Part shown: one piece after another, positions 1 through 64,000 of the stretch
How the letters are laid out: each line of letters opens with the position of its first letter
Position numbering within the stretch: position 1 is the stretch's first letter
Assembly (NCBI GenBank): GCA_051047955.1
Contig: JBPGPT010000008.1
Coordinates: forward strand, 62,001 to 126,000
Length of the DNA: 64,000 nt
Source of the DNA: Cystobasidiomycetes sp. EMM_F5
Taxonomy: Eukaryota
Direction of reading: 5' to 3'
Program-made: the position numbers and the translations under genes
Notes under the pieces: model-generated
Seen by the model: the letters and a program-made list of their open reading frames with translations, nothing else
What the model was told of the DNA's origin: nothing
Databases searched by the model: none

Positions 1-1607
1 CGGCCGGGCGCACCGTGCATCTCGTCCGACAGGCGTTTAGACTGCCTGTCAAGTGACTTGGGCGACGGGCTGACATAAAATTTGTCCAGAACGACTGGAA
101 GCGCTTCCATCAATGTCGGCAGCGCGCCACGACCATCTGCGTTGATTCCGTGCTTCTTCGTTTGATATTCGACATAGGTGTAGTATGCGCCTCCGCTAAT
201 CGTTAACGCGATACCGAGCAGGTTGATCGTAGTGATTTTAAGATTGAACAGGATGACAGCACTATTGACGGGAATATCGTAAGCAGTCTGATCAATTCTG
301 AAGGGTATTGTACGCACAGCACGATAGTCAAAACCTGCTTGACATTGGCTGCTACGCTCATGGTCAATGCTCCCGTCTTCTTGTTTGCCTGAAGAAATAA
401 TTGCGAATCAGCCGTCGAGCCGCAGTAAGCGTGCTGGATTACTCACAGTAAAGCTGACGACGTTGAGTCCGAATGCTATTGCACCATTAATAGCCAAGGA
501 CACGACATCGGAGCGACCGAGCGTGCCATCCACGAAAATGCGCTCATGAACAGCAGCTAGCTCTCCACTCTTCCATGCGAAAAGCAGACACTGTCCGAAT
601 GCCAGGGGACTCATGCGCAGAAGAAGATCGAGCGGGTGCATCTTGAGCCTGCCAACGAGAATGCGATTCGTGGCAAGGCCTTTGATCGCAGCTAGACCGG
701 CTCCTGACAGAGTGAGGAGTAGACCGCCGGTCGTAAAGGTATAATCGCCATACCTGTATGTTTAATCGAGTCAGCATGATCGATTTCCTCTCACTAGGTC
801 GCCTACTTACGTCGCCAAGCACACTCCGAGAACAACGGGGATGAGCGACACGTACGTCTGCAGGGCATAGCGCTTCGACAGCAGGCACGCCGAAATGATA
901 ATTGTGAAGATCGGAGTAGTCGACCTGACGACTTGGTGCATGGGCACAGAAACAGCATTCAGACTGAGATTACTGACGGCGATGTTGATTGTGTATAACG
1001 AGCTGAAAGCGAGCAGTATGAGGGCTTCCCCGCTATTTAGTGGCCCACTTTGTTCGAAATAGCCACGCTGTAAACAGCTGTAAGAGCCGACGGCTGCACA
1101 CAATGAATGTATGCAGGTCAGCATCCAGGGATATGGGAACGATGCCAGTGCGTATTTATTGTAGAGCGTGAGGGACAGATTGAACAAGAAATAGATAGCG
1201 CTATTGATGCGGACTCGTGTCAGACCCCTGAAAGTAGGATGCCAGATTGAATGAATGACTCACAGCCAAGCTGAAGCAGAACTTTTGTAGCAAGCTATCC
1301 GAGAAGTGATGAGAAAAGACGCCCTCTTCGGTTTCGACAATACCGTTGGCATTTCGAAGGCAAGACCATGGGGTCGATGCCCAATATTGGTATATTGTCC
1401 ATGTTCCGGTCCAGAAGCTGCCGTTGTCTCAACCGCGCGCAAACGCACAGTCTCGCTGACAGGCGAAGTCTGTAGAGAATAGCTGTTGTCTATCGGTATG
1501 CTGACTTCGGCGGCTTTGCGTTTTGGGGAACTGGTGGTAGTATCGGTTAACGTCGGCGAGGAGACGCTCGAAGCGTAGCCAGGATCCGAAATTGGAGAAT
1601 AGGACAT
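1..1607 (-). CDS. Triose-phosphate/nucleotide-sugar transporter (TPT/DMT family), multi-exon, 3' end runs off window
   Basis: Exons translate to FNLSLTLYNKYALASFPYPWMLTCIH...INIAVSNLSLNAVSVPMHQVVRSTTP...HPLDLLLRMSPLAF...AFGLNVVSF, typical of TPT-family proteins. ATG at 1607 (MSYSPIS). Reading frame is open to base 1. Confidence 0.9.
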
Positions 1608-2467
1608 ATTGACTGCGACGGATACGAGTTCGCTCGATAGAACTGTGCGTGGGTTGTGTCTGCCGGTCAGGACAAGTATTGAATGAGCGTGGGGTGGGTC
1701 AGTGTGACATGTAGTGAAGGGCCAGCCGGGCGTGGAGATGCGAGGACGATACTGAGGCCTGTCCGGGTGTGGTACGAGGAAGTGGCTTGTAATTGCCTGG
1801 CCGTTTGAGTGTCTGTTAACGGTTTTCAACGGTCTGACAGCCGCCTCTGATGATTGTCTTGCCCCTTCGATTGTTGTGCCGGATCTGAGTTCACGTGTTT
1901 GGACCAGCCAGCTCTTCAAAGTGGAACAACGCAAGCCCAACGTCCATCGTAAATGGACAAGGCAGCTGCGTCAACGTAGCCGCACATATCACTGCTGCGG
2001 CGCCGAAAGCTGAGCCAAGGCTGGATATAGACATGCTCGGCTTCCACACTATATACGGAGGAATGTTGGGATACAGCTTCTTTACACGCGCCAACACCTT
2101 AACTTAGCTTCGTGGAAGATGTTTGGATTGCTATGCGGGCAAATCCTGACTGAATGGGGCGCACATCCGATGATCTGCAATGTCACTGCTGCTTGTGCTC
2201 CGAATTCATCACGGAATGCTGCTGTAGAGCGACCCCAACTCGCCCGAAGCATGAAATTACAGACTTAAGATCCTGATGTGTGCACCATGGGCGGGTAACG
2301 CGTTCCGACACCGAAGCCATTCGCATTGTCTTCAAAGTGAAGCTTGTGAAGCATTGAAATGGCTTGATTTGAGACACTAGTATACGATGCATAATGCTTG
2401 TGAATAATGGTTATCAACAAAGTGCTAAGAATTGCTCATGAAAATAGACCACGGATACCTTGCCTGC

Positions 2468-5400
2468 TTACCGGATTGCAAAACTGAAAATAAGGCCAGT
2501 CGCGCAAATACAGGATACTACAGCAAAACCTATGTAATAGCCCTGCATTGTCATGACGAGTTGACATCAGCTTTTACGAAAGCCCTCAGTACTACGCGCA
2601 TACTCACTTCCGGCGAGTCTGCAATACTGCGGGACCATATTATACCGCCACTGAGAGGCCCCACAAACCGAGCGAGAGATACAGTAGATTGCGCCAATCC
2701 GTTCGCGAGCGGCACATAGTCTGGATGCGTCATGGCATTGACAAGTATCTACGAACGAATTTGTCAGATCGACTCCACCAGAGAAATCTCGTAATGTCTG
2801 TTTCTTACCATAATAGCGGTGTAGGCACAGCTGCTCATGGAAGTCAGTAATCGAGTACGGGAGGTTTAGTTTGTGCTGAAAGCAAGCGACTCACGTGGTA
2901 GCGAGGTACCGGATAGCTGTCAGCAGTATCAGTCCAAATTGGAACGAGAATGTTGGAGTTCCGCCAGGTCCTTGCAATGGGCGAAGCTCAGGAAAGAATA
3001 TGTATGTAACCAAATAGAACACTAGGCCAAGACGGAACATCTGTAAGTGCGTCAAGGAGCCTGCCGGCAGCGATACTGCCGGATACTGCAAAACGAAGTC
3101 AATTTCGAAGAGAAGCCGACATCGCGTGTGCCTTACAAATCTGAACTGGAAGAGCATCTGGAAAATGCACATGATCGCAATGACACTTTATCACATACTT
3201 GATTCAGCGTTCTGTGGTCCCTGTGTAGAGAGTTGGCTTACTCTGCAAAATCGCTTGCTTCCAAGCCAAGACCGCCCGCTCCGGACTTCGTAACGAGGTA
3301 CGACATGAAGACTTGATCCACTATTCAGATGCATGACATCAGCAATGCGTCCGTGTGTCACCTCTTCACGATCACCTACTGATAGTACCATGTAGAGCCA
3401 GAATGGTCCATTGCGCGATCAGGCCAACCGGTAAGTCTCGCCAGATGGAGAAGGGCACGGTCTTTGCTTCTTGCATCGACTCGTCGGCGCTGATTGGCTG
3501 AATCTCCGCGCCAGGGACTGTTAAGAGCTGGTTGTTGGTTTTTGCAGGCTTGCCTTCAGGAATGGCAGCTAGGCCATTCTGCTGGGTTGCTACGCTGTGT
3601 GACTGGCGAGGTAGATCAAAATACTGCTGTTGTCCAGATACGTTTGCTTTGATGGCGGGTGAAGTGATGGGTGATCGTGCTAATCCTGTGTTGTTGTATA
3701 TTGCTGGCCGGCTCATTGTGGAGATGACCGATCCTGCGCGCCCTCGAGATACAGCGCCGTTCATCACATTCTTGAGAGGACTGACCCGTCTTCTTCCGAC
3801 AGCGGTAGATTGGCCCATTGACTGCTGGCGCGGTTTGCTAGATGCTGGAACTCCGCCGGCAGCGCTCTGAATGCCAGATTCGGCAAATGGATCATCATTG
3901 CCAGTTTGAACATTCGCGTCGTCCTCATCTTCATCGAATGGATCTTCCTCTAGATCTCCCGGCTGATACGGCAGAGCTTCGTCTCTCGTAGCAGCGGCTA
4001 TCCAAATATCTGAAATGTTGAAGACTGCTGCTTCGTCGTTGGCTAGTAATAGCCTGTCATTGCAGCATGATGATCAGTTGTGCATTTCGGACAGATTTGA
4101 TGTGCCAGACTCACCTTTGTGCTAGATTCAAAGAAGGTCCCTCGGTTACTTCACCTCCATCATAGTCGGGAGCGTATCTTGTTGAGGCAGCCATAGACAT
4201 CTTGCGATATCGTGAGAGGCCAGTATCTCTTCTATTATACCCGTATGCGCTACCTTGAGCGGGAAGCCTGAAAGAACCCCGTGACACCTGACGGTTCGAG
4301 TATCGATTCGTTGCAGTAGTGTCCAAGCGAAGAGGCGAGGTAGCTCCTACTTGCTGTGGAGTGCCGTGAAGTGCTTGCCCATTGACCGTGCCAGCATCGT
4401 TGCTGCCAAAGTATCCAGACATCTTCTTCTTCACCGTACCAGGCAGTGACGCTACAGCCTCTATAGCATGCTCCACATCCTTCTCCTCCGGCAAGCGTAT
4501 ACCGCCTTCCCGAGGTCCACCATCATACGACAAGAAGAGGCACAGCAGTGCGCCAGTGGCTGTAACGCTCGCGGCAGTAGCTGTCGGCAGCAGATATGGG
4601 AACCGCCGCAGCAGATCAGACGAGCCAAACAGATTAGGAAGGTTCTCTACTGGATGTTCGAGCCATCCTCCGATCATGGGACCGACGATACCACCCAAAG
4701 ACCAGCATAAGCCAATGACTGAGTACGCTCGCCCTTCGTTCGAGGCATCCGTGATGTCTTTGACAGCGCCACGCGCCACTCCGACAGATCCTGGACAGAC
4801 AAGACTGAGTATCAGCGGCATGCGCACTTGAGCGAGGTGCGTGCTTACCGTTGAAGGCCCCCTGAAGAAGCCGAATGAATACCATAGACGGAACATTCTG
4901 ACAGACACCGTATGCGAGCAGCATGCAGCTGTTGCCAGTTAGAGAGATGAGTAGCACTTGTCTTCGTCCGATCTTGACAGAAAGTGACGACCACACGAGG
5001 GCAGTCAGAAACTGCGAGAGAAAGAAGGATGCCGCTGCAGGCATACAATCAGATCGATGTGGCAGGATGTGCTACGATAAGCAACACTAACAAACGATAC
5101 CAGCCCACAAGCCAACGGCTGATTCGCCCCCTCCACCTGGAACACCCAGGTCTTCCAGCATAAAGAAGAGAAACGGCTGCCCAACTGATGCGGACAGAAA
5201 TTCGCCAAGCATGCTGAAAGTGACACAAGATTGGCATCTGGTGGGAGGAAGAGTAGCATTTGGGAACATACCATATTGCTAGCACAATGATAGGAATCTT
5301 CGGCAGAGGCGTTTGATATTGTGGAGTCTGTGAATGCAAAGCAGATTTAGGCGTCCATGATCTCGTATCTCAACGCCAGAAGTCAATGCTCACCTTGATG

Positions 5401-6029
5401 CCGGGGAGCATACGAGGATATTCCAGATCTTCAGGCCGCACTGGTTCTTCGCCATCGTCGATACTGCCTGGAGAAAGGTCCATATCATCGGTCGCTGCTG
5501 GACTCGACACTGCCCTCTGCTGCCATTCCTCGATCCGTCTTCCCAGCGTGCTCTGGCTGACGGATCGTCTCGCTTCGTGAGCTGTTCTCTTGAGCAAATC
5601 TCTGCCCATACGCCGTGAAGGGCTGCGGAGTCCTCCAGTGACGCCACCAGCGTCTTCAGGTGTCAGTAGGTTGGGACTCTCTGGCATTGGGACGTGGCTC
5701 GGAGCTTGATCCCGACCGCTTCTTGAGACTGGACCGCGACTAAACAGGTTGGAAAAGCCGCGTTTGCTCGTTGATGCGACCGGCGCAGCACCGCGACCGA
5801 GTGGACTGCCTGTAGATGTCGATGGCATGCGGCGCTTGAAGGACGCGGGCTGCTGTGACTGCCCTGCCAGCAGTAAACCATGAGTCCCGTCATCTTCGTC
5901 GTCCATGCTCTGATCCGGCGTCGCTGAATGCTGCCGCGCTGCTCGAATAGTCAAAAGTGGATCAGCATCATTGGCATTCGAGCTGCCAGCTGCGGGCATT
6001 CGAGGTGTGCCCGGCGTTGAGGATGCCAT
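2468..6029 (-). CDS. MFS transporter with long N-terminus and large cytoplasmic loop (multi-exon)
   Basis: TPLPKIPIIVL, WSSLSVKIGRRQVLL (motif A-like), GVARGAVKDITDASNEGRAYS, LANGLAQSTVSLARFVGPLSGG. Last exon GYYIGFAVVSCICATGLIFSFAIR* ends at 2468. Confidence 0.88.
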
Positions 6030-6217
6030 TCCAGCTCATTCATGGGCAGTATGGCATGTAGACAAGTTCAAGACAATGGTGCATGAAGTACGCCACAAAC
6101 TGAGCACAAGTCGAAATTTAGATTGACATCCTCGACCTAAAGTTGCGAAATATATGCTAGCCCATACAACGAAATGCCCATTTAGCTACCCAACAATGCT
6201 CGTACTCCTTCGCGAAT

Positions 6218-6885
6218 CTAGTATGGAGCGGCAGCAGCTTGGCAAGCGCGGAATTGGTCACTGTACGAACACCGCAACAGTGAGCAAAAAGCAGCGAAAG
6301 CTGACACAAGCAAACTCACAGGTAGTACTGGCACGGCGTCACGTCATTGTTAGTCGCACTGAGGCATTTGGCAAAGTCTTTTGCGATAGGTTCGCATGCA
6401 GAGACGCCCTGCTGCGGTGCTTGCTGGCTCGCCGCGCCATAAGCCTGGTTGTTGTAGTCTACGGGTGGAGCAGCAGCAGAAGCTTGTCCCTCAGCGGGTG
6501 CGGAAGAGCCTCCCCAGCCTAGAGCGCTCGAGAGCCCTCTTGCCAGCGTAGAGCCGATAGCCACAGAAGCTGCGTTGGCTGCAATCTGACCCATCATTCC
6601 AGGTCCCTGAGATGGCTGTTGATGTGGCACCATGTTGGTAGGCGATTGCGGAGCATGCGCTGGCGTTGTCGGCGAGCGGGCTTGAGCTGGAGGAGCGGCA
6701 CGAGCTGCAGGTGCAGGAGCTGGGGCTGTCCGAGGAGCTGGCGCAGAACGACCACGAGATTGGCGCTGCAGTTATTAGCCATCCATAGTGTAAAGATTGC
6801 ATTTTGCAGTGTTCATTGCGCGAAGCTGTCAGTTCCGATGCCAACTTCCACCTAGACGAGCTCGACAGGCCAGACTTACAGGCAT
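6218..6885 (-). CDS. MIX17: Mitochondrial intermembrane CHCH-domain protein (Mix17/Mic17/CHCHD2-like)
   Basis: Spliced MPRQSRGRSAPAP...GPGMMGQIAANAASVAIGST...CEPIAKDFAKCLSATNNDVTPCQYYLDQFRACQAAAAPY*, a twin CX9C motif. Confidence 0.9.
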
Positions 6886-7118
6886 TTTGTGCGAGTTATA
6901 GGGTTTGTGAAGTGAACGTGAAGCTTGGACTGTGCTGAAGTGTGACTATTGACGATTTAGTCGCGATCTGAAAGTCGACGCTTGCGCCGTCGTTCGGAGG
7001 TTTGCGCGTGGTGGCGAAAAAAGCAGAGAACTTTCGACGACACCACATTGCACAGCGTATGAGGTCTACGTAACTTCTTTACGACACCAAGGAGGCATTG
7101 ATTACTTTGCTACATGTC

Positions 7119-9096
7119 CTATCTCACCCATCTATACACCGATATTGCGAATGCAGGAAGAAGCACGATTGGCAGGACATAGGAAATCAAGACTGGTACC
7201 ACCTGGCTGAGAAGTAACGTCTCAAAGCGCACGTTGACACTCGGCAGTCTGTTCCGAGATATCCTTTGTATTTGAGCTTGATGCCACAGGGTTGACAAGC
7301 CGCCTCCGACCAGTTTGAGGGGAACCAGCGTAGACAGCCATTCTCCGCCGCGGATGGAGTAAGCGAGGCAGTGCACTTCCTGGTTTGTGACCGAAGAACT
7401 CGACGATGACATCAAGTCCTGTCCCTGCTCGTGACTGGACGTGCTCCGCAGAAGCCTTCCAGGGAAATCCAGATCTACAGCAGCTGCTCGTCCGATACCG
7501 ATCAAGTCGATACCCTGTGAGAGAGCTTTTTCTATACTATGTTGACTTCGGAAACCGCCAGTGCACATGATGGCCGGTGCTGCTGTGGCATGAGCTAGGG
7601 CCGCCTCTTCAGCCACGCGTTTGGCTTGAGCAGCAAAGGCAGCAAAGACGGCCTCCCTTCTTAGAGTTCTGTCCGACGGCTTCGGATGCTTGGTGACGGG
7701 TGCTATTGGATTATCATCAAGGAATGCTAGGCTCTCGTATGATCCGCCTGAAATCTGCGCTTGTCTCTCAGCAAAGGTATGATATAATGTGCACTGTATG
7801 ACCATCTTACCTCGATGAAGTCCAGATTACCGTCCTTAGTTAGCTCAGAGACATGCGTGAGGGCCTCCGCTTCCTTTGTACAGCAAAATGATAGTGTTTA
7901 TCAGTCTCCTTTCTAGACTTTATGGCTTGCGAAGCTCACGGTCAGGCCCCCTTCCTGTTTCCGCAGACAATTCAGTCGCATTCTTGCCATACCGAAGCAT
8001 TTCTCACCAAATAGTCCGCCGAATTGAGCTTTACTCCTAGGACGAATGGTCTTTGACAGCTTTGCTCTGCTCGGATAGCTCGGATGATGTCGAGGAGAAA
8101 TTTAAGACGGGCTATGGGTGATGCACCGTATGCGTCTTTACGGAGATTTGTCTGTCACGATATACAATGTAAGAGCTAATCGCAATTTATGGAATGATTT
8201 GGTACCTTTGGACTGAGAAACGATGAGATCAGATAACCATGACTATAATGGGCTGTCAGATATCGGTAGTCAGGTAATTTGACGTGCAATGCTCACCTCG
8301 CATGTATTTCCATACCACCAAATCCTGCTTTGCTCGCGAGGATTGCAGCATTTACAAACAACTCCGTAACGTGATCTATATCGCCTTGAGTCATCTCCCT
8401 AGGCGTTTGGAATACTATCTTCTCTACAAGCCATGCCAGCCAGTTCTTGGGTCGAGTATCAATCCGCACTGCACTCGGTGCAATAGGTGCCATCCAAGGC
8501 CACCGTCCTGCGCAACGTACTGACTGTCTTCCTGTATGGACGACCTGTAGGATGGAGAGGGGGTGACAGGGTTCTGAGCTGTGTATAGGTGACTTGTGCG
8601 GTGTATGCATTGCTTTTGCTAGTCTCCGCCATGGCAACAAGGTCTGTTCGGATATACAAAAAGGGAGGCGCAAATCGCCGGGTGTACCAGAGTATTGAGC
8701 GTCGACAATGACATTTCCTAGGATTTGTCATAAGCGAACCGGACAAGCTGCAAATCAGATTGGACGGCCGCACCCGTCATAATCATCCCAAAACCCGCTT
8801 CAGCCCAACGCGAGTACAGCCTCTCATGAAGGTGATTTGGCTGCCCATCCCACACAGAACACAGTCCTTCCACCATTGCAGCCTAGTCAGCAGTGAATTT
8901 GGAGTACATTTAGTCCTGAGCGTCAGTCTGCCTGTCCTGGTCGCATTCCTTTCTGGTCTGGACGGGTGTGCACCTTTACGAGACGATTCGCGACCGTGAC
9001 GGCTCTGCGCGAGGCATTCTTTCCGGACAGGCATAGCTGGTCACTGCAGTGAACGGCGGTAGTCTCCTTGCCGCCGGCGTGGTCCCCTTGAGTCAT
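7119..9096 (-). CDS. NADH:flavin oxidoreductase (old yellow enzyme-like TIM barrel) with C-terminal hydrophobic anchor
   Basis: NRLVK|AAMVEGL, LQVVHTGRQ, AGFGGMEIH...HGYLISSFLSP, IMCTGGFRS, DLIGIGRAA. C-terminal hydrophobic stretch. Confidence 0.88.
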
Positions 9097-9459
9097 TCGC
9101 AGCAGAGTCAACAGCTGCTTCGATCAAACGCAGTCAATCACGAAATGAAGTATCATTTTTGAAGCAGTTGCCTGTTGTGCCATATCTCAACCTAACACCC
9201 GCCAATGCTGTCGCGCTCCTTGTTTTCGTCCTGGGCGTCTCGGCAGCGGTCGGTTCCTGCAACGGGCAGTGACATCAGGCTGATGGGAATTCCAACTGCC
9301 CTCGTAACGTAAAGCGGTGCAACGTCATGGAGGACCCGGGGGAATGCTGCGAGTCGTGCACAGCATGACTTTGCGAGAATTCTGCTTGACTTCTTGACAT
9401 CCTGAGCATCCATCCTTCCTAAACCCTCGCCTGACTGTTGCTACCACCATCCTCGAAAC

Positions 9460-10570
9460 ATGGGTCTCCTAACGCAAGGTAGCTGACTTTCCCTTGACGA
9501 CCAGCAGACAAACAAGGCTGATGCGTTTACTTGTCGAATGCGTGCAGGACCGGGGTAAGCAGCAATCCTTGAACACAATCTCCAATCTCCATTCGCACAC
9601 TTCTCAATCGTAACAACGCGCAGAGTGCTATGCGAGCACGCGCCTTGTCAACAAGCAAAACTGTACAGTTGTGCAAAATTGGAGACAGCGCAGCACTCTG
9701 CAGCAATATGACCCTCACCGTCTAGCTTCTCATGGCAAGGGATTGAATAAGCTAACTATCTAGCACTCTACAGCGTCTTCTTTCTCGTTGCCGCATTCGT
9801 GCTGCTGGTCATTGTATCCTGCTCGGTCCCAGTCGCAAAGTGGAGCTAGTGCGTCGGCTCATAGCATCCTTCCTCTGCCTTGACATGATTATTGACTAGT
9901 CTTTCCGCAGCTTCCTTGATGCTTCTGTTGGAGGGATCAGCTTGAAACTCGGCAACTGGGGCTACTGCATCTCACAGAGTGGTCGATACACATGTACCGG
10001 ATCCCATCTTGGATACGATGCTCGTAAGTCGGTATGCATGGACATACTCTCAGTAAGGCTTATCCTCTATCGTGCTCATCCTCACTACTCTCTCTCGCAG
10101 CCGCTGCTGTCAACGTCCTCGGCAGCACCGGTGACATCTCATCGGCCGTCATTCACGGATTGACTTATGCCCTCATCCTTCACCCAATTGCCGCCGCAAT
10201 CACACTCATCGCCATCATTGTTAGTCTGACAAACAACATCGTACTCGATGTCATCGGATCCCTCGTTTCATTCTTCGCGTTCCTCGTCTGTCTCGTGGCC
10301 TTAATCATCGACAGTGTCCTCTTTGTCACTGCTCGGCACCGTATCAACGATGCTGTACCTGGGTCCCCCGCATCGCTCGGCAGCGCATTCTGGATGGTTA
10401 TTGCGGCCACTATCCTCCTCCTACTGGCGGCATTCACAGTATGCTTCGGTTCAGCGAGAGCTCGTAGGGAGAGACGTGACAGACGGGCTCTCGATACGGC
10501 ATATCCCGCCCAGAACGCTCCAGTCATGACACAGAAACGTCGCTTCTGGCAGAGAAATCAGGCGTATTGA
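9460..10570 (+). CDS. SUR7/PalI (Rim9-like) tetraspan membrane protein
   Basis: MGLLTQ|ALYSVFFLVAAFVLLVIVSCSVP, LGNWGYC...C motif, LILHPIAA, three further TM helices. Confidence 0.85.
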
Positions 10571-10982
10571 AAGCTAGTGGCTCAGTAGTAGATACGCACA
10601 ATCGGTCAACGAGGTAGTGTCTAGCTGGCCATGGCTTTTCTTACGCCCGTACTTTGACGCTATCTTTATTGTTGTGCGATGCTAGTTCCAATTCCGGCAT
10701 TCAAGTAATACTTTACAATGCATACTTTGGCGTTTGTGGCCCGCAGACGCTCGAGTGAAGTGCGAAGTGCGAGGCCTGACGTCACGCAGCGAACTTACAG
10801 CAAGAAACTTTTGCGCAAACCGTCATGGGGTAGTAATGCGCGACAACACAATCAAGTATTGCTGTGATGATGGCAATGATGGAGAAGCTGGGCCGAACGC
10901 AGTGTGGTGATTGATCACTTCGGTGTACTGCAACAACTGGTCTACAAACTACGTAACTGTACTGCTTGCGGATGGTCTACAT

Positions 10983-11539
10983 CTATGGAGTAACAGCGCA
11001 GTTTATGTGAAGTAGGGGAGCTTGGCTTCTGAAGTCAAGGATCTGGCCCTTGTAGTACTGAGTCTCATCGATAACAAGCCGGTAGTCTCCGCAGGCACCC
11101 TTAGGTGTCTTGAGGAAGGCATTAATTTTGCCTGTTTTAGGATTGACAGCTTCGCCATTAGATAGCTACGAATACTAGTCAATTCATGCACTGGAGTGTA
11201 ATGATTGTAAGGGTAGACTCACAAGGTAGGTGGACTTGCCATCCACAGAAACGAGACTGGCTGCGATCCCGTAGGTGGCTGCGTAAGTGTAGCCGTAGTT
11301 GATATTGACTGGGATGTATTCTACCCAGATTCCGCCATTACCGGTGTCTGTGGTGCTGATGGTTGTGTCTCCAGCGGGCGAAGTCACTATTTATGTCCAA
11401 ATTGTCAGAGAAGGGTTGGTGAAAGAAACGAAATATGCTCACAATAGCCGGAAGGGCCAGCATCACGCGGTACTGACTGGGTAGCGGATACACCAGCGAC
11501 GAGTGCAGCGATGGCAGCGGATGCAGCGAGGTATTTCAT
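10983..11539 (-). CDS. Small secreted protein (147 aa, 3 exons), unknown function
   Basis: Signal-peptide-like MKYLAASAAIAALVAGVSA. Introns 11387-11442 and 11166-11222 join in frame to ...GACGDYRLVIDETQYYKGQILDFRSQAPLLHINCAVTP*. Confidence 0.8.
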
Positions 11540-12119
11540 GGTGAATCTTGAGTTGCGAAGTGGGGAAATTGAGAGGACTGCTTGGGTGTTGAGATATGAT
11601 TGGAGTTTGAGTAGAGTGAGATAAAGAGACGTAAGTAGTCATGATGGTTCTGGCTTATGTATCTGTGAACATGCGCCGCCTTCTGAGCTCCAGCATCGCC
11701 CCACGCTACGAGGTACCGCCCGACCGTCAGGCACGGCGCCGAGCTGTGTCGCATGCGCATTCGAAGTCTGCACAAAGTGACTGATTTGAGCTGCTGTGCG
11801 TTTCATCATGTACATTTACACATGGCACTCAGTAGTAGACGTCATGCTGTGTGTGCGCTGACGATCAGCGACCACTTAAGGTGCGCAACGGGACGATGAA
11901 AAACAGGGTGTGCCGAGACTTGCTACAACGCGCATACGCATCAAGCACTGCGAGCCGTCCATCGTACGTCTTGCAGAGCGACAACTTCACGCGGTACTGT
12001 CAATCGGAAGCCACGAGCAATTACCACGGCCGAAGTGCTTTTCGAATATTTGGTTTATGCTGAGCGGATGGGGATGCGCAACTGGGCCTAGCTCGCCGCC
12101 TCCACTGAAGGTCCTGGTG

Positions 12120-12822
12120 TCAGTTCAGAACTGCTTGAGAGGTTGATACGCACGTGTACAGCCCGCAATGATCTTGGATATTGGAACCGTCGCTGCGATA
12201 ATTACATGCCGTGGCGTCCCTGCGACGGCCGTATGGTTGGCCCTGAGATTCCAGTCAGCACTAGCATGCGATACGTGTTGGTAAGGACTGTCGTACCACA
12301 CCACCGATTATTATTTGAGCAGCCTGATGCCGGAGTCTGACTGCGCTATTTGTTGTAGCGCACGACAAACGTTGACTGGCCAAGAGCTGATTCAGGTTTA
12401 AGCGATCAGTGACGAAAGCGCCACCAGTAGCCGCCGTTCTGAGGCTAGCAGAGTACCAGTTCTGTATATATTCCGTAAAGGCGTGTATCGGTTGCGCGTT
12501 GACATCGGAATCAGGCCTGAGCAGTTTCTCGGATCAGGACAGCAAGGTGCGGTTGAATAGCGTACACCAACCGATACACATTGCATGTATGCACAGCTGA
12601 TATGCGGGCCGTTGTGCTGTCCGACTCGCAGATCCTAAACAGATTATGATGCCCTTCGGCTCCGAAGCCCTCGCTGATCGGTTGAAGGTCAGGTTATCGA
12701 CAATGAAGACGCGATGCTGCTACTCACCCAGTCAGACCAACCTCAATGCCATATGCTATTCCATAAGAGATAGCGACAAGGGCGCCCAAGCCAATCACTG
12801 CGATCGTAACGAGTAGGCACAT
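12120..12822 (-). CDS. Putative small secreted or membrane-anchored Cys-containing protein (179 aa, 4 exons), absent from ORF track
   Basis: MCLLVTIAVIGLGALVAISYG start. Three 54-55-nt GT..AG introns (12674-12727, 12517-12571, 12243-12296) give an uninterrupted 540-nt CDS. Confidence 0.55.
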
Positions 12823-13012
12823 TGTGACAGGTGATACAACTGGGATGTACAATCGAGATGAGAAGAGTCTTCTTTCAACTTGAGGAGCAAGTCTCCTGGT
12901 CGGTCATCCGCTGACCCAGCCGCCAATGTCAGGGCATGCGTGCCGTTGTACTGAAGACTCGGTCAGACGGTGTCTACTACATTGTTGCACAGTAGTGTGC
13001 TATTACCTGTGA

Positions 13013-15948
13013 TTAGACACGCAAATTGAGGAAATTGACCATCTCTTGTCCGGATAGCTTCCATGCCGATCCAGATGCTAGGTCATCGGCGTCGCTGGCC
13101 TGCATAAATGTGACTATGATCAGCGCGGTGCTCAATTTCGCATATCGCAAGCGAAACTCACGGTCTCGATACTCAGCAGCGCTGCAATTTGTTGTAACCG
13201 CGTGAAACTATCTCGCAGAATGCTGACGCCGTAGGTGGTTTGGTTTGATAGGAATGTAGTGATACTTCGGAGGTCTCGATCCAAGCGGAGAGCACCGAGC
13301 TCTGTGAAGCGCATGCTCTTCAATTGACTCTCCCAAAGCCTTGACAAAACGCCTATCGAGAGTGTGAAGATGACATCGTAGTTTGCAGATGTCATCGCAT
13401 CCTTGTACGGCTCGAGCAGAGCGTCCCAATGCTTCGTAAAGCGCTTGCGAACATAGTCTTGATATTCCACCTCCGCGTAAGCTTCTTCGTCCAGCATATA
13501 GGTGACATCTCGATAGCATTCCGAGAGCACGACGCGCAGTCGTGGCCGGATAAGCTGGTTGAAAAGCTGATCGAGACTTGTCTAGAGTAGTATACAAGTC
13601 AGCCGGGCGCACGAAATTGCTGTGACAGAAGACGTTGTACCTTCAAGACGATTCTGAAATGATCTTGAAGCTGCTTGACGACCTGCAAAGATGCTAGTGC
13701 TTCGTTGTACTCTGTAGTCAGGAAGAATGCCGTTCGCAGGGATGGATCAGCAGTAATTTCGTCGACGACACGACCGATGTATTCGGCGGCCGTGTCCAAG
13801 TCGTTTGCATATATGACGAAGGATTGGCGGGCGCTCTCCTCCTCCTTGGCCCTTGTGGCCTGTGTCGAGCTTTGTACAAAGGCCCAAACGGCATCCATTC
13901 TCTTTTTGATAACATCGCTGAAATCGCGTTCCATCACATTGCGCACTTCCAAACACATTCTTTTGACCGTAGGCAGCGATGCTAGCGAAGTTTGTCGATG
14001 AAGAACTTTTTTTAAGATGAAGAATGTATCATCCACAATCGATGAGAGGAGGGGCTTATTGTACAGATCGGGCTCGTCCAGGACATGCGCCTTCTCTATG
14101 CTTGATCGCAAGTACCAAATTTCGAGCGGTTCGTATATTGTAGCGAGTTGGTGGTGTAATGCATGCTTGAAAGACGATTGCTCCACTAATGTAAGATCCG
14201 CTTGCGTAACCTGACCATCGTCACCACCGAGGACATTGGCATTTTGCGCGTTCGGGAAAATTGATGCAGTATTTTCTGGACTCCCGGTCAGAAGGGGACT
14301 AGGTTGCAGCTGATGTGGCGGAGCAGTTGCGTCAGAAGCGAACTGATGTCAATTGTAGAGTATTAGCCAGGAACAATCCAACCGTGATTTGCGCTATTGC
14401 TTACGCTGCTCAGACGACTATACAGAAAACGACGATAAAGCTCCCATCTAGCACTGATCTGAGCCAGCTCCGTCAAGAGTCCATCGATTTCGCGGGGGTC
14501 CACCGTCTCGTCATCCACTACGGGCGTTGCCATGGGCTGAGTAGCTTGTTTCGAGAGCTGTTGATACGGTCTTTTCAGTGCAGCCATTGCGGCGGCTTGA
14601 CCTGCAGACAGCGCCTGCGGGAGCTGCTGTGGCTGGACTGGCGGTGAGGTGAGCAGAGATAGCTGTGTGAATCGATGACGCTGTGCCTCATTTAGCTTGC
14701 GCATGGTGTAGCGCTCTTCTTCCCACTGCGTCAAAATCTCTCCCGCCTGACGATCACATTCTTCCTGAAGCTTGACAGCCACTGGCAGCATCTGCTCTCT
14801 CCCGTAATACTTCTCGACAACAGGCTGATGCTGCGAGATGATTAACGCGATTTGCTCAAAGAGTGGCGTAAACAGGGTTACGAAAAAAGTGGGAGAATTC
14901 GCTGGCAAAGACATTTCAGCGCGTAATCAGCATTCTTGCCAGACGTGATATAGGAAGCTTCTACTCACAAGCTAGCTGGAGAGACGGCTTCGGACGGTTG
15001 CTTATAATTCCGCATACAAATGATGCATAGGCTTCCAAGCCTTCCCGCTCGGCGCCTATAGCTGGAAAGAGCTTAAAGTATCTGCCATGAGACGACTATC
15101 ATCAGCTGTCACATTGAAGGCTACTGCGACGGCTGCCCTGCGCACCGGCTTGTGTTGACTTCATCTCGCTCGGAGCTGGCCTTTGTAAATTCTCGTAGGA
15201 ACGTATTCAGCAATGTAAGTCGAAAGTCATGTATCGCCTGAGCGGGAGCTTGCGGCAATTCGCCAGTTGGCTGGAGACGCGGAGGTCAGACGGCCGGGCA
15301 GCAATAATTCAAATATTGCGATTGAACACTCACAACTACAGCGTCCGCAAATTCACTTTCGGTAATAGACTGGTCCACAGCTATAGCTCTCTGCATGTTT
15401 CGAGTAGCAGTTTCCCAGTCCCTGTTGTCTATTGCGACGGACAAGGCGGCCAGAGACGTCTGGTAGGATCCAAGTCAGGCAAGCGTATGTGATGCTGTGC
15501 AATGCAATGCAATCAACATACTTTGAGACCCTGGACAGCTTGAACGACATCGATAGACTCGATGACTCTCGACTGGAAACAATGCGCGTCAGTCGGATAT
15601 TCTCACAAGATACTGGACATAACACACCTGCTCAATGTCCAGCTGCCGTACTTTGCCGCTGATCCGCTCAGCGATATCTGCCGTCTCGTCCACTCTGCGC
15701 GACAGCTCGTACGCTTCCTGCTGGACCTGCTCGACGACCGGTCGCACGCTGTCAATTCGCTCCAGCAGCGTCTCGAGCACTGAGCGGTCCAGCATCGCAG
15801 CGCTCAGCTCTTCGTCGATGCGCGATTCCTCGCTTTCGAGCTGCCTCAGCGCGCTCAAAATGCTGTCTGGATCCTCCAGCGCTGCTGGGTCTGGCAAGCT
15901 CGCAGCGTAGCCTTCATGGCTGTCCTGCCTCACGATATCGACCGCCAT
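13013..15948 (-). CDS. COG4: Conserved oligomeric Golgi complex subunit 4
   Basis: AERISGKVRQLDIEQ, LFEQIALIISQHQPVVEKYYG, WYLRSSIEKAHVLDE, FTELGALRLDRDLRSI, RDSFTRLQQI. Confidence 0.93.
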
Positions 15949-16260
15949 AGCGCAGGTAACGCACGACAGGCTTATGTCTCATTCAATCATAGGTTACTCG
16001 TTTGAGAAAGAAAACACGAAACCACTGAAATCTTTCACGATGGTGATTCTCCTGACTAATGATGATTGTGACACACTTTGGCATACTTCTGCCATTCTCA
16101 TACTTGATCTGATGTGTCTGGTGTCTTGCCGTCTGCGCGGCAATGAGTGCCGGTCCGGGCGGCTCGTCAGACCAAGACTCACTAGCGAAATCGCTCCACA
16201 TCCTCGCGTTGCTGGCGATTGAGGTTTATAGCATCGTGAGACTTCCTCTGAATAACAACC

Positions 16261-17414
16261 TCAAATTCCTCTACCGCCATCAACGTCAAGGCAGGTGCCG
16301 GTAACGAAGGATGCGTCATCAGAAGCGAGGTAGACCGCTGCTTTAGCAACATCTGAAGGCTGAGTGATTCTTTTCATCTGTTGAAGAGAATCAGTTTTAC
16401 GCTGTTGAAGTAGCGCAATACCGCTGTCAGACTCACTGGAATCATCTGCAGCGCACCGCTCAGTTCGGATTGGCTTGGTTGTCGCCCTCCAAAGCTCTCC
16501 AATAGCATGCTCGTATTTCCCAGAGCTGGTACGATGGCATTGCATCGGATCTTTGGCGCGTACTCCACTGCAAGCGACTTTGTTGCAACCATGACGCCAC
16601 CCTTTGTCATGTTGTACCAAGTAAAGCCAGGTCGCGGTCGCGTAGCACCCGTCGACGCTATGTTGATGACGCAGCCGTTTCCGTGCTGTAGGAAGCTATT
16701 CTGCCACCTTAGCTGGCAACGCAGCACTACCAACCTAAAAAAGTCACTTACTGTGGGAACGTCACCTGCACAGAATGGAAGATCGCTTTGAGATGAATGT
16801 TCATCATGAGGCTGGGGTCGCGGAGAACAGTATTAGTCGTGTGCCGAGATATACTGAGATCGAGCGTACTCGAGCTGGGATTCCTCTAGCAGATGAGCCG
16901 CGGAATTTCGAGCTGGGTATCAAATGTCAACTCGCGCAAGGAAGGCAGGAATTCCTTTGCTCACAAATGCCTGCATTGTTCTGTTGCACAAAGGAGGTAG
17001 ACTTAGCGCTCCGCGTACTGCAAGTATACACCTCAAATAACTGACAACCAGAATATCTAGCTGGCCAAAGCTTGTGATTGCGCAATTTAGGGCTTCTGTC
17101 CACGTATCCCGCTTCGAGACATCCCCCGTTACGAAAGCTGTCTTGCCCGGGTATTTGCTGTCGAGCTCGCCTGACATCTTGTTGCTGATGTCCACAATGA
17201 CGACCGCTGCCCCCTCCTCGATAAAGTGCTCAGTAATGGCTCGCCCGAAACCGGTGCCCCCTTGATGTGGTATAAATCCAAAGATACACGAGTATTGCAA
17301 TCATCAGTTGACACAATCTATGCTTCCGATGCAGTGAAGTTTGCGCAGCACACCTCCAGAGACAATCGCAACCTTTCCGCTCAGGCGGCGGCGCGGGCTC
17401 AAGTAGACAGTCAT
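16261..17414 (-). CDS. Short-chain dehydrogenase/reductase (classical SDR)
   Basis: [26 protein letters not shown], catalytic [19 protein letters not shown]. Confidence 0.92.
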
Positions 17415-17708
17415 CTTGGTGCTGCTGTGTTTGTGAGACAGTTGTTGAATTTCCTGCAATGGTCTTGAGACACACAGCGTACACGATGTCCGCTTGGAAT
17501 ACGGACAATTTTCGTCATATACGGGGGACCGGTCGGCACGTTTTTATCGCGGCATTTTACGAGCGGATCAAGACGGCGAAACGAACTGATATGCGAGAAG
17601 GCTTCTCCGGCAGCGCGTCAGAGCATAAGGGTGTTAGATACATCACGGGTCGCTTGCTATGGGTGTTAGCTTACAACAATCGAAATGCACAGTTTACCAC
17701 CGACCCTG

Positions 17709-20707
17709 CTACAGCGGAGACGGTGGTCGGCTTAGAGCGATTGGGAGCATGTCTCCACTGAGGAAGGTTCTAAATAAGCTACTAATCTCCTCATTTTCTA
17801 GTTGTCCAGTTGCCATGGCGTCGCCTGTGCTGAAGACATTCCAATAATTGGTATCGAATATATCGTTGAGATCCAAATCTGCTGGCGGCATTTGCTCGAA
17901 GTGCATGGGTTGTGACGAGCCTGTAGCGGCAGACTCAGCATAGCGATGAAGGAGCCGTGCTAGTACACCGTGCAGAATATTTTTTAGTCTCTGCCCATAC
18001 AATGCTGCTTGTGCGTAGCGTTGCGGCGGGTATGTACCGACTTGCTCCATAAGATCTGCCATATCTGCGACGAGACCCACTACCATCAGTCGTGAATTTA
18101 GGTCGCTGGCGTCCAGGATCTGATCGATTAGCCGCAGGGTAAGCAGTGCAGCATAAGCCAACATTGGTGCGACAGGATTGGGCATATACTGGCACGACGA
18201 GCAATAGTTCTCAGCATCTCGAGCCAATCTTGCAGGCTTCTGGCGAAGGCACGCACCCAAAAAGCACGATACGCGCGAATCTCACTTATTGCATGGCTGA
18301 CGCTGTCTAAGGCTGAAGCCAGGCATTCCTCCATCATGATTCGCGCCTGTTCAGAGGACGAAGTCTTGGCATGTAAGCCATACGACAGAAGCCATAGTCG
18401 ACCATGTCTGCATTTTCGAGCGTTAATACAATAAGGTCATGTGCGCATACCCTGGCAGAGGTACGAACCGGTACATTAAACCAAGATACGCCTTGCGGAT
18501 GCGGAAAGAGGTGGAATCTGGGAATCGAGAATTGAGGAACGCCTCAGTAAAACGTTGAGTAGTGCTTAATACCTATCAAGTCACCTTCCGGATGTGGACG
18601 GATCCATTGGTCGAGCAGTGGAGTAAAGACAGATGTAACACGAGTCCCGATCTGGTCGGCAGACGTTATGCAGGTCGATGAATTATTTCTATGCTTGAAA
18701 TCCTCTGAAAGGGGGATCTGAAAGCCAGTAGTTCAGTTACAAGCACGCGAAGCCTTCCGAAGATCGACGGACCAGCTGTAATCTCAGTTGAGCTAGCGCA
18801 CAAGTTTCGTAGTCGTGCTCAATTGCTAGAGGGTGCTTGTACCATTCCGAATCGCAGGTAATGCGATTATGCGCAAAACTCGAAGTCTTCCCTAGCGCCA
18901 CGGCGAGACTTTCCGAGTGCGACGCAAGTGTTCGTATCAGATTCCATCGGCAGATCGAGCAGCACTACATCACGTACGCTGACTCCCACAAAAAGCAGCG
19001 CAACCAAAGCCGTTCCCTGTTTCGTACCAGGCGCGACAGCAAGGGTCGGTCGTTCATGTTTACTCCCGCGACATCTCCCAGTATCAGAACGCCCAAGGGC
19101 TCGTTGATCGCATCTTCACTGACAGGACAATCCAGCCCCAATTCCATAGCGAGGTTCACGGCACTGACAGTCCTGCGCCATAGGCCATGTTCATCGTCGG
19201 AGTAAAGCCAGGGTAACCATAGAAGCATAGCTTGTACAATTTCGACACTCTGGAAACCGGACCTGATTACACTCTTGCTGAGTCTCTCGGCGTGCTTCTT
19301 CAAGCGTTTCGCTGTTTCCAAGCTTGCGGGGGTGTAGTCTGCGCCATTCGCCAGAATCACGGTGAAAAGGAATTTGGACCTTGATTGAACAAATTTGATT
19401 GTCTGACAGGTTCCGCCAATGGAACGGCGAAAGTGGACAAGACACACCCTCTCTTAGTGCGCTTCGTCTACTTATTGCTGCATATTACTCACGTGCAGAT
19501 GTGGATCAAGGATTGCAATAAGTGGGTGCAAATGTTCAAAAAATGTGTGGAAAAACTGGTATACCTCGACATCAGAGAGCAAGCCCATCTCAACCGGATC
19601 CTCTGCTATTTGATCGTCTCGATACGTGGGTACAATCTTTCTTGACGCCGAGACTACAGGTAAATCAATAGGCCCAGACGATGTGATGAGGTCAAGGCGC
19701 CTTTTGACGGTCTCCTTATTGAGACCCAGACTACCTAGCCTAGCATCATGGTTCTGTGATAATATAGCATCCATGAGAGTATTGCTATTTGGGGGGAAGC
19801 GGCATATCGTAGTCTCCTTTGTAGACTGCAGCGATGGCATAGCAGCATTCGACGACTTCGCAGCAGTAGTGGCGCTTTCGGCTGCAGAAGTCTCGGCCAG
19901 CAGACCCAGCGGATTAGAGACAGACTGAGTCGTCGTTTGACCAGCCCGAGGCGACATGAAAGTCGGCAGGGAAATAGTCTGGGTGTTAGACTCATGAGGC
20001 TGTAGGTAGCTTTGCCCTTCCATAGGCCTGCTATATTGCGGCGGATGGCTGGGCCCGCCAGAGTAAGCGCCTGTCCTGTAAGAAGGAGATTCCCAGGAAG
20101 TCGGCACTGTGCTGATATGTTCGCCAGGCAATACACTCGGCACGGATTGTTCTGCTAGATTCGGAGTGTTTGGTACGAGCCGTGATATGGACTGTGGCTC
20201 GACCTGCAGGATGTCATCCATAGCCATGGAATAGCTCATGTCAGTGTCGCGAGCCGCAGTATTGTCCATTGGCCCCCGTGATACCACTTCCGCGTTTGCA
20301 GCATTGTTCGCGGGTCTTATTCGGCTGATAATACCATGACAGGCTGATCATTAGAAGGAGAGCCCAACAAACACGAGGCAGACGGAAACATACTTTTGCG
20401 ACCCTTTCGGCCTGCCTGCTTGTTTCGCAGCGGTCCGGACGCAGGCCTTGTTCAATCGCAAACAGCGAGTGCACGATCCGGAGTGATTAGTGGTGCATTT
20501 AATCTGAGAAGATGGTCATAAGCAGCCTCTTTACACTGATCCGCCAGCTCCGCAGTCTACCTTGAGCTTCCGGCAGGACAAGCACGCTCGTTTGGTGATG
20601 CCATCTTCGACTACGTTCGGGAGGGCGGATGGATCTGCGGTATCGCTGCGTGTATAATCATCTGCAGCAGTATCGTCCAGGCCGAGTCCGACATAATCTC
20701 CTTGCAT
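17709..20707 (-). CDS. Zn(II)2Cys6 transcription factor with fungal-specific middle domain
   Basis: KRACLSCRKLK...C...PCERCKR zinc cluster split by introns. DPVEMGLLS...FFHTFFEHLHP and RNRERLWLRCFLWE in the middle homology region. Confidence 0.9.
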
Positions 20708-20907
20708 GGTCAACAGGCCGTGTGTCGAGCCAGTACGGAGCCGGATGTCGAGCGCAAATCGGTGACTTCAACAAATATTCCGGACGAGACTCGCTCAGAA
20801 ACACCACATCGTCGTTTAAGCAACCAGTCGCACACTTTTCTGCAGCTAGTTTGCCGGGTCAAGTCGAGTAGGCGATATTCTGCTGATTTCAACGCAGCCA
20901 ACATCAG

Positions 20908-22141
20908 ATGTCTGATCAACGACGACGATTCAAGCTCGCTACGTGCACGCATGGCCTAGGACGATGGCAAGGCGGCCATACGCTTGACACGAAACTTGCA
21001 GCCGCCAGGCAAGCCGGCTATGATGGAGTGGAAGTATGCATTGCTTGCGCTCCCGAATCTCCTGAAGTCTACTAAATACACGCAACAGGTTACATTCGAT
21101 TGTCTAGATCATCACGCTCGCGCGATGAATCCTCAACTTTATGTCGAACAAAGATCTGAAGCTCTCCTGAACGGCGCGCAAAGTATCCGCACTTTGCTTC
21201 TCAAGCATCAACTCGAAGCTGTCTCGTTGCAACCATTCATGAATTTTGATGCACTCCGACCCGGGCAGAAGTATGATGAGCGTTTAGCTGAGGGAAAAAT
21301 GATGCTGGGTCTTGCGCAAGCTCTGGGAGCGCCGCTACTTCAAGTCGCATCTTGTGTTTGGCCGACAAGTCTGGACGATATTGATCCAACTCCATCGCAA
21401 ATAGCGCGAAATATGCAGGAGCTCGCAGATCTAGCGGCACCGTTGGGCATTACACTTGCGTACGAGGCTCCGGCATTTGGAATGGTCTGTAACAGGTGGC
21501 AAGATATAGAGAGGATCATCGCCATGGTAGACAGGCCTAACATCAAGGTTTGTGCAGTCTAAAATGACTGCAACTTTGACCTCTCTTTGTGACTGATGTT
21601 TCTGTAGCACTGCCTTGATACCTTTCACATTGCTGGTCTACTGGCGGGAAATCCTGAAGATGCGGCAAACAATTATCGTCGCTCAAATGGAATGAAGCAG
21701 CTAGAACTTGATCTCCAGGAGCTTCGGGACAAAGTCTCAGGAGACAAGATTGCGATCCTTCAAGTAAGTGCTTGTCTATAGGAAACTCAAGAACTGTCCG
21801 AGTTAACAGGCTACCCTTGATTTCAAATCTAGCTTTCTGATGCAAAGCCGTATCGAACAGACCGACAATCATACAAAATTCCATTGCCGTCCGAAGCACC
21901 TTTCTATTTAGCGTGGTCACGGACTTGCCGTCCGCACCCTCTTGATGAGGAGAAGAACGCTCTTTTGCCGGTTGTGCCAGTCGCGGCCGCAATTCTGTCC
22001 ACCGGCTTCACCGGCTGGTTGAGCTTCGAATGCTTTGATGATGATCTATACGACACTCGCTCCACTCTTCCTCGTGAATGGGCTGAAGCGGGCTCAAGGA
22101 GCTGGCAGAAACTCGTAGCAGCCGGTTTATCGGAAACATGA
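20908..22141 (+). CDS. Xylose-isomerase-like TIM barrel, 3-dehydroshikimate dehydratase (QutC/Qa-4)-like
   Basis: HTLDTKLAAARQAGYDGVE, LQPFMNFD, LAYEAPAFG, CLDTFHI, LQLSDA, WSRTCRPHP, GFTGWLSFECF. Confidence 0.8.
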
Positions 22142-22492
22142 AGTGGTGTATGTCAACGCTTCCGCTGTACTCGCAAATACCGTGCGCCAATTACACGCAC
22201 CTGCAGCTGTTACGCGTGCAGAATCTGCGTCCAATTATGACCGGCTAAACGGAGATGTAATCCGGCAAGATTAGAGTTGAGCCGATCCTGCCGGTGCAAC
22301 CGGCCAATATCCAGGCCGTACGGGCTCGGCTGAATAACCGACCTTTTGCTCGCCAGTGTAATATGCAGGGTTGTGGGGCGCCGTGCGCCATCAGCCCACC
22401 CACTTCGCTTGCATTTCGATTGACGCGATCTTACCCATTAGCCAACTCAAGCACCTGGCTGTTCTTCGACAACTTACTGGCCCCGCGTCGCA

Positions 22493-24855
22493 ATGGTCAA
22501 CCTCAAGATCCACGAAGACCGGCCAACGCCGAAGGAAGTGTACAATTGGCGAGTATGGCTCATGGCGTGTTGCGCAGCCTTCGCAACCTTTACATGTGAG
22601 TCCTCATTACATCTATGCTAATAACTGGCTGATTGTTGTTGCATCATTCTACCAGACGGTTATGACGGAGCCTTCATTGGCGGCACCTTAGCTCTTCCCT
22701 CTTTCATTTCTGCTTTTGGAATCAACGCGTCCAACTCTAGTTACTTGTCGACAAACATTGTGACGGTCTATCAGGTAGGCTGAATATTGCCGTGGTGGCA
22801 TTCGAGATGCCCTCCCAGAGTAAACTAATCTCCCGCTTCGCAACTCTATCTACTTTAGGCTGGGGCTTTCTGGGGATCTCTGTTTGCGTTCCCCATCGCA
22901 GACAAGCTTGGTCGAAAGATCACAATTCTTTCCAGCGGAGTCATCTTTTGTGTTGGATGCGCCATTCAGCTGGCTGCGCACAGCTATGACACCCTGACAG
23001 CTCTATACATCGGACGTGTGGTGGCCGGAATTGCCATAGGATTTATTTCCTTGAGCGTTCCAATCTACATCAGCGAAATCGCTCGTTAGTCAATGCCCTT
23101 CTTTGGTTCATTGAAGCCCGCTGATGCATCTCCTCGAATAGCACCTGCCATCAGAGGCCGTTTGGTGGCTTTGTACGAAATCTTCCTACAGCTCGGCGCT
23201 GTACTCGGTGAGTGCTTGCTTCCCAAAGTTCGGGCTCACCACTCAAGTGTTACAATACAGGATTCTGGATAAATTATGGCGTCAACACCACGATGGCTCC
23301 AAGCACGACGCAATGGCGCATACCGTGAGCAGCTTTGCAACAGACGTGTGCTATCTCCAGTGACTTAGCCGTCTTTCATCCGCAGTATTGCCCTGCAGCT
23401 GGTTCCTGGCGGCCTCGTGCTTGTGCTGGCATTCTTCTTGGTCGAGAGTCCACGCTGGCTTCGCGCTACACATCAGGATCAGAAGGCTGTCGAATCCCTC
23501 TGCTGGCTACGGAAGTTGGACTCCCAGCACACATACATCCTTGAAGAGCTTGCCATGATTGATGAACAGATTCAGATGCAAGGCTTGAAGAACCGTAGCA
23601 TATGGTCTCAACTCAAGGAGGTCGCCACACTCGCTTACGGGTACCGCATGGCCATGTGCGTGTGTCTAGCCATCTTCCAAAACTTGACGGGCATCAACGC
23701 GATCAACGTGCGTACTTTGAGAATATGATATAGTATAACATCTTCGCTAAAGCCCGCCAACACGCAGTATTACTCGCCAACCGTCTTCAAGCAGCTTGGT
23801 ATAGTAGGGACAAATACAGGGCTCTTGGTGAGTCAGATACATTAGCTATATACTGTCCCTTCCGTCTGGCTGATCTTCTGACTTTCTATCAACGCAGAGT
23901 ACTGGTATTTTCGGCATTGTCAAGTGCTCGGCCACCGTAGTTTGGTGTTTCTTCCTTGTCGATAATGTTGGACGTCGTCCCCTGCTCCTTTTCGGATCCG
24001 CTGGAAGCACAATTTGTATGGTGTCCATCGTTGGTCTACTTCAATCAGATACTGCGGTACCTGGCGGCCCTATTACTAGCCGATCCATTGGAGCAGCAGC
24101 CTTCCTTTACATCTTCTCGGCTGTGTATGGGTGAGCGAGCTGCCATCTTCATCGTTAATCGTGAGTGACCTGAGCTGATGTTAATATGCAGGCCAACATG
24201 GAACGGCACGCCATGGGTGGTGGGTTGTCTTTATCTAGCAAAAGTCAGAGCAGTGTACTAATTGAGGTCGCGTTCATGAAGATTACTGCGGAGGTCTTCC
24301 CCACTCACATCCGATCGATTTGCGTAGCTATTTATGCGGCTTTCGGAAACTGGCTTTGGGTACGTGAAGCCACCGTGTTGATGGAGCAATTTTATCTGCA
24401 ATCAATCGGCTGACGAGGTTCTCTCGCAGACATTTGTGATCTCCCGCGCCACGCCTTATATGTTCACGTCGATGAAAAACTACGTTTTCCTATTTTTCGG
24501 CATTGGCTCATTCATCGGCTTTATCTTCGTCTGGTTCATCGTGCCAGAGACTAAGGGTGTTCCCATCGAAGACATGTGAGTTTCGAGTATCAATATTTAT
24601 ATGTATGCTCCTGCCTAAGACGAGATTCGCTTGCTCCTCTCTATAGGGACAAGATATTCGGTCGAGGACGCTTCACCAATACTGGTAGGTTGAGACCACA
24701 GACGTAAGACATAAGGTCCTAAAGCTTACATTCGTGCACCCAATCTAGCAGGCTCCGATGTCGAGAGACCGCATCACGATGAGGCAGACCAAAAGCAATC
24801 TGACCACTCGTCGTTCGACGAAACGGACAAGGCCACTACAACAAGAGTGGCTTAG
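22493..24855 (+). CDS. Sugar-porter MFS, quinate permease (QutD/Qa-y)-like
   Basis: N-terminus EDRPTPKEVYNWRVW is characteristic of quinate permeases. ESPRWL, FQNLTGINAIN|YYSP, VDNVGRR, VPETKG. Confidence 0.85.
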
Positions 24856-25111
24856 ATCGGTTCTGGTCTGCTCGACAGGCGGTTTCAACTGTACTAGCGA
24901 CCGAAAGAGACAAGGACGATAGCAGCAGAATGTGGACCGAAAATTACTGCTTGCAGTGCGGCAGAGGTTGGATGGACGGATGTGAAAAGTCACTGGAGTA
25001 GGATAGGTAGAATACATCAGACAATGTTTGTTTGCGTTGTTTTCATACACACAGTTGTCAGATAGTGAAATCGTCTCTGCAGTCGAGCAGAGCTCAAGTC
25101 GAGCTCCTGCG

Positions 25112-25928
25112 TTATTCTACACTGTCACGAGCCATGGACTCCTCGACGCTGCGTGCGACTTCGAGTGCAGCGACTAGCTTTCTGCTCAATCCATCGTTCA
25201 ACTGCATCGGTCCGCAATTCGTTACGAGGCTGATCAAAATCATACCAGAGGCAGATTAGTTGATTCATTCCCGACGTGTTTGTCCATGCTGTTAAGCTAA
25301 CCGGTATGCATCTCCTGGTTGGTACGACCCTTCGACAAGTTTCCCATCGCTGCAAAGGACGCTTCCTATAATGTCTTCAGGCTCGCCAGCCCGATTTAAG
25401 GCTGGCATATTGCGCTCATCTGAGAGCGATGCAAATCATTCAGTCTGAGTGCTTAGTAGGCCTAGTGTCAGGTTGCTCACCAATGATGTGGATGTAGCCA
25501 TCGATCCTGTTGGCAGCTTGAGTCTGCAACGCTTCGTCGGACCAGCAGACCTGGCTCAGTATTTCATGCAGCATGGGTCGCCATTCCGGATTGTCTTCGA
25601 ATGCTGACGGCCGTATTGAAGCTGCTGTATCGTCAAGCCGCCCAGTATCGCTCAGGAAGCCAATGACGGTCGGTGAGTCTGCAAACACTGGCCTTGCTCG
25701 GATATGCGACAATGCTTTCCTACCAGATATCGAAGTTTCGTGAACGTAGATGTCTGGACGTCCACTCAGCCGCTGCTGCTGTCGAGCTGCTCCGATGGAA
25801 AACCTTTGTACTCGAAAGCCGACATGCTTCGAAAAGGCCAACGACTGATGCCTTGCTCTATTGAGTCTGGCATGGCTTGCAAATCGGCATGCTGAACACT
25901 CGAGTTGGCTAGCCAGGTTTACGAGCAT
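25112..25928 (-). CDS. Conserved fungal protein of unknown function, probably mitochondrial
   Basis: Arg-rich presequence-like start. Spliced core PTVIGFL...FEDNPEW...GYIHII|DERNMPALNRAGEPEDIIGSVLCSDGKLVEGSYQPGDAYR|LVTNCG. Confidence 0.7.
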
Positions 25929-25996
25929 TTGTGTCAAAGCAGACAATCGCAAAAGAATGAATCCATGACGATGACGAGCTGATACACCCAACTAAA

Positions 25997-28017
25997 CTAC
26001 GACCCTCCCTCGCCACGCGCACTTCGAAATCTAGATACTCGTTTTGGCTTGACTGCCTCTGACCCGTCTTTATCTGCCGAATGAACCTTTACCTCTGGTT
26101 GGATTTGTGGAGGTGGCATGGCCAGCACGGCCGATCTCTCCACCACGACGGGTGCGACAGATCTTACTGCCGGTTTGACCTCAGGAGGATGATCAGTGGG
26201 CGGTAAGGCTGCCTCCTGCACCTCATCCGGGCGAGGAGCAGGAATGACGCTGATATCGGCAAGATCATCGCCATTTTCCAATGCTCGCATATATCGCATA
26301 AACGTCTCAATCTCCTGCTGAGACATGCCCTTCAGGTCATGCGTGAGACCCTCGTTGCCCTCGTCTTGAGCCTCATCCCCGTCCTCGGCCGAAGCTTCCA
26401 CGTCGAATGGCCCAAGCTGGTCGCCAGGGAGAAGTTCGCTCTCAATATCAGACGGTCTCGGAGACAGCTGTGGAATAACCAATTGCGCGGTCTCAAGTCT
26501 ACCTGTCCTAAAGCGAGAGGGTCGGCGCCCGTCTCCCGTTCCACCCTCGTTGTCATCGTATTGTGCAATGGGTAATCCGCCCATGTCGGCTTGGGTCATT
26601 CCAGGCTTTATGACCCATAAAATAATCAGTCGGGAATCGTATATAGACAGACAACATCGCTCACCGTCTCGAAAGCATCATGATCACCATCCCCTCCGAG
26701 TGAGCCAGTGCCTCGCCCCGCACCCAGTTGGAAGCGACGTTGATGGTACTCGAGTGCTGCCTCGCGCATGGCAAGTAAATCGTCAATGTGGACATTATCA
26801 TCTTCGTCTTCGTCCGAGTCGTAGTTGTACAATTCGTCCGAGCCAGATGCGTCATCGTCATCATAGTACGCTTCGTCGTGGTCCACAGTGCCTTCCTCGT
26901 CGGCCGTCGGCTCAGAATTGCTCCATTGAGCGGATGATATCTCGCGCAATTGTCTCGGTAAGTACGCTGACAAGTCCACATGGCGTCCAGCGGGTTTGCC
27001 TTCGTTGGCATCGTGTGATCTCTCCGCAGCTGTGAGAGCTGGTGGTGGCCTAGTACTTTCCCTCTCGACCACTTTCGATTTGATTATTGTATCAGGCTGT
27101 GAGTTCTTGCTTGCAGTTGCGGGTTGTCGGGCAGTCTGGGCAGGTGCCTTTGAACGACGGTCATTTATTTGCTGTACTTGAGGAGAGCCAGGCTCGGGGA
27201 TCGCCTTGTCATCGATTTCCCCATCCTGGACGTTTGGTTCCGCAAAGCTGACTTGCTTGCGTTTGGGCGCTGTGTCGCTCGAAGCTGGTAGTGACGGACC
27301 TGGCTGTTGTTGCGAAACGGGTACTCGTATATTGCTGGAGGTCTGCCCAGACACTGGCAATGGATTTTTCACCTTGCTTTCACCTGCTATCGGCTCATCT
27401 TCTTCAAATTCCTCAATCTCCACAAAGGGCAAGCCTTCTTCATTGAGGAGCTGGAATGCGGAGGTCAGATACTATTCAACGAGGCCATGGCATGCCAGTA
27501 CGGCGCACCTCGTTGCGTTCGTTGACATGAGCGCCATCGATACCGACTTCGGCGCTGACTGCCGTTTGAGCCTTCTTGAGCGAGTCTTGCAATGCCTCTA
27601 GCTTTCCTATGACGGCTTGACTTGTATTGCAAGCTCAGTCGCTCAGCGGGGCGTCGTCTCTACAAACAACCAACCTTTTCGTCGTCTCTCGAGCACCTGG
27701 TGCGCTTGCTCGGCCGTGTACTCGACTCTGTAGCCATCGGGGGAGCTCTCCAAGAGCACAGTCACTTTATGCGTATCGACGACGCTGCCCGGAGCATACG
27801 CCAGTCTGGACGTGGATGCGACGGGAATCAGCGCACTCCACTGCTGTCCGCTGCTGAGTCGCTGCAAATCCCGCTGGACTCTGTCGATTCTGTCGAGCTG
27901 ATCTCTGAGCTCATGCTGGCCATGGCGTAGTGCTTGGACGGCCCGCAGAGTGTCGCTACTCGCTGGCACAGTCAGTGGTGTGAGCTTGCCCTTGCCCTTG
28001 GACCGAGTACTGGTCAT
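25997..28017 (-). CDS. BUD27: URI/Bud27-like unconventional prefoldin (prefoldin-like N-terminus, acidic middle, DUF3835-like C-terminus)
   Basis: ALIPVASTSRLAYAPGSVVDTHKVTVLL...YRVEYTAEQAHQVLERR, NEEGLPFVEIEE, MREAALEYHQRR, C-terminal KRVSRFRSAR. Confidence 0.75.
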
Positions 28018-28196
28018 CTCTTATAATGCATTTTCGTACAATGACAACCTAACCCAGATCATACATGCCATAGCCGTGTAAATTGTCAAGCTTTGTCGAC
28101 AAACAAGCAGCTTCTGCGAACAGCGTAGAATGACAAACTTTGTCGAATCACCCGCGAAAACCTCTCGTGTGCCGAATTCGACATTTGGAACTCCGT

Positions 28197-31100
28197 CTAT
28201 GCACAAAGTCTGCTCCAAAACCCCACCGGCGGCTTAGCTCTTTGGTAACGATGTCCGACCGGGTTGGCGACGCCCCCGTGTATTGTGCGAACCGTCACTG
28301 CACGAAGCATGCATGTCAGACAATCTACACGTTATTCCAGTTGTCGCACTCAACGTCACTAACCTCTTTCCGATCTCATTGCGCTCAGGGCACCGCACTG
28401 AGGAGGTCCTGATTCTATGCGCCAATTCATACGATCCCCTCCATTGGCCATTGGCTCTGTCAGAATAAACGGTTTGCGTCTGTGACGAAGGAACAAGCTC
28501 AGCAGGCTCGATAGACGCACATCGGCTTGTCTGGGCAGCTTGGACAGTACTAACCTGGCAGGAAGACCTCCACGAAGACGCAGAATGCGTCTGCCGTCGT
28601 CATCAGTGTAGAGAGGTAATTCAGTCTGCCTCAGATACCTTCGCCAATCTGGAAAGTTTAGCGCATCCGCATGGTTTCGTATATCGCGACCGAGATTATT
28701 GTCACGCGATGACCGTGATCTGAGCAGGTAGTTGACTAGCTCCTCCACCCGGTCGATGAAGACGATCAGAGTCTTGCACTCGTCGCGGCTCACAAAGGCT
28801 GGGTAGCCACGTTGAGCCCCGTCGCGGGTGACGACTTCGTACTGCATCAGATTCCTGACCCGGCTCATCAGATCGCTACCTTGACCCCAATTCCGCCGTA
28901 GCATGTCTCTCGCTACGAGCGTCCTACGCTCTTCATCCAGATGACCTAGAGCAAGGAATTCTGCAAATGGACGGTGAAACGGCTCGCTCGCCTCCAGGAC
29001 TGGATGTCGTTGCGGTCGAATCTCGAGTATCTTCTGGCGACGTTGTCGATACTCCCCTCTGTAATTGTTACCATTTCTGAGGCTTCTCGTTGGCATACTA
29101 CCGAAGAGACACGGTCACGGTAAGCAATCATGCAATCAGTTTATTGCAGCTTCGACTTACGGTACGTCTGTACTAGAAGACGATGATGAGCTGAATGACC
29201 AGCTGCTGAATGAACTAAATGACCAGCTGCTGGATGAACTGGAGCTTGAGCTGGCAGGGCGGCGAATGCTGTTGCGTACTGATGTTACATGAGGAGTTTG
29301 AAAAGTCTGCGCACGTTGCCGGCGATGGCGATTGTGGTCATGACCACCTCTAGGCCTTCTCGACGGACAATCAGTGAGATAACATCATCACAAATCAGGA
29401 CATACGGGAGGAAGGCGCTAGAAGACGAAGATGAGCTAGAGGATGGGCTATATCCGGAACTTGAGTCTGCAGGGTGCCGATGAGGTACCGATTGGCTACG
29501 ATATCTAGACGCGTTAGGCGTCCCGATAAACGTCGTTTGCGCCATGCCTTCGGCGTGTTGATTGCCATTATCGGCTGGACTGGTGACATTACCGATATCC
29601 CTCGTTTCTCTGTAGTCCCGCCCGAACTCGGATGTAAGAAAGTTGTCGACAGCTCGGGCTGGATCGACGGTGTTCATCGCTCTCCAGCGGCCGCCAGGCG
29701 CATTCAATGTATACCTCAGCAGGCGCGGATCTTCTCGACGACAGTAGCCACACTGTGCAGGAAGCGATGTGTTGCCTTGCACAGGAAGAACTTGTACTTG
29801 GCACTCTCTACGGCCGTAATCAGTAATGACGTGACATGCTACGTAAAAGGGGCCTACAAGTGGAACGCGTGTCCGCAGGAGAATACGTAACACTGTGCAG
29901 CATCGTTGTCCGACCACGATATTCCGCAGATTTCGCATTCGTCGCGACCGAAATAGCCTTGCCTTCCTACGAGACAAGACAAATCGCTGGCTCTTACCCA
30001 CGTTCCTGATGTGCCATGACGCGGGGTAACGATGGCCTGATATCTCCGCCACGCAGCTTCAGCTTCTGTGTCAACCGGCTGAGTGCCTGTCGACCTTCGC
30101 GCTGAACCTTGCGACAGGCCGGAGCCAGTCTCCGTAGGAGAAGGGAGATCTCCTGCAGCGGACATGGAGCTCCCACTGCTTTGCCTCGCAGCCGCCGTGT
30201 TTGCGTCGGCAACAGCTCTGGCCAACTCGGCGTCCATGACAATTCTTTGCATACGCTCGAATGTCCGAAGCGCAGCATCGTACGTCTGCTGCGTGACGTT
30301 GTCGATGCTGTAGAAGTGGGCGAGATGCATATTTGCTTCTGCCACCAACACTTCACCATGATCGAATGCCAGCGGCATCTGATTGACCATGAGTAGCAGA
30401 TTATCCCCTGCAGAGCAGAAGGAGGTTGAGTCAGAGCTTAAGTCAGAGCTTTCGGACTCTCCCAGCGGGAGTAGGTTTCGCTTACGAAGTCGTATGCTCA
30501 GAAGCCGCTGTCGACCAGGTGGCATTGCTGCAAAATCGTCAGACCGGCCGACACGCTGCGTCCCGTCCGTTTCGGCTGATGTATGACCCAAGTTCAACGA
30601 CGAGTAGTCCATGTTTTGAGAAGAATGTCAAAAGACGTACCGTTCTGCCGAGGACTAGCGTCTGCGGAATGCCTCGCTGATGACGATGCGTGAGAAGGTA
30701 CGGCAATTCCGATGGCTGAAACATTGGATTCAGAACCCTCTCTTTGCACTTCGATGGTGAAGTGTGCATACTACTGTCACCTTGCCGCGCACCTGCTGCA
30801 CTGCCACGGCGTTCGGAGGGGACGTTGCCGGGCAACATCGTTGCTGAACGTCGCTCAGGACTCTGGACACTATGACTGCGGTTCGACGTTGATGCTGGAC
30901 TGGCTGTTGGATGACGAGGGGGTCCTTCGCTCCGTGGCGGTACAGCTGCGGTCGTCATCAGAAATTCAGAAGCAAGCTTCAACACAATATAATGCGTACC
31001 TCGAGGTGACGCCATGCTCGGTGATACTGGTTCTAATGGACTGATGCGTCACTGTTTGCCCTTCTTTGATTGCCGGACATACGTACCCATGCCATCGCGC

Positions 31101-32410
31101 CTGTCCCCCGCTGCCGACACGTACATCAGCTCAAGTACGCGGTAAAATCTGCGTAACGCATAGTGACTCACCCGAAGAGTGGCGCGTGATACCAGAGCTG
31201 GCGACAGCATTGGCGACTCCGGGCGGGGGAGCGTTCTCAATGATCCTCTCGTAACACACCAAGGTAGGCCGGACTACAGCGCGGGTGTAGCCCAATCGGC
31301 GCCGAGCGGTGTCAGCGTACTCCAAGACTTCCTGTTGACTGACGCGGCGCCTGTTCTCGTCTTGATACTCCAGATACCACTGGCCATCGGTGTGACGACG
31401 AAAGCAGCTGTAGGTTCCGTGGTCTTGGTGGCCGCCCCGCCTTCTTCCATGATGGCATATTATGCCGTAAAGCCGATACCTCGTATTTTGACCCTGTACC
31501 GGCCACTGCGCGCGACCGCAGAGTCAAATACGATCAAACATTGGACGTGTGCACTTACTGCCATATACTCTCCAATGTCAATCTCCTGGTCAATAGTGAA
31601 TTGAGATCCTCTCGGAGGAGGCTGTAGACTAAACATGAGTACGTCTTGCGCTGTCTGAATGTATTGTCGATTTTGTCGAGACCGATTACAGCTACGGAAA
31701 GGGAGGTCAGTCGCATCGAGGGAGCACAGTGCAACCTCATACCTTCCACACCTCTGCTCGAGCAACGCGCCGTGATTCCAGCCACGCAAGCAAGCACGAA
31801 TGCTTTGATCTTGGTCGATAGGATTCAGTATAGGCAACGGATCAAGTGGGCTCCGTCTCCACGAGGAGTGTTGATCGTGTATCGGTAGCCCATGTTCATC
31901 CAAACACTCTAGACGAGTTATTGGCTGCCATCCAATCGCGCTTGTCCAGAGCATCGTGGAATGCAAGTCTGTTCGAGCATCAGCACGCAGGAGAATTACC
32001 CTCATTGCGTCCGCAGCGTCGTGCTCTTGTCCAGGCGAGAAGCGATCTGGTTGCATACGCAATTAGCAGGGTTCCGCGACCATACACATGGCTACCGAAA
32101 TACCCCGAATGACGCGGGTTGCAATCTCCTCTCGCAAGGTGATGAAGTCGAAGCCGCCATTATCCACGCCAACTGTTCCTAGCGCGTAGCTACTGAAGAG
32201 GCAAGCGAGACAATTTTGCTCATCTAAAGCCATATGATGGTGTCAGTACTGCCAGCCCGCCTCGGAAGCATGTTCGAGTTATTGCTTACCTCGACACGGT
32301 CTGTGGGAGGCAGTCCCTGCTTGAATACCGTCCAGTAGCGTATCGCTGAAAAGAATCATTCTTAGCACCGCAGACAAGTAGCATGTATTTGGTACCAGCC
32401 GATTGGACAT
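28197..32410 (-). CDS. Array copy 1: pseudo-USP + intact RING-H2 + Ser-rich linker + LRLRGG-containing domain
   Basis: ATG 32410 MSNRLVPNTCYLSAVL. Hand-spliced GT-AG introns keep frame through CEIC..CGHAFHL|ECQ..CGYC and ILRLRGGLPAR to ...KPPVGFWSRLCA* at 28197. Confidence 0.8.
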
Positions 32411-32945
32411 GTCTGAGGAGTGCGCTGGGACGCGAGAGCAAGGTGAATTAGCCTGGGGAATCCTCAGAATGGGATTCGTTGGCGCTAATCACTGTGCGAT
32501 GGAAAGAGGGGAAAGAGACGGACATTACGAGACTTGGAGCGTGCACTGCTGGAGCACCCAAACGCAGACGGTGGTCTGAGACGCTGTGCTAGAAGGGCTG
32601 TGGAGACTACCTTAGTGTGTAGTGCGATGAGATGACTGTCGCCTCCCCTTGTCAGCGTGTGATGCGGTGGACGTCAGTTGCAAGGGCCGTCGTCAATGGT
32701 TAGCTGCGGATGTCAAATTCACCGTGCTGCACTCAGACATGGCTGCGCTGCACTGCTGCATCTATATACGGCAGTCCGTAGTACGTAGCAAGCAGCCTGA
32801 GGCAGCTGGTGGCAAGAAGCAAGGACTACTCCAGCTGGGGTCCAAACACCGTACAAACACTTGACGGAGATCCATTACAATCTCAAAGTCTACTTCTAGA
32901 TTCTAAGCACATTATCTTATCCCGTACGCTCAATAACCTCTCCGC

Positions 32946-35900
32946 CTAGTAGTACCCTCTCAACTCGGAGCGCGAAGCTGTGACCAGCTCGTACGCGTGT
33001 CGCACGGGATGGACAACGCCATTGTGCACAGTCTGCGCATACACTGAACACCGTGTCTACTCCTTAGCCTTGGCATGACTTGCGAAGTGAGACTAGGACA
33101 AACTGACCTCGTTGCTGAAAACTGGATCTGCCAGAGGTGCTGTTTCGAGTCGCTGGCGTGATCCGCCAATTGTCGCGATCTCCTAAATTGGCCAGTGGCT
33201 GCGTCATAACGAACGGCCTGCGCCTACAGAGGGAGAAAAGGCTCGTTAAGCCTTGATAAAGACACATCGGCTTGCCTTAGCAGATTGCATGACCCTCACC
33301 TGGCGGGAAGTCCACCACGAAGGCGCAAAATGTGTCTGTCGTCATCATCAGCATAGAGGGGCAGCTCAATCTGCCTGAGATATCTTCGCCAATCTGGAAA
33401 GTCTAGCGCGGCCGCATGATCACGAATTTCGTAAGCAGAAGGGCGCGACGACCGTGATCTGAGCAGGTAGTTGACTAGCTCCTGCACCCGGTCGATGAAG
33501 AAGATCAAAGTCTTGCACTCGTCGCGGCTCACAAAGGCTGGATAACCACGTCGAGCACCATCGCGTGTATGGACTTCGTACTCCATAAGATCCCGAACGC
33601 GGCTCATAAGATCGTTACCTTGACCCCAGTTCCGACGCAGCATGTCTCTCGCTGCGAGCGTCCTCCGCTCCGTCCCACGCCTTCCGTTTAGATGACCTAG
33701 AGCTAGGAACTCTGCAAATGGGCGGTGAAATGGCTCGCTCGTTTCCAGGACTGGATGTCGCCGCTGTCGTGCCTGGAATATCGGCTGACTTCAATGTCGT
33801 TGATCTCGACTGTCATTTCTGCGCCTTCTTGTTGGCGTACTGCCAAAGGACACGGTCAAGGTAAACAATCAGCTTATTGCAGCTTCGACTTACGGTCGGT
33901 CAGGGCCAAAAGACGTTGACGAGCTGGATCCGGAGCTTGAGCTAGCGGGGCGGCGACTGCCATTGCGCACTGATGTTGCAGGAAAATCTTGAAGTGTCCG
34001 TCGATGTTGCCGCTTATCTCGACTGCGGTTGACACTATCCCTGGGCCTTCTCATCGTTGGACTTTCAGAGTGACATGATCAGCGCTCAGTGCTGTCGCCA
34101 CATACGGAAGGACATACGGATGCGACGTGTCAGAAGACAAAGATGAGCTAGAGGATGTGCTCTGTTCAGTACTAGAGCTTCCAGGACGCCGACTGCCGGG
34201 TGTTACTGGAGTTGTTGTGTGAGACTGTATCGTCTGGAGACGAGAACGGTAATCTGGACTGCTATGATGACCTCCTCCAGGCCTTGTCGTAGATGGACTG
34301 ACAATAAGTCGTGGTCAGTAAGTGCGCGCAGCTCATTGTGGTCTCGACTTACGGCAGGTTGGGGCTATAAGACGATGCTGAGCTGGATGTTGAGCTGGAC
34401 TCGGAGCTTGAGCTTGCTGAGCGCCTGCTGCCGTTGCCTACTGAAGTGGCAAGAGGAGGTTGAAGTGTCTGCGGGCGTTGCCGAGAATCTCGACTGTCAT
34501 CATCACCATCTCTGCGCCTTCTCGTTGGCGATCTGCCGAAGCGATACGGTCACGTTAAGCAACCAGCTCCGTAGCTTCGACTTACGGAAGTATGTCTAAA
34601 GACAATGATGAGTTGGACGACGAGCTGCTGGACGAGCTGGATCCTGAGCGTGGGTTGGCAGGACGCCGACTGCTGTTGTTTACCAGACTGGCTGGAGATG
34701 CACGCGATCGGATCCCATTGCCTTCAGCATCCCGCTGTGGAGGTCGCTGAGGGACGTCCGGAAATGGCGCAGCTGTCCTGTCGCGATGACCTGCCGGAGG
34801 AACGTCGGCGCCTATACTCGGCGGTCTGCTGGGAGCGGGCCTGAGCTGACCTTCAGGCCTGTTGACCATTGACGGTGGAAGTCTGGCTGTTCCATCCTCA
34901 GAAGGACGCGGATCAGCGCGACTTGAGGTAATAGCATGCTGGCATGCAGTGCGCTCTCTATAGCTCCTCCCATACTCGCTCGAGAGAAAGTCGTCGATTG
35001 TGTGCCTGCCGATTGCGAGGGCACTGGCGTACGGTGTGCGCCAATGTAGGTAGTTTGCAAGAAGATCATCTTGCTGGCGACAATGTATGCATCGGGAGGG
35101 AGACATATGGTTATTAGACCCGGAAATACTAACCTGACCTGACCTGCAAGTTTGGTCAGAAGGCAGCGTGGCAGGACTCACAATTAAGCTTACAGATGCG
35201 TTACGTGTCCACAGCTGAAGACGTAACAGTCTCGTGCTGTATGCTGTGACCACGCTTCCAAGCATATGCCGCATGCGGCATTGACACCGTCCCGGTTGTC
35301 AAGGAGAGCTAGCTCATCTGATGTCATACACAAACCTCCGGAGCGGTCGCCATTGCGAAGAGCCTGATACCTTTGCCACGCAGCTTCAGCTCGAGGATGG
35401 CTTGATGGTGTTGATCCAGATTGCTGCCTATTGGAAGTAGTGTGACCAGTAGAGCGCCGAGACCTGGACGCGGAGCCCGCATTTGATGCATTTGGTACTG
35501 CAGCCTGTTGTGTAGGGGCAAGCGCCTCCGCTCTTCTCTGTGCGGCCGCCATAACGGCACGTTGAATCCGCTGCGATGCTTGGTACGCAGCTTCGTAAAC
35601 TTCGTTTGCACTGTCCAATACACGATGGGCAGTGAGGTCGGAGAATCGTGTGTTGATATGGTCGCGGTGCAGGCCTGCTTCAGCGCGCAGAGCTTGGCTA
35701 TTCTCAATCTCAAGCGGCACGTTATTCGCTAGTCGATCAAGCTCATCGCCTAATGGAAAGGTAGCTTAGGTCACGATCCTGCCTTTCGAGCAGAAGATGC
35801 TTTACTTACGAAGACCTTCAATCCGCAGCCGCCGTCGGTACATTGGCTCTGGTGAACCATTGTCGTGAGAAGAGCTACGATTCTGGACATTGTCATACCG

Positions 35901-37699
35901 GTCCAAAACCGGCTCTCGGGCACTTGTTGGGCGACTAGAGCGATCTTCGCGAGCAAACTGAAGGTCCCAGTACTGAATGTATTCGTTTGCCCGGTTCAGG
36001 ACCACTCGAGTCACGTCCGCATTCCTCATGCGCCGAAGATGAAAGCGGGCTTCCGAGGGGCCGTGTCTCGTGTCTTCGGTTGGGGGAAAGCGCTGCAAGA
36101 TTTCTTGTAATCTCACGTCTGTTTAGATGGCACGACCAGCGCTCAGACACATAGACAAACCGACAGGTCTCCACCTACCGCAATTCGCGATCTCTTCTGG
36201 TGTTGGCACTGGATTGGATGTCAGAGAGGGTGGTCAGGTGAATATTCAGTTCCCGATGTATTGCGCACCTGGCATCATTCTGGGTGACAGAGGACCTGTC
36301 ACACAGTAGCGCGTCAGCCTTGCCCTCATACCACGCCAGAGAAACTCACGCTGGTGCTCGCGATCCTCGCTTACTGCGCTCGCATGACTTAGCGCCACAA
36401 GTGGGTTTAGATGACAATACTTACCAGGGAGGCGATGGCCAGACAGGGAGTTGCCGGCTACAATTGCAGCTTCGGGGTGCCGAGCCTCTGCTTCCCCATT
36501 GATTCTCTCGTAACACACCAAGGTAGGCCGGACTACAGCGTGAGTATAACCCAATCGGCGCCGAGCGGTGCGAGCGTAATCTAAGACTTCCTGTCGGTTA
36601 ACAGAGCGCCTGGGTTCGTCTTGATACTCCAGATACCACTGGCCGTCAGTATCACGATGAAAACAGCTATAGGTGCCATGATCTTGGTTGCCTTCCTCCC
36701 TTGTTCCGTGATGGCATATTATGCCGTAAAGCCTATACGTTGTACTTTGACCCTGTACCGGCCACTACGCGCGATCGCAAAGTCAAACACGTGGTCACGC
36801 TTTGAAGGTGCGCACTTACTGCCATATACTCCCCAATGTCAATCTCCTCACCAATGCTGAATCCCAAGCCCTCCGGAGGAGGCTGCAAATTGAACATCAG
36901 TACGTCTTGCGCTGTTTGAATACATTGTCGATTTCGTCGACGCCGACCACATCTACGGGAAAGAAGTTCAATCACATTCAACGAGCAGAGGGCAGTTGCG
37001 TACGTGAGACATGGGCGATCGAGTACCCCGCCGTCGCTCCAATGACGCAAAGCATCACGAATGCTTCCATTCCCGTCGACAGGATGAAGTATGGGTAACG
37101 GATCACTTGGATCCGGTCGCCAAGGGGAGTGTTGATCGTGTATTGGTAGCCCATGTTCATCCAGACACTCCAGACGACCCGTAGATTGCCAGCCGATAGC
37201 GCTTGTCCAGAGCATTGTGGGATGCTGTCCCGTTCGAGCTCGCGCTCGCGAGATCACAATCCTCATTGCGTCCGCAGCATCGTGCTCTTGTCCAGGCTGT
37301 AAGCGATCTAGTGGCATACACAATCAATCAGCAGGGTCCCACGACCATACACACGTACACTGAGTTACTCTGAATGACGCGGGTCGCAATCTGCTCTCGC
37401 AGGGCGATGAAATCAAAATTTCCGCTGGCTATACCTGCTAATTCCAGAGCATAGCGAGCGAAGAGGCAAGCGAGACATCTTTCTCTATCTACAAACACAT
37501 GCGAGGTTAGCCCGGCGAATTCCGCTCGAAGGCATTTTTGGATAGATTGCTTACTGCTGCAAGTAATGTGAGCTCTAGTCCCGTCTGCAATGCTATCCAG
37601 CAGTGTCTCGCTAAAGAGAATCATTCTCAGCACCGCAGACAGATAGCATGTGTTGGGCACCAGTGATGCTTCTTGCGAAGAGGACGCGGACGTGGACAT
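32946..37699 (-). CDS. Array copy 2: same architecture, three extra Ser-rich exons, in-frame TGA at 33791-33793 before the C-terminal domain (possibly truncated)
   Basis: ATG 37699. USP boxes, degenerate RING (CGIC..CGHVTHLSG..CIHC), HILRLRGGLPAR, final exon ends ...SELRGYY* at 32946. Confidence 0.72.
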
Positions 37700-38286
37700 G
37701 GCGGAGGGGAGCGTTGCGACGTAAATATGTGATTCTCGTGGGCTGCTTGGAGGATGGTGGGGAATGAGTATTTGGCGTTGTTACTTACAATGCGAAAGGA
37801 GAGAGACCGTCGTCGCCTTTTTGTAGATTAATGCCATCCTGCAGGTAAGCTTCAATGACACGCTGTGCTGACAGAGGCTGTGGGTGGGGTGTTTCCGTTC
37901 AATAGCGGGACAATGGCCAGCGAGATGTGAAGGGGAAGGATGTAGAGGGAAAGGGCAGTGTCAGTGTCAGTGTTAGTCATAGCCTGACCGCTCATTGTCA
38001 GTCAGTCATCAGCTACCGCGTTGCTTCTGCCGAATAGACCAGGCTGTCGGAAGTTGCAACCAGCTCATAGCGGCATATGTCCTGGCCCGTTATTAATCGA
38101 ACGTCGTGGGTTGCCAGTTAAACAATTCCCGTATGAGCGGCAACTTCAAGTTGTATGAGCTGAGAGCATTTCGGGCGAAGTCGACAACGAGCAGCTTTCG
38201 CCCGAAGATGCTCCGCATCGATCAGCTGAGTATCAAACAGCACTCAATGTCCGTACATCTGTCTGGAAATGCCATATAATGCTCAT

Positions 38287-41200
38287 CTACGCAAATCGAC
38301 TACTGAATCTACCCCAGAATCCTCTCGAGCCTGAAGCGCTGGCCAGCTCGTACCCGTGACGGACGGGATTCGCAACGCCATCGTGCACTGTCTGTATGTG
38401 TACTGAAGACCAACACTGCTTGTCAGCGCGGCCCTGATTTGGGGAGAGTGACAACCTACCCCTCCGCTGGGCACTGGATCTGACAGAATTGCCGTTTCGG
38501 CTCGCTGGCGTAATCTGCCAGTTGATACGATTCCCTCCGTTAACCATTGGCTGTGTCAGAATAAACGGCTTGCGTCTATGGTCGCCGTCAGTCAGCATAG
38601 CCAACTCACATCGTCCATCACTGGCATCCACCGCTCACCTAGCAGGCAATCCTCCCCGTAACCTCAGAATACGACTACCAAAGTCGTCGCTGTAGAGCGG
38701 TAATTCTGTGCGTCTCAGATAGTCACGCCAGGCAGGAAAGCCTAGCGCAGCAGCTCGTGCTTGTATGTCATCACCACTTTCCCGGTGCCGTGATGAACGC
38801 GAGTCGAGCAGAAACTCTGCTAGTTCTTCCACTCGGTCGATGAAGATGAGGAGCGCCTTGCACTCGTCGCGGCTGACGAATGCCGGAAGGCCTCGTTGAG
38901 CACCTTCACGGGACACGACTTCGTACTGCATCAAGTTTCTCACGCGACTCATCAGGTCATCGCCGCGGCTCCAATCCCGCTGCAACATTTGCACCGCAGC
39001 AGAACAGCCGCGTGATGAGTCGAGTCGACCAAGCGCCAAAAACTCTGCAAATGGTTTATGAAAAGGATTCCCCGTTTCCAAGATCGGATGCCGACGTGGT
39101 CGCGCTCCAGGTGTTCTCTGAGTAGAATGCCTGTAGCTTTCATTGTTGGCGTCAACGTTGCCGCGTCTTCTCGCTGACCGTCTGCTGGTGAAGTCACACA
39201 ATCAAAATCATCGCCCAGCGCATTGTAAACCCCGACTCACGGTAGGTTTGTGCTAGAAGACGATGACGAGCTGAATGACGATCTGCTGGATGAGCTGAAA
39301 GATGAGCTGCTGGATGAACTAGACCCGGAGCTTGAACTGGGAGGATGCCGACTGCCATTGCGGGCTGATGTTCTTGGAAACTGTTGTGTTGATATCCTAC
39401 TTTCCTGCATTCGAACGCGTCTTCGGTCTGGAACAGCCGGAAGGCTCGTGTACGCCTCCGCATCCCGCCTGAGCGGCGTACTGAGTGGAACTTGCTGAGA
39501 AAAGTTTGGAAATGGCGCAGCCGTCCTGTCGCGAGCCGGCGGTCTGCTGGGAGTAGGCCTATCGACCGTCGACGGTTGAAGTCCGGCTGTTCCCCCTTCG
39601 GAAGGACGCCGATCAGCGCGAGCTGAGGAAAAATCATGCTGGCATACATCGCGCAGTCTATAGCTGCTGCCGAACTCGTTCGTAAGAAAGTCGTTGACAG
39701 GATCCCGCCCGCGAACGTTAGCGTTGAGGTCACGCCAACGTAGATAGCTTGCAAGACGATCATCTTGCTGGCGACAATGAATGCATCGGGAGGGAGACAT
39801 GTGGTTATCAGCCCGAGAAATACCTATCTGGACTGATCTGCAAGATTGGTCAGAAGATAGCGTGGAGGGACTCCTGGTTTCGCTTACAGGGGCGTCACAT
39901 GTCCGCATCTAAACACGTAACAGTCCGGTGCTGTATGCTCAGACCACCGGTTCAAGCATATACCGCATACGACATTGAGACCGTCCCGGTCACCAAGGAG
40001 GGCTAGCTCTTGGGAGGTCATGCACAGACCCCCGGAAGCATCGCCATTGCGTAGCGCTTGATATCTCCGCCAAGCGGCTTCGACACGAGAATCGCTTGAT
40101 GATGTCGCTGCAGGTCTCCTTCCTCCAGCTTGCTGCCTGTTGACAGTATTGTGTCCAGCAGAGGGACGAGATCTGGACGTGGGATATGTGTCTCCGCTGC
40201 CGAACCTTCGAAGCGATGTCGGTGCCACTGCGCCTATCTCTGCCGGATTCTGAGGACTCATGGTACTACCTGCACGTGATACGATTGGTACTGGGGCACG
40301 CGCAGCCACTCTGCGCGTTGCGGCCAACATGGTCTCACGTTGGATCCGCTGTGATGCCTGATAAGCCGCTTCGTAAACAAGATTTGCACTGTCGGATACA
40401 GGATACGCAGCGAGATCCTCAAATCGTGCGTTGATGTGCTCGCGGTGCAGGCGTGCTTCGGCGCGCAGAGCTTGGCTATTCTCGACATCGGGCGGTACAT
40501 TATTCGTTAATCGATCAAGCTCGTCGCCTGACGGAAAGGAAGCTTGAGTAACGATTCTCAATCAAGAGAAATGCGATGTGCTTACGAAGAGCCTCAATCC
40601 GTATTCGATGTCGGTGAGCCCCGAATAGACTTTCCAGTGAGTTCCTGTGCGAAATACTTCGCTCCCTGTCTGCTGAGACTGCAAATTTAGCGACAAAACT
40701 TACAGGTTATCGAGGAGAATGAGGCTGAACACACCAATCTGCGAAGTACCACTATCCGCGGAGCGCCGTCCCGGAGGATACATCCGCGCAAGTAAGTCAA
40801 CCGGTTCGATTCGACGGCTTGCTGAGTGCAATACCAGCATCAGCACTTTCATCCTCATCAGGCTATATGCTGAGGCTAACCGTTTCCTGCAATGTTCGGT
40901 ATGCGCTCGTAACATACCAAAGTTGGTCGGACGGTGTGGCCGACCTGACCATGGGCAAACGCTGCAAAATCTGCCACCTCGGGACACGGAAGCGGTGCGC
41001 GATCTTGATACTCAAAGAGCCATTGACCATCTCCTTGACGACGAAAGCAGGAATAAGTTCCGGTACTTTGGTCTCCGTTTGCGTATCTTCCTCCGTGGTG
41101 GCACACAATGCCATTGAGGCGATACCTGGTGCTTTGACCCACCGGAGGTCCCTGCGAGAGACCATTCAGGTATGCCAAGGAGAATAAAGCCAAAGCTGAC

Positions 41201-42049
41201 CGTACCAGAAAGCATTCGTTCAAGTCAAGGTCGGCATTGCACTCAAAATGTTCACCGTCGGGCGGAGGCTGCAGGCGGAACATCACCACATCTTGGGCTA
41301 CAGTCAGCCAATTACGAGATTGACGACGTCTCCCGCATGGGTGGCCTTGATCACATGGTGAATCTAGCCTTTGTGGTGTTCTCCAACGAATGAGACAGTC
41401 ATGCACACTGCCTGTTTCGGCTGTGTTCAGTATCGAAGTGTGCTGACTTGTTGGCGAGGCGATGCTGATGTGCGGAATGAACATGGGATCGTTGCTTGAG
41501 TGTAAGCATTCGATCTGAGTGAAGCTTATCCATCCAATCGACGCGGTCCAATTCATATCTGCATGTCTTCGAGCAGCTTGCATAGCTGCCGTTTGCAACA
41601 ATGTCGCCAACGCTTCGGCAGAATCGTGTTCCTGACCGGGTCTAAACTGATCTGGACAGACAAGGTAGTCAGACTTGGGATTCCGGAAGGCTGCAGCACC
41701 AAACCAACCTCGAATGACGTTCTGGGCTATACTCTCTCGCAATTCGATGAATGTTAATCCTTGCCCTCCAAATACATGAAGCGCGTAGCTTGCTAATACA
41801 CATGCTAGACAGCTGTCTAGCGGATGTCAAAGATCTGAAGTCAGCGATTTCAACTATTCACAGTTTCGGATGAGCCTCACCTTGATCGGAACATGGTCTC
41901 TGTCGCTCAGCTCCATCAGCGATGCGATTCATGATTACAGTAGAGTGTACGATCATCCTGAGAGCAGCCGAGAGATAGCATGTATTTGGTGTAGGTCCTG
42001 CATCCCGTCTCCTGTGCCGAGATGTACGCGGGCGAGCATTCTCGGACAT
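38287..42049 (-). CDS. Array copy 3: pseudo-USP + degenerate RING + LRLRGG-containing domain
   Basis: ATG 42049. In-frame junctions read NIAGN|ASRRIE, SQI|VSADR, IEAL|RDELDRL, HVTPL|SVQ, STNLP|RRSARR. Ends ...GFWGRFSSRFA* at 38287. Confidence 0.82.
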
Positions 42050-42945
42050 CCCGACTAGCAGATTGGCTTTTCTTGTATGTTGTTAGTGGGGCAGATCATC
42101 GTCAGCCGGGCCAGCTGTTGACGCTGGGCGTCCAATCGTATATTGACGCCCATCGCCTACGCTGTGCTAAAGCTATACACGGGCCCTGCCTTATTTGAAG
42201 GGAGTTGGGGCTGCACCCGGGGCGTCATATCTAGACGGAGATGATCATGATCTCTTTTGTTGGGTCTCTCGTGTCGTGGGCGGTTCTGTCGATTATACTC
42301 TGCTTCGACTGTCAACCAGCTGTCAGGCATCATTCGCCTACAAGCCATTTGATCAGTCCAGCCCAAATCATCAATGAACCTTGAGTGAAGTCAGGACGTC
42401 AGTGAATGTCAGTCTTGCCCCGCTTTGCGATAGTCTGGTCGTGTCGGTTATTGCTGAGACAATGCCTGAATGATACCGCTGCATGCCAGAGGCGGTACAC
42501 AGCTTGCATCGATTCCGCATGGGCTGCCTGTAAGTGCGTACATGCTCTGTGACCGTATGCTGCTGCTACAGTCTCGTTGCTGAAAGGGCGATTCGAGGGA
42601 AATGTCACTCCGTTGAGCTCATTGTAAGGTGCATGGCATTGTTGCTGGGCTTGCATCTCGCACTTTGGCACAGGCAGTCAAGGATGTCGAAAGCAGTATC
42701 GCATCTGGGTGTGCTCATAGATCCAACTCCGGCTGACCACGGGCAGGTAGGTGAGAGCGTCCACCAGCAACCAGCAAATCACGCTTCACAATGACACTCT
42801 ACAGAGAGAACGGAAAACCAGGGGACTGAAATCCTCAGTCTTAACTAACGTCTAGTCGACAGTACAGTACAGTAACTATTTCTCATAAAAGACAGGCGGA
42901 CTGGCTAGCCATGCGTTCGCTGCGGGGAAGTGCTCGAGCTCTTCC

Positions 42946-45900
42946 GCTACAAGTGACCAAACCATCCCTCGAAGAGCTGACTCGGGGCCTTGGCTCGCTT
43001 GTACTTGTGAAGAACCGGGTTCCGAACGCCTTCGTGAATAGTGCTTATGTTGACTGAGGAGCATGTCAGCTCACGCTGGATGGTCATGCCATGCGACGAA
43101 AGAAACAGACTGACCTTGTCGCGGACCGCGCGACCCAGAGTCAGAGCACGAACGACTCACAGCCTCGATCCGCCAATTGGTGCGGTCCCCATTGTTGGCC
43201 AAGGGCTGCGTCAGTATGAATGGCTTGCGTCTGCGGGCAACATCTGTCAGTACGAAATCCCTCCATCATAACATAGCGCATACCGGCCTGGAACGCCGCC
43301 ACGCAGTCTAAGCATGCGATTGCCATACTCATCGGTGTACAGAGGCAGTTCTGTACGTTTCAAGTATGTTCGCCAAGCGTCGAAATTTAGATCAATGGCG
43401 CGTTGCCGCATGTCCAGACCGCAGTCGCGGTCGCGTTGCGTCCTAGAATTGAGCAGGTAATTTGCCAAATCACCCACCCGGTCGATGAATATGATGAGCG
43501 CCTTGCACTCGTCGCGACACATTAACGAAGGCAATCCTCTTTGAGCACCCTCGCGCGTCACCACCTCGTATCGCAGCAGCTCTCTGACACGACTCATAAG
43601 ATCGCCACGCCAATCCCAATTGCGCTGCAGCATACGCGTTGCAGCAGAACATCTGCGAGATGAATTGAGCGTACCAAGAGCCAGAAATTCGGCGAACGGC
43701 TTCTCAAACGGCTCTTGCGAGTCAAGTACCGGGTGCCGACGCGGTCGCCCTACAGGAACAGTCGGAGCGGTTCGCCTGCCATTGCCAGTAGTAGCGATGT
43801 CGTCCATAGGCCTCCTCGTCGCTCGACTGCCAAAGAGATGCTGTCAGCAACAAGATAGTAAAAAACACTGCTCCCCGACATACGGGGCTGGTGCGCCATA
43901 GGACCTTGATGAGCTGGATGACGAGCTCGAGCCGGAGCTTGGGCTTGAGCTTGGTGTACGCCGACGACTGTCGCGCACTGGACTTGCTAGAGCCGGTTGT
44001 AACGATGCAATGCGATCTCGCGATCGAACAGGTCTTCGATAGCGTTCGTCTGGGAGGTCATGATGTGCTTCAGCATCCCGCGTCAGCGGCGTGCTGCGTA
44101 AAGCCTCATGCGGGGCTCTCGAAGATCGCCTGGAGTTTCTACCGCGAAGATGTGACGGCTGTATGTCGCTGCCCACAACCAACGATTCGGTAAAAGCAGG
44201 CCTTCGGTATCCTTCGGCCATGTCTCCACTTTGCCCGATCAGATCGTCTAATCTTCTGTTCAAGTCACCCCAACTGGCATTCCTCGACGAATGAAGTCCA
44301 GCTATCCCCTGCTCTGAAGCGCGACGACTGGGGCCAGCTAAAACCCTATTGTGCTGACATGCATTCCGATCCCTATACTGACTTCCAAACTGGCTGGTAA
44401 GAAAGTCGTCAAGTGCGTTTCGCTCGCTGTGAGAAGTAGTCCAATTACGCTGTGTGCGCCAACGAATATAGTCTGCGAGACGATTATCTCGTGCACGGCA
44501 GTGTATGCATAGAGACGGTGACATGTGATTTTGGTCAGCGGAGATTCCGATCTGGCCTGATCTGCGAAGACGATGGGCGGCCGCGTCAAGTGGCAGCACT
44601 GCTTCTTTGCAGGATAAACTCACAAGTGAGTTACATGTCCGCAGCTAAAGACGTAACAGTCCGGTGCTGTATGCTCAGACCACCGGTCCAAGCAGATCCC
44701 GCAATGGTCATTCAGACCGTCCCGCTCACCAAGGAGGGCTACCTCTTCTGATGTCATGCACAACTCCCCGGAAGTATCGCCATTGCGTAGTGCTTGATAC
44801 CTTTGCCAAGCAGCTTCAGTTCGAGGGTCATTCGATGGTGTGGGTTCAGATTGCTGCCTGCTGAAAATAGTGCGACCAGCAGAGGGTCGAGATGTGCGAG
44901 CGGGCCTCGTGTTTCCTCTGCCGTGCCGGCGACGCGATGGTGGGTTCGCTGCGCCAGTTTCTGCCGGATCCGGAGCTCTAATAGCGTTCCCTGCATTTAA
45001 TGCATTTGATACTGTAGCTTGCTGTGTACGAGCCTCTGTAGCCGTTCTGTCTCGCGCTGGGGCGTGAACGACATGTTGCAGTCGTTGCAGTGCTCGCGCC
45101 GCATCGTTGTAAGCTTCACGTGTGACCATGTTCGGACCTTCCCATTGTGCGATGAAGGGATTGGCTCCGTCGAGCAAGGCGCGGGTTTCAGCGCTGGGTG
45201 GGTTGCGACGCATGCGAGCGATCTCATCTTGCAAATTCGAGACTTTGAGGACGCCGTCCTGGTATTAGATCTTTGGACTTTATGCATGAGTAATGCGATC
45301 GACATTACTTACTCAGCTGAAATGCTTCGATGAAGTCTGGCGGCCGTGACGATATGTTCATCTGATTGCTGCTGACTGAGATTGCCATGTCAAGATTTGT
45401 GTCATTCCACCAAACAATACCAACTGCGTACACGACGATGGACGATCTTGCGTAGGTTGAGTATCAGCACCTGCTATGCGCTCGTAAGATACCAAAGTTG
45501 GTCGGACGGTGGACCGTATCTGTCCACGAGCAAACGCTGCAAAATCAGCCTCCTCAGGACACGGAACCGGCGGGTAGTCTTGATATTCAAAGAGCCATTG
45601 ATCATCCTCGCGGCGACGAAAGCAGGAATAAGTTCCCGTATCTTGGTCCCCGTGTGTGTATCGTTCTCCGTGATGGCACACAATGCCAGTGAGGCGATAC
45701 GAGGTGCTTTGACCTTCCGGCGGTATCTGCGAAAAAGCGTTCAAATATGCCAAGACGAGCTATGACAATGGTGACCACACCTGAAAGCATTCGCTCAATT
45801 CAATCACGGGATCGCACTCGAAGTGTCGACCAGCGGGCGGAGGCTGCAGGCGGAACATTACCACATCTTGAGCTGCACTCAGCCAATTACGGGATTGGCG

Positions 45901-46600
45901 AGGTCTACCGCATCGGTTGCCTTGATCACATCGGGAGTCTATCCTCTGTGCTACTCTCCAACGAAGGAGGCAGTCACGAACACTGCCCGTTCCGGCTGTG
46001 TTCAGTATCGGTGTTGGCTGACTGAGGGGCGAGCCGTAACGGGTATGCGACAGCCAATCAACATTGCCGCTTTCGTCCACGCATTCGATATTGGTGAAGG
46101 TTCTCCATCCGATCGACGCGGTCCAATCCATGTTTGCATGCGTTCGTACAGCTTGCGCAGCTGCAATTTGCAACAATGTGGCCAACGCTTCGGCAGAATC
46201 GTGTTCCTGACCTGGTCTGAATTGACCTAGACAGACAAGGTAGTCAGACTTGAGAATTGGGAAGACTGTAGCACCGGACCAACGTTGAATGACATTCCGG
46301 GCTATACGTTCTCTCAATTCGATGAATGTCAATCCTGGCACTCCAGATACGTGAAGCGCGTAGCCTGCTAATGCACATGCTAGACAACTGTCTAGCGGAT
46401 GTCAAAGATCTGAAGTCAGCGATTTCAACTATTCACAGCCTCGGATGAGCCTTACTTTGAGCGGAACACGGTTGGTGTTGCGCAGCTCCTGCGGCGATGC
46501 GATCCATGATTACCGTAGAGTGTACGATCATCCTTAGAGCAGCCGAGAGATAGCATGTATTTGGTGTAAGTCCTTCACCTCGCCTGGTGCGCCGAGACAT
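42946..46600 (-). CDS. Array copy 4: pseudo-USP + degenerate RING + LRLRGG-containing domain
   Basis: ATG 46600 MSRRTRRGEGLTPNTCYLSAAL, RMLRLRGGVPGR, ends ...QLFEGWFGHL* at 42946. One linker junction near 45250-45310 needs an AAG acceptor and is less certain. Confidence 0.75.
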
Positions 46601-47222
46601 GTTGATGAGCGGTTTACGCCTGTTTGATCCTCGGAACGCGCAGCGCAACGAGATATTTGATTTCAATGATTGGAGCGGACCCAAGCATTCTCCAGACTGG
46701 ATTGGGAGCATGGGCAGACCCCACCTGCTCATCTGCAATTTGGTATGCTGTGTAGTTTCCATCATTGCTGTGTAGCCTCCATCATTGCTATGCTAGCGGG
46801 TGGGAATCTGGCTCGCTGCCGGGGAACTGGGCATGATCCACCAACAATTGATACACGGCATGTGCACGGAGAGAGTCGACTTGTACAAATGTAAATTGGT
46901 GGAACAGTCCGCGTAAATCAGCTGCACCCCGCGGTGGTGCGCTAAGCCAGTAGATGAGTGTCAGCGTGGGTCAGAGAGGTATGGCATAGCAATATTGTGT
47001 AAATCTAGACTATCAGATTCGCAAACAACGTTGCTTGGATCAGCTTATCGTTAGTTTTAGTTTTGGCTTAGTCTCGCTTTCGTCTCCCAACTAATCTGCA
47101 CCGCTCCATTAGCACTCAGCACTCTCGACATTAGTACACTGCGTCAGCATAACCATCGCCAAATCTCGACACGGCCCTGCATCAGTCTCAAGTCGGCACG
47201 GCGTCAAGCCAATTAGGCCAAT

Positions 47223-48752
47223 ATGAGTGACGCGCAACCACCAAATGATGCACCAGCTGGGTCTGGAAATAACGACAAGGACAAGGACAGCCAGTCTGCG
47301 TCCACGTCTGCCTTGGCTGGAACCTCGACATCTGCGGCTGGAACCAGCGCTGGACCCAGCGATGCCGCCATGGAACCCGTCGAGGACGAGCTCCCAGAGG
47401 ATATCCGGAATGCGAGTGCCGACGACTTGCTGACGAGGGCGAGGATGCTCGATAACGAGATTCGAGTGAGCGCAGTTTTTACTTCTCTCTATCGTTGTGC
47501 GGATGTGCTGATTACGCAAGACGTCCAGATGATGCGCAACGAAAAGATCAGACTGATGCACGAGGAGAACAACATGAAGGAAAAGATAAAGGACAATACG
47601 CAAAAGATAAAGGACAACAAGCAGTTGCCGTACCTTGTCGCCAAAGTCGTAGAGATTCTGGATGTCGACGAGGAGGCGACAGAGCCCGAGGAGGGAGCAA
47701 ACATCGACCTCGACAGTACGCGCAAGGGCAAGTGCGCTGTAGTAAAGACGACCACACGGCAGACTGTCTTCCTTCCGCTCATCGGCTTGGTCGATCCCGC
47801 CAAACTCCGGCCGAACGATCTCGTGGGTGTACAGAAGGACTCGTATCTCGTCCTCGATACCCTGCCCGCCGAGTACGACTCTCGTGTCAAGGCAATGGAG
47901 GTGGACGAACGACCTACAGAGACGTACCAAGATATCGGTGGGCTCGACAAACAGATCGAGGAGCTGGTCGAAGCGATTGTGTACCCTATGAAGTATCCAG
48001 AACGATTCAAGGCGCTCAACATCAAGCCTCCCAAGGGTGCCCTGATGTATGGACCGCCCGGGACAGGCAAAACGTTGCTAGCGAGAGCGTGTGCTGCTCA
48101 AACGAGCGCATGCTACTTGAAGCTAGCTGGACCATCGCTCGTACAGATGTTCATCGGAGATGGCGCAAAGCTCGTTCGCGATGCGTTCGAATTGGCAAAG
48201 GAAAAATCGCCCGCCATCATCTTTATCGACGAAATCGACGCCATCGGCACAAAGCGTTTTGACAGCGACAAGAGCGGAGATAGAGAAGTACAGCGGACAA
48301 TGCTGGAGCTGCTCAATCAACTAGATGGGTTTGGCTCAGACGATCGCATCAAAGTCATTGCAGCTACGAATCGTATCGATATTCTCGACCCGGCTTTACT
48401 GAGATCAGGCAGGTTGGACAGAAAGATTGAGTTTCCACTGCCGACCGAAGATGCGAGAGCGCGAATCATGGAGATACATTCGCGTAAAATGCACGTCTCA
48501 CCACGAGTTAACTTTGAGGAATTAGCGAGGAGTACAGACGAGTTCAACGGCGCACAATTGAAGGCTGTTTGCGTTGAAGCGGGAATGATTGCTCTTCGAG
48601 AAGGCGCATCGATCATAGGTCACGAGCACTTCCTCAGGTGAGCCTCGCGTTGCATGTCCTTCTGCACGGTATCCCTATTGACATGTTCCTCCTTTAGTGG
48701 CGTCCTGGAAGTGCAGTCCCGCAAGAAGAACGATCATTTCTACTATGCGTAA
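47223..48752 (+). CDS. RPT5: 26S proteasome AAA-ATPase subunit Rpt5 (6A)
   Basis: [59 protein letters not shown]. Last exon ends ...KKNDHFYYA*. Confidence 0.98.
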
Positions 48753-49210
48753 TCGCGCATCATTGTCGTTACTCCTCAACTGTGTGTCTGCGTCAGTTTG
48801 CATTGGAATAGTCCATGTATCAGCTAGTCGTCGCTTCAGATGGTCGTATCTTGCCACCAAACAAGCCTTCAAACAGTCATGCTCGCTTTGCAATCCACAA
48901 TGCGTACGGTAGAAGGTGTCTTGACTGTCGATATTGAAAGATATACATCGCTTAAGCGATACAACAAGATGGTAGACTGTGATATGGATTTTAAACTAAT
49001 GCAAAAAAGCTTGAACGATGATAAGCGGAGACGATGAACAAACTAGGCGAGCGGGAATTGCGGAGAGGACTTTATTTTGCTGTGCGACTGGGTTGTAGGC
49101 GGCAAGAAGCGAAAACATTCCGCAGACTTCTGCGGCCACATCGACCAACTAAGTCATGAATGCCTTTGCCCAAACAGATTTGGCAAACGATTTACTCCAG
49201 ACGTTTCTCT

Positions 49211-51136
<1,926 letters not shown>

Positions 51137-51791
51137 TTTCTGCGCCAGCTTGACGGGAGTTAGCCCTCACGGCGGGTGGGGGGGTTTGGGCGAGGATTTG
51201 GAGTTCGAGATTGGAGACGACTGCGGCTTGCCTCTGCGACGACAGGGCCAACGCCAACAACGACGACGATGAGGAGACGAGCAGGGAGAGCAGGGAGAGG
51301 CTGGATGGGCTAGGAGGCAGGACAGTAGTGCTCCCTTGTGTGGGCAACGGAACTGCAGCGCGATGGGCAACCCAAGTGCTCTCACACCGAGGTTGAATGG
51401 GCCGGCAAATCGCACGCCGGCCGGACAGGACTCGGACAAGGGCTCGCTGGATAGCTCGGATACGCTACTCGTGCAGCGTGCAATGCAATGCAATGGAGCC
51501 GTGCCGTGGTGCGCGTGTGAGCCTGCAGAGGTGGAAACTGGCGAAGCGATGGAAAGATATCGACGCAGACTTGGGCAAAGCGAGGCAGAGAAGCAGGATG
51601 CAAAGACTAGCCAGTCCGAAATCATCTGTGCTCGGCTGCATCGTATCGTTGGGTTCGAATTCTAGCCCGACCTGTCGACCAGTCTAGCTCCACAGCTCTT
51701 GACGTAGTCTGCCAGTAGCCTACTTCTGATGTACAAGACTAGAAGAGTCTGCTCGTAAATGCTACCTGCCATGCTACATTACGTCTGAGCA

Positions 51792-52837
51792 ATGTCGTCG
51801 TCGTCGTCTAGTGCCGCTGCCCCCGCTGCTGGGTCATCGTAAGGCTCGCGTAACGAGGTCTGCAAAAATATGGTCTGATTGCAGCGGCATATACGACAGC
51901 AAGGACAAGATTCGTATAGGGAGCAGAGCAATCATCTGTGAAAATGCCGAGCTGCGTGGAGAAGTCCAGGTTGGAGCAGGTGCGCCTTGCAAGCCTGGAG
52001 GATGTTAACGAAGGGCTGAAACGACGATGCGCTCGGACTGTTGCAATACGGTACTTGCATTCTTCTCCGTCATGCATTACAGGCTGCATCCTCCATCCCC
52101 GCTGCACCATCTTTGCCCTCAATGGACCCGTCGTCCTCGGTGAAGGATGTATAGTCGAAGAGACTGCAATCATCCTCAACAGGCGAGTGTCTTAATATGC
52201 ACGGTGGGATGCATGACCTTCTGATTTGGTAACCCCTTCGACATGCTCTTCTCACTCCAGGTCAACCGAACCAATGCTCATCGGATCCTTCAACCTCTTC
52301 GAAGTAGGGTGTAGAGTCGAAGCACGGGCGACAGGGACATTCAATACATTCGAAGCGCGCTCAAGAGTCTATGCGGATGTAGTGCTAGGTGACTACTGTA
52401 CGGTCGGAGCGGGGTGTAGCTTGTATGCCGAGGAAGAGCCGGAAGACGCAGACTGGGAGTTTGTGGGACCGCAAGATATAGCCAAGACTTCGACAGATGA
52501 TCCGAAAGAACCTTCGGCAGTACCGCAAGACGAGGCTCCCTCGACAAGCGAAGACCACGCAACCTCTGCTGCTCCTGCAGCGCCGGACAACGCGCCGGAC
52601 TCAGAGAAGACAACTACAAGGCCGAGAGATACTACAGACACCTCTCTTGCTTCATCCGACACGATGAAAAGCCGTACGTTGCCAATCCCTGCTTATACAG
52701 TCGTCTATGGTGCGAACTCTGAACGGAGGATATGGTCGGGCGAAGGGGTAGGGCAGCAAGTAGCCCTCTATCACAAGCATCTTGCGTACTTGACGGAGCT
52801 GCTCCCAAAGTATAACAAGCTCAAGCTGATTGCGTAG
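51792..52837 (+). CDS. DCTN6: Dynactin subunit 6 (p27), left-handed beta-helix
   Basis: IGSRAIICENAELRGEVQVGAG|CILHPRCTIFALNGPVVLGEGCIVEE, IGSFNLFEVG, HLAYLTELLPKYN. Confidence 0.88.
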
Positions 52838-53144
52838 TCGAAATGTGAGGGATGCGTTTAGCGACTGCGGAGAAAGGTTGTAAGACATGCGTTTTCTAGC
52901 TTTAGGCGCCGTAGCTGCAGATCTGTTGTTGTAGCATCTCTATCGTTCTCTCCACAAAGTGAGCACGCAAAGAGAACAATGAAAATGTAACGGTCGTAAG
53001 ATTGGAGCTCAGATGCATCAGGGCTTTGCATTCTGCACACTCAATCCATTAATAACCTTCGGACGGACCACATGAGTGACTCTAGTGGGTCACAGCAGCC
53101 CAATCCATCACTATGTCCATGTTTTGAGATACTGCTCCCCAGAT

Positions 53145-53669
53145 ATGCCGTCCGCCGAAGAGCAAGCCCATTTTATGACTCTCGCCTTACTTGAAGCCGA
53201 GAAATGCATACCAACACCTACGGCATTCTGCGTCGGAGCTGTAGTAGTCACATCCGATACGACAGCACCCGGTAACACGCAATACAATCCGATTCTGTCA
53301 ATGCAAGTTCCGCAATATCCAACATGGAAAGTCATCAGTACCGGCTATTCTCGCGAAATAGAAGGCAACACGCATGCGGAGCAGTGTGCTCTCTCAAAAC
53401 TCGCTTCATCAGATGAGACGTTACATCTCGCAAAGGGCGCAGACATGTACACGACAATGGAACCATGCAGTGTCAGGCTGAGTGGCAACGAGCCATGCGT
53501 ACAGGGTATCTTGCGAGCAGGAATCAAGCGCGTCTTTCTAGGGACGATGGAGCCGGATGAGTTTGTGACGTGTGAAGGTGTGGGTATACTCATGCGCGCT
53601 GGAGTCGAGGTACATCAAGTCGAAGGATTCAAGGATCGTTGCCTCGAGATTGCAAGAAGAGGACGCTGA
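53145..53669 (+). CDS. Cytidine-deaminase-fold protein resembling the Rib2 DRAP-deaminase domain
   Basis: AFCVGAV, TGYSREIEGNTHAEQCAL, YTTMEPCSVRLSGNEPC zinc ligands. Confidence 0.85.
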   Translation: MPSAEEQAHFMTLALLEAEKCIPTPTAFCVGAVVVTSDTTAPGNTQYNPILSMQVPQYPTWKVISTGYSREIEGNTHAEQCALSKLASSDETLHLAKGADMYTTMEPCSVRLSGNEPCVQGILRAGIKRVFLGTMEPDEFVTCEGVGILMRAGVEVHQVEGFKDRCLEIARRGR

Positions 53670-54533
53670 AACATGTTACAAGAGGTTCACCATACTCGTG
53701 CAAACACACACACAGCATGGTCGAGACTATGTCGCCACGCGCCAATCTGCGACAGACAGTCATGGCGCTGCATCGCTCCGACCAGAACAGCAGTCAACGA
53801 TGCTATAACATCTGTCAACACCCCACATATCGTTCAATATACATACGTGTGGGCGACAAACATATCTATCACAAACATATCTATCGATGTCAGACTCGGC
53901 CGCGCATCGAGCTACGTTGAATCAAGCTGGAGTGCCAGTATGCTGTGGCTATCATCAAATCTGGGCGGCGCAGCAACGAATGACTGAAGGGGTGCTCACG
54001 ACCAACACCAGCCTCGACATGTCCCCAGCAGACCGTATCGCTGCCGCTGGGAACAGCCCAAGCCTGCCAGCGGTTTCCCGACATACACAGGCTGTCGTCG
54101 TGCATCCTGTCCATTCGCGTCCCGCACGAAGTCAACGTGCACAGCGTGAGTCAGAATGGCGAGGGTATGCCACGCTGCGTGAGCGCATACAAGCAGAACT
54201 TGCTCGTCGATCCAAGTCGGTGACCCAGCGCAGGTCACGCTGAGGAGGTTGAGCATACTCTGCGGTTCTGTACAAGGCGTAGTATTCACATGCTGTTGAT
54301 GCATGCGTCTGTCTCGAAAGTATTATGCACGTTGCGTTATCAGAGACAGATTGCATTTTCGTTGCCAATTTTCTGCTGAGTCATCACAACTCGCACCGCC
54401 AAACCCCAGCGTCATCCCTTGGCAGGCAAGCGAGTGAAGTTTTTGGTTTTGCAACGACTGCGAGTCCATCAGAGCAGCGCAGATATTCAAGCAAGCAGCA
54501 CAATCAGCACACACGCACAAGTAGCCGTCCACA

Positions 54534-54981
54534 ATGGTGAGTTGCCAGTCAGCGTTTGCGGGACTGGGGCGACCTGGAGGGTTGGGGTGGTGAGCTGATA
54601 GCGCAAACTCGCAAAAACGAATGCAACAGGCCTCCATCAAATCCGCATTCAAGGGCTTCATGAACACCATCCTGGGTTCAAAGAACGAGCCAAAGGACCC
54701 AAACCCAAAGTGAGTGCTGGTTGCGTTGTTGTAGCGTCGTTTGGGCAGGCCAGCGGTTGGGCATGAATTTCCCAACCAGCTGGCAGCCGCGACAGCTAGA
54801 TGCAGCATACAAGGCAAGCCATACTGACCAATGCTGCACATAATTCTGCATCCACAGCACGCTCACAAAGACCCAATCCCGCACAAAGTCCAGAGAACTC
54901 GAGCGCGTGACTTCGCAGTATCAGGTCGAACGAAACGCAATCGCCAACGCTGCCCAAGAGCATCTCGCAGCCAAGGCATAA
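54534..54981 (+). CDS. Hidden 68-aa three-exon microprotein
   Basis: ATG|GTGAG intron 54537-54629, exon 54630-54709, intron 54710-54857, exon 54858-54981. Product MASIKSAFKGFMNTILGSKNEPKDPNPNTLTKTQSRTKSRELERVTSQYQVERNAIANAAQEHLAAKA*. Confidence 0.7.
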
Positions 54982-55417
54982 AGGCTGCGCCCAGCATGCT
55001 CCTACGCACAGTCTATCAATGTACGCCTGTTGTATCAACACTTCTCGCCTACCGTCACCCGTCCGCGCATTTTCCAGCACAACTGCTCCACAGTCGCCTA
55101 GGCTCGATCACCCCCCGATAAAGAATCATCAAAACCCCTATTAATCTCGGTGCGCTCTGTAGTACGGTTCTAGCTATCATTCGTTGGACTCTGTTGTGAC
55201 AAAAGCGCCCACGCTCGGCAGACGAAGCTGTCTGGGTCTTCGTTTCATCGTTATGCTCATTGGCTAAATATACATACTCTTATCCGGTTATTCCTTCCAT
55301 CGTGCAGTGCAGCTATCCATTGCTAATTGACCATGCTCACCACACTGACGTATCGTCAGTACTCAAATGCGTATTACTGCATGGGCGCTGAAGTTTGATT
55401 GCCATCTATATTCTAGT

Positions 55418-57299
55418 CTACGGATTGCGCCCTTCTACACTTTTTGGACTATTCACATCTTCCTTACTGTCTGCATTACTTTGTTCACCCTCCTCAATTA
55501 CCGCCTCCTGCTGTTTTGCCATTGACAATACAGGCAAGGCGAATGTAGCCAAGAATGCGATGCCTGCAGTAACCGTCACCGGCACAAGCGACATGCGCAA
55601 GGCAAAGATGCTTGCGTCTAGCACGACCGGCAACAGCTTCTTAGAGACGGCGCAGCGTAAGCCTGTCGTGCCTGCAGCTAAGATATCATCGACCTTGAGT
55701 GCAGGATTGCGGAGCTGCGTTATGGCGCGTTTGAGGCAGTTGGTATAGATAGTTTGACTTGGGATCACCGACATGCTGCCGAGAGTCTGGGCTATCACGA
55801 CGCAACTTGCAGCAGCATTCCTATCTGGTCCGTGAAACGCTGCTTGAACAGACAGAAAAGGCTATGTGGCAAGTCAGCAACCCTGAATATGCGCAAGGAC
55901 TCGGAATACCTCACCATATTTAACGAAAGTCCTATGCCTAAACCAAATAACAAGCTTGCGGTGACAAGCAAAGTAGTACTCGGTTCAGTTGACCAGAGCT
56001 GAGCCAGGCCCGATCCTGCAACTGCACACAATCCGCCCGACAAGAGAGCCGGATGAACGTACCCAACAAGAGGTAGCAATGCCGCTGACAGGCAGACTGT
56101 GACAATGGCGCCAATCACAAAGGCCAGTGATTGTACGACTGAATTCGTCTGTGAATATCCCAAGAGCTGGAAATAGGTGGGTAAGGCACCAAGGTAGACC
56201 TATTCGGACAATCAGCATACTGCGTGCGTTATGCTCATTGTCGTTTAACGTACATAGAAAGCAGAGGACGCGGCAAAGCTGATCAAGCACGCCACATACA
56301 CAGACCGCTGGCAGAAAATGCGGGGCTTGATACCTGCCTTCTCGCCCATCAGATGTTCGCGGACAACGAAGGCGATAAGTAGAAAGCCAGACCCAGCAAA
56401 TAGACTGATTGTAGAGAGCGAGTTCCATGCTCGGCTGACGCCTGCTTGCTGCATTGCGATAATGTATGCCAGAATTGCGCCGGCTGCAAGCAACGCTCCG
56501 AGCCTATGTGATCTATTAAATCATGCTCTGACGATGCGTATGGTAGTATGACCTACCAGTCTTCTCCAGCAATATTACGAAGCGTATGCCGCAGATTATT
56601 GGTCTTCATTGCATCGCCGGGCGGTGTATGCAGATAGATTGCAACGATCAACAAGACGATCGCTCCCATGAATGCGCTCATCCAGAATGCGCCTCTCCAC
56701 CACTCTTGCGAGGCAAAGGCTGTCCCGACAAGCGGTCCGCACAGGCTACCGAGTGCAAACATCATGCAGAGTACGGCTACGTAACGCGTTTCATAGCGTA
56801 GGGGCACCGAAGCCGAGACAATCATTAATGAGCCGATGAAGCCAGCCGCACCGCCAAATCCAGCAATAGCTCGACCAGCAAGGAAGGTATTGGACGTTGT
56901 TGCCGTGGCGCACAATACCAAGCCCAGCTCGAAAATAATCGTGCAAGCCAGGTAAGGCCATTTGAGATTGACAGTGTATAGACGATTATAGAGCGGCTGA
57001 AATGCTGGTTGTATGAAGAAGCATGCTGAGAAATGCCACTCGATGTTGTGCTCGGGGTGGAAGTCGGCCGCAATCAGTGGAGCAAGAGGGTTAAGAATCG
57101 TGCGATTCAGTGAGGATACCAACATGCGCAAGTTCACCGCGAGCATTGTCATGTAGAGCGGGATTCCGATGAGACACGGGTTGTGTGTCGGGGTATGCGA
57201 GCTGTGCCGTTGTGGATCGTCATTTGCCGACTTTCCGTCCATCGACCCTGCGTCGTCATCGTAAGTCGCCGGGCGAGGTCGCTTGTCCGCTCTGCCCAT
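55418..57299 (-). CDS. DHA2-type (14-TM) MFS efflux transporter, tandem paralog A
   Basis: AFQPLYNRLY, FLAGRAIAGFGGAA, GPLVGTAF..WWRGAFW, LPTYFQLLG, AQTLGS. Confidence 0.88.
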
Positions 57300-57698
57300 G
57301 GCTTGAGGACCAGAAAACCCCTCTCTCGCTTGCCTGCGTCAATCAGGCACGGTAGACTGTGACATGTTTGCCCGGTCAGTCGGGCTCGAGCCGTTTTCCC
57401 ACAACGTGCCCATCAGCAGGAACATTAGCATGAGACACTCGCAAGGTCTGTGAGACAAATAGAGTGGGCTCGGGGACACAGCGCGACTTCCTGTGTCTTG
57501 GCACTTCAAGCGAAGTTCCAAACAGGACACGTATTTGACGGCGGTGAGAATGGACAGTCTGTGCTTCCCCGTCTGTCGGACAGGCGCCGAAGTCTGCAAG
57601 AGCCTCTCATAGCTAGGTATCAGTCATGGTAACAGTTTTTGGTAGATACGTAAGTTCGTTTAAAGGCTGATCATATTAGGAAACAATCGATGACTGCT

Positions 57699-59551
57699 CT
57701 AAGAATCCTGGGACTTCTCCACACCGTCTTCCCCGGACTGCGGTCTGACTTTGGCCAAAGGTGTGAAAGGGATTGCAAAAGTAGCCAGGAAAGCGATTCC
57801 TGCTGTCACAGTGACAGGAATGAGCGACCTCCGAATAGCTGCGACCCCAACGTGGGCGACGACGGGCAACAGCTTTGCTGGCACGATATCGCGGAAGCCT
57901 GTTGCTCCTGCTGCAATGAGAATGTCCGGTCTGAGCGCGGGAATACGGAGATCTGTAATATACTGCTTGAAACAGTTGATGTAGATAGTCTGACTGAGCG
58001 TGACCGAGACACCTCCAAGGGTCTGTGCAAAGACTACACAGCTGCCTGCTGCCTCGCGGTCCGGACCAGTAAATGCTGATTGAACAGATAGGAAGGGCTT
58101 GCGGGTGAAGCAGTCAATGGATGTGAGCATAGTGCACAGCGCAAACAGCCCACCATATTCAGCGACTGGCCTATACCAATACCGAAGAGCAGACTCGTAC
58201 CTGCCCAAAACGGGACGGACGATGTTTCCGTCAGAAGCTGTGCCAGTCCGGATCCTACACATGTACACACTCCGCCGAGGAGGAGTGCCGGATGAACATA
58301 ACCGATTTTGGGCACCATCGCTCCCGATAGCAGCACTGTGAAGATGGCGCCAGCAACAAAAGCCATTAGCTGCACTGCAGACCGAACAGGTGATGATCCA
58401 AGGAGCTGGAAGTATATCGGCAAGACGCTAAGATAGATCTACGAAACAGGCACGCATTAGCACCGAAATACCCTCGAGTATAGAAGACGCACATAGAAAG
58501 CGGATGATACCGTAAAGCTGACGAGACATGCTGCGTAGACGGACCTTTGGCGGAATATGCGGGGTTTTATGCCGGCTCTTTCGCCCATAAAGTATTCGTT
58601 AATCACGAAAGCCACTAGCATTCCTCCAGAACCAGCCAATAAGCCAATGGTATAGGGCGAACCCCAGTACTTGTCGACACCTGCGTGTTGCATCGCCATG
58701 ATGTAAGAAAGAATGGCCCCGACAGCAAGTGCTGCTCCGAGCCTGCAGAAAGTAATACGTGAGACTTGAGTATTGCGCAACATGTAATCGAGGCATCTGA
58801 CCCACCAATCTTCACGAGCAACATTGTAGACTGCTCTTTTGAAGCCAATTGACTTTAGGTCGACGCGCTTCGATGGCCGGATGAAGATGACGGCAATGAC
58901 GAGCGCCACACCTCCAATGGGAACATTGATCCAGAATGCACCTCTCCAGAAGTTTCTGGAAGCGAAAGAGCCCCCAATTAAAGGTCCGCACAGCGCTCCA
59001 AGGCCATATGTCGCGCCGTATATGCCCATCCAGACGGGAACTTTGTGAAGTGGAACAGAAGTGGATATAATCGTCAACGAGCCAAAGAAGCCTCCTGCTC
59101 CGCCAAGGCCTGAAATAGCACGGCCAGCTATGAAGACGTTTGAAGATTTTGCGACTGCGCACATGATGGATCCCACTAAGAATATCACCGTACACATGAT
59201 GTATGGCCATTTTAGATCGACGACATACAGACGGCTGTAGAGTGGCTGTAGAGCTGTCTGCATGAAGAAGTAGGCGGAGAAGTACCATCCGATATCTTGC
59301 AGAGCGTGAAACTCGTTTGATATGGCTGGTGCAACGGGCGACAGGATTGTCTGGTCCAGCGATGACAAGAACATTCGCAGATTGACTGCGAGCATCGTCA
59401 TATACAGAGGTAGCCCGGTTGGATAGTCGATCGGCGGCTCCGGGAGACTCGGATCATTTTTGTCCGATGTGACAAAAGCAACCGCGTCGTGCGTGAGGGC
59501 CGGGTCGACGTCAAGCAATGAAGTATCAGAGTACTGACTTGATCTGTTCAT
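57699..59551 (-). CDS. DHA2-type (14-TM) MFS efflux transporter, tandem paralog B
   Basis: FLSSLDQTIL, IGWYFSAY, FIAGRAISGLGGAG, WRGAFWINVPIGG, LPIYFQ, FAQTLGG. Confidence 0.92.
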
Positions 59552-59862
59552 TGTGCTTGGACCTCTGTCAAAGCGTGAATGCGGCCACGATATCTATCTA
59601 GGGTAATGTAGATGCACAGCTATATTCTCGGCCTCCGGCCGTGAGGCGCGGCGGGCACTGTCAGATGTTACCACTTTTGATGGCCGTGTGTCAGTACAGT
59701 GTGTGAAGAGTGTCGAAAAAGCAAGCTAGCTCTAATTCAGCATGGAGTCCGGAGTGTGTTGTGGCTTCCTCTCGTACTGAAGCTTCAGTATTACAAGACA
59801 ACAATCGTAGACATCGGTGACAGGTTCTCGCAAAAGACGGTACATCGTCCCGACTGTGGAAT

Positions 59863-60986
59863 TTATGGTGAGGTCAATTGCGCGTTGAGCTGAGTCTGTG
59901 TCCGGACGGGCGGAGTCGCCAGATAACCACGATGTTTCCAGTTGCTGTAGTATTCGATGTCGCTGCGTTTGATTGGAAGACTATAGAAAAGGGGCAGCAA
60001 GTCAGTCTAGGGAAGTGCAACGATAATCTGGCACTTACGCTTGTTTGGGTATGGGTATGCCTTTTGCAAGTCTGTAAGAATGAACTATCAGTGATACGTA
60101 CGCAAATTGCAGATGAGTAACAAACAGGGCTTGGGGTTTCAACAAGGCACGCAGACCCAGCTTGTTGTAATATCTGCATTCAATGCTGCCGCCAGCTTGC
60201 TCGACAGCTCTAATGGCTGTCCTAGATGCTTGCGATACGACGATGTGTAGTCGAGGTATCGGGAAAGGTGTATCTGTAATAGCCTGAAGAATATCGATTT
60301 TGCGTTAATGACACCGCAAACCGTCCGATGTACAGTGATCACCCACATCCCCAAGCAATTTGACACCTCCGTCCTTGATACCAGTCACGAGTCCCGAATC
60401 TTGTATTTCTTTCATCGTTATTGGCGTCTCGGGTCTGAGCTCTAGTCTGCCTTGACTGATCCATTGCCCTAGCTTGCTCAATTTCAATACTTTGATATCT
60501 TTACGTGCACTATTGTGTGGGACATAGCATCAGCTTCGGAACACACTAACAGAAGGAAACGAGCATACGAATTCGTAAAGCCAATCTTTGGCATTGTCCG
60601 CATCAACGGAGTTTGACCACCAGCGAAGCCAATTCGCACACCACCACCAGACCTTGACTTCTGACCCTTGTGCCCTCTTCCTGATGTACCGCCATGCCCA
60701 GATGAAGAACCTCGCCCGACTCGTGTTCGCTGTAAATTATCAAATCAGAGATGGAAACGCTCAGCCTGCAGCTTTCCTGCGTAGCAGCAGCACTCCAACG
60801 CACCTTCTTGAAACTTCCTGCAGATGGCTTCAGATTTGCCAGCAGATTGGCCTGGGTTGCATAGCTTCTCTCGACATGCATGGACGCCGACGCCAGGCTT
60901 GGTCGCAAACTTGAAGGACCAGCAGCTCCGCCAACTTGGAATGCTAAGCGAGAGAATAGCGACTCGAGCAGCTGTAGCGACGACAT
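59863..60986 (-). CDS. MRPL10: Mitochondrial ribosomal protein uL15m (YmL10)
   Basis: [73 protein letters not shown]. Confidence 0.88.
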
Positions 60987-61142
60987 GGCAGCGCAATTGG
61001 TTGACGGCTGAGGTTGACAGCTCTGCAGCTTCAAATTGAACGATCGGACATGTACCCTACTGTACGATTGCCTACTTCTGAGAACACAAGTCTTACGCTG
61101 CCTCTTTCATTACTCCTTCTAGATCTGTTCCGACACAATCCT

Positions 61143-62828
61143 TCAGACGCCCAGAATCTGCCTGATGGTAGCAATCTGCTCTAATACAGCTCGCTTGCTC
61201 GTTCCACCAACTACGTCCCTCCTCTCCACACTCGTTACGAAGCTGAATACATCAACCACATCCTTTTCGAATTTCGGCGAAAGGCCCTGCAGTTGCTCCA
61301 GCGTCAAGTCAGACAAGGAGATCTTGTTTTGCTCCGCAAGTCGCACAGCAGAGCCAGAAATATGGTGAGTCTCCCGGAAGGGAATCTGCCGGCAGGAGTC
61401 AGTGTCCATGAGCGGTGAAGTAGGTGTAAGGACGAGCTTACGCCTTTCCGGACAAGGTATTCTGCAAGATCAGTGGCAAGCATGTCGGCTGTCAGCGAGC
61501 GTTGCATGTTTTCAGGATGGATCTGGGTATCACATCAGCAAAGCAGTCTCTCGATGAGTACAATCATACGCACAGTCAGGGTGGAAATGACGCCTTGCAG
61601 AATCTGCAGCGAGCTCTCGATAGTATCGGCAGCGTCAAACATGGGTTCCTTGTCTTCCTGGAGATCCTTATTGTAGGTTGACGGAACACCCTTGAGTGTC
61701 ATCATGAGACCACTCAGCTGCCCGAAAGTTCGACCGCTCTTGCCACGTAGCAACTCTAGCGAATCTGGGTTCTTTTTCTGCGGCATGATGGACGAGCCAG
61801 TGCTATACGCATCAGAGAGTGTGACAAAGCCAAACTCGGCCGTAGAGTATATAATGAGATCCTCTGCTAATCGGGAAATGTGAATCATCGTCATGCTAGT
61901 CCAGAATAGGAACTCTGCGATAAAGTCGCGGTCTGCAACACCCTGCATGGAATTGATGGACAGAGATGCAAAGCCGAGCTCCTTCTGTAACAGGTCTCGA
62001 GGCATTGCGAAAGGATTTCCAGCTAGAGGGCCGGACCCAAGCGGAAGTACAGAGATGCGAGGTTTCAAATCTTGCAAGCGCTTGTAGTCATTGACGAAGA
62101 AGGCGCAATGAGAGAGGAGAAAGTGCGACCATCGGATAGGTTGAGCACGCTGAAAGACAGGAAGCAATCTTTAGCGTATTGTCACCAAACAAGTCGCCAT
62201 AATGTAACGATCTCACCTGTAAATGCGTATATCCCGGCATGACATGCTCAATCTCGCTTTCAGCACGGGCGACCATGACTTTGACAAGGTCTTTAAGAAA
62301 AGCTTCAAGCTTCTCTACTTGTTCTAGCAGCCATATCCGCATATCGGTGGCTACCTGATCATTGCGAGAGCGACCGGTGTGTAGCTTGCCTGGCAAATCC
62401 GTCTTTTCAGCTTTATTTGAATAGTAAGTGCCCTGAATACACACCCGCTGTCGATCCTATCAGTTCGGCCAGACGACGCTCGTTGGCTGTGTGAATATCC
62501 TCATCGCTTTCTTGCGGCACAAATTTGCCAGATTTCCATTCGGCGAGTACCTTGTCCAGACCCTCGTGGATTGCCTGACATCCGTTCAGAAGTTGGCAGA
62601 TGATATTGCTTCAGTACTAGCTGAGGATCTATTGCTGAAAAAAACTTGAAAACACACCTTTTGTTCCTCTTCGGTGATAACGCCGGCTTGGACGAGTCCT
62701 TTCGCATAAGCTTGCGAGCCAACGATATCAGCTTGGTACATGCGTTTATCATAGCTGAGCGACTGGTTGAAGGCGTGCATGAGTGGGTCCGTCGCGCCCG
62801 TGAAGCGGCCACCCCATAATTTAGCCAT
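61143..62828 (-). CDS. ARG4: Argininosuccinate lyase
   Basis: [31 protein letters not shown], signature [29 protein letters not shown]. Confidence 0.98.
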
Positions 62829-63493
62829 ACTGCGAAGACCTGGACGACTGTCAGCTTCTTCACCACTTTGAGATAATAGCATGCCAGCTCGAACAGTGTC
62901 TGGACGCGAAGGCATACCTCTAAAGTGTTGGCGGTAGCCGCACAGTCAATATAGGCAGCAAGCGAACCTGACTCGAAGACTAACAGCCAACTCCGACAGC
63001 CTGATCAACGCGACCTTCTAAGGCTCTGATGTCGCAGTCCACTGATAGTATTGCTTGCATATACTGATGTAGATGCAGTCTGAGAACTCCGTGACTGATC
63101 CATCGCTGATTGCAAAGTGCAGTCTCGTATATCGTTCGAAACTCAGACTGATTTAACGAGCACCCTCTGGACTATCAAGCATCAATGTTCTTCGACAAGC
63201 TTCGTGTCTTCTCTCTGGACTCGGTGACAGGCGTCCGGATATGTGACGGGTGGGGAGAAAGCCTTTGTCGTCGCAGGCGGTGGAAACAATACTGCGCACC
63301 GCAGACAGCGCTAACTGCAGCGAGACCGCTGACTTACTGGAGCAGTAACTGATGAGCGGACAGCGCCGGCGTGAGTCTGCGATACTTACGGTTCGAAACC
63401 ATCACCCTCTTTCATCGAAAAACGGAGGCAAGCAGTCAGAACAGTTTTGTCATCAAGCAACGGCCTCGCGCGTACGCACATACAAGATAGCGG

Positions 63494-64000
63494 ATGTCAA
63501 CAGGTATACGAGGAGTTCAGGCTGTCCTGTGCTTCGTGATGGCCTTATGCGCAATACTCTGCTGCTGCTCCGCTCCAACTGCAGCAGGTGTGGGTGATCC
63601 TGTCACTTTTGACACCGCAAGTCCCTACTGATGTGGTGGTAACCTCCGTAATCTGTAGATAAGCTACGTTTCCAACACTCGAGTGAGTAACGAAGTGTCA
63701 TATCTGCAAATCTGGTCCCAACTCACACTACCCAACTACGTATAGAGCGCCACAAAAGCAGTAGGAGGCGCTGCGGGCTCATTGAGCAATTCCGGACGGT
63801 TTGAGGGACTGTCCATGGGCATGCGTGGCTTCTGCAAAGGAAACAAGAAATGCTGGCTATACACCGATTATGGTGAGTTGAGCGTTGCCTGACCTTGACA
63901 CTATGCTCACATGCTATGACCTCGACACAGCCAATGATCCGGACAAGGTCGATGCAGATGCCGAGTTCAACAAGTATGAAGCGTCAGCTATTGTTACTCT
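63494..64000 (+). CDS. SUR7/PalI-like membrane protein, 5' part only (runs off window), absent from ORF track
   Basis: Spliced MSTGIRGVQAVLCFVMALCAILCCCSAPTAAG|ISYVSNTR|...LSMGMRGFCKGNKKC..., a TM helix followed by a G-x-x-G-F-C-x5-C loop motif. Confidence 0.6.

Follow-up and report, generated by a model that had tools for sequence, protein, structure and literature searches.

Within the 64,000-nt window analysed here (contig JBPGPT010000008.1 of Cystobasidiomycetes sp. EMM_F5, positions 62,001 to 126,000), positions 28197-46600 of the reverse strand hold four collinear paralogous units, c1 to c4, and all features of the units described below lie on that strand. The fourfold repeat noticed in an earlier sequence-only reading of this DNA is borne out by direct-repeat families with four copies each, spaced 4.6-5.3 kb apart, and by tblastn matches that are collinear in all units and found nowhere else in the window. 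The spacers between units measure 535, 587, and 897 nt, and the proteins of c1 to c4 diverge by 35-60%. After curated splicing, a single CDS free of internal stops can be found in c1 (32410-28197; 11 introns, 1130 aa), c3 (42049-38287; 9 introns, 1081 aa), and c4 (46600-42947; 8 introns, 1061 aa). The curated CDS of c2 (37699-32946; 15 introns, 1296 codons) is interrupted by one in-frame TGA (33797-33795, codon 1062), which precedes the conserved beginning of the orphan domain described below by 10 codons; this unit is mosaic, with some parts c1-like and others c3-like, and has four Ser-rich repeat exons. One in-frame gene per copy, with the internal TGA of the second copy as sole exception, had been proposed from the start and is also the best model in silico. 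The boundaries proposed for c1 to c3 hold, but the end given for c4 (42946) is 1 nt off, since its stop codon is 42949-42947. The host belongs to a basidiomycete yeast lineage without a sequenced sister taxon, and its yeast family is represented by no other genome. Next to the array, the ATG of a prefoldin-like gene lies 179 nt from the c1 stop on the same strand, indicating that short same-strand gaps are tolerated in this genome.

The best in-silico model of each unit retains the domain order originally suggested, namely a USP-like domain, a linker, a RING-type finger, a Ser/Arg-rich spacer, a domain harboring LRLRGG, and a tail. The N-terminal part is most likely a very divergent USP-fold (peptidase C19-like) domain, as judged from profiles and motifs, and can be found at 31242..32410 in c1, 36501..37699 in c2, 40900..42049 in c3, and 45475..46600 in c4. 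Its assignment in c1 draws on a Pfam UCH match on the ORF bearing the His box, on PDB alignments, and on the motifs PNTCYLSA (32392-32369), PGQEHD (32035-32018), CHHG (31457-31446), GTYSCF (31418-31401), and EYQD (31370-31359). The Cys box and GTYSCF are located at 37657-37634 and 36677-36660 in c2, at 41989-41966 and 41061-41044 in c3, and at 46564-46541 and 45636-45619 in c4. Pfam scans covered unspliced ORFs; with this scope, the UCH family (PF00443), which had been named as a check, was recovered on the c1 His-box ORF (29.9 bits, cut-off 23.9) but scored under the cut-off on a 316-aa ORF of c3 (20.0 bits). In a PDB profile search, USP36 is the best match (E 0.0011), followed by USP30, Ubp8, and Ubp6, and an Atlas language-model search gives UCH families for all of its best ten family-bearing matches (scores up to 0.95). 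For the c3 ORF, AlphaFold yielded a model too poor for use (pLDDT 38).

Regarding the catalytic residues, the Cys box PNTCYLSA, which includes the catalytic Cys, is invariant among the four units. Profile alignment to USP36 places a Thr at the canonical position of the catalytic His in every unit (GTY for GHY). When c1 is aligned as a single sequence, its GGH lines up with the active-site His in USP30 and USP9X; the column of this His contains N in c2 and D in both c3 and c4, and the His-box loop of c3 has no His at all. For the third catalytic residue, QW..EYQD is present in all units, and the D of c1 is aligned with the DD of USP30. Of the two roles first envisaged for this domain, binding or removing ubiquitin, the consistent presence of Thr for the catalytic His makes a reader likelier than an eraser. 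Together with the c3 loop, it also argues against self-cleavage in most units.

The linker is variable and fast-evolving, and leads to a conserved helical stretch ahead of the RING. A full C3H2C3 RING-H2 finger is present in c1 (29741..29937; regex match, aa 655-703), where it is split by a phase-2 intron (29857-29808) whose removal restores perfect C3H2C3 spacing. The RING-like fingers of the other units are similarly placed around an intron, in c2 (35080..35273, intron 35193-35144) without ligand 6 (HL-SG for HL-EC), in c3 (39774..39967, intron 39887-39838) without ligands 5 and 6 (HVTPL-SV), and in c4 (44498..44703, intron 44623-44562) without ligand 6. By regex, the eight-ligand consensus is complete in c1 only, so that the role of ubiquitin writer is doubtful for the other three. 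No other unit than c1 has either the full ligand set or GGH in the His-box loop. The Pfam check proposed for the RING fell short: because the intron splits the finger, only its N-terminal half was scanned, and the best score of this half was 16.5 bits against 27.3 (zf_RING_Vps8). The Ser/Arg/Pro-rich spacer that follows is disordered and differs in exon number between units; it comprises 204-234 aa in c1, c3, and c4, and 371 aa in c2 (33770..35079), where four repeated exon units can be found (families D4, D10, D14, and D16).

The orphan domain occupies 28566..29018 in c1, 33311..33769 in c2, 38650..39102 in c3, and 43295..43747 in c4, and terminates in LRLRGG (28583-28566, 33328-33311, 38667-38650, and 43312-43295, respectively). 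A six-frame search of the window gives four occurrences of this hexapeptide, one in each unit, for an expectation of 0.035 per shuffled window. It is invariant but internal, being followed by a conserved basic tail of 75 aa in c1 (28197..28565), 74 aa in c2 (32946..33310), 80 aa in c3 (38287..38649), and 77 aa in c4 (42947..43294). The c1 tail contains two introns, and the motifs RKPFILT.P..N.G.R.NW.I and H.GV..PV.H.Y are conserved. Within the orphan domain, LRLRGG is no better conserved than PFAEFLALG, DLMSRVR, RDECK, FIDRV, or ELPLY. As modelled, with low confidence (pLDDT 57.8), the domain would be a helical bundle rather than ubiquitin-like, with eight helices and one short hairpin instead of a beta-grasp. 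A Foldseek search with this model gave no match at E <= 0.001, the ORFs of the domain matched no ubiquitin family in Pfam, and the tail had no Pfam match. The suggestion of a ubiquitin mimic is accordingly weakened as regards the fold of the domain, and LRLRGG, though exact in all four units, is internal.

The 43 curated GT-AG introns are 44-141 nt long (median 58), and their retention would shift the frame or introduce a stop in 37 cases. Donors are GTAAG (15), GTGAG (7), GTATG (4), GTACG, GTAGG, and GTTAG (3 each), GTCAG and GTGTG (2 each), and four singletons. As had been claimed, stops that end ORFs fall inside canonical donors, e.g., the TAG in GGTTAG (40878-40876) and the TGA in CCGTGAGT (around 39240, c3). 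Six intron positions are common to all units in the same phase: after the Cys-box exon (phase 1), before the His box (phase 0), inside the RING (phase 2), between spacer and orphan domain (phase 2), four codons past LRLRGG (phase 2), and in the tail (phase 1). A splice-chaining program yields proteins of 1092-1309 aa from each unit on the real strand, compared with 210-525 aa from the opposite strand of the four units and 118-451 aa from six shuffles. In both c2 and c3, the first ATG of the ORF encoding the orphan domain comes only after the conserved beginning of the domain, so that this beginning must be spliced to a spacer exon; likewise, the ORF of the conserved c3 linker provides it with no ATG. 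Elsewhere in the window, an RPT5-like gene has an intron of the same kind (48640-48697, 58 nt, GTGAGC donor), whose donor again holds the TGA that ends the ORF, which counts for models with one gene per unit. The public ab initio annotation of the locus is wrong, at least one model being a chimera of two units; four introns of its model P0003 are identical to curated c1 introns. The family is invisible to domain searches on unspliced ORFs. Continuity of RING, spacer, and LRLRGG domain in one chain is predicted with near certainty, and each unit is probably one multi-exon gene with a predicted protein of 1061-1296 residues.

The least certain stretch of these gene models is the junction between the USP-like domain and the linker. 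In c3 (40528..40899), it is composed of phase-1 introns (40880-40822, 40734-40679, and 40585-40528) around two small exons; the equivalent stretches are 31241-30508 in c1, 36500-35750 in c2, and 45474-45243 in c4. The junction is poorly conserved and the path through it is not unique, as four programs gave different in-frame paths for c1, where the curated path includes a 24-nt micro-exon. The c2 path passes through five consecutive phase-1 introns, of which three have GTAAG or GTGAG donors, and also involves a weak GTGCG donor. In c4, the path depends on weak signals, with GTGCT as donor and AAAG as acceptor, and a CAG acceptor that is out of frame lies nearer to a branch-like CTAAT.

It is this junction that gives room for a reading with two genes per unit, in which a stand-alone USP-like gene would be followed at minimal distance by a second gene for linker, RING, spacer, LRLRGG domain, and tail, the joins reflecting chance or alternative splicing. 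Besides the low conservation and multiple paths just described, this reading is favored by an in-frame ATG 17 nt (c3), 33 nt (c1), or 216 nt (c2) past the unspliced USP stop, or overlapping it as ATGA in c4, by a stop that ends the c1 USP part of P0003 in the junction region, and by the 179-nt same-strand gap to the neighboring gene. However, a gap of between -2 and 33 nt offers no space for a terminator and a promoter, and the units themselves are separated by more than 500 nt. In-frame joins are possible in all four units, each via a phase-1 donor shortly past the conserved YERI, and the duplications, although old enough for dS to be saturated, have left the USP and RING parts side by side and in the same order. 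Two genes per unit thus appear unlikely. A different doubt is whether the array still functions, as its units could be what remains of a formerly active DUB-E3 gene, now drifting as pseudogenes or as ORFs without function, in which LRLRGG would have no present role. The TGA of c2, the canonical catalytic His lost throughout, and the RING ligands lost in three units are consistent with such decay, and there are no relatives in which conservation could show. Against it, frames of more than 1000 codons remain intact in three units despite their protein divergence, splice signals are kept at the six common positions, and, where dS is not saturated, dN/dS amounts to 0.12-0.58 across the seven segments, with the lowest values (0.13-0.19) in the LRLRGG domain, which shows purifying selection on every part of the units at the level of coding sequence. 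Decay is consequently a quite improbable account of the array.

For the function of the motif, the starting point is that LRLRGG corresponds to the six residues of the ubiquitin tail held by USP clefts. Taken as a whole, the best explanation is one fusion gene per unit in which LRLRGG mimics the ubiquitin tail for the USP-like cleft of the same protein, a reading whose likelihood we put slightly below an even chance. Its specific component, that LRLRGG is a built-in copy of the ubiquitin C-terminal tail lodged in the substrate cleft of its own or a paralogue's USP-like domain, is inferred and remains tentative. In c1, with its GGH loop and full RING, self-cleavage after Gly-Gly could then take place as in USP1. 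In c2 to c4, LRLRGG would more likely be an uncleaved pseudo-substrate, latching the protein or joining paralogues head to tail, and could in this way gate whatever the RING region does. The fusion genes might also be real with LRLRGG being a mere conserved strand of a helical domain, unrelated to ubiquitin, and with the RING and USP-like parts acting on ordinary substrates. The internal position of the motif, its conservation at the level of other blocks, and the modelled helical fold are in line with this, and by a rough estimate about one or two chance hexamers are expected per proteome of about 6,600 proteins. On the other hand, all six residues held by USP clefts are reproduced exactly, in a chain that also contains a USP-fold domain; the motif does not vary between units, and a conserved exon boundary, no more than four codons away, and the conserved tail come after it. 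A coincidental motif is on balance rather unlikely. There is also a slim chance that the units encode a self-processing ubiquitin-like module, in which the chain would be cut past LRLRGG by the USP-like domain, if only by that of c1, or by c1 on its paralogues. Cleavage could expose a Gly-Gly end on a RING protein of about 1000 residues, which would be handled as a giant ubiquitin-like modifier, or free the conserved basic tail of 74-80 residues as an effector, and the recombining, exon-shuffling tandem array would reflect a conflict system (killer/immunity or anti-viral defence) in this yeast lineage. The conflict or immunity role first envisaged for the family finds no support in the present results, and dN/dS is below 1 throughout.

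With regard to distribution, a profile of the LRLRGG domain had three real matches among 1.84 billion representatives, all of them ORFs of the window, and the three matches of the USP-part profile among 5.8 billion sequences were again the window's own proteins. A literature search found no protein of USP-RING-LRLRGG architecture. These results support the view, already put forward from the sequence, that the architecture is undescribed and the family lineage-specific, the combination being unmatched among the sequenced organisms searched.

In general, ubiquitin enzymes have a modular build, and their substrates are separate molecules. A single chain combining a USP fold, a RING, and an exact copy of the ubiquitin tail would be a natural experiment in cis regulation. 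The same order of three parts has also survived mosaic recombination and exon duplication in four old paralogues. A20/TNFAIP3, in which an OTU domain and A20-type zinc fingers form a "ubiquitin editor" with DUB and E3 activity, similarly associates a deubiquitinase-type domain with a zinc-finger ligase-type module in one chain; its domains are however of the OTU and A20 types, not USP and RING, and it lacks a ubiquitin-tail motif. In Ub-L40 and Ub-S27a, LRLRGG is directly followed by a ribosomal-protein extension that is freed by cleavage past Gly-Gly, and the short basic extension of c1 to c4 recalls this arrangement. These fusions contain a true beta-grasp ubiquitin, in contrast to the helical model of the present domain, whose tail has no Pfam counterpart. 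Inactive USP folds that serve as binding modules can be found in USP39/Sad1 and PAN2, where Cys, or Cys and His, are lost. The four units resemble them in the loss of a catalytic residue, but keep an invariant N-T-C-Y Cys box and have lost only the His position. The coronavirus papain-like protease, a USP fold with thumb, palm, and fingers, cuts LXGG sites of its own polyprotein and binds ubiquitin or ISG15; it recognizes a ubiquitin-like L-x-G-G tail in cis, as would the USP-like domain of c1 to c4, and differs in being viral, catalytically complete, and devoid of a RING. USP1, a USP-fold protein with a ubiquitin-tail-like Gly-Gly site in its own chain, is reported to cleave itself past this internal site, which splits it into a long N-terminal part and a short C-terminal one (PMC4326527, PMC8975806). 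Unlike c1 to c4, it has a complete catalytic triad, neither a RING nor an orphan domain, and its site within an insert of the catalytic domain, whereas the present units have Thr for the canonical His and a Gly-Gly site that follows the USP-like domain at a distance of about 700 residues. The family could reveal either pseudo-substrate latching or a cellular form of self-processing such as that of USP1 and the viral USP-fold proteases.

Four paralogous units, c1 to c4, are arranged head-to-tail on the minus strand of the window (28197-46600). Repeat analysis of the window yields direct-repeat families in four copies at a spacing of 4.6-5.3 kb, and tblastn queries made from the provisional products of two units matched all four units in identical order, with no match elsewhere in the window, so that the fourfold tandem USP/RING/LRLRGG family noted in the sequence-only reading is confirmed. 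The inter-unit spacers measure 535, 587 and 897 nt, and no promoter motif common to the four upstream spacers was found at E ≤ 0.01. On the same strand, the c1 stop is followed after 179 nt by the start of a prefoldin-domain ORF (Pfam PF02996, E 1.2e-7; 27646-28020), indicating that very short same-strand intergenic gaps are possible in this genome. Read from stop to stop, each unit falls into at least three separate ORFs, namely USP-motif pieces, a half-zinc-finger piece, a Ser-rich piece and an LRLRGG piece. The claim that the stops ending these ORFs lie inside splice donors was borne out, e.g., by the TAG of c3 within GGTTAG at 40878-40876 and the TGA within CCGTGAGT at about 39240, also in c3.

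Since four variants of automatic chaining were unstable at the junction paths, gene models were set by coordinates: junctions were read by eye, and intron coordinates were then fixed and checked by script. Frame support from tblastx was noisy, as close copies match in several frames. The models of c1 (32410-28197; 11 introns, 1130 aa), c3 (42049-38287; 9 introns, 1081 aa) and c4 (46600-42947; 8 introns, 1061 aa) are free of internal stops, and c2 (37699-32946; 15 introns, 1296 codons) has one internal TGA at codon 1062 (33797-33795), 10 codons ahead of the conserved start of the LRLRGG domain. The introns of all units (n = 43) are 44-141 nt long with a median of 58 nt; GTAAG or GTGAG donors are found in 22 of them, and retention would cause a frameshift or a stop in 37 of 43. 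As a local reference for genuine introns of this genome, the last intron of an RPT5-like AAA ATPase gene (48640-48697, plus strand) is useful: it is 58 nt long, has a GTGAGC donor enclosing an ORF-ending TGA and, once spliced, leaves a C-terminus ending in YYA. Six intron positions with equal phase are common to all four units: two of phase 1, one following the Cys-box exon and one in the tail; one of phase 0, ahead of the His box; and three of phase 2, within the zinc finger, between the spacer and the last domain, and four codons beyond LRLRGG. In a test against chance, one splice-chaining program yielded chains of 1092-1309 aa on the real strand in all four units, versus 210-525 aa on the opposite strand and 118-451 aa in six shuffles.

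Whether each unit is one gene or two depends on the splice path from the USP part to the linker. Between the zinc finger and the stop, continuity is safe, because a shared intron splits the finger, with splicing in c1 giving a perfect RING spacing, and because the last domain of c2 and c3 has a conserved start that precedes every ATG of its ORF. The weak point is the join between USP part and linker: alignment between units is poor there, different programs gave differing in-frame paths for c1, a 24-nt exon is required in c1, and c4 requires a GTGCT donor together with an AAAG acceptor (45243), an out-of-frame CAG (45259) being closer to the branch-like CTAAT than this acceptor. A second gene per unit, starting at the linker, would also accord with the in-frame ATGs that closely trail the unspliced USP stop, 17 nt after it in c3, 33 nt in c1 and 216 nt in c2, and overlapping it in c4, and with the 179-nt gap before the prefoldin-domain ORF, since such short gaps do occur in this genome. 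In c4, the unspliced USP stop overlaps the next-frame ATG as ATGA (45358-45361); such a stop/start overlap is characteristic of prokaryotic coupling and unusual for a fungus. On the other hand, gaps of -2 to 33 nt are too small for a terminator and a promoter; the spacers between units measure 535 nt or more. The USP exon of every unit ends at a phase-1 donor a short way past the conserved YERI; c2 has five phase-1 introns in frame in succession, and the parts have stayed together across duplications old enough to saturate dS. Considering both sides, a single gene per unit is quite probable.

Regarding the USP-like domain, Pfam UCH scores 29.9 bits on the c1 ORF carrying the His box, which passes the cut-off of 23.9, and 20.0 bits on the c3 ORF, which falls under it. 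A profile of the four units retrieved USP36 first from the PDB (E 0.0011), followed by USP30, Ubp8 and Ubp6, and in an Atlas look-up of the USP ORF the ten best family-bearing matches all belonged to UCH families, with scores up to 0.95. All units have the identical Cys box PNTCYLSA, and PGQEHD, CHHG, GTYSCF and EYQD are likewise invariant. In the profile alignment, the G-T-Y of each of the four units lies beneath the G-H-Y that includes the catalytic His. A GGH occurs in c1 five residues before G-T-Y, and in a single-sequence alignment it is matched to the catalytic histidine of both USP30 and USP9X; the column of this His holds N in c2 and D in c3 and c4, and the His-box loop of c3 has no His whatsoever. 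Because of the Thr at the His position and these loop differences, most or all units are probably not proteases. An AlphaFold model of the c3 USP ORF (pLDDT 38) is too poor to inform on the fold. The nearest language-model clusters of the USP ORF at 40879-41826 (minus strand) are compact USPs of 215-259 aa from Nucleocytoviricota; as to origin, these giant-virus taxa are a lead only.

Only c1 has a complete RING consensus. Ligand 6 is missing from c2 and c4, and ligands 5 and 6 from c3; Pfam RING models stayed under their cut-offs in a scan of the half-finger only. The spacer that follows comprises 204-371 residues, 59-67% of which are Ser, Arg, Pro, Thr, Gly or Ala. The last domain has a mean column identity of 71%, is without a match in a Pfam scan, and was modeled as eight helices with a short hairpin ahead of LRLRGG (pLDDT 57.8). 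A Foldseek search of this model against the PDB gave no match at E ≤ 0.001 and, as far as can be told from the model, the domain does not adopt a ubiquitin fold. The tail extends 74-80 residues beyond Gly-Gly and contains two conserved motifs; it has no Pfam match either.

By the Nei-Gojobori method on in-frame ORF segments, dN/dS is 0.12-0.58 wherever dS is unsaturated, with its minimum in the LRLRGG domain (0.13-0.19). The units are mosaics: the USP part pairs c1 with c2 and c3 with c4 (66-83% identity), the linker and finger of c2 are nearest to those of c3 (73%) with c1 as an outlier (about 37%), and in the last domain c1 again pairs with c2 (82%). This pattern suggests that gene conversion or unequal crossing-over has taken place in the array. 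In addition, c2 carries, in tandem, four Ser-rich units of exon plus intron, about 235-470 nt each (33840-34585; repeat families D4, D10, D14 and D16), compared with one or two such exons in the other units, which is an exon duplication inside the disordered spacer. Together, the mosaic pairing and the extra exons show that the units still recombine with one another and duplicate exons.

A profile of the last domain gave four matches among 1.84 billion representatives, three of which come from this window as ORFs or gene models; the fourth, the database protein P0004 (960 aa), was rejected as spurious and seems to be a repeat artefact and not a relative, with 29 profile positions matched 12 times (E 5.6e-14) on about a dozen near-identical 80-residue repeats. 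The USP profile had three matches among 5.8 billion proteins, all of them from the window itself. Word-based searches of longer proteins, which are weak, gave no fused relative of the LRLRGG domain or the USP ORF, and a metagenome scan with the LRLRGG-domain alignment produced 241 pattern matches and no confirmed one. The Atlas look-up of this domain reached a best score of 0.84, to unnamed bacterial clusters, short of the level of a lead. The 18.6-Mb assembly was annotated ab initio without RNA, and Cystobasidiomycetes sp. EMM_F5 has no sister taxon among the 27 genomes of its class (PMC12697161), so the absence of relatives is in part a sampling gap. A transposon or viral origin was considered and rejected, as no such domains were found with Pfam, the introns are host-like and the array lies between housekeeping genes. 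P0003, an NCBI hypothetical protein of this fungus, spans 33311-33790 joined to 31049-32345: it starts within the c2 last domain, reads LRLRGG, crosses the 535-nt spacer into c1 and omits parts of the USP exons, while including four introns of the curated c1 model. It is thus a chimera of the c2 last domain and the c1 USP part, and the public annotation of the locus is unreliable.

The interpretation first put forward, a ubiquitin reader, a writer and a ubiquitin mimic in one chain, stands with respect to the USP-RING-LRLRGG architecture, but loses ground with the RING complete in one unit of four, the Thr at the His position and a last domain modeled as helical. The family's architecture, the selection acting on it and its uniqueness count as shown; the mechanism is an inference. 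LRLRGG is the exact tail that USP clefts hold. The most economical reading would be that LRLRGG is seated in the cleft of a USP-like domain, either its own or that of a paralogue. Given the Thr at the His position, LRLRGG may act as a pseudo-substrate latch. For c1, with its GGH and full RING, self-cleavage after Gly-Gly is conceivable. Both versions taken together are put forward tentatively. The motif occurs four times in the window, versus 0.035 expected, each time in a chain with a USP fold at its beginning; it is also one among many invariant blocks of the last domain, and could simply be an ordinary conserved strand, which is considered only slightly less likely than the cleft reading.

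With regard to known systems, no protein with this architecture was found in the literature at the level of titles and abstracts. USP1 self-cleaves at an internal Gly-Gly (PMC4326527), which in this respect would be a precedent for the version proposed for c1. The family represents a multi-domain protein of the ubiquitin system, and neither its combination of parts nor its last domain has a counterpart in the data searched.

Follow-up and report, generated by a model that had tools for sequence, protein, structure and literature searches.

Four tandem fungal paralogs with putative USP-like and RING-like domains carry the exact ubiquitin-tail hexapeptide LRLRGG, a possible tethered ubiquitin-tail mimic

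We report four tandem paralogous genes of a basidiomycete, Cystobasidiomycetes sp. EMM_F5, each encoding the hexapeptide LRLRGG near the C-terminus of a predicted protein that also carries putative USP-like and RING-like domains. Its six residues match residues 71-76 of ubiquitin exactly (PMC5131917). We tentatively favour, at a little short of an even chance, the explanation that LRLRGG is a tethered mimic of the ubiquitin tail, lacking a ubiquitin body, which the USP domain of the same protein would use either as a self-cleavage site or as a pseudo-substrate. We prefer it because USP-like and RING-like domains accompany the motif in the predicted protein.

The four paralogs and their hexapeptides

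The window, that is, the whole 64,000-nucleotide stretch of DNA analysed, was searched by tblastn with the exon ORFs of the fourth copy as queries, which revealed four paralogs (c1 to c4) in tandem on the minus strand with the same order of blocks in each. Gene limits were taken from the ORF translations, and the hexapeptides were located by back-translation matching and a six-frame scan.

28197..32410, minus strand: c1, inferred gene from ATG to stop
32946..37699, minus strand: c2, inferred gene, block order as c1
38287..42048, minus strand: c3, inferred gene, block order as c1
42947..46600, minus strand: c4, inferred gene, block order as c1; the start possibly lies further upstream
28566..28583, minus strand: LRLRGG of c1 (CTG CGT CTT CGT GGA GGT)
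33311..33328, minus strand: LRLRGG of c2 (TTG CGC CTT CGT GGT GGA)
38650..38667, minus strand: LRLRGG of c3 (CTG AGG TTA CGG GGA GGA)
43295..43312, minus strand: LRLRGG of c4 (CTT AGA CTG CGT GGC GGC)

In c1 the blocks run from the USP-like domain through a putative canonical RING-H2 finger, a Ser-rich linker and a C-terminal domain to LRLRGG and a tail; in c2, the RING is separated from the C-terminal domain by three Ser-rich repeat exons. The strand, order and spacing of the blocks are alike in all four units, phase-consistent GT-AG introns are present at several junctions, and we infer that the USP-like part, the RING-like finger and the LRLRGG part belong to one polypeptide. The public gene models at this locus are fragmentary or chimeric, with genes split and mis-joined, and one of them, P0006, spans the 3' part of c3 and has the same LPAR|RKPF splice that was inferred in our analysis.

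The degenerate back-translation of LRLRGG matches the window exactly four times, always on the minus strand, and the six-frame scan of the window finds the hexapeptide nowhere beyond these sites; shuffled sequence gives a mean of 0.11 matches, with at least four in none of 100 shuffles. The preliminary description had placed the motif at these positions correctly, omitting the strand, and the codons that it listed are the minus-strand reading. Its statement that all six positions vary synonymously with no change of residue is likewise borne out, the numbers of distinct codons at positions 1 to 6 being 3, 4, 3, 2, 3 and 3. Since the synonymous variation extends to every codon of the motif, recent gene conversion is ruled out as the cause of the identity. 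The paralogs are old (dS from 0.56 up to saturated) and, judged from these comparisons, the four hexapeptides are a single ancestral event retained in tandem copies, not four independent origins.

For a protein of matching length and composition, 4.4e-4 to 6.4e-4 occurrences of LRLRGG are expected by chance, and the Arg content of the four proteins is 12%. Among the 90 possible arrangements of two Leu, two Arg and two Gly, the four proteins contain just LRLRGG and its one-residue shift. A hydrophobic residue (I or M) precedes the motif, as V70 does in ubiquitin. All four copies possess a ubiquitin-type LRLRGG tail, but an internal one, with 74-80 residues after it.

USP-like and RING-like domains

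Upstream of the motif lie the following elements, of which the protease boxes occur in all four copies and are supported by alignment with USP36 and, for the His-box region, by the Pfam UCH model, and the fingers come from ORF translations, Pfam and spacing judged by eye.

32354..32392, minus strand: USP Cys-box-like motif, c1
37619..37657, minus strand: Cys-box-like motif, c2
41951..41989, minus strand: Cys-box-like motif PNTCYLSA.LRMI, c3
46526..46564, minus strand: Cys-box-like motif, c4
31359..31478, minus strand: USP His-box-like motif and QW..EYQD box, c1
36618..36737, minus strand: His-box-like motif and QW..EYQD box, c2
41002..41124, minus strand: His-box-like motif YRL.GI.CHHG...GTYSCF and QW..EYQD box, c3
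45577..45699, minus strand: His-box-like motif and QW..EYQD box, c4
29738..29937, minus strand: RING-like finger of c1, split by a 50-nt intron
35193..35273, minus strand: first half of the RING-like finger, c2
39887..39967, minus strand: first half of the RING-like finger, c3
44623..44703, minus strand: first half of the RING-like finger, c4

The Cys box, a PGQEHD motif, the His box and QW..EYQD (the Asp box) are intact and in USP order in all four copies; this agrees with the preliminary description, which had assigned an N-terminal USP domain to the same gene. We take PNTCYLSA.LRMI, PGQEHD, the His-box motif and QW..EYQD to be USP boxes on the basis of the USP consensus, with support from the USP36 alignment and the ESM Atlas matches. 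The Pfam UCH model (PF00443) gives 20.4 bits (E 4.2e-4) for c4 and 20.0 bits (E 5.5e-4) for c3, short of the cutoff of 23.9 and limited to the His-box region, and these exon-wise scores are lowered because introns split the domain. A PDB profile search gives eight matches at E up to 1, seven of them to USPs and the best to USP36 (0.012), and in the ESM Atlas, where feature matches reach 0.95, the ten best family-bearing matches are all UCH. The N-terminal domain is a putative, very divergent, USP-like protease domain, which we infer may be active and may bind or cut LRLRGG.

A RING-H2 finger has eight zinc ligands spaced as C-x2-C...C-x-H-x2-H-x2-C...C-x2-C. This spacing fits c1, where the finger reads CEIC-x11-C-x4-CGH-x2-H-x2-C ... 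CGYC when the Cys and His residues are followed by eye across the inferred splice, that is, over the 50-nt intron. The sixth ligand is absent from c2, c3 and c4, and c3 also lacks the fifth. Pfam RING models match weakly, with E from 0.01 to 0.66, and over the first half only.

The orphan C-terminal domain and the conserved tail

The domain preceding the motif was delimited by alignment of the four copies, and the tail that follows it by comparison of the copies and their ORF translations.

28555..29018, minus strand: orphan C-terminal domain of c1, about 155 aa, ending LRLRGGLPAR
33300..33769, minus strand: C-terminal domain, c2
38639..39102, minus strand: C-terminal domain, c3
43284..43747, minus strand: C-terminal domain, c4
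28480..28554, minus strand: intron 1 of c1, directly after the LPAR codons, 75 nt, GTTAGT...CAG, splitting an Arg codon after its second base
33224..33299, minus strand: intron 1, c2
38576..38638, minus strand: intron 1, c3
43231..43283, minus strand: intron 1, c4
28197..28565, minus strand: tail-coding region after Gly-Gly, c1
32946..33310, minus strand: tail-coding region, c2
38287..38649, minus strand: tail-coding region, c3
42947..43294, minus strand: tail-coding region, c4

In every copy the domain ends with LRLRGG-[LV]P[AG]R. Mean column identity in the alignment is 79%, and the dN/dS of the C-terminal exon is 0.086-0.164 in five of the six pairs, the sixth being saturated; by this measure the exon is under purifying selection. 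The invariance of LRLRGG itself, on which the preliminary description leaned, was given too much weight, since 78 of the domain's 159 columns, about half, do not vary, and PFAEFLALG (9) and DLMSRVR (7) are longer invariant runs, so that LRLRGG ranks third. An invariant run of at least six arises in 69% of 20,000 column shuffles, and the motif occupies one of seven fully invariant windows among 154 windows of six residues, which places it in the top 4.5% for a hexapeptide fixed beforehand. Its conservation relative to the rest of the domain is, on these counts, a modest signal. The eight residues upstream vary among the copies, and the order of the context, namely eight variable residues, LRLRGG, [LV]P[AG]R, a conserved Pro-/Arg-rich stretch and 17 fully variable residues, looks like that of a linear motif and not of a globular core.

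An inferred GT-AG intron of 75, 76, 63 and 53 nt (c1 to c4) adjoins the LPAR or VPGR codons in all copies. After LPAR (or VPGR), the tail continues in a 38-codon exon that reads R[KR]PF[IV][LM]T[QE]P..N.G.R.NW.I and then varies over 17 residues; beyond a second intron, the final exon contributes T[IV]H.GV..PV.H.Y. The earlier account of LPAR/VPGR and a tail of about 70 residues holds for the sequence after Gly-Gly once two inferred GT-AG introns are removed, and its length needs correction, as the tail is then 74-80 aa. Eleven of the first 21 residues of the 38-codon exon are invariant, and because the tail is itself conserved it is no disposable propeptide.

No Pfam family, PF00240 included, matches the C-terminal exon of any of the four copies at E up to 1; a profile of the domain alignment run against all of the PDB at E up to 10 gives three matches, none of them ubiquitin; and an ESM Atlas search of the domain gives no usable match. 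Two AF2 models, of low confidence (pLDDT 45.1 and 46.3), place five to seven helices, but no sheet, ahead of the motif; around the motif pLDDT falls below 50 and short strand segments appear, also at low confidence. The domain is, on these models, probably helical, and no similarity to ubiquitin beyond the six residues is detected by Pfam, PDB profile or AF2. The preliminary description, which had called the preceding region helical and proposed tail mimicry without a ubiquitin fold, framed the matter rightly. From established E1-ubiquitin recognition, activation of a processed form by E1 would be unlikely without a beta-grasp body.

Homologs outside this genome were found in none of the collections searched, and phmmer against 1.84 billion representatives retrieved only the window's own copies and two repeat proteins, which match other parts of the query. 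As far as these searches reach, the genes form a lineage-specific orphan, a fast-diverging, putative USP-RING family of a poorly sampled basidiomycete lineage. The idea that they are USP1 orthologs was rejected, the homolog search having retrieved none of any kind.

Possible uses of the motif and known parallels

Under the tethered-mimic explanation, LRLRGG would lie in an extended, presumably exposed, stretch after the helical domain and would enter the catalytic cleft of its own USP domain or that of a paralog. The more likely outcome would be a cut after Gly-Gly, as in USP1 autocleavage and in the action of viral papain-like proteases at LXGG, freeing the conserved 74-80-aa tail that starts L/V-P-A/G-R-R-K; less likely, the cleft would be occupied without cutting and the motif would serve as an autoinhibitory pseudo-substrate. 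In ubiquitin fusions a USP can cut where P1' is other than Pro, and as P1' here is Leu or Val, not Pro, a USP could cut at this site. Against the explanation, efficient catalysis by most USPs requires the ubiquitin body; the conserved residues after Gly-Gly fit one structural unit spanning the cut site equally as well as a released peptide; and a beta-hairpin that turns at Gly-Gly is an equal possibility for I-L-R-L-R / G-G / K-P-F-I-L-T. The narrower proposal, that these USP-RING enzymes cut their own chain after a bare LRLRGG, needing no ubiquitin fold, and so free a conserved peptide of about 75 aa, we consider possible but on the unlikely side.

Nearly as likely as a tethered mimic is that the identity with ubiquitin is coincidental, the hexapeptide being a chance product of an ancestral protein rich in Arg, Leu and Gly and having been kept as a structural element or as a binding motif unrelated to ubiquitin; it might, for example, be an amphipathic strand and Gly-Gly turn that pairs with the KPFILT strand of a single C-terminal module. 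The abundance of invariant columns and the longer runs described above are consistent with this, as are the Arg-rich composition, the short strand segments of the AF2 models and the conservation that continues past the supposed cut through [LV]P[AG]RR[KR]PF[IV][LM]T[QE]P, and from average residue frequencies we estimate a few tenths of a chance LRLRGG per typical proteome. Yet the chance per protein is about 5e-4, and the protein in which the motif has fallen also has USP-like and RING-like domains; the motif is preceded, as in ubiquitin, by a hydrophobic residue; and the variability of the eight upstream residues would be unusual in a core strand.

A ubiquitin-tail mimic might instead be read in trans, with housekeeping DUBs processing the protein as a ubiquitin fusion, or with the tail gripped by an E2/RING or ubiquitin-binding surface. 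Cellular DUBs do process ubiquitin fusion precursors and SDE2 in trans (for SDE2, PMC5131917), and a RING-like finger is within the same inferred protein, but trans-acting DUBs generally require a ubiquitin or UBL body, which SDE2 has and which is undetectable here, and the local concentration is by far the highest for the tethered USP domain. We regard this as improbable. Much less probable again is that the genes are pseudogenes or that the LRLRGG exon is expressed otherwise than inferred: the public annotation splits and mis-joins them, but dN/dS of 0.09-0.16 at near-saturated dS shows selection on the protein, all four copies retain every block along with the positions of introns and stops, and the single in-frame TAG of c4 falls within a 54-nt intron common to all copies. 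Least probable, and disfavoured, is that the C-terminal domain is a very divergent beta-grasp whose Gly-Gly end, after processing, lets E1 activate and conjugate the whole protein, for which only the exact LRLRGG and the preceding hydrophobic residue speak, against the Pfam, PDB and ESM Atlas results given above and two low-confidence models that are helical up to the motif.

The tethered-mimic explanation has several parallels. Ubiquitin fusion precursors (polyubiquitin and ubiquitin-ribosomal protein fusions) and ISG15 have LRLRGG joined by a peptide bond to further polypeptide, as in the paralogs, and DUBs cut this bond; they differ in having a complete beta-grasp body before the tail, where none is detectable in the paralogs. 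The DUB-type cysteine proteases PLpro of coronaviruses and PLP2 of arteriviruses cut their own polyproteins at bare LXGG with no ubiquitin body, but at multiple sites of viral polyproteins, whereas the fungal genes are chromosomal, contain introns and encode a single site per protein. USP1, according to PMC4326527 and PMC5131917, cleaves itself at the internal Gly670-Gly671, probably in cis, its fragments then having separate fates, and is, as proposed for the paralogs, a USP-family enzyme with a diglycine resembling the ubiquitin C-terminus in its own chain. Its site lies in an insertion of the catalytic domain; in the paralogs the motif is several hundred residues downstream, past a RING-like finger and the probably helical orphan domain, it comprises all six residues of LRLRGG, and its cleavage is only predicted. 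SDE2, whose PRLCGG is likened to ubiquitin 71-LRLRGG-76 in PMC5131917, is also a non-ubiquitin protein with an internal, ubiquitin-tail-like Gly-Gly, processed by DUB activity; its Gly-Gly closes an N-terminal UBL fold and the enzyme acts in trans, whereas here the motif is near the C-terminus, no UBL fold is detectable and the candidate enzyme would be in cis. Both precedents for internal di-Gly processing cited in the preliminary description hold.

If the motif is used, the family would be a second kind of self-cleaving USP after USP1, and the first with a full ubiquitin tail but no ubiquitin body, offering a compact natural system in which to ask how much of ubiquitin a USP must recognise and how the DUB and RING modules of a single chain are switched. 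Self-cutting at a bare LRLRGG, if true, would give viral LXGG polyprotein processing a counterpart encoded on a eukaryotic chromosome, and would provide a natural minimal USP substrate and a self-processing switch coupled to ligase-like and deubiquitinase modules. If the identity is coincidental, it is a caution that exact ubiquitin-tail hexapeptides arise by chance even in proteins of the ubiquitin system. Either way, the locus documents an orphan, putative USP-RING family whose public annotation is fragmentary and partly chimeric.

Organisation of the paralog array

The array consists of four inferred genes in tandem on the minus strand, here called c1 to c4. With the exon open reading frames of c4 as tblastn queries, all blocks were recovered in c1–c3 in the same order, at 31–76% identity, and the introns of the four genes are short, with GT-AG boundaries. 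The features discussed below are as follows.

Features of the four paralogs (window positions)
~28.2–32.4 kb, minus strand: paralog c1, inferred unit
28566–28583, minus strand: LRLRGG of c1
29157–29384: linker repeat region of c1
29738–29937, minus strand: RING-like finger of c1
~32.9–37.7 kb, minus strand: paralog c2, inferred unit
33311–33328, minus strand: LRLRGG of c2
33890–34549: linker repeat region of c2
35077–35273, minus strand: RING-like finger of c2
~38.3–42.0 kb, minus strand: paralog c3, inferred unit
38650–38667, minus strand: LRLRGG of c3
39240–39500: linker repeat region of c3
39771–39967, minus strand: RING-like finger of c3
~42.9–46.6 kb, minus strand: paralog c4, inferred unit
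43295–43312, minus strand: LRLRGG of c4
43850–44050: linker repeat region of c4
44495–44703, minus strand: RING-like finger of c4

Blocks of each unit, in order
Block 1: start Met, then PNTCYLSA.LRMI within 10–25 residues
Block 2: core with PGQEHD, AQDV.MF.LQPPP, YRL.GI.CHHG...GTYSCF and QW..EYQD
Block 3: variable linker with small exons
Block 4: RING-like finger, interrupted by a 50–62-nt intron
Block 5: Ser-rich repeat exons, one to three
Block 6: exon for a conserved domain of ~155 aa, ending ELPLY-x8-LRLRGG-[LV]P[AG]R
Block 7: tail

Between the RING-like finger and the C-terminal domain, the linker contains an exon unit that recurs (…QTLQ.P.ATSVRNGSRRPASSSS…poly-Ser). The paralogs seem to differ in how many units they carry, c2 having about three, c1 two, and c3 and c4 a single one each. 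Public annotation of the array is fragmentary. The protein model P0002 (328 aa; 33299–33790 and 31134–32488) fuses the C-terminal exon of c2, spliced directly after LRLRGGLPA, to the USP exons of c1, the paralog downstream, and omits the Cys box; the model P0006 is limited to the 3' part of c3, with the second intron retained in frame.

Ordinary fungal genes flank the array: COG4, SDR, MFS transporters, a Fungal_trans factor, SUR7 and a proteasomal AAA ATPase. The last of these, on the plus strand at 47217–48638, matches the AAA, proteasomal OB C-terminal and AAA lid domains of Pfam (E 4.9e-42). It and c4 are arranged head-to-head, with ~600 bp between it and the inferred start of c4, and the two, both ubiquitin-proteasome genes, may have a common bidirectional promoter region. 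Elsewhere, an open reading frame at 53076–53666 (plus strand) has two deaminase matches, one to the zinc-binding region of dCMP/cytidine deaminases and one to PF18785 (E 4.5e-32), the AID/APOBEC family of invertebrate type. For a gene from a fungus the latter family name is unusual.

Conservation of the LRLRGG motif and its tail

A scan with the degenerate back-translation of LRLRGG found four matches in the 64-kb window, all on the minus strand and exactly at the positions reported in the preliminary description; a six-frame scan of the window found no others. Dinucleotide-preserving shuffles gave a mean of 0.11 matches, with at least four in 0 of 100. The further claim that all six codons vary synonymously with no change of residue also holds, the numbers of distinct codons at positions 1–6 being 3, 4, 3, 2, 3 and 3. 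Recent gene conversion, considered as the source of the identity, was rejected because the codons differ among the copies at every position. The motif occupies the same, homologous place in each tandem paralog, and its four occurrences count as one ancestral event.

Conservation of the motif and its identity with residues 71–76 of ubiquitin are separate questions. As to the first, the C-terminal exon is under purifying selection, with dN/dS of 0.086–0.164 in five of six pairs (the sixth is saturated) and dS from 0.56 (c1–c2) to above 2.5. Within the C-terminal domain the invariance of LRLRGG is unexceptional: 78 of the 159 alignment columns are invariant, two invariant runs are longer (PFAEFLALG, nine residues; DLMSRVR, seven), and an invariant run of at least six arose in 69% of 20,000 column shuffles. 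For a hexapeptide fixed in advance, the proportion of fully invariant six-residue windows (7/154) is a modest signal.

As to the second question, the residue frequencies of the proteins themselves (L 0.08–0.09, R 0.12, G 0.06–0.07) give an expectation of 4.4e-4 to 6.4e-4 LRLRGG per protein, and only LRLRGG and its one-residue shift, among the 90 arrangements of two L, two R and two G, are present in the four proteins. By our estimate, LRLRGG would arise by chance a few tenths of a time in a typical proteome; the present motif is set apart from such occurrences by its host protein, with USP-like and RING-like domains.

The tail of ~70 aa that had been described after the motif is borne out, at 74–80 aa past Gly-Gly once both introns are removed from the inferred exons. 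A GT-AG intron (75, 76, 63 and 53 nt) follows immediately 3' of the LPAR/VPGR codons in all four copies and in identical phase, and P0006 has the identical splice in c3, LPAR|RKPF. Every copy has a first tail exon of exactly 38 full codons; 11 of its initial 21 residues are invariant (R.PF..T.P..N.G.R.NW.I), as are none of the final 17. The last exon, after the second intron, reads T[IV]H.GV..PV.H.Y, with a stop after 31–37 codons. The tail thus shows conservation of its own. Retention of the first intron was considered as a general means of ending the protein just past LPAR and was rejected, since it brings an immediate stop in c2 and c3 but not in c1 or c4.

The USP-like domain, the RING-like finger and their relatives

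The His-box region scores under the Pfam UCH cutoff of 23.9 bits in both c4 (20.4 bits, E 4.2e-4) and c3 (20.0 bits, E 5.5e-4). A profile of the paralogs, run against all PDB chains at E up to 1, gave eight hits, of which seven are USPs, led by USP36 (E 0.012), and one is an antibody chain. In an ESM-Atlas feature search with the c3 open reading frame the top scores (0.95, 0.94, 0.93) all belong to UCH families and the best family-bearing hits are UCH in 10/10, at 160 of 256 shared features, a range typical of distant relatives. The candidate catalytic Cys, His and Asp are intact in all four copies. We accept the N-terminal region as a putative, very divergent USP domain because the Pfam, PDB profile and ESM-Atlas matches and the motif order together point to one; a member of this family is probably a USP that is sub-threshold in Pfam. 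The ESM-Atlas clusters nearest to the core (40879–41826, minus strand) consist of short proteins with a UCH domain whose records name giant viruses as their source (Nucleocytoviricota; 0.93–0.95), taxon labels that are no indication of gene transfer.

An in-frame TAG at 45760–45762 suggested c4 as a pseudogene, a candidate rejected because the triplet lies within a 54-nt intron common to all copies and is no disabling mutation. Complete C3H2C3 ligands are seen only in the RING-like finger of c1, once its two halves are joined over the intron (…CGH-x2-H-x2-C…CGYC). The sixth ligand is missing from the other three copies, and in c3 the fifth is replaced by Pro as well. Since these ligands are missing, the ligase module of c2, c3 and c4 may be degenerate, with the USP motifs intact in all four paralogs.

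Five proteins passed an E limit of 1e-3 in a phmmer search with the C-terminal exon of c1 against 1.84 billion representatives; c4, c2 and c3 account for three of them. P0004 and P0005 were rejected as relatives: both are internally repetitive and matched query residues 74–108 and 25–74, outside LRLRGG. Word-indexed searches with the C-terminal exon and with the USP open reading frame gave no homologs. A metagenome scan with the C-terminal domain alignment A3 gave 241 pattern matches, none confirmed; a second scan, with the His-box alignment A6, produced 64, eight of which were weak generic USP relatives (35–53% identity over at most 55 residues), and neither the C-terminal domain (best E 0.98) nor LRLRGG was found at any of these eight loci. 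Relatives beyond the source genome were thus absent from the representative-protein, word-indexed and metagenome searches, which is weak evidence for true orphan status because the lineage is poorly sampled. In the titles and abstract openings found in the literature, neither a USP containing an internal LRLRGG nor the present family is described.

Possible roles of the motif

We tentatively favour, at a little short of an even chance, the reading that LRLRGG is a tethered mimic of the ubiquitin tail, which would enter the USP cleft of the same protein or that of a paralog. The preferred outcome would be a cut after Gly-Gly, which is more likely than the alternative, a pseudo-substrate left uncleaved. 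P1' is Leu or Val in the four copies, residues that USPs accept at this position in ubiquitin fusions. Viral papain-like DUBs cleave bare LXGG peptides. The context would suit a linear motif, with a variable spacer, LRLRGG, a conserved Pro/Arg-rich stretch and a variable stretch. USP1 is reported to cleave itself at G670/G671, a reaction that probably takes place in cis and is hampered by a mutation adjoining the site (PMC4326527); PRLCGG of SDE2, which is similar to LRLRGG of ubiquitin and belongs to a UBL fold, is reported to direct DUB cleavage (PMC5131917).

The main rival, a serious possibility if short of probable, is that the resemblance is coincidental and that LRLRGG is structural or binds something else. 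Against uptake by a USP cleft stand the UCH scores under threshold, the conservation that runs across the supposed scissile bond, a possible strand-turn-strand (ILRLR-GG-...KPFILT) and the dependence of most USPs on the ubiquitin body. Recognition of the motif by other proteins of the ubiquitin system is unlikely. Beside the purifying selection on the exon, a non-expressed or pseudogene feature is very improbable.

Least probable of all is a cryptic UBL with conjugation. In the C-terminal exon no Pfam family was found in any copy at E up to 1, a profile search of all PDB chains with a limit of E 10 gave three matches, the best at E 0.22 and none to ubiquitin, and ESM Atlas gave no usable match for the domain. 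AF2 predicted seven helices and an unstructured end including LRLRGG from the four-paralog alignment (pLDDT 45.1), and, from P0006 with exon rows over the tail (pLDDT 46.3), a helical core at ~58–69 with LRLRGG and the tail below 50; with pLDDT below 50, both models are too poor to place the motif as exposed or buried. They agree, at this low confidence, with the earlier suggestion that the region is helical and not beta-grasp, and by sequence similarity the C-terminal domain is apparently not a ubiquitin-like domain.

If LRLRGG is indeed a tethered tail mimic, the family would differ from SDE2, of which it is not an ortholog and which has a UBL fold whereas no ubiquitin fold was found here. 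It would function like the autocleavage of USP1, though it is not a USP1 ortholog, and like a ubiquitin fusion precursor minus the ubiquitin body.
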